A stretch of DNA of 34,250 bases from Folioceros fuciformis (taxonomy: Eukaryota): positions 1-34,250 of the forward strand of contig JBNGIO010005257.1 in the NCBI GenBank assembly GCA_049999805.1. The letters are read 5' to 3'. Under the pieces are notes generated by a model, which saw only the letters and a program-made list of their open reading frames with translations, did no database searches and had not been told where the DNA came from. How positions within the stretch are numbered: the first letter of the stretch is position 1; the number at the start of each line of letters is the position of its first letter. The translations under genes and the position numbers were made by a program. This document shows, piece by piece, positions 1 through 34,250 of this stretch.

Positions 1-1155
1 GTGTGAAGAGAGAGTGCCACCTGTCCTCCTCCCTCTCGCGCCCATCGAGCTCGCTTATCCAGACTTTCCAACAACGCCCATCCCGCCCATCCGATTTCGA
101 TCACATTACGTGCGTATTTCTTGCGATCTCCTCTAAATCTCCGCGGTCTTTTCTCTTCACCGAACATGCTTCGGTGGTCTGGAGTGAGAGTTGTTCCGCT
201 TCGGACAAAACCACCCAAATCCTTTCTAGTCCCGCACGGCACGCTTCTCGGGCCTGTGGGCTGTCACCCAACGAGGACGACAAAGCTGCGTGGTAAGATT
301 CTTTGGACTTGTGGATAACCACTAGGGAGGGAACAGTGCGCTCATCCACCCTGCATGTCCAGACCACAAGTGACGCATTTCCTGCCCTGTTCCTACTCGA
401 GGGCCGGTTATGTACTGTAATCCAACGCCAACGCAATGCAACGAGGGGTTATGAGGTGGCGCTGGGTATCGAGGACACAGACTTCCTCCACGTCGATTCC
501 ACACAGGCTGTGATGGGAAGATGCTTGCGCAGTTGCATGCCTAGGCTGGGACGGGACCATTTATTGCGTATTCAGGTCAAAAAGCTTCGAGAGTGCCAAG
601 TCTTGCTATGCTACATGTGTACAATACCGTGCACACATACAAGAAAATGTAACCTATGTACAAGTGTTTATATGTATGCAGAGGTGTGTGGACGGTCTCG
701 ATTCTCTACAACCTCGAGCCGCCTCACCAGGAATGGCGCAATGCACAAGGCAGGCAACTGTTACTCCCATAGTTAATGCGAGCGCAGCGCGCGCGTCCAA
801 GCTCAAAAGGGCAGAAACGTCTGGTACGCGCTGGAGCCCGGTTCCCACGCCCCCTCCTTGCCAAAAGCTAGAGGACAAGAGAGGGAGACAGCAGAGGTCG
901 GATATTCTAATAGTGCGCACACGACCAACGACGCAAGCTCCATCGTGAACTTTGCGCAAAGGGTGACCGCCGACGGTGGGCTGGCCCTGCCTCTGGCTCG
1001 CGACACTCGCACGCGAGAGCGTCGAAAAACCATATTGTGGGTACGTCGCGGCAGGAGGAGGATACTGGCCCAGGGCGGAGGCTGGTCGCAATTATGGCTG
1101 TGCTGCGCCATCTGCGGCCACGCAGCGGTCCGTCCCGTTCCGTCCCATTATAGGC

Positions 1156-1255
1156 NNNNNNNNNNNNNNNNNNNNNNNNNNNNNNNNNNNNNNNNNNNNN
1201 NNNNNNNNNNNNNNNNNNNNNNNNNNNNNNNNNNNNNNNNNNNNNNNNNNNNNNN
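1156..1255. other. Assembly gap (100 N)
   Basis: Run of exactly 100 N, a typical placeholder for a gap of unknown size. Confidence 0.99.
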
Positions 1256-4019
1256 AGGTCTGCCCGAATTCGCGCAGGACGCCAGACTGGATCTTGCTGC
1301 CAGGACCGCAAGAAGGGGGCACGGACAGCGCCGCGCCACCCGGGCCCTTTCCTGGGCTTGCTGGTGTTGAACGTTAAGACGTTGTGTCGGTGGTTGCAGC
1401 CGGGGCTGGCGAGGATCCTTATTCTTGCGGTTGGTTGGTGAGACTCCTGTTGCTGCTAGAGGCGGGTGTGTAGCGGTGGATGCGAGACTGTCCTCGCTCT
1501 GGCGCCAGTGTCGGTGCCTGCTCTTCTTGCACGCTGCGCCGCCAGTGTAGCTGGCCACCTTTTCTGCCCGGCCATGGCACTCGACTCTGCCCCGTTGCCA
1601 GCATGCCCGGATGGATTCTTCTTCTCTTCTGCGGTGCTTGTCGCCTAGGTCTTCTCCGGGTGTGAGCTGTCGGAAGATTGTTTGTGAGGCATTTGCTGCG
1701 GTTTGCACATTTTTTGTGCTGTGAAGCGGTGTGAGGACCAAGGTGCAGGTCACTCGTCCCGAAGCTCTCGGGCAAGACAGGTTTTACATATGGAGCTGGA
1801 TTGGTATTGCAAATCAAGATTCGAGTCTAGGCCTCCATCCAAGTGGACATCTTTGAGGCTGTATCTGGTAAGAATTTTGGCCTTTCTTCGACGAGCAAGA
1901 TGTAATATGTTATGATGTGGTTGTGGTTTGCAGTATTATTTCCACAGTCTGGCGTGAGAGGAGAGGCTGTCTTGCTTTGCGAAGTGTGGCATCTGACCAG
2001 CGGAATTCGTTTGCGGCCAGAATGAGTGGGGAGCTGCTTCTTTGAGAGCTGCCGCGGATGATTGCGGCCAGGGTCCACCTAAACTGTCGAGCCGCTCGCC
2101 TGGTTCTCCCAGTCTCCGCTCTCCTACGCTGTATTCGCGGTCTCAATCTGACAGATGCCTCAGTCCATGCTCTTCGGAGGAGCAAACAACTCCCAAGGCA
2201 CATCATTCAGGCTGCTTTGCTTGTGTCCTCCACGCCAACTGCCTAAGTTCCTTGCGTGGAGAAGCCGCTGATGCATAGCCTCCGTTTCAAGTATCTTTCA
2301 AATCGTTTCCTTTGTGAGATGAAGCCAGTTTCGTCGGAGATGGAAGTCTGCTTTCTTCCCAGAGGAAGTCGGGGTTTGCAGGGATGGTTGCTGTCACCGG
2401 TGTCATTGGCACGCATATGAAGTTTTGCTGCTCTGTCAGATTCTGTTGATCCGCGGATGCCTCATGAGTCGTGGTGATCATAAATGTCTCTCCCCGAGAT
2501 GTTGCTGGAGGGGGCGTGTCATGATGACGGTGGCGGTACACAGTGTGGACTCAGGACTTCATGTTGAAACTTGCGTTTTGGTTTCAGTATGTGTATGTCT
2601 TGTCTGTTTGCACATTGGATGAACGGTGTACAGCCAAAGCAGGTACCTTCTGTTGAGGTTAGGAGAGACTTGGTAGGTGGAAATTGCTTGAAAGATGTGA
2701 AGTGCGTTCTGTGTATGTACTTCCTCTCGGCTCTAAAGACCTCATTTTGTAGTCTCTCACCTTTGGTATTGCAATGAATGCGCTTTCAGGCAGGTGCCGT
2801 TACTTACAACCGGCACTTGCTGCAGTCGTTTCTTGCGTGTGGCCGCTGCCTGCTCGTTTGTTGGCGCATTACTGCCAGCGTCTTCTAGGTTGGAACACAG
2901 GTTTCTTCAGTTTCGGAAGCTCGGTCAATTTTTGCGAATGGTACTCTTGCCATCCATGAATTGACAGTTACACAATACATCCTTTACGTTGCGATTGCTT
3001 TTGAGTGGTAAAGCGCTCGAAGCCGTATCCTGCTTGCCGTGCCTTCAAGGGCCCAGGTATTGAAATTGACAGTCCACCATTGTGAACATCGTTTTCGTCG
3101 TTTTGTGTTGGTTGGCTTTCCATGTGATCCTGACAGCGCCACGAGCCTGTCAGTCTACGAGAGGCTGCCCGAGACTGTAAGGACAGAAGCCTCCCCGTGT
3201 GGTGTCTCTGGATTTACAAACAGTGTTCTTTCGGTAGGGGCAGGGCTCAGAGCCACAAAATCGCGTGCCCACCACGTCACGGGCAGAGCTGAAACGCCAA
3301 AGCGTGAGGGATCCCATGATGTTACGCGCCAGCGGACCGCCGTTTGTTTTGCCATATGCCATCGTGTGGCATTCTGCTTCGTCAGCGCAAAATCAAGTCT
3401 TTGAACAGTGTAATTCCTAATAAGAGAATACTTACGTATGTACATACCTACTGTGCCTAGCCTCCTAGGTAATCTTTTGTACAGGATTTTTTCATCCGAA
3501 GACGAAGAGGTTGTTGGACTGTCGGGTCACTCGCTAAATGTGAGCGCGGTGTGCTGAGCTGCCTTGTCGAGCATATTGATTCGGGATGGAATACAACTGT
3601 CCCCATCACCCTCGTCATGAAAGCACATGTCATTTCTTTGAGCCAAAAGATTTGGTAATATATTGTATATTGCCCCGTTCATACATGGATATTTTTAAAT
3701 CGGGTTGTTGACTCGAGCCCAACCTCACGGTAGCTGATTACTTAGACACATACCTAAATATTTATAGGCATTTACGCTCAACGTTGGTGTTCTGGAAGTT
3801 GGTGTCCCTCCAGGCGTTCACTTGCGACTGGAGATGGCCACGAATTTCTTGCTGACGTGCAGGCTTTTGCAAACGGACCAGGCTTGAAGACTAGGGCAGC
3901 AGGTGCATGCAGACCTGTTGCCCGCTGACGGTGAGCCTGTTTTTTGCTTCTGTAACTGCGTGGATGCAAACTGCGCGAGAGAGTTCGTAATGATCTTGAA
4001 CTCGTAAAGTGTGGCTTCG

Positions 4020-5330
4020 GAATGGTTTCACGGACTTGGGCAAAAGGGTTGTGATGACATCGTGCCCTGAGAACAGAGAATAACAGAGCATTCTAGTGTA
4101 CTGTAGTACGGGATGGACGAGGAACCCCCTCGTCTTTCCAGGGTGTGCAAGATGGAGACACCGTTGCACCCTGTAGGATGAAATTTTTGTGACTCCTGTA
4201 AGCATGTGGAAGTGTGGGCATCCTGGCATTAGAGGAAGAGCAGTACCTTGCCATGCGCAGACTAGCAAGCACGGATGCGCGCTGATGCATTTGTCGCTCC
4301 AAGTTTAGTAGATACGTAAACAGCATTTTCAGCCTGGCAGATGGATGAGTGTGACGGACTGGGCCAGAAAGATGTGGTGGCGTGGAATGTCATGATAGCA
4401 CTGTATTTCCATTAGGTCAAGGGTGAGGAGGCCCTCTGTCTGTATACTGTTGGCCAGTGGACGGCACAGCTGTATTAGATGTCGTGCCGCTTGTGGGATC
4501 CTGAAGGCATGTGCAAGTGTGGGCTCGCCAACTGTGGGAGCAAAGGACACAACGTTTTTGCACAAATTGGAGAAGAAAGACATGAAGCAAAGGTGTTTGT
4601 AGCCAGCAGTCTAGTAAGGATGTGTGGCCGCTGAGAGGATGGGCAGAGAAGGTTTGACGGGGTTGGTTGAAAATAGTTGGTGACATGGACTGCTCTACGT
4701 GCAGTGTATTCTTATAAGGGCATGGGCCAGGAATCATGTCTTCTCCACGGTTTTGTGCGAGAAGAACGAACCGGTGTAATCAGTTTATGCGCCTCCTGCA
4801 AAGTTTCGGAGACTGGGAAGCAGTTTCATGCAAAGCAGAGAACAAGGGCATGGATCTGATACGTTTGTAGCCGACATATGTCCAAAGGCTGCCATGGCAG
4901 CTCTCCGCATGTTCACAGAGTGTCTGTCGACGGACTTGGTCAAAATGATATAGTGACATGCATTGCTGCAGTTGCAGGCTAGGATATTCGCTGCAGTCCT
5001 TGGGTCAAGAAGGCCCCTTTTCTCTACAGTGCTTTTCAAGAAGAAGCCCTCTCGACATTCTCAGCTTCAAGAACAAGGGCTTGAAGTTGGCACTCTGATC
5101 TACATGCATGTGAAGTCGGGTATCGTGGTGGACGCAAAGCAGCCGTCTTATCTGTAGCCCAAAAGAGACAATTTGTCCTGGAATGTAAGCTACAGTTGCG
5201 AAAGAGAGAACAGTGGCTACGACTTGGTCCGAGAATGAGAGGAAGGCGTGGCATACAGAGCAAATCAGCATCACATTTATGGGTGTAGCTGTATGCACAC
5301 GCATGTGGAACTTCGAGGCGTATTTGTTCT
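4020..5330 (+). pseudogene. Heavily degenerate PLS-class PPR pseudogene
   Basis: PPR motif remnants in changing frames, broken by stops and indels: DGLGQKDVVAWNVMIALY (4353-4406, then a stop, then KGEEALCLY), GILKACASVG (4495-4524), AKVFVASSLVRMCGR* (about 4587-4634), VTWTALRAVYSYKGMGQES (about 4680-4735), ETGKQFHA, DGLGQNDIVTC (about 4928), GTLIYMHVKSG (about 5090), RDNLSWNV (about 5165), ITFMGV...ACG (about 5270-5310). Boundaries are approximate. Confidence 0.75.
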
Positions 5331-6176
5331 GAACGCACCCCGTCTTCCGCCCGCATAGTGTGGAAAACAAATAAACACTTATTCAAGGGCTGTCAACTGC
5401 ATGCACGAAGTCTCTGTTCGGAAACGTCTGGGACATGAAAGAGGTCGGTGCTTGCAGGGGGATTGCAAATCCCAAACATGTGTGTCAACTCTACTACCTA
5501 CGCACGCCCCCTTGATGTGCATCTGTTGTGGTCTATCTTTGCAGAGTCTGTGTTTGACAACGATCCTGCTCACGAATCAGCCCTCTCGCAGTCTCTTGGG
5601 TGTTGCGGGGAGAAAAGGATGAGTTCAGTACATATTTATATGTAAATCTGACCAGCGTTGGGATAGGGCACCGTACGCGTAGCGCAACCACTCGCTGCCG
5701 TCAAGCGAGTCCGCCTCCCTCAGCCACATCCCCTGGATCCGGCGGGTCCCAAATAATGCACCACACGAAGGCTATTGCTTTCGGCTGTTGTTGGATGACC
5801 TTCTAGCCCGGGCAGACGGTCACGCCCACCGGAAGTGGCCTGCCCGGAGCCCGAGGCAATCTATGTCCATGTCCATTTGCAGATTGGGCTCGAATTGAGA
5901 CTCGGACAGGATCGTGTCATGAGGGCCTCTGTGCGCCCTAGGCAAGGGTGTGGCGACGTTGGGATCCTCGTTCGAGAGCAAGTTTGAGCGGGAGGCAATT
6001 CAGCATCAGGTTTGTTTACAACCATGATTAGCTGCTTTGATCACCTTGCATTTCAGCAGACAGGATGGATACGTTTGTTGGGTAGGATCGGGTATTGTGG
6101 AGCTGGGATTGTTGCCCGTGGCATGATTGTGCAGTGCTGAAGCGCTTTCCAGGTGTCTGTCGGCTTCGTCTTTGCC

Positions 6177-7127
6177 ATGGGGACTTTCAGGATGCTGGAT
6201 GCTGCCAAGGTTTCTGGAGGTGTGGGGTTTGTGGATGAGTTGCGCAGCGGGGGAGGACATCTGGACAGATGCCGGGATGGTTTGTCGCAAACGGGGGTTA
6301 GGGCAGCGCAGCTCACTTGCCGACGAAACGGGGGAAGAGCTGGCATGCATTGTTCCCCGAGTCCTGGCCTTTCCGCTTCGTTGTCATTGCGAAAGCGCCG
6401 TGGTCAATGGACTCAGGGGCAAACAGACGTTGGCTCAAGGCTGCTTGGGGTGTGTTGTGTGCGAGGGAGCTCGGCGCCGGGTGCTTTGGCTTCTGAAATG
6501 TCTACCACTGTGGCTGAAGGCCCGAGAGAGAGCAGAATCGAGGAAAGGACCTCCACTGCTAACACAGTGCCAGATACCCCTCTCGTGGCCCAGTCCAAGT
6601 TGCTTAGAAAGCTCAGTGATGCCAATCTGTGCATCAGGCAACTTCGCAGGGAATTGCAAGCAAGGGATGAGACCATTGCAGATTTTAAAGCTCAGATAGT
6701 GGCACTGGAGCTTGAGCTCAAAGCCTTGGCAAGGTTATCACTCGAAGTTGCTACCGCTGCTGCGGTGCCAGGTACGCGAAAGATCAACGGCCGATATATT
6801 CAATCCCACCTTGCCGTCCGTTTGGAAGAGATCCATAATGGATTGCTTTCACAAATTCGTGAGGTGGAGGTGATTCGTGAAATAGAACTTGTGTGGATGG
6901 GCATGGCTGAATCAGTGCAAGTGATGGGATCTTTCGATGGATGGACCGAGGGGGTGGAGATGTCCCCTCTGGTGACGGGGGCCTACACGAAGTTCGTAGG
7001 GACGCTTAAGTTACCTGTAGGCAGGTACGAAATCAAGTTTTTGGTGGATGGAGAATGGCAGCTATCTCCTGAATTACTTGTCGTAGGAGAGGGTTTGGCT
7101 TGCAATAATCTTCTGGTTGTGGAATAA
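6177..7127 (+). CDS. PTST1: PROTEIN TARGETING TO STARCH 1 (coiled coil + CBM48), single coding exon, 316 aa
   Basis: ORF 6153-7127, first ATG at 6177. Coiled coil LLRKLSDAN...ELELKAL, linker RKINGRYIQSHL and C-terminal CBM48 (WMGMAESVQVMGSFDGW...GRYEIKFLVDGEWQLSPE...NNLLVVE) are colinear with Arabidopsis PTST1 as recalled. Possible 5'UTR intron 6010-6152 (CAG|GTTTGT...TTCCAG|G). Confidence 0.92.
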   Translation: MGTFRMLDAAKVSGGVGFVDELRSGGGHLDRCRDGLSQTGVRAAQLTCRRNGGRAGMHCSPSPGLSASLSLRKRRGQWTQGQTDVGSRLLGVCCVRGSSAPGALASEMSTTVAEGPRESRIEERTSTANTVPDTPLVAQSKLLRKLSDANLCIRQLRRELQARDETIADFKAQIVALELELKALARLSLEVATAAAVPGTRKINGRYIQSHLAVRLEEIHNGLLSQIREVEVIREIELVWMGMAESVQVMGSFDGWTEGVEMSPLVTGAYTKFVGTLKLPVGRYEIKFLVDGEWQLSPELLVVGEGLACNNLLVVE

Positions 7128-7430
7128 GGAATATAGGAAACTGCCGAAGTTGTCCCCCACATTCGAGGTGAGTCTGCACAGTACAGGGAAATCATGCATA
7201 AAACTGGCTTTTGAAAATTGATTATTTATTTTTAAGTTTGGATTAAATCTTCCTACATCCCTACTGTTCCCGTTGACGCGGTTGGAACTTGGCGGTAGCC
7301 CCCATTCGTTTAGGGTAGATGAGTTTCTATCTTTTCTATAATGAAGTTTCCTTCTGGTTGATTCGTTAGGGTAAGTAAAACTAGCTATACACCGACCTGT
7401 CAGGTCAGCCTCCAAGGTTCACGAGAGGTT

Positions 7431-10400
7431 TCAGCAGATAGCAATCCACGACCGGAACCGGTCCACAAAAGACTCTATAAAGCCTTCACAATTGGCGGTA
7501 TACTCTTTAACTACTACCCCATCCTTGGACTCGAATGTGTTGGCCTGCATACCGCATGGAGCTCAGAAGGTTGCACAAGATACACCCAACTTGGGCGTTT
7601 CTGCAACGACGAAGGTACCTGTAGGAAGAAAGGTCTCGGAGTCTTCCTCCCAATAACAATACTCCTGAATGCGAGCAAATAATCCGGTACCTTCGTGATC
7701 TACACAACACAACAAGACACGCAAAGCCCTTGTGATTGACCAAAACATAGTTTCTCGCCTTCCACCTTCAGTAAATGGAGATCATACCTTGTCGTACAGA
7801 GAATTTCCGCTGTTTACATCAGCAGTGGATTTGTAGACTTGTAACCGTGTCAACAGTTCCGTTATTGCCGGCACACCCACGGATTGTATCTTGTCCCGCT
7901 CGATCAGGATCAAAGCGTCATCATCTCCAAGCTTGTGGAGTTGTAGAAAGGGAGTACCTCTGTTCCCGGTAGACACCTGCTGCTTTACCAGCTCCTGTGC
8001 CGATGCTGCGAGCAGAACCTGGAGGATAGCGAACCTTGCCTGCAAAACGTCTGCTCTGTCAAAAATCCACTTCAGAACTAAAGCACAGTGCTCACCTACG
8101 ACGCACTCCGTCGAATGCTTCAGATGTTACACAGGTAAAGGGAGAAACATTATTAACGTCTAGAACCGACACCGACCTGCATGTGTGCTTGTCGCCATGT
8201 ACAAGTTTGAGGAGCGTAAAACTCAAGCGCTAACAAACCGGCTCTGATCTGCGCACCAGAGAAGGTGCTTGCAGAGCACAGTCTGGTGATGCACAAAGCG
8301 GAAAACTTCATGAGTATAATTTAAACGCACCATGATCAGCCAGGTTGTGTACATAACTTCTTCGGCGTCTGAGCCCGAATGGCCCAAGATGTTGAGAACC
8401 TGTAGTTGCGATTGTCACCAGGCCAGCTACATCCATGTTTAAGGGCTCGATCATAGCGACCCAAAGCCATCTCATCGGATCCATACCTCCAGATTGGCAG
8501 AGAAGAAAACTCCTACACACTCAGCTCTGCACTCTTCATATGAGGAGCTATTAGGGCCGAACACCGTATCCCACGTTTCTCCAGGACCATAGCACGAAAT
8601 GACTGCCTCGTCTGTGAACGGATGGATTACCTTGCAAGGTGGCGGATATACAATCAGTCACGAATGGTCAAAGACGGGATAATTTTTGTTCTGAAATCAG
8701 ACAATGTCATTGAATCCAAATCGGGCATCGACCAATTCTAGATGCATACTTACTTTCCCATGGTCATAGTTGTACGAACCATCCTGTCGCTTAGAGAAAA
8801 GCTTTCCGGAGCCATGGCCTAATAGTTCATGACAAGCAACCTGAACCAACATTGCATCTGCTTTGCGGCGTTTGAATATTTCCCTGTCCTCCTCTTTCAA
8901 AAACGGTACCTGTCAGTAGACAACTATTACTAACAGAAGTCACGCATTCAAGAGAGAAGTCTGGGGACTAGCAAAAGGACAAGCCTCAGAAAGATCGTGG
9001 CACCGTATTAGTGTCTTCAGAATCCGTGACAAGTAGCACGTTGAAGTACACAATGTTCTTGAAACCAATCGACTGCAACAATTAAAGTTATCATCCTTGG
9101 GGTTAACACCAAATAAGGACTTCGGAGCTCGAAACCTGTTGCAAGAGCTCGATTCGCTACCACCAGCACACCTGTCTGACGTCCGGATAATTTGGGATAT
9201 TCACTCCACCTGGTATACTGCCGTTGGCGAAAACTAGGAGCTGGAAGACGTCACAAGTCAAGAGATCGAAGTACATTGAGATGGCATCAGAAGGCAAAGC
9301 AGGTGGATATAGCACTCACGTTAAGGGCTAAAAATTCAGGCTTGTGCCACTTTTCATTCTCAAAGTCTTGTGGCCAGGGTAATAGCGGAAGAAAGGACTC
9401 GGCTGCGTTTGCAAGGGCTGTAAACCTTCCCGTTTGCTCCTGCATATATAAGCCGCGGGACTAGTTATCATCTTACAGCCGCCGATGCACATTGCAATCC
9501 CTCGTGCAGCTAGTGTGTCAAAGCTGCTGATCACCTCGTTCACAATGGCGACATATCCTTCAAATTCAGCCCTTAGACCAAGAGGATCACGATAAGTCTC
9601 TGTAAACCTGCAGCAAAGTCAATAGACCGATTTGATAAACTAACATACCGCATTATTCCTCCAGATGTTCCACACCAGAAGACTAGATCAGTATCATACA
9701 ATAGGTAGGTTTTAGGTGCAGTCAAAACCCCATGTTGCAATCAACGGGAGATTTTCCGTAAATCCAAAATTTCTGAGCTTCTTTATGGGCATTGATGGAG
9801 CCCGTCTCGAAGGACGTTATGAGACTGCGACAGCACGAGGAAGTTTGTATGTCAGAAACCATCAGGAGTTGTTGGCCTGGCAGGCGCACCTGTTATCCTT
9901 AAGGATGCAGTAATTACTTCAACAATTCGGCTCGCTGGTTATCGTCAGTAGCATAAAGTAAAGCCTCCTTCAGATGTAGTACCACTTCACAGAGGTCGTC
10001 CATGTGATCACCGAATACCAAATGAACGAGAAACTTACCCTGCCCACGTCAGCTTAGGGTTAAATGTCACCAGTATATTAGTTGTTTCACAAAAGCAAGC
10101 AGAAACGAGTGTCGCACAAGATCTATTTGCATCTTCAGCAAAGACAAGAACTGTTTCACACTTAAAGGATTTGGTGTGGGGATCACCTCCTGTTCAAACG
10201 TCTGCGTCGGGTGTTTTATAGATGATGCGATGAGAAGATCGTACTCCGGAAGTCCCTTATCTCCTGACGATGTGGAATGTCTTTTTGTCAAGCGAGTGTT
10301 CCATGCCTCTATCCCTTTCGTCAACATCCAGGCCTGAAGCAGCAAACAAAGCGCATGGTTTATCTGGGGACCAGGCAACGACGCACGCACTGCTCAACAG

Positions 10401-11840
10401 TAAGAGCAGAGAAGAGTAAACGGCGTCCTGTGCCTGGACAGCGTAGACTTCTTCCTCGGTGATGTCCCCCAAGTAGTACATAGTGACGCCCTTGGGTGGA
10501 AGTCCGAGCTGCCTCTCACCTAATCAGTTTCAAGCGAGAATATATTTAGCACCTGGTCCTCATCCTCTCTACAACACTGAAAGCCACGGAAGTTACGACA
10601 TGATGGCAACGTTATACGCGTGTAACCTGGTTCCAGAGAAAAAATCTTTTGCCTGGTTGACTCCCATAGATCAAGTAACCTGCGATTCCTCTCACCATCC
10701 TGTAATTACGATAGGCGAGTCAGCGTTTATGGTGAGTCCACAAGTTTCACCGTGGATCCTTCAGCCGATGCTCCAGGATTTGGCAGCTTACATCCAGTCT
10801 ACAAAGTCTGAGGATCTGGTCAAACTCGTCGTCCGGCAGCCCTGGGATAAATTTGCTGTCTCCAAAAGCGAGGTAGTTACCTGAAAAAAAGCAAGGCCGT
10901 GACAAGGTGCAAGCGTTGATAAGGCAAGCACCAAAGGCTCCTCTTGATCTGGCCAAAAAGTGGTGCTAGAACTTGCCAACTTGCTATTCAAACTGCGAAG
11001 AGGAAAAAGCCTTTCCCAGTGACAGTTCTGGATCACTGATGCCATTGATTAGCTTCATGAAGCGCTGGAAGCGTCAATTGTGGACACAACCGTGCGCACC
11101 GAACAGGCCGGAATCCATAACTTACCCATGTTGGCCAGGAAGCAGGTAGCGTACGCAATGAAGCTCTCCCAAGATTCCTCCTTAACTCCCGCCTCAAGGC
11201 ATGCAGCTTTCAGGTCTGGCGCCCTCCTCTCAGAGAAGGCCAGCAACAGCATCTTAAGTATCCGTGGGCTCTCCTGTCCAGAACATGCGACGGCACGACT
11301 GTCACAACCGAGGACATCAAATCTTTGGTCTGAAACAACTTCGCCTACATTCTGTCACTCAGAGAGCCGGGCCGTCATGCCGGGCATCCTGAGAGCAGTC
11401 ACGGAACATAAAATTCTCAGGCAGTCCACTGACTGTAGCCGCCGCTCTGCAGTCCTCCTCCTCGTCCCTGTGGATAAGCGGATCGATGGCGAGCTTACCT
11501 CGGACAGCTGAGTGGCGCAGATTCGGGAACCAGCCCACGCCGCCCTTGCCAAATGGTGCGAGTAGTACTTCTGCTGCGTCGTCCGCCTGGCCCAGTCCTC
11601 CTTGCAAGAGACGAAGCCGATGTACAGATCGCGGGGAACCACATGGTATTTCCTGACGTCGTCGAAGGGGACGTTGCGATGTCCCGAGAGCAGCAGGGAT
11701 CCCCACCCGGCGGACGGCCTCGAGTTGTCCATGGTTGACAGATTCTCCTCGAGTTCGATCTCCTGCCTCCTCCGCTTTTCCGGAGGACTGTCTCGACCGC
11801 CTACCGCCGACAACCTGGTGCCTCCGGATCCTCCCTCCAT
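7431..11840 (-). CDS. DPP3: Dipeptidyl peptidase III (peptidase M49), HEXXGH type, 19 exons, about 780 aa
   Basis: Hand-spliced exons: 11840-11499, 11273-11126, 10880-10751, 10679-10627, 10519-10434, 10333-10187, 10039-9918, 9824-9729, 9607-9535, 9439-9320, 9240-9172, 9072-9004, 8909-8754, 8630-8487, 8399-8331, 8248-8177, 8039-7788, 7699-7619, 7544-7431 (2343 nt, open frame). Motifs: NMGNYLAFGDSKF, ETYRDPLGLRAEFEG, GVNIPNY, HELLGHGSGKL (HELLGH at 8831-8814), YEECRAE (8537-8520), WRQAHMQAR. Confidence 0.95.
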
Positions 11841-12267
11841 TTTTGCTTGCCTCTCCGGCGCAGTCGCTCCTCAAAACCGGTCGTGAAGCGCGGACAGCCG
11901 CCCGCCCTGCCTGACATGCAGCAACGATCCATGTCCTCGGACAAGGACGGACAGCGATAGGAGCTCCGCTGAGCTGTCTCAACATAACAGCTCACGGACT
12001 AACAGACCGGTAACAGCCTTCCGGAGGCCGCCGCAGTTTGAGGTCGACGACAGTCGTGTCCCGACGCGAACTGATCACGTCCCTGTGGCATCTGCCGAAG
12101 ATTCCGATGGAGAACCGATGTGAAGGCCTTGGGACCTACAATCCACGCTATGGCTTGGTCGCAACATGAACCGCCCCAGCCGTAGCTCGCTCCTGCTTCA
12201 AAGGCTGCCAAGTTCATCTTCGTTCATAGGCTGCCAAGTACTGGTACCACGGAGGCTGTAGACGTGG

Positions 12268-12308
12268 CCCCTCGTGAACTCACATGAGAGCCCCCTCGTG
12301 AACTCACA
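12268..12308. repeat. Perfect 17-bp direct repeat (CCCCTCGTGAACTCACA x2, period 24)
   Basis: 12268-12284 and 12292-12308 are identical. Confidence 0.85.
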
Positions 12309-12449
12309 GCACAGGGCCGCTCTATTCTCCACTTCCAGTCCGGATGTGGCAGGCGCGCACGCGACCGACGGGAAGACCTCTGGCAGTTACAACCTGGCCC
12401 AGACTTCAAAGTTTCGAGTGCGCTGAGCCAAATAAGCAAAACCAACCTC

Positions 12450-12521
12450 TGCCTCCACTGAGGATCGAACTCAAGACCTTCAGTTTACAAGACTGACGCT
12501 CTACCACTGAGCTATAGAGGC
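12450..12521 (-). tRNA. trnT-UGU: tRNA-Thr (anticodon UGU), intronless
   Basis: Reverse complement reads GCCTCTATAGCTCAGTGGTAGAGCGTCAGTCTTGTAAACTGAAGGTCTTGAGTTCGATCCTCAGTGGAGGCA. It has an acceptor stem, A box, anticodon stem TCAGT/ACTGA with loop CT-TGT-AA, and B box GTTCGATCC. A T4 terminator lies just downstream (12441-12438) and the upstream flank is AT-rich. Confidence 0.97.
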
Positions 12522-12613
12522 TCGGCTACATTGATCGTGATCTGTACATAATATTTTTAATATAATTTTCTCTCTGCGGCTTTTTGGCCGCCGCTATTTG
12601 ACGAGGCGTGACT

Positions 12614-12676
12614 TCTTCACACTGCTCTATGTGCCAAGCATCTGACATCTTCACACGGCTCTTTGTGCCTAGCATC
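12614..12676. repeat. 29-bp tandem duplication (period 34, 3 mismatches)
   Basis: TCTTCACACTGCTCTATGTGCCAAGCATC (12614-12642) versus TCTTCACACGGCTCTTTGTGCCTAGCATC (12648-12676). Confidence 0.85.
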
Positions 12677-13459
12677 ATTCGCTGCCCCAGCAAGTTTAGA
12701 AACGATCCCAGTGCATCAAGGGTGGAGGAAGGTAGCCGAGGTTACCTAAGTTGACAGCGGAGGCGGCAAACATCGATGGACGTTGGAGCCAGGCTGAAGC
12801 GGGTGAAGCGCTGCTGTTCCCGCTGAAGGAGGTTTAGGTCACGCATGCATACAGGCTGCGTGGAGTCTTCTCCTTCCTACAGATTTAAGTACACACTGCA
12901 ACTGAAAGATTTGGTGTGCAGCAGTGCAGATTGCTCCCGGATTTTGCAACGCCTTGTTCGGGTTTCAGCGTGCCAATCTTGATGAAGGCGGTTGCAGTCC
13001 ATGACATTCAGTTCCGTTGAACTGCCGCACGTCGGAGCAATAATTGACAAGGATTGCTCTCATGGCTTGTCCGTGCCCAGTGCAGTTTGCAGAGTGCGTG
13101 ATGAGGTTTGCGTGGAAGTCCGGTAGGACCTGCCGGCTTCATTGCGGAGTCAATGCTGAAATTGTGGCCACCGCGATCCGGTAGGATCCTACAGTTCGGT
13201 AGGATTTCTTCGAAGAGCCTCGCTTCGGGTAGGTTTTGAACCTCTCACTTGAGACGTCTGCATTTTGAGAAAAGTACCGGTTGTTTTCCGGTTATAGGGT
13301 TTCGGGTTTCCTCCACCTTGGCATAGGTCCGTCCAACGACGCAAGGGCACCGAAGGAGACCTTTTTCCAAGAACACCCAAAGGAACTTAGTCGAATATAG
13401 ATATTACCTTAGAATGATGCTTATTCATCTTAGTAGAAATAGAGAGCAAGACAAATAAA

Positions 13460-14153
13460 CGTTATTAAATATAATAATATTATATTTATTTATTATTATT
13501 TAGTTATTTTTTACTATTGAAAAGGAAATGGAAAGTTCTATCTACTCTAAAAGATAAAAAGAACAACAATAGGCCAAAAGGGTACTAACCCCTTCGAACA
13601 ACATTCTCAAAAACTACCTATTGCTCCCATAATGTTGAACCTACGACATTGCTAAAGAAGTTGTTTGACTTGCACACGTTGTTATTGTAAAAACCGGGTT
13701 GGTCAATGCTCTTTGCAAAGCAATGGATATGCATTGTCCAAAAGAAGACTACAACATTGAAAAGAGAAATAACACTAGTCTTATGACTTTGATATACCCT
13801 TGCGCACTCTTTGATAAATCTTGAATAGTACTTGCCCAAGGGCCTACGGGTTTCAAGAGCAAGAGGGATAAAAATATGCCCGTCTGGCAAGAAAGAATAC
13901 TTGTGGACTTTGGTGCTTGTACAACCCTCCACCGCACATCTAGGGAGGTTGATGGCGATATGCCCATAAATTGAATGCCTAGTGAGATTTGTAACAACCA
14001 CATCCATGACACAAACTTGTTTCCCCTAGTGAAAATAAGGTCAGTTATAAATGAAACTTTGTTGTGCAAAGTATACGGACTCTTCTTACATGGCGGAAAC
14101 CCACATAACAACATCCCTTGTAAAATGGGTTTATCCTCAAACCCCTTTTTCAA
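13460..14153 (-). mobile_element. Degenerate 3' fragment of a non-LTR retrotransposon with a restriction-like endonuclease (CRE/R2-type RLE) domain
   Basis: Frameshifted ORFs 14153-13749 and 14007-13618 together give GF.HVRR...TDLIFTRGNKFV/MDVVVTNLTR...TKVHKY...FIPLALETRRPLGKYYSRFIKECAR. This matches the D..D..K.KY..F.P..ET.G pattern of RLE domains as recalled. An A/(TAA)-rich tract follows on the minus strand (about 13512-13462). Confidence 0.6.
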
Positions 14154-14470
14154 CCTAAAGATTGTTTTTTCTATGCTAAAGAATCAAACAAATAATGGTT
14201 ATTTTGAAAAGTTTAGATTTTCCTTGCACAAAAAAAAATATTTCTTATTTTTCAAGTTATTGAATTCAAAGGGTTTTAAGAGATAAAGTTGTTCTCAAGT
14301 TTAGTTTGATTACAAATGTATTGAATTTTTGTAGAACATGATTGAAATCCATGAACGTAAAAAAGTTATCACTCGTTTGTCCTAAGACTAGTTTTTTTCT
14401 TTGATGACCACTTGATGCGTTAGATTTGTGTGCTATGTTAAAAGGACATGGATATCGTTCATATTTATAG

Positions 14471-14508
14471 TTAGGGTGGTTTAGGATTTAAAACCCTAAA
14501 CCCTAAAA
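14471..14508. repeat. Short interstitial telomere-like repeats (TTAGGG/TTTAGG then CCCTAAA x2)
   Basis: Sequence TTAGGGTGGTTTAGGATTTAAAACCCTAAACCCTAAAA. Confidence 0.55.
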
Positions 14509-14645
14509 CATTTAAACATCAAGGATGCAAAACACGCTTCAAGTCCTTACTACTTACTCTAGGTTTAGATCATCCAAAAAGAAGAGGACTAGTCAAGATG
14601 ACTTCATATTCTCATTACAAAACTATGCCAAACAAGGTAAAAATA

Positions 14646-15085
14646 ACTTTAATGGGATCCCTAAAGAGAAGGTAGCTACGTTACTTTGATGAGATCCGTA
14701 AAGGTGGCTAGATACATACTTAGATGGGATACGGTTAAAGAAAGGTAGCTAGCTTGGTCACGTAGATAAAGTCTCTAAAGGGACAATAGTTAGGTTCAAT
14801 GAAACTTAGATAGGGGTGGCTAGATACATACTTAGATGGGATCCCTAAAGGGAAGGTAGCTAGCTTGGTTACTTAGATAAAATCCCTAAAGGGACAATAG
14901 CTAGGTTCAATGGTACTTAGATAGGCTTCGAGAAGGGAACATGGTAGGAAGGTATCTAGGTGGAGTTCCTAAAGGGAAGGTAATGAGCTTCATCTGCACT
15001 TGGATGGGTTCCCATAGGGCTAGCAAGTTTCATTATTGCTTAGATGAAGTCTTTACAAGGAAAACAGCTAGATTCACTATGCACT
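14646..15085. repeat. Degenerate minisatellite of about 11 units (26-45 bp) with a ~112-bp higher-order duplication
   Basis: Units start ACTT(A)GAT and the consensus is about ACTTAGATGGGATCCCTAAAGGGAAGGTAGCTAG. Unit starts are near 14646, 14683, 14718, 14760, 14804, 14830, 14871, 14915, 14954, 14998 and 15038. Block 14703-14814 is nearly repeated at 14815-14925. Confidence 0.85.
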
Positions 15086-16025
15086 ATGGTATAAGTTGTT
15101 AAGTGAAAAGTCCCATATCATAATTTTATCCTTAGTAGACTATGATGGACTTCTTCTTCTATTACACATTATTTTTTGAACTCTGCAAAGAAATTACATC
15201 TTTACCTCCTATATAGGGAATACACGTGCACATCATACTTTTAGGTTCAATATAATATAGTTTATATTTATAATTATCATATTAAATTTTTAAAATTAAT
15301 TTTAATAAAATTTTACTACAGAGCATATCTTGCTTAAAATACATTCCTAAAAGGATCTAGGTGGAGCAATAAATTTTATATGACATAATGTAGAAGGTAA
15401 GTATATATAGAATTTCATATATAAAATATTTATTAAAAAGTATTTTTATATTAAAAACCATCCATAAGGAAGTCAATGTGTGAGCAACCATACATTAGAA
15501 AGCTACTATTCATATACCATCATTATCATCATTGCATATAGTTATAGTCATAATTCACCCTTATAAATTTAAAGGTTTACTTATATAAAGTTTATCCTAA
15601 AAAATTACCTGTAGCATTTATGTTATCCTTTTGAAATACTAATTAAGCTTATACTTCATAAACATTATTTCTTCCACAACCGCTCTCCAATATGCTTGTA
15701 CCTGCGATGGAGAGGTTTTAGATGCTTACTTTTTAATATTTATATATACGATAATGTACAAAGGAACGACTGTGAAGGCCAATAGCTATTTGTTCATGGA
15801 AATCTGAAGAACAAGTAGAACCATGCGGAAGAGACGTAAACAGTAGCCAAAAACACGTTTTTGGTAGGATAGGAACTGAAATGTCTACATCAAGATCTAC
15901 AGAGAATACAGGATAACTCTTACAAGCCGCATTAGGGTTCTACAGACGATATTAAGTACAAAACTCGCTTTAGAGACAAGAAAACATCTTTACACAGAAC
16001 ATCTTAGTGACCGAACACCTCATGA

Positions 16026-19000
16026 CTATGGCTGATAAGACTCAGATCCTGGAGGTAAGAGACTCTCTATATAGGAGGAGCTCTCAGACTCAGAAGCCAG
16101 AATCGGTTGCAAAGAAGGATGGCGGTAAGCATTATGTACAGATGCGATCATACTGTCTTTCAAACCCTGTTCATCGTCCTCCTTATCTTTGTTCATCGCC
16201 ATCTGCACATAATATGCATCGCACGGTACATAACTCAGTATAAAGGGTACAAGGTCCTCACACATGTCCAGGTAAAACGCACTGCAACTACCGAAAAATA
16301 GCTGACCCACAAGCTTATAGCTCACAACACCTACCGCAAAGCCGACAAAGACCATGAAGTACCCATAGACAAGGCAAGAAATCATTTCCACACTGAACTG
16401 AACGGGATGAAAATTGCCCTACCTCCATGGCATAGGTCTCAAACACGGGAAGGAATCTTTGTTTGCAATGTTGATTGAAGAGAAGAGTTAGAATAGGAAG
16501 CGGTACACATGCTGAAGATGCCTTCGGAAGGTCCTTTATGCCAAAAATACCTATCATTGTAATCTGCATCAAAAACAGCCCTAGAATAATATGTCCATGA
16601 ATAAGTGGCCAGCATTGTCCCCCGGTCTCGTATGAAGGCTCGTACACATTGAGGATCTGAGACAACAGCACACAGCATGACAGAATTCTTCTCCATGCAT
16701 GTTTCAAACTGACTTTACGACCCGCTGAGTCTGTGCTACCGCAACATAACCAAAAGAAAAATACCTGGTTGCGATATACAATAAACCCCAACAGGAAGTA
16801 GACCATCAAGAACGGTAGAAGCAAAGGAGCAACAGGTGTATACATCAATCCTATGAAGATGAACAGCAACGTATACGGTATAGCGCGATGATACGCTACA
16901 GGTGCAGCATCAGCAACATATGGCTTGTCTCTATCAATTGTGTGTCGCTTCAAAAAGTTGAAGAACAGGACCCCGGATTGCAAGATCTCAAGGGGAAAGC
17001 CAGCCCATCCGGTAGTCAAGATATAGGTGATGTAGAAAGTGGCCTGAGGAAACATATGGCACAAGTGTCAACGGTACAGCAAGAACGCTAGATGATAATG
17101 GTCTCCACTAGTAATAGAGGCTAATGCCGGCATGTGATCCGACATCAACAATATATCAAATCCACTACTCCTCTGTCAATCAACAGGCTCCACTATGATA
17201 CTGTTTCCTCCGATGGCAAGTGACTACATAATGAGGAGGAAAAACAGCAAAAGACTTCAAAACACCACAGTTGTAAAGCGAGGACGCAACAGAACTCTTG
17301 AAGCTAGGAGAAAGGTTTCAACTCACCTGTCCCGGAATAGCGTAAGCAAGTCGCTCAGGAATTAATTTGGGGTTACTTAACCAATTATCGAAAAGCTGAT
17401 GGAAAACAGTTCCAGAGAGTACTGTGGCGAAGAATACATTTACAAGCAATAGGTAGAAAAACCTGTTAACTGTCATTCTTACTTGCCGGCTGTATGATAC
17501 AGGGCCTTGCAAGTTGGATAAGAACAGCAAAAACGGTGGAACGAGGTAGAGGAAAATGCTGAGAAATAAACTGGGAAGATACCCTGTAACAACCTGGCTC
17601 AATCCTGGTCTGCACAGTCAAAAGCCATGAGTATGAGAATAACAGATAATAGACAAAATCACGAAGTTATGTCCACCCTTACTACACTGAACTGTAAAAT
17701 CTATGCACTGTAAGCCCTGGACACATATATGGGTAAAAAGGACCACCTCCAATGGACTCACATCAACAAAAGCGCATCGACAAGCCCAGGAAACCAGGTT
17801 TGAAGATTTTTCAGCTCAGCAAGGCCTTGCACGAATGCGGCTGGCCCAGCGTAGAACATAATAAGTAGGATGACAGCTGTCCACACCAAGATTGAACGGA
17901 TGCCAAGGTGCAGATATGGTATTGAAAGGTTGGACCAGAGGACATCTCTTGGTTCTGGCGCCCATTCTGTGACCCAAAGGAGTGGGTTCATGGATTGCTG
18001 TGTCTGAGCGGCAACAGCCGCACCCCAACGAGATTTGAAGGTCACAAATGCTACAGGCAGTTCCTGCCATTTCCCCATCAAATCAGAATGACGGTTTCAA
18101 CTGCAAAACAGAACACACGCAAAAGCTGAAAAATAGACATGCACACACCTGTTTTTTCTGCAGAAATGAAGTCTGACTTTCCCTTATCTGTGTATGCAAC
18201 CTATCAAGCCTTCTAGTCTCTATCTCAGCTGCATCAACTTTTTGACCAAATAAACCTAAGACACCCTCGCGCCTCTTTGGTCGTTCACTTGGCGGCTTCT
18301 TCTTCAGCTCATCAATGCTTTTCACCACTTTTTTTAGCTCAGCCTGTTCACTCATACAAGACAATGTCACGAAACTGGAGGTTTTGACAGCGGCACACAA
18401 ATTGGGAACAGGAGGTACCAAATGCTTAAGCTCACCAGCATAGCCTCCACTCTTCCCGCATGATACACCATCTGATGTGATAAATAAGTCGAAGGATGAT
18501 ACCGAGTGAAAAACTCTTCCACTGTGTCACTGAACGTTTTGTCATCAACTCGAGGAACTGCACGGACAAGAACACTAAATTGGTCTGGTTGAGGCCTGGC
18601 TGCTGCAAGAAATGTGTGCCTTTGTTCAGCAACGTGCTTGTACTCCTGCAATTAAACAAGCTCACATTCATTTGAGCTGGCAAAGTACAGACACATGTTG
18701 AACATGCAGATGGCTAATCAACAGTTCCGTTCCTGCATTTCCAAATAGAAGTGAGCAGGGAAAGAGAGGCAGCAAAAGCAGCTTTGCTCCATACCAGATA
18801 CAGAAGGATGTACGCAGCAAACGATATTGCATACACAGCAGCAAAATGTACCCACAGCCTACATCAGAAGAGTGTGAAGTACCACGGCAACCTTGCTGTA
18901 AGCACTTCCCCAAGGAAGATGTAACCTATAAAAAGAAGAACATTTGAATGACAAGAAACAGAAACAAGTGCAGCCAGTACGCTTCTTCTATCCTTTGATG

Positions 19001-19577
19001 ACCACTGGACATACCGGCCTGCACCGCTCTTCACGTTAGAAATAGAGAAAGCATCTATAGCAGCGAAGAGAATGTCCCCATGATCTTCCTCCAGCTGGTT
19101 GTCCGTAAAGTTCAGCGGCATGAGTACAAACAGGCCAATTACCGTGCATATTCCAAAAAAGCGCAGGCTGCAGAAGGAGGAGCAATCAATCTAGAGTCTG
19201 CTGGACCCCTTGCTACACTCCCTCTTGCAGCATAGGGGCTATCTGCTACACCAACAGGTACTCGAGAAAAACAGTGATCACGGTGCTGACCTGAAGACGA
19301 AGATTCTGAGAAAGACAACAGAATCCAAACCGCAGGAAGCTAATATCTCCTCTTCTGACGGTTGCCATGCTTGCTTGACCCAGCTCACCGAGGGCAATAA
19401 GCTGTCAAAGTGAAAGTCCTCGTCCTGATTACCTGCATTAGACTCCCTTAACAGGTGCTTGGTGAAGTATACACCTGCATTCCCATGTTGCTTTCTGAAG
19501 ATGGAGTACAACAACAGAAAGATGGCAGCGAAGAGAATGTTGATCCCCGCTGAAGTGGCTAAATCAGATATCTGCAT
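16026..19577 (-). CDS. OSCA2: OSCA/CSC1 (TMEM63/ERD4 family) calcium-permeable mechanosensitive channel, OSCA2/HYP1-like clade, 10 exons, about 727 aa
   Basis: Exons 19577-19291, 19167-19015, 18858-18795, 18645-18436, 18343-18149, 18063-17762, 17609-17327, 17043-16765, 16656-16423, 16202-16026; all GT-AG, 2184 nt. Motifs: TSAGINI...LYSIFRKQ, GLDSVVFLRIF, AFVTFKSRWGAAVAAQTQ, WVTEWAPEPRDVLWSNL, VYRNQILNVY..YETGGQCWP. Confidence 0.93.
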
Positions 19578-20473
19578 TAGTACTGACTCAACAAGCTGCT
19601 GAACAATCGGGGGGATATCAATCGCAATTCAGTGGTCCCGTGGCCAGTCACCAAGTTCCAGTCAGCGAATCCTCAGCTACTATTTGCGCAGTGAAACGTA
19701 AGTGCAACATAGTCCTGCCCTGATCTCAATGCCCCAACCCCCGTGGTTGCGGTTGCTCTCCTCGCCGGAATTGGCACTCACAATTAGGTCTGATTTCTGG
19801 AGAGTCAGCGGATTGTGCAGCTCTGCGAGCACCCAGATCTTGCTGGCACACCGCCTTCGATGGCCCTCAGCTTTGTAACATTACCCCTCCAATTCCGGGA
19901 CCAGCGTCGCCACCCACGTCTGACCTCTCGCCCCAATTGAGACTCCAGGCTCGCCCCGATGCCTTGAAACAAATTGCTGCAACCCAGGCCGGTAGCCAAC
20001 CAACACCCCAGCACGGAGCAGGATAACACCCGTCCTGCCAGGGTGCAGGGCGATGTAGCAGGAATCCAAAGTTCCCTGCGGCTCCCATGCAGATAACCCC
20101 TGTCTGGATCCCGAACCCAACGACAGGCTCACCCTAAGAGGCTCGGTCGACGCCACCAAGGCTCGGGTTGGGTGGCGCCTCTGCTTCGGATTGCAGGCGT
20201 AGCTACACTTGTGATTTTTCTGCGCGGCCGTGTGTCCTTGCAGCTCGGCGGGCCTACGTCCGCCTGGACACCACATCGCGGTCCCGTACCTGGTTCTAAA
20301 CAACGCAGAATACCCCGTAGAAAACCGAAGCGGAGAATCTTCTGCGCCGTCTCTCGCAAAGTACATGTACATACATAGTTCGGTGTTACGTAACCAGCCC
20401 GCGTGCCAGCGACGACGGAACGCGGGCTGGGGCGGGCCCGCCTTGCTCATCACAGTCTCAGGATGCCACGCGC

Positions 20474-20479
20474 TATAAA
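20474..20479 (+). promoter_or_regulatory. Candidate TATA box for the ERD7-like gene, flanked by CGCG boxes
   Basis: TATAAA at 20474-20479 in a GC-rich stretch. vCGCGb motifs at 20399, 20420, 20468 and 20511; G-box CCACGTGG at 20741. Motif match only. Confidence 0.3.
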
Positions 20480-20968
20480 GTAGATCCACTCGTGGCGGGC
20501 TACAGGCCTGACGCGTCCCGGGCCCCTGTTGGTTTGCCCCTCCCGACTTGGGCTGCTTAGATGGCGGTGTTGGAGACTGGCAAATAGGCTCTCGCGACAG
20601 CCTTTGTACACGGAGATAACACAATTCTGCTGCCGACGCTCCCTCCTGTAGCCAGCTCCAAAGATTGGATTCCGAGCTTTGCGTGTTGCAGGGGAGAGGA
20701 GCCTGTTATACACATCGTCCTGCAGGGCATGCTGGTCTATCCACGTGGATTGCCCCTTCGACTCTAGCTTTTAAGGCCACGCTACTTGGCGTAACATACT
20801 CTCCTTGGGATGCAGCTGGGTACTCAAGAGGTCCTGCCAGGTCCTGTGTTGGCGTGATCCTGGAGAGTGCAGCAGTGGTGAATTGCCTTTCCTCTGCGCC
20901 TCAGCCGGACTTGGCTCAGTTCTCTTCCCTGTGCTCTGCATTCCCTTTTGCTGCTGCCCAGGACCACA

Positions 20969-23100
20969 ATGCAGTGGCTCAGGGGCAAGGCGTTTGCGGA
21001 GGGCAATTCGCAGGCTCCTTTCATTGTGGGCTCGGACCGATGGATGGGGAGGAACCCCAGTAATCCCTGTGAGAGCCAGGATGTATCGCCTGTCCAAGTC
21101 CAGGCCACCGAGGAACGTACTGCTGGGCAAGGAAATGTTGCTGAGACAGCAGAGCGGGGACATTCCAGCTTGTATCCAACGGTGGCCAAGCATGCGTCGG
21201 GGAGTGAAGTTAGAAGAGATGGTTCTGAGGAAGGGAGGTTTGGGTCTGGTTTGCCTCCGGCGGGCAGTGCAGGGAAGGGATACTATCCAGTGGTTTATAC
21301 CGAGTTGCCGGACACCAAGTCTGTGGAGGAGGCTGCGGGTTCTGTGACTGTGGAGGATGCTAATCCCGTGAAGTTGGCGGAGGAGGAGCAACACGTTGAA
21401 GCGCATGAGGAGGTTTTGGTGAAGATTCCTGGAGCCATTGTGCACCTGATTGATGAGAAGGACAGTCTGCATCTTGGTACCGGGGATTTGCAGCTGGTAA
21501 GACTGACGCAGGAAGGTAATGGCATAGCCGTGTTTGTGAGCGTTGGGGATGAGCTGCAATGGCCTTTGTTCAAGGACGAGGCAGCTGTGAAGCTCAGCCC
21601 CACCCATTATTTCTTCTCCATGAAGGTCCCATCCAAGTTGCTTGATGAAGACGAGAATTTGCATCGGCAGCCTTCTGAACCATCTTCCCAGGGGGGCATG
21701 AGAGAGTTGAGAAGAGAAGCATCTGGTGATGTGCAGAGCCTCTTGGCCAGTGGATCTGCAGATCTGTCTCGCTCACGCCATCAGAGGAAAGCGTCAGATC
21801 AGGAACTAGAAACTCTTAACTATGGAGTCACGTTCTCTCGACCTGGCGTGGAGGCTGAGTTGAAGGAGCTCGACTCTCATTTGGCACGTTACAGTTTGTT
21901 CTCGACGCCCACTGTTGTCGAAAAGGATCCGGCAAGATATCCATCGAAAGCAGCGAAACCCCCTCCTCCTCACAGCAGACCAGATGGATCACAGGGCACA
22001 CCCTACACTGAAGGGAAGCCTTACATGCCACCAACTGCAGCGGTGGTTCGGGAGGATTCGAACTATGCTGGTGCGGAACCCGCAAGTGCACAGAGCACAT
22101 CTCGCCCAACCAAGCCCCCGGCTCCAGCTAAGATTGTGACAGTGGAGGAGCTCAATGGCCATGGCCAGCCAGTCACGGAGCCCAACTCCGCAGTTTTCTG
22201 GACTACACTTGCCCCGAATGTAGCAGAGTACAGCAGCAGTCCTGCAAGGGCCATAGCTCAGGGATCAGGGCACATAATCAAAGGCCTCTTTTGGGTCAGT
22301 CAGACAACTGTTTCGCAATTGGAGAAGGGAGGTGCATACATAAGGGAGCAAGGCTGGGTTAAGCCCAGAACGAAGGGGCCTGTGGAGATGAGTCCTAGCA
22401 CACTCAAGAATATGAGAAGGTTAGTCCGGCTCACCAGTCTCCTATCTGGTAACGACATTGGCAGATGCTTCGACGTTTCCACTCACGCTTCTGTGTCGGC
22501 AGGGTTAGGAAAATGTCGAAGATGACTTCCAAGGTAGCTGAAAGTGTCTTGACTGGAGTGGTCATGACCACTGGCGTCTTCACTGGAGCAATCGTTAACT
22601 CCAAGGCAGGGAGCAAGTTTTTCAAGCTCTTGCCAGGAGAAGTTGCGTTGGTGTCGTTGGATGCCTTCGGTAAGCCGGAATAATCTATGGTCTCAGTTCC
22701 ATGTTCTTTGGTTGCGGCTAGGCAATCCATTCTGAGAGAAGTTACGGCTCGCAGGTAAAGTATTTGATGCCGTGGAGCATGCTGGAAGAGCAGTTTTGAA
22801 GAGCTCCTCGTCAGTCACAAATGATCTTGTGTCTCATAGGTACGGTTTGAGACTTTGTGGGGTGATGCTGCAAGCAAGTAGAAACTCACGGTTCTTCCTC
22901 TCGACAGATACGGGCCACAAGCTGCGGAGTTTGCAGAAGACGGTATGAAGGCTACGGGACACGTGATCAAAACGGCATGGACAGTTTCCAAGCTGCGAAA
23001 AGCATTCAATCCTAAATCTATGACCAAAACTGGTCTCGCCAAATCGGTGCTCAAAGCAGCCGTCGGAGCTCAGCAACCTGCAGGAGCCACTGGACAATGA
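20969..23100 (+). CDS. Senescence/dehydration-associated (ERD7-like, spartin/senescence domain) protein, 4 exons, about 631 aa
   Basis: Exons 20969-22419, 22503-22669, 22755-22839, 22908-23100 (1896 nt, GT-AG). Motifs: EEVLVKIPGAIVHLID..SLHLGTGDL, QWPLFKDEAAVKL, LNYGVTF, FWTTLAPNVAEY...IAQGSGHIIKGLFW, FFKLLPGEVALVSLDAFGKVFDAVE, VSHRYG. Start codon is the first ATG in the ORF. Confidence 0.9.
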
Positions 23101-23191
23101 GTGGCGTAGTCACTACCTGTGTCTGTAATGTGAGAATATTGTGTAAATCACAAGTGTCCACTAGGGTGACCTGTACTACCATCTTGCTTTC

Positions 23192-24736
23192 TCAGGTCGG
23201 AATGACCGGGATGATTGTAGTGCCCTCGTTGTTAATACCACTCGAGTTAGTTAGGGCACCAGTTTCACGAGACTGACTGCCCTTGGTGAACATACCTTCT
23301 AAGTGATCCAAACTTGGCTGGAAAGAATGAACAACAGATGTGTAGCGCTGGCATTCAGCCTCTTCCGAATAATCCACATCATAGGGGCATGAGGGAAAGC
23401 TGTGAAGCGATTTGCTCGTAACACTGTAAAGCAGAAGTATTGGAGTGCCCCGTACGAAGAGCGCAAGTTTGTCCCCTTGGCCTGCGAAGAGAAACCCGCG
23501 ATGGCGATTATGTGGCAACAGTTCGAGGAGGACTTCTGATTCTATTTTGTCAGTTTCGTGCCATGTCCCCCCATCAAGCTCCCAGACGCAGACACACATT
23601 CCGCTTTTCCCGCTGTCATTGTGCACTTCTCCAACGAGGCAAAGCCTTTCCTGAAGTTCGATGAGATTACAAGAGATCCATGGATTTGACCAGTCTACCG
23701 AGTGTCGCGTGACAAAGCTGCATTCAGGGACAGGAATTACCGAAAAGGAGTCCTCTTGGTCTGCATAGCATACGACTATAAGGCCATAAAGCTTAGACTC
23801 GGCCAACCAGTATCTCCGACCATTCCATGCAGTGATGTTCCCCATGATCCGAGAAATTGCAACTGGCACAATGTGTTTCGATGTCTCCCAAACTTCATTG
23901 CCAGTCTCATAGGCGCAAATTGTCATTTGCAAATAGTTAGGTCCTACCTCTTCTGATCCGTCGTCATAAACCTTGTGATCCGGAAACTCGTGAGCACCGT
24001 TGTCCGGTAGATCCTGATGCCTGATGAGAAACACTCTGTACGAGCTCTGTGATTCGTGATAGCTCATAGATACGAAATGGTATTCACTTCCAAGAGGAGG
24101 ATCAGGTACCGCTTCCCATGTCTTCCTGACCGGATTGACCACCACAACTGGTGGCATATTAGGTGAATGCAGAAGGCAACAGAGCAGCCCGCCAGCGCAT
24201 GCAGCACTGATGACTCGAAGCGCATGGGAAAGAAATTCTGGCACTAACATCTGCCAATATTGGTCAAGAGAACCGACGCCATTCTGCACACTACTTCCAC
24301 AATTTGCCTCACTCTCCACTGCCAGCTTCAGGAACCATGACACACTCCCGGAAGTTATCTTGTCAACTATCCAGATCAAAGACGCGGACTCAGCCTGCAC
24401 AGACCTCACAAATGCCGGTTGTCCAACTTCTGCCGGATCCGTTTTCTCTCTTGTCCGTTGCTCCTCGCCCTTCTCCATCACCGGCTCGCTCCCAGGAATT
24501 GAAACTGATGTATCCGGTTCCAAACTAGGTGTTGTGACGTCCACCAGCAGGAGCACCGGTACCATGTTATTTCGAGGCAGAACCAATGGTGCGCACGAAC
24601 TAAGATCCTGGTAACATTCAAGATCCGACATGGACCGATAGCCGGATTCACTTCCCTCTTCTGATTCAAGATCGTCGCCATCACTCTCCAGCTCAGCCTC
24701 GTCCAACGCTTTGCGGAGGAATCCCATAGTTTCCAT
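23192..24736 (-). CDS. F-box/kelch-like beta-propeller protein lacking the F-box (paralogue of the adjacent gene), 514 aa, intronless
   Basis: Single ORF. C-terminal ~390 aa is colinear with the neighbouring F-box protein (WFLKLAV, AGGLLCC, VVVNPVRKTWEAVPDPP, SCNLIELQERLCLVGEV, PSCPY...FQPSLD). The N-terminus is acidic and low-complexity, with no LP.D/..R...VCK.W motif. Confidence 0.8.
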   Translation of the reverse strand: METMGFLRKALDEAELESDGDDLESEEGSESGYRSMSDLECYQDLSSCAPLVLPRNNMVPVLLLVDVTTPSLEPDTSVSIPGSEPVMEKGEEQRTREKTDPAEVGQPAFVRSVQAESASLIWIVDKITSGSVSWFLKLAVESEANCGSSVQNGVGSLDQYWQMLVPEFLSHALRVISAACAGGLLCCLLHSPNMPPVVVVNPVRKTWEAVPDPPLGSEYHFVSMSYHESQSSYRVFLIRHQDLPDNGAHEFPDHKVYDDGSEEVGPNYLQMTICAYETGNEVWETSKHIVPVAISRIMGNITAWNGRRYWLAESKLYGLIVVCYADQEDSFSVIPVPECSFVTRHSVDWSNPWISCNLIELQERLCLVGEVHNDSGKSGMCVCVWELDGGTWHETDKIESEVLLELLPHNRHRGFLFAGQGDKLALFVRGTPILLLYSVTSKSLHSFPSCPYDVDYSEEAECQRYTSVVHSFQPSLDHLEGMFTKGSQSRETGALTNSSGINNEGTTIIPVIPT

Positions 24737-24995
24737 CGCTCAGAGCTCCCGGAGGGTGGTGGTCGGAGGGGTACAATTTATGAGGCGAAAGGCTTTCAAA
24801 CACAGACGTGAAAGAGGTCGAGCGTGCCCGATTGTTCCAGTAGGTTTGTTACAGCCGTTTGTACTTTAAACGAAGTATGTTGATAACCAATTGTAATTGA
24901 TAAGTACTAGGGTGCACGGCTTTGCAAACTATGTACCAGGAGAGAAGAGAGTTCATGCATTGAGATCGAAAAGCTGATAAGTAACCTCGTAAGTT

Positions 24996-26363
24996 TCACA
25001 AATTGTTAACCACATTCAAAGAGTGAATGAAGGAGTCTTCTATTGAATCCAGTCTAGGCTCGAAGGGCAGAACTACCGAACAGCACAAGGCCTCCCACCT
25101 ACTAGACTGCTCGACATAGTAGGGGCAATCCGGCAGCCTGCGGAAACATTTTTGAGAGAAGTCGTAAGCCAGAGATGCTGAGCAGCCATGCACACTTAGC
25201 CACATTACATCATCCCGGGCCACAAAGGTGAAGATGCCCTGAAGGGGGCTCCTGTCGAGGAGCCTGATGTAGGTCTCCGCTGGGACACGGCCGATCTCAT
25301 GCCACTGCATTGGCTTCTGAAGATACTCCCAGATACGAATGTTGACCTCATGGGTGCCATCCTCACTGACTACTTCTCCAACCAGCAGGAGCCGCCCTTG
25401 CTGCTCCACCAGGTTGCAGGACAGGGAAGCCATGCAGTGAAGGCCCTCAAACCGATTACGTACCCAAGGAAACATGCAGGTCCTGTCAGCCAAAGGACAT
25501 GGTGGAAGCTGGACCTTTGTCCAGACATCCTGGTACACGTTGTACGACAGCACACTGTGGCACAGCGGGAGCCTGTCAACAGTGAGCCAGTAGAGCCGGC
25601 CGTCGCAGAAAGTGGCATTGCCTTCAATCTCAAAGCCTCTGTACACAGGAAGGATGTGAACTGAGGTGTTCCATGACCTACTTCCAGAGTCGAAGATGCT
25701 TACCATGAAGTGCAAAAAGGTTTCGAACTCATCTTCCTGGCCGTAGCCATCGTCGTCTCCATCGCCTTCGTAGTAGTCACTAAGGATTACCTTGTAAGTC
25801 TTGGAGCCTAGATTGTGCACCATGGCCACTTTTTGAAACCTTCTGTTAGGGGGATCCGGTAGAGTCCGCCATGACCTTGTCAAGGGATTAACTATAACAA
25901 CAGAGCGGGCGTACTCCAGATTAGAGGCAATCGCACAGCACAGCAATCCCCCGGCAGAAGCAACGGAATGGATGTTCCACGTCGGAAGAAAATCCAGCGA
26001 CACCTTGTGCCATTTGCTCAGGCAAGGATCATGGCCTCCTGGAACTGTTCCGCTGCCGATATCCACCGCAAGGCGCAGGAACCAGGGCAAACGAGACGAA
26101 ATCATGGCGTTTTGCTCTAAGAACTTCCTCGCAGACAGCAAAATGTTCCACTTCTTGCAGACTTTGCGGAACCTGCAAACACTCAACGGAGGCAGGTGAA
26201 CCAGCACTCTTTCCACCACATCTGCCGGAAGAGCGGCCCACACCTCGGGCTCCATCTCTACTCCCTCTTGCGACTGCTCCTTGGAGCAATCCAACATGAG
26301 AACCACAACATGGCATTGTCTGCGGGCCGCGGTAGATCTAGATCCTTCCCCCCTCCATGCCAT
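24996..26363 (-). CDS. F-box/kelch-repeat-type protein, intronless, about 455 aa (alternative start 26255)
   Basis: F-box WAALPADVVERVLVHLPPLSVCRFRKVCKKWNILL, followed by HDPCLSKW, VASAGGLLC, IVNPLTRSWRTLP and C-terminal FEPRLD, typical of plant F-box/kelch-like (UFO/LCR-related) proteins. Confidence 0.9.
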   Translation of the reverse strand: MAWRGEGSRSTAARRQCHVVVLMLDCSKEQSQEGVEMEPEVWAALPADVVERVLVHLPPLSVCRFRKVCKKWNILLSARKFLEQNAMISSRLPWFLRLAVDIGSGTVPGGHDPCLSKWHKVSLDFLPTWNIHSVASAGGLLCCAIASNLEYARSVVIVNPLTRSWRTLPDPPNRRFQKVAMVHNLGSKTYKVILSDYYEGDGDDDGYGQEDEFETFLHFMVSIFDSGSRSWNTSVHILPVYRGFEIEGNATFCDGRLYWLTVDRLPLCHSVLSYNVYQDVWTKVQLPPCPLADRTCMFPWVRNRFEGLHCMASLSCNLVEQQGRLLLVGEVVSEDGTHEVNIRIWEYLQKPMQWHEIGRVPAETYIRLLDRSPLQGIFTFVARDDVMWLSVHGCSASLAYDFSQKCFRRLPDCPYYVEQSSRWEALCCSVVLPFEPRLDSIEDSFIHSLNVVNNL

Positions 26364-27235
26364 GGCACAGGTTCCCACAGCTCGTCACACATACACACGG
26401 TATCCGCTCCACTTTGATAACCCACGCAGCACAGGGATCCTCCTCTCCCTTGGGCCGCAAAGGCTCCTTTCCTTCTAGGAGAAAACGAAGGCCACATCAG
26501 ACAGAGAATCGATGACCATCTTCGACTCCGATCTGATTGCAGAGATCCGAAACGAAGGTAAGGTTGGATGATCTCCGGAAATGCTATTTCAAAACTCTTA
26601 CTAACACAAGATCCTGGAGCACACGATACGATTGCACACCATGGCATACAGTTCGGGAAGTACAACCAGCCCGTTCGAGAGTTAACCCTTTCATCGAGCG
26701 TGGATACTGAGTCGTTCATTGCGCAAAAATTACGGATGTATTGGATGAAGGCTAGGACTCACCCGGTGCGAGGCCCAGGCGTTCAAGCGTCAGTTCACTT
26801 CGTTTCTTGACGTTTTTCTACAGTGCCTCCTGCTTGCGACCACCTGTTAGCCCAATCAACTGTTTCGCACGTTCAGTGTGGGACTCCAGATAACTGAGCC
26901 AAAAGCTCCCAGTCTGTAATCCAGACCACCGTGACTCACGACCCACAGCCAGATAAGGCTCCCTGCAATGTAAGGATGCCTGCATGTGATTTTACATCCG
27001 TTAGCTCCGGCTACTTCATTGCACCCACCGTCGGAGAACGACTAGTCTGCTACATCCATCTGCGGCATGTCCGACAGCAACCTTGAGCCCCGTTGGAGGC
27101 GAGTTGTCAAAAGGGTAGCATTGGGAAGGATACGACAGAACATGGTCAACGCGGGCCATTTCGTTGCAATCTCCCTCGTTCCAGGTTGTAAGCAGGTACA
27201 GAACCTCGCCAGAGGCTCTTTCCAGCCACCGCAGG

Positions 27236-29110
27236 CTACGGCAAGAAGCTAAGCAGATGCTTCCGTCTGTCGTTCAGAACTGCAACAAAAGTTGGGCCTA
27301 GGCTTTTCGACAGCTCTTGCAAGCCACCCTGGTCTCCTTCTCTCTGACAACGTTTCACCATCTTTTGTAGTAGTTCCCTCGATGGTTTGTAGCCCGCAGA
27401 CACCATTATCTCCAATGCGTCGAAAGCTGCTCTGACGTCTCGATTTACAACCTGAGCTTCAATGAGAAGAGAGTGCGTTCGGTAGTCTGGACTCACCCCG
27501 ATCTGTGCCATGTACCCGGATATTTGCAACACTTGAGCTGTTTTCCTGCTCTTGCCAAAGGCATGCAGCAACGCATTGCAAGAATGCACATCGGGTCTCA
27601 AATCGAAGACCGACCCCATGGCATCAAACGTCTGGTAAGCCCGGTCTGCATCCCAGATCTTGGCACTGGCAAGAATGACACAATTGATGGCCGCTGCAGA
27701 TACCGGATCCCCAGCTTTCAACCTATCCTCCAGCTTGAAGTAAGCAGCATCGACGGCAGCTGCTCCTCCTTTGGAGCAAGCCCTGACCAGGGGCATCAAA
27801 GATCCAAACGGCGATAGAACTTCCGGGTCGAAGTCAGGGTGTGAGTCTCCATGGGCCACCTCCAACTCATGCAACGCACTGAAAGCAGAGTTCAAATCCC
27901 CTGCAGCTGAGAATGCATGCAGGCGAGCCAGAAAGGCAGGAACACTAGGAGGGCAGGATTCTCCCAGAGACTGCTTCAAGAGATGCCAAGCTTGGTCTGC
28001 CAGATCCTTGTTGGCAGTCCGAGCAGCCGTGCTAAGCACAGCGATCATCCCCCCCTCATCCATGAGCAGATGATTCGTGAGCTTCCATTTCGACCCATCG
28101 TTCATAAATTGGAGAGCCAGCGTAGCGCATTCTGCATCATCCACCTCCGCGGCCACAGCAAGAAGCTCCGCTAGAGTCGCCAAGATGGGAGTCACCGACT
28201 GACTCTTGAGCTCCTTCAACACAGAAACAGCGACGCCGGTCCGCCTCAACCTGCCTGCCGCAATGAGCACCTCGTTGTAGGTGATCCTGCTGGGCACAAA
28301 CCCCTTCTCCACCATCGCCTGCATGTGTTTCAGAGCTGCATCCAGACGACGATGCAATGCACACAAAGCCACCACAAAATTGTAAGAATCTCCGTCGGGC
28401 TGAGATTCCGGGCCTCCCTTCTCCATCCTCTGCACAAGCTGCTCTGCCATTTCCGAGTTCCTGGCTCGGAAAGCAGACCGCATCACAAAGGAGAATGAGA
28501 CCAAATTCGGCGTCAGCCCCTCAGTCTCCATGTCATCCACAACACGGACCAAGTCCTCGGGAGCGGCATTCGCTCGCAGCTTGGCCTGAAGCAGCAGGTT
28601 GTAGGCTACGACACTGGCCTTGTTCGGCTGGCCTGCGCTGTCAGTCCCTTTCTTCCACTCCTCAAACATGTTCACAGCCTCCTCAGCCTTCCCCTGCGAC
28701 AGGCTGCTAGACATCTCCCTAGACAAGGTGGCCAGATCGAAAGCGGCAACTGGCAGATGCGGTTCCTGAGGCCGTAATGGCGGCCCAAAGCTGCCCTCCT
28801 GCAAAGTGGGTGCTGCATCTTCCAAACTGTTCAGAGGCGGGGACTCATTGTCGTCCCCTGGCTCAGGATACGAGGTAGCGACTTCCTGCTGAAGGTCCAG
28901 CTGCGGGAGCTGCCATGTAGGTGCACTGGTGCTGATTTTCCTGCCCTCTGCTGCATTGCCTGATCTGGCTGGAACGTCTACCGGCTCGACTCCCTCGGGC
29001 CTCAGAAACCAAGATGCAAGCTGGGCTTGCTGGGAGGAGGAGCCCCTGGAGTGGGACACGGAGGTGAGACAGCGGACCAGCGCCCGCTGCGCACCTCGCA
29101 AGATTGCCAT
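27236..29110 (-). CDS. P-class pentatricopeptide repeat protein, likely mitochondrial, At1g26460-like, 624 aa, single exon
   Basis: First ATG at 29110 gives an Arg/Ser-rich presequence-like N-terminus (MAILRGAQRALVRCLTS). Blocks GQPNKASVVAYN, DEGGMIAVLSTAART, LSPFGSLMPLVRACSK, AAINCVILASAKIWDADRAYQTF and PSRELLQKMVKRCQRE match Arabidopsis At1g26460 as recalled. Confidence 0.88.
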   Translation of the reverse strand: MAILRGAQRALVRCLTSVSHSRGSSSQQAQLASWFLRPEGVEPVDVPARSGNAAEGRKISTSAPTWQLPQLDLQQEVATSYPEPGDDNESPPLNSLEDAAPTLQEGSFGPPLRPQEPHLPVAAFDLATLSREMSSSLSQGKAEEAVNMFEEWKKGTDSAGQPNKASVVAYNLLLQAKLRANAAPEDLVRVVDDMETEGLTPNLVSFSFVMRSAFRARNSEMAEQLVQRMEKGGPESQPDGDSYNFVVALCALHRRLDAALKHMQAMVEKGFVPSRITYNEVLIAAGRLRRTGVAVSVLKELKSQSVTPILATLAELLAVAAEVDDAECATLALQFMNDGSKWKLTNHLLMDEGGMIAVLSTAARTANKDLADQAWHLLKQSLGESCPPSVPAFLARLHAFSAAGDLNSAFSALHELEVAHGDSHPDFDPEVLSPFGSLMPLVRACSKGGAAAVDAAYFKLEDRLKAGDPVSAAAINCVILASAKIWDADRAYQTFDAMGSVFDLRPDVHSCNALLHAFGKSRKTAQVLQISGYMAQIGVSPDYRTHSLLIEAQVVNRDVRAAFDALEIMVSAGYKPSRELLQKMVKRCQREGDQGGLQELSKSLGPTFVAVLNDRRKHLLSFLP

Positions 29111-29478
29111 CACCGCATCCAAGCTACAGCCCGCTGACCCAGGTGCGGTGAAGTACGTGCCTATGCAGCAGGCGAATAGGTTTAGGGCAATTGCCTTTTG
29201 CCTCTGAATTTGAAGGAGACGAGAGGTAGATGGTTTGGCATCTTACACGGAGGCAATCAAGGAGGAGGTATGGGTAGGTAAGGATCTTATTCTGGGGTGA
29301 CAGGAAACGTGGGTCTATGCAAGAACTGCGAATTATGTATTCATGGGGACAGCAATCTGTACATCTGGGTTACCACTGCAGTCACCGGAATCCTCTTGTC
29401 TCTTTCGGCCGATGAACTGTGAATGGGTGCTGTACAGGAAGGTCTTGCTCCTTGAGTGGCCTCTGTTACAAAGTCCGG

Positions 29479-32400
29479 ATGAGGGCGTGGTTCTGGACCA
29501 AATTGCAAGGAGTTCACAGGACCACATGGGAGCCCGTTTTGAAGAGCACTCGGTACAATTCGCCTCGTGTGAAGCGGAAGCAGGCATTTTGGGCACAGTT
29601 TCCTACCGGAAAAGTACTTCCAGACCATTTCAGTTCTGGGAACTCAGTCGCAGCTCATGTGAGGCTACACAACGTAGCTCCGCGCTCTGTTGAAGAAGTC
29701 TACACGTTGTGTGACGAGGGGCGACTCCATGAGGCCCTGCTTGCAGCGGAAGGTGTGGGCCAGCGAGGGATGGCACTCACAGTAGACTGCGTTATCTGCT
29801 TGATCCAAGGATGCGGCAGAAAGAAAGATCTAGGAGCTGTCAGGCGTTTGCAAATGATAATGGTGGATCAAGGGTTTAGTTCAGACATCTTTCTTGGAAA
29901 CAATCTTATTCACCTGTTTGCCTCATGCGGTGCGTTGTTGGAAGCAAAGCAAGTGTTTCGTCAGACTTTGGACCCGAATGTGTACTCCTGGCAGGCTATT
30001 ATCTCAGCCCATGCTAACCATGGTCAGGGTGATGAAGCTATCAGGTTGTTTCAGGAAATGTTGTGCTCAGATGTGAAGCCAAACAACCACGTGTATGTAG
30101 CTGTCTTGAAAGCATGCGCCGTCTCGGGGGGCTTGGCTAGTGGGAGATGGATTCACAGCTATATGGTGGAAAGCGGATTTCAGTCAAATACGTATGTGGG
30201 GAACACAGTCATCGACATGTATGCGAAATGCGGAAGCACGGACGAGGCCAGAAAAGTGTTTGATGGCTTGTCACCGAGGAACTTAGTTTCGTGGAATGCC
30301 ATGATAGCTGGATACGTTAATAGTGGACAAGGTCAGGCTGCTCTTGATCTGTTTCAGAAAATGCGAGCAGAGGACATCCAACCAGATAAGAGCACTTTCT
30401 CAAGCATCTTCAAAGCTTGTGGCAACTTAGTAGCCATTGATCAGGGCAGACAAATTCATTCGGAGTTTACTGAAAATGGGTTGCCGCTCGGAGTAGTGGT
30501 TGGAAATACTCTGATTGATATGTATGTTAGATGTGGCAAACTAGAAGAGGCCCGCAGAGTGTTTGATGCGTTGGAAGCTCGGGATGTGATTTCATGGAAT
30601 GCCATGATTGCCGGATATGCCCAGGATGGACATGCTCTAGAAGCTCTAGAATGTTTCGGGCAAATGGAGCAGGAGGGTGTTGTACCTAACAAGGTTACTT
30701 TCATAAGCCTCCTGAAGGCCTGCGGGAACATTGCCGCCCTGGGTCAGGGCCGGAAGATTCATGCTCAGCTTGTCGAAGCTGGACTTGATGCTGATGTTGT
30801 TGTTGGGACCAGCCTTGTGCACATGTATGCCAGATGTGGGAACCTTGATGAGGCGTATGGTGTATTTGAAAAGTTGACGGAAAGGAGTGTCGTGTCTTGG
30901 AACGCCGTCATTGGAGCATATGCCCAGCATGGGTTTGGGAGAGAGGCATTACAACTGTTTGAGCAGATGCAACAGCAGGGCTTTAAACCAGATGACATCA
31001 CCTTGGTTTCTGTACTTTCTGCGTGCAGCCATGCTGGTCTCTTAGAGCAGGGATATCAATTATTCAAGTCTATGCTCAAGGATTTCAGCATTAAGCCAGG
31101 AATGTATCATCACGCATGTATGGTCGACATGCTTAGCCGGGCTGGCCACTTGCAGCAAGCAGAGGACTTCATCAAACAGATGCCTTTTGAGCCTGACGTG
31201 GACATTTGGATGACAGTCCTTGGTGCCTGTCAAGCATTTGGGGATGTCGAGTTGGGAAGGCGGGCATTTGAGAGTATCATTAGGCTGCAGCCGCTGAACG
31301 AGGCAGCATATGTCCAGATGTCCAACATTCTTGCCGCTGCAGGGAGGCCAGACGATGCAGCCGAACTGAGAAAGGACATGCGCGATGCAGGAATGCTGAA
31401 GTCACCAGGGAGGACGTGGATAGAGGTAGACGATCAGATGCACAGTTTCTTGGTAGAGGATAAGGATCACTCTCTGCGGCAAGAAATTTATGCTAAACTG
31501 AGGCAGCTGGCACCCTTAGTAGAAGCGGAGATGAGAAATAGAGTTCTGGCAGAGGATAGCTGTTCTGACACTGAACCCAAGGGCACACAGTATGCGGACC
31601 AGGGGGTGTCCAGTACAAACTCTATCAGGTAAGCTTTCCCCCACTGAGTCACTCTACGCTCTATATTGATGAATGAACAAAGGGCTCGTTGTGTACTGCA
31701 TGCTAATCTCTCTCGTTTCTTTGCCTGCCGTGCAGTGTGAGAGAGCCGTTATGCTCTTTTAGCTCAGCAGAAGATGTGAGCAACCTTTGTGAGCAGGGGC
31801 GACTGCAAGAAGCTTTGCAGATAGTAAGGGGTAGGATCCAACAAGACATGCCCATTTCCAAGCTCCTATTGTTCAATCTTCTTCAGTTCTGCATCAAAGC
31901 AAAAGATGTGGCAACTGGCAGGCTCGTGCATACCCTGATCAGGGAGAAAGGGCTCGACTCTGATGTTTTCTTCGGGAACAACCTTATTCGCTTATTTTCC
32001 TCTGGTGGATGTTTGTCTGAAGCACGCCAAATTTTCCTTGGAATCACATCACCAAATGTCTACACCTGGCAGGCTATTATTTCCGCCCACGCCAAACATG
32101 GGCAAGGTAGTGAGGCCATCAAGTTGTACCAGCAGATGCAAATCTCATGCGTAGTGCCAAACACCTACGTCTATGTTGCAGCCTTAAAAGCATGTGCTTC
32201 CTTGGGGGCCTTGAAACAGGGCAGGTGGATACATGCCCATGTCCTTGAAGCCGGCCTCCAGGCAAATGTCTTTGTAGGAAATACACTCATCGACATGTAC
32301 GCCAAGTGTGGGTGCTTGGAGGAGGCAAAGCGAGTGTTTGACAACTTGGCAGCCAAAGACGTTGTTTCATGGAACACGATGATTGCCGGATATGCACAGC

Positions 32401-32534
32401 ATGGACACGGGGAGGAAGCGTTTGGACTCTTTCAGAAAATGCAGCACGCAAGGATGACGCCGGACAGGGCCACATTGTCAAGTATTGAGAAAGCATGTCG
32501 TCATCTGACATCACTTGTACCAAGCACATCGTGA
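29479..32534 (+). CDS. PLS-class PPR protein: 14 PPR motifs, E1, E2, E+/PG box, then (after intron 31629-31735) a second PLS array; about 982 aa spliced or 717 aa unspliced
   Basis: Exon 1 29479-31628: L-S-(P-L-S)x3-P2-L2-S2-E1-E2, then SPGRTWIEVDDQMHSF; no HxE/CxxC deaminase motif or DYW end. Donor AG|GTAAGC at 31628/9, branch-like TGCTAAT at 31701, pyrimidine tract and acceptor TGCAG| at 31735. Exon 2 31736-32534 is in frame (L-S-P-L-S-P plus partial L). Start codon uncertain. Confidence 0.85.
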
Positions 32535-33190
32535 CGTCGGTTGCAACAACAACAATAGAGATCTTGTGTCAACTGCATGCTCTGATCCAACCTAGGTGAC
32601 TTCCTCTCCCAAATGAACTCTAATGTTTGAAGCGTTTTCTCTTTGTAATATGATGATTTCCTTGGTGCTTACTGACTGTGTGGCCTGTTCTTGTCATTGT
32701 CACATGCTTGGACGTCTGTAGAGACGTTTCAGGCACTAGATTCATCTCTGTTGTGGACAGATGCATCCAGCATTTCCAGTCACAACTGGTTGTTTGGCAG
32801 GTAAGGTAGGTGAACGACCGGGTTTTGCCTTTGCCGTGTCGGATCCTTTGTTGGGAGTATCTAAATAACCGAAGGCCTTTCTGGAGTCTGATGAACAATG
32901 CTCTTTGGTACAGAGAGATGTAACGGGCCTTTTAGTCTTCCCGAAGGTGGAGAGAAGGACAGGGTAACAAGTGAGTGTTTCCAGCGCAAGGACCCGATTT
33001 CTGTCACAGACTTCAGGCTCCAGCGCTGATTGGGCTAGTGGACCGTACAAGTAGGAGAGAAAAGATCTAGAGGTATAGCCAGAATCAAGTGATACATGTC
33101 GGGATCCTTCCCTGGGCTCAGGTATGTCGAAGGCCGCCATGCACATGTGTGAAGGTGAGCTTTACGGCAAGGAGTCTCGCCCTCGCCCCA

Positions 33191-34250
33191 TCACGCACCC
33201 TGCTGGGGGCCATCTCTGAAGACGACCCCTTCTACCAGGCGTGCCCCTCTCGACTTTGCGAAATAGAGGCCCATGTAGTGGGTCAATTCCTGAGAGGCAA
33301 GCAAACAAAAGAAGGCGACAAGTCAGGTGTTTTATATCTTCATTATAAGAAATTTAGTGGAATCCACCACTGAAGGAGTCTACTACTACTACGGTCCAGT
33401 GGGAAGGAATTTTCCTGTCCTGGGATTCGGTACTTGACAACTTCCACCACCGTGTGCCTAAGCTCATTGCACCAAGGGAATCCACTCCCTCTACCCCATC
33501 TGAGCGCAGGATGGTTTGTCTCGGCCAGGTAACACATGTTTGTCCATTTGGACTAAGCCATTTGGACGCACATGCAAGAGCCCCGGCAGATGTTGCTTCA
33601 CAACTGATCACATCCTGAATCGAGAGGCCAAATTTTACGAACAGATGTATTTTTACATGCCAAGAAAGGTATACCTGGGGATGTCCTAGAGCACCCATGG
33701 AGTTTGCAACAGAAGTTGGAAGGTCATACGTCGAGCAGCCGTCAGTGTAGACGCACACCTCCTTCAAGGGGCCAAGTACTCCATGGTTTCTCGCCGACAA
33801 AGCTGTCGAGACAAAGTCCATCACACAGATATCTGTGCAGATCCCCACCACGAGCAGCTGCCGATGGGACAGCAGAAAGGGATTAGGTAGTACTACCAAC
33901 CAGAGCTGCCATTCCCCGCGCCAGAGATAAAGTACAACGATAGCAGCGCAACATCCCGGCGAGCAAATAAAGGAAGACACTCACATTCTCGACATGATTC
34001 TGCTTAATCCAATCAATCACGATATTTGACCCGTCGCTCTGCATGCCACCAACGAAGCCGTTGATGCAGTCTTTGCGCATTAAGACAGCATTTTTATACT
34101 TTTCCAACCACTCGAGATCTGGCCGGTGCACAGACAGGCGAGCCAACCGTGTCAACGCCAAGCCACAAACATCCCGCTGCTGCAAACTGCGCAATTTCAC
34201 ACACCTGGCACCAAGTTCTCCTCGCCCGTGCCGATGACACAATGCAGAGG
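33191..34250 (-). CDS. NIC1: Nicotinamidase 1 (isochorismatase family), 3' part; gene continues beyond the window
   Basis: Exons >34250-34205 (PLHCVIGTGEENLVP), 34118-33985 (LEWLE...RKDCINGFVGGMQSDGSN), 33857-33675 (LLVVGICTDICVMDFVSTALSARNHG...HPQ), 33289-33191 (ELTHYMGLYFAKSRGARLV...*). Colinear with Arabidopsis NIC1 as recalled. Confidence 0.93.

Follow-up and report, generated by a model that had tools for sequence, protein, structure and literature searches.

Canonical dipeptidyl peptidase III (DPP III) of the M49 family is defined by the hexapeptide HEXXGH, according to the available portions of two papers (PMC9101112, PMC9079729). As far as the accessible text of PMC9079729 and PMC9820243 extends, hexapeptide DPP III has been reported from animals, fungi and bacteria, and plants are credited only with the Nudix-pentapeptide type; the same portion of PMC9820243 puts a pentapeptide-type enzyme at about 14% identity to the human one. 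An earlier note on the DNA analysed here had likewise described the characterised plant enzymes as Nudix fusions with a pentapeptide, in agreement with those two sources as far as they were available.

Here we describe an M49 gene in a stretch of 34,250 nucleotides (hereafter the window). We consider that it very probably encodes a canonical stand-alone DPP III (MEROPS M49) of a land plant other than a liverwort, passed down by vertical inheritance since the green-algal ancestor of land plants. The placement of the organism as a non-liverwort land plant is based on the gene tree and on the neighbouring genes.

Results

Gene model and transcripts

Spliced alignment followed by transcript correction gave an intact M49 peptidase gene of 19 exons and 773 amino acids at 7431-11840 of the minus strand. 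The guide for the model was the Marchantia polymorpha protein MARPO_0048s0075 (P0001), the sole match among eight candidates in an exon-only protein search, and the 19 exons aligned colinearly to it in a frame that stays open between the ATG at 11840 and the stop codon 7431-7433. The final model has 18 introns of 74-245 nt (mean, 116 nt), 17 of them with GT-AG ends and one with GC-AG ends. The GC content of the gene is 0.51 and that of the window 0.49.

Contigs of run X3, a probable RNA run, were found without the introns of the gene; contigs of the DNA run X1 read straight through the same introns. On the evidence of the intron-less contigs, the gene is transcribed and spliced. The homology model equals the X3 contigs at 13 of the 15 joints listed (20 joints in all), and the two that differ are both in frame. 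Read on the plus strand, the intron ends are CT..AC at 14 of these 15 joints, the remaining one being GC-AG. The X3 contigs corrected intron 5 to 10433..10334, with GC-AG ends, and the last intron to 7618..7545. At the exon 5 joint (10331 to 10432) five letters fit either side, and a cut two places rightward yields CT..GC on the plus strand, which is GC-AG on the minus strand. For introns 2 and 3 and for the donor of intron 4, which fall outside the 15 joints listed, the support is the homology model.

At the 5' end of the gene, exon 1 is joined to exon 2 within one X3 contig (pieces 11122-11272 and 11498-11915). An in-frame stop upstream of the ATG (11871-11873) lies within the X3 transcript contig that extends to 11915, and that contig therefore has no further coding exon spliced on upstream. 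Exon 1 encodes a poorly conserved N-terminal extension of about 64 residues containing KRRR, after which the conserved M49 lower lobe begins. The features of the gene are as follows.

7431..11840, minus: DPP III (M49) coding span, ATG to stop (spliced model and X3 contigs)
11841..11915, minus: 5' UTR, minimum length, holding the in-frame stop 11871-11873 (X3 contig unbroken 11498-11915; frame listing)
11499..11840, minus: exon 1, codons 1-114 (homology and final model; residue alignment)
11126..11273, minus: exon 2 (5' joint from X3, 3' joint from the homology model only)
10792..10880, minus: exon 3 (homology model, GT-AG; joints outside the 15 listed)
10627..10699, minus: exon 4 (homology model; 3' joint 10627/10519 in X3)
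10434..10519, minus: exon 5, ending at the GC donor, 6 nt longer than in the homology model (X3 joint)
10187..10333, minus: exon 6 (homology model and X3)
9918..10039, minus: exon 7 (homology model and X3)
9729..9824, minus: exon 8 (homology model and X3)
9535..9607, minus: exon 9, ETYRDP (9600-9583), with E371/Y373 equal to human E316/Y318 (model, X3 and residue alignment)
9320..9439, minus: exon 10 (homology model and X3)
9172..9240, minus: exon 11, GVNIPNY (9207-9187), with N446/N449 equal to human N391/N394 (model, X3 and residue alignment)
9004..9072, minus: exon 12 (homology model and X3)
8754..8909, minus: exon 13, putative zinc-binding HELLGH (8831-8814), H505, E506 and H510 (X3; PF03571, 65 bits)
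8487..8630, minus: exon 14, FTDE (8618-8607) and EECRAE (8537-8520), with E563 as predicted third zinc ligand (X3; Pfam; residue alignment)
8331..8399, minus: exon 15 (homology model and X3)
8177..8248, minus: exon 16, ending RQAHMQ, with H623 equal to human H568 (model, X3 and residue alignment)
7788..8039, minus: exon 17, starting AR, with R627 equal to human R572 (model, X3, Pfam and residue alignment)
7619..7699, minus: exon 18, transcript-corrected, the homology model having run to 7586 (X3 joint 7543 to 7618, cut +1)
7431..7544, minus: exon 19 and stop, transcript-corrected, the homology model having begun at 7523 (X3; PF03571 517-548 of 548)

Family membership and active-site residues

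The Pfam scan was run piecewise on 17 ORF pieces, 15 of them over the exons of the gene, with a gathering score of 21 bits. PF03571 was matched by 11 of the 15 gene-covering pieces at E <= 0.01, colinearly and over profile positions 17-548 of 548, and nine ORF pieces scored at or above the cut-off (best 65, 54 and 52 bits). The PDB matches were yeast (3csk) and human (3fvy) DPP3, with E about 2e-9 for one 71-residue exon ORF, and the match to these solved chains is far beyond chance. In the 773-residue protein, HELLGH stands at residues 505-510, EECRAE at 562-567, ETYRDP at 371 and GVNIPNY at 444; RQAHMQAR, at 620, is split by intron 16. The protein thus has HEXXGH, EEXR(K)AE(D), the PF03571 profile and the active-site and substrate-binding residues of canonical M49 enzymes. 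There was no Nudix Pfam match in exon 1, its alternative frame, the upstream ORF 11999-12223 or the other scanned pieces, and the Nudix-box pattern GX5EX7REUXEEXGU matched nowhere in the 773 residues. The pentapeptide HEXXH (HECCH) and EEAKAD are absent from the protein, HELLGH and EECRAE standing in their stead.

Human numbering was obtained via the 737-residue koala DPP3, in which the motif positions equal those given for the human protein in the available part of PMC9079729; the roles of active-site and substrate residues follow PMC9101112, as far as it was accessible. HELLGH aligns to human 450-455 and E563 to human E508. Of 16 functional positions compared, 15 are conserved; the exception is K670, which is P in the window protein and in all eight green-lineage rows (positions named, in human numbering and apart from K670: W300, E316, Y318, N391, N394, N406, H450, E451, H455, E507, E508, A511, E512, H568, R572 and R669). 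Human Y318, H568, E316, N391, N394 and R669 correspond to Y373, H623, E371, N446, N449 and R731 of the window protein, all conserved. Since the zinc, catalytic and substrate-anchoring residues are kept except K670, the window protein is most likely an active DPP III.

Vertebrate DPP3 binds KEAP1 through an ETGE motif in an upper-lobe loop. ETGE is absent from the 773-residue protein, and at the aligned place the window has FTDE (residues 535-538), koala has ETGE (480-483), Nematostella also has ETGE, and the other green-lineage rows vary. As this loop is not conserved, a KEAP1-binding moonlighting role is not expected.

These results bear out what the earlier note had read from the DNA, namely an intact 19-exon M49 gene with the five motifs HELLGH, EECRAE, ETYRDP, GVNIPNY and RQAHMQAR, all recovered in the spliced and transcript-corrected model, the lack of a Nudix box, upheld by pattern search and Pfam scan, and FTDE in place of the human KEAP1-binding ETGE.

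Phylogenetic position

By BLASTP the best identities of the window protein, 46-50%, were to liverworts (Marchantia, Calypogeia, Riccia), Spirogloea, Klebsormidium and one further contig, and those to animal DPP III were 41-43%. A careful maximum likelihood (ML) tree was built from 34 rows and 728 columns; it is unrooted, and supports are ultrafast bootstrap/SH-aLRT. The window grouped with six liverwort rows (100/99), these with Spirogloea and row P0008 (100/98), then with Klebsormidium (99/97), and the green lineage was separated from the remaining rows (99/99). The order of the gene tree mirrors that of the species tree, i.e., chlorophytes, Klebsormidium, Spirogloea, then the window with the liverworts, and the fungal, animal and Planctomycetes rows formed separate clades. 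The end branch of the window protein is long (0.66), and three rows deviate in composition. The same placement was obtained in a quick tree (41 rows) and, with 50%-cluster representatives added, in a FastTree of 141 rows. The tree comprised M49 rows other than those of the NUDX3 type. A search of the representative library with a streptophyte profile returned nothing nearer to the window than the earlier matches among the 150 listed of 4968 (E <= 0.001), and, among the listed representatives, P0005 alone fell in the green clade of the FastTree; four of seven new representatives are proteins of koala, Monosiga, Drosophila and Mastigamoeba. Altogether the sequence comparisons support vertical descent of the gene from green-algal ancestors. 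No orthologue from a moss or vascular plant stood among the 120 best database matches, and this absence suggests that canonical DPP III may have been lost in mosses and vascular plants.

Genomic context and variation

The neighbours of the gene in the window are of plant type, and include a PLS-type PPR with E motif, F-box/beta-propeller genes, an OSCA-like channel and a Senescence domain. Several PPR genes lie near the DPP III gene, and the best matches of the PPR neighbour are lycophyte, gymnosperm and fern proteins (Diphasiastrum, Ginkgo, Cryptomeria and ferns) at 33-48% identity. These domains and matches, with the intron lengths, confirm the plant neighbours on both sides and host-sized introns that the earlier note had pointed out. 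A related organism B (run X4) carries an orthologous piece in which 10 of the 13 listed exon differences, taken singly, are synonymous; the 74-nt intron 18 differs between the window and organism B by 12 substitutions and two indels.

Discussion

The hexapeptide type of this gene very probably reflects ancestry rather than acquisition. The available M49 literature, which knows the hexapeptide type from animals, fungi and bacteria but from plants the Nudix-pentapeptide type alone (PMC9079729, PMC9820243), together with the patchy distribution in land plants (no moss or vascular-plant orthologue in the best 120 matches), would fit an old horizontal transfer from an animal, fungus, protist or bacterium. 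However, the gene tree equals the species tree in the green lineage over four nested nodes (99-100 ultrafast bootstrap, 97-99 SH-aLRT), the fungal, animal and Planctomycetes rows stand in clades of their own, and the gene, which is flanked by plant genes on either side, resembles its host in GC content and in the size of its 18 spliceosomal introns. We therefore reject transfer, because the window gene nests with streptophyte algal sequences, the very outcome that the earlier note had named beforehand as decisive against it, and we regard it as highly improbable. Contamination of the assembly, by which the gene would belong to an associated eukaryote rather than to the plant, is even harder to credit: nothing speaks for it beyond a family type unusual for a plant, and the gene sits between plant-type genes in a single 34-kb window, has liverworts and streptophyte algae as its nearest relatives, and is covered by contigs that extend beyond its ends. 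A 5119-nt X3 contig spans the 3' end and continues past 7200 toward the neighbouring gene, and two X1 contigs, 6797 nt and 597 nt long, likewise extend beyond the compared gene stretch at both of its ends.

Descent from the plant Nudix-DPP III (NUDX3 type) by loss of the Nudix domain and regain of the hexapeptide has in its favor that both are M49 and that both types may coexist in plants, but HELLGH/EECRAE stand against HECCH/EEAKAD of plant Nudix hydrolase 3, and the 41% identity to mammalian DPP3 in our alignment (692 columns) against the approximately 14% of a pentapeptide-type enzyme to the human one (the HECCH/EEAKAD motifs and the 14% from the accessible part of PMC9820243); we find such a reversal scarcely believable. 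Somewhat less remote, though still improbable, is that the gene, though expressed, has by drift come to serve a non-peptidase or lineage-specific role, nuclear and regulatory for instance. The long end branch and the 64-residue N-terminal extension with its basic KRRR stretch point that way, and are countered by the 15 of 16 functional positions kept, with the one exception common to all green-lineage rows, and by the mostly synonymous differences from organism B.

The reading that we prefer, a vertically inherited canonical DPP III, agrees with the suggestion in the earlier note that this lineage retained an ancestral eukaryotic gene which angiosperms lost, and the position as sister to liverwort DPP3 within streptophyte and chlorophyte algal sequences (99-100/97-99) supports it. 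The label "animal/fungal-type" that the same note had applied is a misnomer for a canonical pan-eukaryotic form that is also present in green algae and liverworts. Its claim to novelty holds in part: public databases already contain liverwort and Klebsormidium proteins of this type, some under the name "dipeptidyl peptidase III", and in the literature searched we found nothing that discusses the canonical DPP III proteins of liverworts or Klebsormidium.

By analogy with the human enzyme, the window protein would be a two-lobe zinc exopeptidase that closes on short peptides and removes N-terminal dipeptides. Zinc would be held by H505 and H510 of HELLGH and by E563 of EECRAE, and E506 would activate the attacking water; H623 and Y373 probably act as human H568 and Y318, which the accessible part of PMC9101112 calls crucial for hydrolytic activity. 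The free N-terminus of the substrate may be anchored by E371, N446 and N449, and its C-terminal carboxylate bound by R731. We likewise infer that the protein is enzymatically active, takes part in late peptide catabolism and resides in the cytosol or nucleus.

Whether land plants began with two M49 enzymes is, in our judgment, evenly balanced; in such a history canonical DPP III would have been kept only in liverworts and the window lineage, which by its GC, short introns and abundance of neighbouring PPR genes could be a hornwort, and there would have been two losses or more, in mosses and in vascular plants, leaving there the Nudix-DPP III fusion alone. If true, the available M49 literature is incomplete in ascribing to plants the Nudix-pentapeptide type (PMC9079729, PMC9820243), and such bryophytes would be natural systems for asking what each M49 form does. 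The gene reveals no new mechanism, new family or gene transfer. It corrects a small blind spot, as canonical hexapeptide DPP III is present in green algae, liverworts and a further land-plant lineage, and it offers what may be a clean example of land plants differing in gene loss, along with a plant protein that can be compared directly with the well-studied DPP III of human and yeast.

Arabidopsis NUDX3 and Physcomitrella PpND are, like the window protein, M49 members found in plants; however, the NUDX3 type has an N-terminal Nudix box, HECCH and EEAKAD, according to the accessible portions of PMC9079729 and PMC9820243, all of which the window protein lacks. The characterised M49 prototypes, human and yeast DPP III (PDB 3fvy and 3csk), have HELLGH and EECRAE in common with it, and mammalian DPP3 is 41% identical over 692 columns; the window protein differs from human and yeast in having FTDE for ETGE, P for K670 and an extra 64-residue N-terminal extension. 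In the streptophyte algae Klebsormidium nitens (719 residues) and Spirogloea muscicola (811 and 830 residues) the architecture and motifs are as in the window, the proteins are 48-50% identical to it and form successive outgroups of the land-plant clade, and the human ETGE loop reads ETGA in Klebsormidium, in contrast to FTDE. Closest are the DPP III-like proteins of liverworts, i.e., Marchantia polymorpha MARPO_0048s0075 (710 residues), two from Calypogeia fissa, one from Riccia fluitans and three listed entries from R. sorocarpa. They differ from the window protein in their N-terminal extensions and are 46-49% identical to it, HELLGH is present in Marchantia, and the residues for zinc binding and catalysis line up with those of the Marchantia, Calypogeia a and Riccia fluitans proteins. 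Like the window protein, they are stand-alone PF03571 proteins, colinear with it over the whole length, and they form its sister clade (100/99).

Gene structure

The motifs HELLGHGSGKLF, EECRAE, ETYRDPLGLRAEFEG, GVNIPNY and RQAHMQ were read straight from the minus-strand frames, stop to stop, between 7431 and 11870. With the sole match of the exon search as guide (Marchantia polymorpha MARPO_0048s0075, 710 aa, PF03571), TBLASTN together with spliced alignment by dynamic programming resolved the gene into 19 colinear exons, which have GT-AG borders and keep the reading frame open. X3, a run from organism A guessed to be RNA, contains 41% of the words sampled from the stretch, and two DNA runs contain 94% and 79%. 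When contigs were aligned to the gene, the introns were absent from those of X3 and were read through by those of the DNA run X1. The homology model agrees with X3, whose run type is a guess, in 13 of the 15 joints listed (of 20), and the remaining two depart from it with the frame kept:

10433..10334, minus strand: intron 5, GC donor (GC-AG), from a spliced X3 contig and the window sequence
7618..7545, minus strand: last intron, from the X3 joint

Thus, the intact 19-exon gene described in the earlier note is borne out by the open frame and the spliced X3 contigs, and the transcript data refine two of its splice sites. The GT donor of the homology model, six bases upstream of the GC donor of intron 5, is unused in that X3 contig. 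Introns 2 and 3, and intron 4 on its donor side, are placed by the homology model only. A single unbroken X3 contig spans 11498–11915, including an in-frame stop at 11871–11873; the ATG at 11840 is the earliest in frame, and this contig contains no upstream coding exon. Another X3 contig of 5119 nt spans the 3′ end of the gene and extends leftward beyond 7200. The corrected model encodes 773 aa and has 18 introns of 74–245 nt (mean 116 nt).

The first 64 codons (11649–11840, minus strand) encode an N-terminal extension of low conservation, in which a basic PEKRRRQE stretch may be a nuclear signal. N-terminal extensions are also present in DPP III of liverworts, Spirogloea and Klebsormidium, but their sequences are unlike that of the window protein.

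Genomic surroundings

The domain content of the surrounding ORFs agrees with the earlier view that plant neighbours flank the gene:

ending at 7127 (in the region 6141–7543), plus strand: AMPK1_CBM-domain ORF (Pfam), some 300 nt away from the opposite-strand DPP III stop (7431)
in the window: OSCA-like channel (RSN1_7TM, PHM7_cyt)
in the window: Senescence-domain protein
23192–24739, minus strand: uninterrupted ORF of 515 aa, F-box/beta-propeller neighbour, in tandem with the next
24996–26384, minus strand: uninterrupted ORF of 462 aa, F-box/beta-propeller neighbour, in tandem with the preceding one
27236–29242, minus strand: PPR ORF, first of a three-PPR cluster
29416–31632, plus strand: PPR ORF of 738 aa, PLS type with E motif, middle of the cluster
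31707–32534, plus strand: PPR ORF, third of the cluster

The AMPK1_CBM and DPP III genes converge, and their 3′ ends may lie close together or overlap. In the tandem pair (23192–26384, minus strand), one ORF has an F-box and a KIB1-4-type beta-propeller, and the other no more than a weak match to an At3g26010-like beta-propeller (24.1 bits against a cut-off of 25). The top database matches of the 738-aa PPR protein are just 33–48% identical (Diphasiastrum, Ginkgo, Cryptomeria and ferns). Between the DPP III and OSCA-like genes lies an AT-rich stretch without a long ORF (14001–16000; GC 0.30–0.35 vs. about 0.50 elsewhere).

GC content is 0.495 for the window and 0.506 for the DPP III coding sequence. 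A published hornwort genome has 49.6% GC, a mean intron of 173 nt and PLS-class PPR genes as 7.9% of its genes (PMC7027989), and the short introns, GC near 50% and several PPR genes seen here fit this pattern, as an indication of lineage only. The gene tree by itself places the window lineage no more precisely than "sister to liverworts".

Family assignment and functional residues

Eleven of the 15 scanned ORF pieces covering the DPP III exons matched PF03571 at E <= 0.01, colinearly over profile positions 17–548 of 548, and nine reached the gathering score of 21 bits; a 71-aa exon ORF on its own matched DPP3 chains of solved structure, yeast 3csk and human 3fvy, at E ~2e-9. No Nudix match was found by Pfam among these pieces, nor by a Nudix-box pattern search of the 773-aa protein. 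The quoted motifs and the absence of a Nudix box are therefore as first reported, and so is FTDE at the place of ETGE in the alignment to the 737-aa koala DPP3. That alignment also supplied the residue numbering (HELLGH at 450, EECRAE at 507), which agrees with the human numbering printed in PMC9079729.

PMC9101112 gives H450, H455 and E508 as zinc ligands, E451 as general base and H568 and Y318 as crucial for activity, with E316, N391 and N394 anchoring the substrate N-terminus and R669 binding its C-terminal carboxylate. In human numbering, the window protein retains W300, E316, Y318, N391, N394, N406, H450, E451, H455, E507, E508, A511, E512, H568, R572 and R669. Since the functional residues are conserved, it is most likely an active zinc dipeptidyl peptidase III. 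Human K670 is replaced by proline here and in all eight green-lineage rows of the alignment.

Origin of the gene

The Marchantia query gave 1271 matches from 7999 candidates scored. Among the best 120, liverworts rank first (eight entries: Marchantia, Calypogeia fissa, Riccia fluitans and R. sorocarpa), followed by a Spirogloea muscicola protein, an unnamed contig protein (P0008) and Klebsormidium nitens, then by two chlorophytes, Myrmecia bisecta and Chromochloris zofingiensis, and lower down by animals, fungi, Nannochloropsis and Planctomycetes. Names of mosses, hornworts, lycophytes, ferns or seed plants do not occur among these 120, and the database included lycophyte, fern, gymnosperm and angiosperm proteomes. 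That mosses and vascular plants seem to lack the gene, as judged from the best 120 of 1271 matches, suggests differential loss. The window protein is 46–50% identical to liverwort and streptophyte-algal proteins and 41–43% to animal ones.

Two readings had been put forward for the gene, an ancestral copy retained in this lineage or an old horizontal transfer. In an IQ-TREE analysis (34 rows, 728 columns, LG+C20+F+G4 by PMSF; ultrafast bootstrap/SH-aLRT), the window protein grouped with liverworts (100/99), this clade with Spirogloea and P0008 (100/98), and these with Klebsormidium (99/97), and the green lineage separated from all remaining rows (99/99). The placement was unchanged in a quick tree (41 rows) and in FastTree (141 rows), the latter including 112 more representatives, each 550 aa or longer, from a 1.84-billion-protein library; none of these additional representatives fell within the green clade. 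Because the gene tree follows the species tree, these data support the retained ancestral gene and argue for vertical inheritance. The proposal of horizontal transfer into this lineage was rejected, as the window protein nests with streptophyte algae and the gene tree mirrors the species tree within the green lineage.

A contig of X4, a run from the related organism B, is 90–95% identical across the last three exons (window 7424–7899), where 10 of the 13 differences listed are synonymous, each taken singly; the 74-nt intron 18 carries 12 substitutions and two indels. As this intron is far more diverged than the exons, we read the piece as the DPP III orthologue of a related organism. The 25 listed of 33 differences point to purifying selection on the gene.

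Comparison with known plant DPP III

The account of plant enzymes in the earlier note is confirmed by PMC9079729 and PMC9820243, in which the characterised Physcomitrella PpND/PpDPP III and Arabidopsis Nudix hydrolase 3 have a Nudix box, the pentapeptide HECCH and EEAKAD, and HEXXGH with EEXRAE/D is assigned to animals, fungi and other bacteria. A literature search, with most subscription journals outside it, found nothing on DPP III of the hexapeptide type in either bryophytes or green algae. Public databases already contain the liverwort and Klebsormidium proteins, some labelled "dipeptidyl peptidase III" by UniRef or NCBI. The window gene adds a member to the known M49 family, from a lineage in which there was no earlier mention of it.

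Follow-up and report, generated by a model that had tools for sequence, protein, structure and literature searches.

PLS-class PPR proteins are read as an N-terminal RNA-binding array followed by a C-terminal E/DYW editing module, and the prediction of editing sites relies on this order of array and then E/DYW. The locus described here raises the question of whether a plant gene can carry a second PLS array behind its E domain and, if so, whether that array belongs to a working protein or is a gene fragment captured as a coding exon. Two open reading frames with PPR homology follow one another on the + strand of the analysed DNA (34,250 nt, hereafter the window), ORF1 at 29419..31632 and ORF2 at 31737..32534. 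The window is nuclear plant DNA with a GC content of 0.496 and introns of 86-385 nt, and its genes include those for F-box/kelch, AMPK beta CBM, senescence-domain, RSN1_7TM and isochorismatase proteins. A neighbouring P-type PPR gene has its best named relative in the moss Ceratodon purpureus (49%; one unnamed protein reaches 60%), and for the PLS paralogs the similar proteins come from a lycophyte, ferns, gymnosperms and a liverwort.

According to both the ORF list and the sequence, ORF1 closes with ATC AGG TAA, the stop lying at 31630-31632. A GTAAGC donor opens at G31629-T31630, which places the exon end at 31628. A branch-like TGCTAAT is found at 31701-31707, 29 nt upstream of the acceptor, and is followed by a pyrimidine-rich tract and a GTGCAG ending at 31735. 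Across this intron AG (31627-28) and T (31736) make up one codon, and a script joining the exons by their coordinates gave 982 open codons from the ATG at 29479 to a TGA at 32532-34, against 717 codons for the unspliced frame from the same ATG. A first-pass annotation, made from the sequence alone, had proposed just this arrangement of donor, branch-like motif, pyrimidine tract and acceptor, with an in-frame AG+T join and a product of about 982 residues, and each of these elements is present where it was placed. It had also treated the stop inside the donor as a special device; we do not retain this point, since AGG TAA is the reading of any GTAAG donor in phase 2 that is left unspliced. ORF2 comprises 265 codons, with an in-frame TAA at 31704-31706 upstream, within intron 1, and its first ATG only at codon 38 (31848). 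It therefore lacks a start or presequence of its own ahead of the homologous part.

Contigs of four sequencing runs (X1-X4, out of eight listed, none of them recorded as RNA and their kinds being guesses) were compared with the window over 26500-34250. X1 comes from organism A, X2 from organism B and both X3 and X4 from organism C, B and C being relatives. Record 2 of X1 (3742 nt, 0 differences to the window) aligns in four blocks, 29205-31625, 31733-32592, 32719-32797 and 32911-33292. Record 7 of X2 covers 30594-31625 and 31733-32399, while record 11 of X3 and record 14 of X4 cover 29225-31568 and 31733-32399, with 57 unaligned letters between the blocks that equal the length of 31569-31625. 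The intron 1 stretch is thus skipped by contigs in all four runs compared. The cut at 31625/31733 slides by a shared CAG and equals 31628/31736; likewise, the joint 32592/32719 slides by a shared TAG to 32595/32722, and 32797/32911 by a shared CAG to 32800/32914. All three gaps in the X1 record have GT..AG borders on the + strand.

The junction 31628^31736, which the first-pass annotation had set as the test of its splicing claim, is therefore confirmed, with the intron removed exactly as predicted. It is also conserved, since the same join recurs in three organisms from three studies. That the junction is more than a chance arrangement of signals follows from these contigs and not from statistics. 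The same runs also yield CT..AC-joined contigs for a convergent minus-strand gene in the neighbourhood, from which we conclude that the contigs derive from spliced RNA. Contigs of this kind are blind to minor isoforms, transcript ends, levels and protein.

The resulting gene model is set out in Table 1. The ATG at 29479 is the first in-frame ATG, and seven other ATGs lie between 29205 and 29479; these would count against the reading preferred below if transcription starts at or before 29205. The basic N-terminal extension of 69 residues is presumed to be an organelle presequence. At its left end the X1 contig abuts the contig of a divergent neighbour (29203/29205). At the other end, exon 4 runs into the 3' end of the convergent gene on the minus strand, to which the CT..AC joint 33288/33674 belongs.

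Table 1. Features of the gene model, in window coordinates.
Feature	Position	Strand	Basis and remarks
Exon 1	29205..31628	+	X1 record 2; left limit is the reach of the contig; CDS from ATG 29479
N-terminal extension, 69 aa	29479..29685	+	Ahead of the first PPR-like motif; without ORF2 counterpart
First PLS array, ~15 P/L/S motifs	29686..31188	+	Count by eye; Pfam PPR_2 and PPR
E1-E2 and first DYW part (PG box, 'E+')	31189..31539	+	Pfam, BLAST; DYW homology ends near 31524
Non-homologous tail serving as linker, ~30 aa	31540..31628	+	Last codon split AG/T
Intron 1, 107 nt, GT..AG, phase 2	31629..31735	+	Skipped in X1-X4; holds TAA 31630-32
Exon 2	31736..32595	+	CDS to TGA 32532-34; X1 record 2
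PLS homology in exon 2	31764-32516	+	Seven motifs and a 25-residue partial L motif, by eye
Intron 2, 126 nt, GT..AG, 3' UTR	32596..32721	+	X1 joint and border script
Exon 3, 79 nt, 3' UTR	32722..32800	+	X1 record 2 on 32719-32797
Intron 3, 113 nt, GT..AG, 3' UTR	32801..32913	+	X1 joint and border script
Exon 4, 3' UTR	32914..33292 at least	+	X1 record 2 on 32911-33292

The first unit of the gene has the layout of an editing factor up to a point. Against Pfam, ORF1 scores 267.9 bits for PPR_2 (5 stretches) and 227.5 bits for PPR (6 stretches), both above the cut-offs, and the P, L and S motifs are, by eye, 35, 35 and 31 residues long. The E motif (PF20431) follows directly behind the last S motif at residues 608-669, with 52 bits against a cut-off of 27.3, and is still found with 41 bits when only the last 118 residues of ORF1 are used. 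With these 118 residues the Eplus_motif (PF20430) reaches 16.6 bits (E=0.0067), which is under its cut-off of 24. The DYW deaminase family (PF14432) has no Pfam match in ORF1 or ORF2. ORF1 residues 560-737 were compared by BLAST with the last 330 residues of 37 PLS proteins that bear a DYW domain. The homology runs through the PG box and stops at a median ORF1 residue of 702 (~31524), and the catalytic part is without counterpart, a median of 95 subject residues lying beyond the end of the alignment. When the final 120 residues of these 37 proteins were searched against the window with tblastn, the only match fell at 31450-31527 (E 0.004 or weaker), and no DYW remnant was found in the 3' UTR with these C-termini.

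Pfam, BLAST and tblastn thus agree with the earlier claim that the first part encodes a PLS-E protein without a deaminase, and the first unit is best described as a predicted PLS-E protein with a truncated DYW start, which we take to be the "E+" of older naming. The claim of an E+ domain as such fares less evenly, as the Pfam score stays below the cut-off whereas the BLAST comparison finds the first part of the DYW domain present. In either naming the E domain is not C-terminal: about 295 residues stand behind it in the spliced product, 265 of them from exon 2.

These 265 residues match PPR families only (PPR_2 114.8 bits and PPR 101.8 bits, 3 stretches each, above the cut-offs), and the motif scores per stretch are about as good as those of ORF1. 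ORF2 aligns without gaps and with 52% identity to ORF1 residues 90-340, directly behind the N-terminal extension of ORF1, so that its counterpart is the N-terminal seven and a half motifs of ORF1 minus the 69-residue extension. No ATG precedes this homology, and the proposal of a second PLS array without its own start is borne out. At the other end the homology breaks off within an L motif, at 32516, and past this point PPR sequence was no longer found. With 52% identity the second array is no recent tandem copy of the first. Judged by these comparisons, both units are truncated and the two arrays are old paralogs. Three features had escaped the first-pass annotation: the break of the second array inside a motif, the two introns of the 3' UTR and the old paralogy of the arrays.

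To gain insight into whether exon 2 is maintained as coding sequence, the records of organisms B and C were compared with the window. The exon-2 coding sequence aligns with 0 gaps in organism B (31733-32399, 32376-32552) and 0 in organism C (31733-32399, 32372-32590), and a table of indels (ten rows) has none within 31736-32534 in either. The closest one, in organism C, removes 3 nt at 32544, behind the stop, and the indel events inside the coding part of ORF1 sum to +3. Exon 2 (31733-32399) is the least diverged segment in both comparisons, at 6.6% in B and 8.8% in C, compared with 8.1% and 9.9% for exon 1, 8.6% and 10.2% for the P-type PPR neighbour and 8.7-9.0% and 10.4-11.4% for the isochorismatase exons, figures that are biased by the 88% alignment filter. 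At the same threshold most of the 3' UTR of organism C is unaligned, and its record has 347 letters where the spliced UTR of the window has 359, a difference of 12 nt by arithmetic. The open frame of exon 2 alone is weak evidence for coding: in a neutral simulation the probability of a 265-codon frame remaining open was P=0.24 for 4.4% change and P=0.06 for 8.8%. The lack of indels and a divergence no higher than that of neighbouring coding exons, next to a poorly aligning 3' UTR, nevertheless favour the view that exon 2 is kept by constraint.

Taken together, these data are best read as a chimeric gene that is spliced constitutively, encodes a PLS-E-(E+)-PLS protein lacking a deaminase and has been kept in three related organisms; its function we infer. 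In this account, which we consider probable, there is one nuclear gene of four exons in which intron 1 is spliced as a rule to give a chimeric PLS-class PPR protein of 982 aa. The protein would begin with the N-terminal extension and continue with about 15 P/L/S motifs, E1/E2 and the first third of a DYW domain without the catalytic part, behind which come some 30 tail residues and then the second array with its seven and a half P/L/S motifs. Most probably the gene arose when two adjacent PLS paralogs that had diverged long before were fused; the first would have lost its deaminase-coding 3' part and the second its start with the presequence as well as its 3' two thirds. The short intron would bridge the junction between the two and restore the frame. 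The protein is probably made, kept by selection and taken into an organelle, where it may act as a sequence-specific RNA binder unable to deaminate by itself, and editing, if it occurs, would depend on a deaminase provided in trans. Since PPR arrays align in parallel with RNA, the added array would be placed 3' of the site that the first array addresses; alternatively, it may bind a second RNA or a partner. The cut of the second array in the middle of a motif and the missing fused ortholog in protein collections both count against this account.

The main rival to the chimeric-gene reading is that the appended array is inert debris on a decay-prone mRNA. Here the splice is real, but a truncated paralog would have been incorporated into the 3' region of a DYW-less PLS gene; the array would be neutral or mildly harmful, the mRNA partly lost to nonsense-mediated decay, and any function would lie in the first 716 residues alone. 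We regard this as the less likely account. The second array has no start and is cut in mid-motif, and the first unit is without a deaminase too, so both look like remnants. In plants an intron more than ~50 nt behind the stop can trigger nonsense-mediated decay. The TGA at 32532-34 sits 61 nt before the exon 2/3 junction and has two 3' UTR introns behind it, so the mRNA could be marked for decay. The open frame is, as the neutral simulation indicates, not significant by itself. A further point concerns the first unit: Table 1 of PMC3858427 lists 10 DYW proteins and none of the E/E+ class for P. patens, and on that count a DYW-less PLS protein would itself be unusual if our organism is a bryophyte, and its DYW-less form may be degenerate. 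What speaks against debris is that exon 2 is the least diverged segment and free of indels while most of the UTR is unaligned, that the join is common to three organisms, and that the PPR motif scores of the second array are undiminished.

A regulated retention of intron 1, by which the cell would choose between a 717-aa E+ protein and the spliced 982-aa form, had been suggested by the first-pass annotation and appears improbable to us. Retention would indeed stop the frame at the TAA at 31630-32 and give 717 aa. Against such a switch, however, the contigs across the site are spliced in all four runs compared, and no intron-1-retaining form was seen among them (the lack of an X1 contig on intron 1 marks an uncovered part and is not counted against retention). 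A retained form would moreover have, downstream of its stop, the junctions or sequence of three introns, and the stop in the donor is what any phase-2 GTAAG intron would present. We found no support for the switch.

The last alternative is that the ORFs belong to separate genes or that the assembly is at fault, with paralogous PPR transcripts joined into a chimera or with an intronless DNA copy in their place. It is very improbable: PPR paralogs do yield many false joints in these runs (for example 29958/32293, with sides of 22-28 nt) and the run kind is not on record, but a false join is made unlikely by borders that are exactly GT..AG and share no more than 3 letters, the position of the join inside a 3742-nt contig with 0 differences, its recurrence in three organisms from three studies and the two more GT..AG joins that follow in the same contig.

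Returning to the chimeric gene, one could go further and propose that the fusion is a selected architecture in which the second PLS array replaces the deaminase. The protein might then hold an organellar RNA to either side of the target nucleotide, or else keep a second RNA or a PLS-DYW partner tethered, and in this way clamp or block a specific site or serve a trans deaminase as adaptor. We hold this to be rather unlikely; if true, it would be a PPR design not described so far and kept in at least three related species.

Whichever function it has, the gene bears on how PPR proteins are classified. If the protein is made, automatic classifiers would mislabel a gene with an array behind its E domain, new PPR architectures could come from intron-mediated fusion of truncated neighbours, and the protein would offer a natural test of an array placed 3' of the editing module. 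If the extension is inert, the locus would instead be an instructive example of how a piece of a pseudogene can be taken up as a coding exon.

In order to see how unusual the arrangement is, we compared it with protein collections and the literature. A set of 268 long PLS proteins, picked by similarity to ORF2 and by high scores and thus not a census, gave 167 matches to the ORF1 E segment with a span of at least 50 residues. The tail behind the E segment is shorter than 160 aa in 164 of these 167 and 174 aa in one, and the other two have tails of 854 and 1106 aa. These two, the only ones beyond 330 aa, are both predicted models from Cryptomeria japonica (P0033 and P0115). Among longer proteins ORF2 has 3006 matches with a best identity of 54%, and there is no fused ortholog among the 120 listed. 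ORF1 residues 590-737 gave 5 weak matches of 35-41% identity, all angiosperm E-type. No ortholog was found among 1.84 billion representatives, the best 150 all being 32-51% identical, and an exact look-up in a protein collection found neither the 717-aa form, nor either ORF2 form, nor the neighbour. None of the protein searches returned a close ortholog, fused or unfused. We came across no account of a second PLS array behind an E domain in the literature searched; a survey covering editing factors across the kingdom reports PPR fusions with MORF, RRM and OZ domains and not E-then-PLS, and its supplementary tables may list odd architectures (PMC13386178).

The closest known layout is that of the seed-plant E/E+ editing factors, with which the predicted protein shares the PLS array, E1/E2 and only the beginning of a DYW domain, the HxE/CxxC part being missing. 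In the Arabidopsis E/E+ subclass, CRR4 reportedly works with DYW1 as trans deaminase. Unlike these factors, in which E/E+ forms the C-terminus, the present protein would run on for some 30 residues and then through another seven and a half PLS motifs. The organism, moreover, looks unlike a seed plant, to judge by the moss protein that is the best named relative of the neighbour gene. In the two Cryptomeria models, too, the E domain is internal and a PPR array comes after it. Their units are complete, however, the first ending in a DYW domain with HxE and CxxCH and the second having its own N-terminal region, and they look like two whole genes in one model, whereas in the present gene both of the joined units are truncated and transcripts back the structure.

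A short PPR array associated with an E+ protein is also known from systems in which the short PPR-DYW helpers DYW2 and MEF8 and the P-type partner NUWA complete E+ editosomes. The appended array of the predicted protein is similar in this association and in its size (~5-8 motifs). DYW2, MEF8 and NUWA exist as polypeptides of their own, the first two with a deaminase, while the array described here would be covalently joined and without one. With regard to its origin, the gene resembles the radish Rfo locus in the making of new PPR genes from pieces of adjacent paralogs, chimeric PPR genes having reportedly arisen there by recombination among clustered paralogs (PMC2848758). The Rfo genes are P-class and restorer-like and their exchanges fall within one array, whereas the gene in our window would have joined an E domain to a second array by means of an intron.

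The PLS gene (+) and the P-type PPR gene beside it (-) are arranged head to head. In X1, the sequencing run of organism A, the transcript contig of the P-type PPR gene (record 1) covers 26640-29203, and the contig of the PLS gene begins at 29205. As the divergent contigs meet at 29203/29205, the two transcripts would share a promoter region that is either very short or overlapping. Seven ATGs lie in 29205-29479, ahead of the main start of the PLS gene, and the one at 29343 opens an out-of-frame ORF of 116 codons that overlaps this start. These upstream ATGs are relevant only if transcription starts that far upstream.

Within the PLS gene, the summed depth of the contigs placed on the window is very high at 30231 and 30580-30630, with many loose ends and false joints. 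These positions coincide with conserved S and P motif cores, and the pile-up is made up of contigs from many PPR paralogs.

At its other end, the last exon of the PLS gene is overlapped by the 3' end of a convergent isochorismatase-family gene (-), in which transcript contigs define CT..AC joints at 33288/33674, 33857/33985 and 34118/34205. In the related organism C, a single contig spans PLS exon 2 into the isochorismatase-family exons, probably reflecting co-assembly of overlapping 3' UTRs. X1 record 3 (352 nt, 33263-33614) shows no splicing and crosses an intron of the minus-strand gene; it represents either retention of that intron or an extended 3' end of the PLS transcript.

Elsewhere in the window, 100 N in a run mark an assembly gap at about 1150-1250. 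Weak PPR-like similarity to ORF1, the PLS-E frame of exon 1, was seen at 4353-5187 (+) (21-37% identity, tblastn E 2e-9 to 0.002), which on sequence similarity may possibly be a further PPR gene. Two adjoining F-box/beta-propeller-type ORFs are apparently tandem paralogs.

Some other features of the window
Feature	Position	Strand	Remarks
F-box/beta-propeller-type ORF, adjoins next	23192-24739	-	
F-box/beta-propeller-type ORF, adjoins previous	24996-26384	-	
P-type PPR gene, intronless	27236-29122	-	628-aa ORF from TTG; PPR families by Pfam
Isochorismatase-family gene, convergent to PLS gene	33288-34250	-	Pfam 27.8 bits
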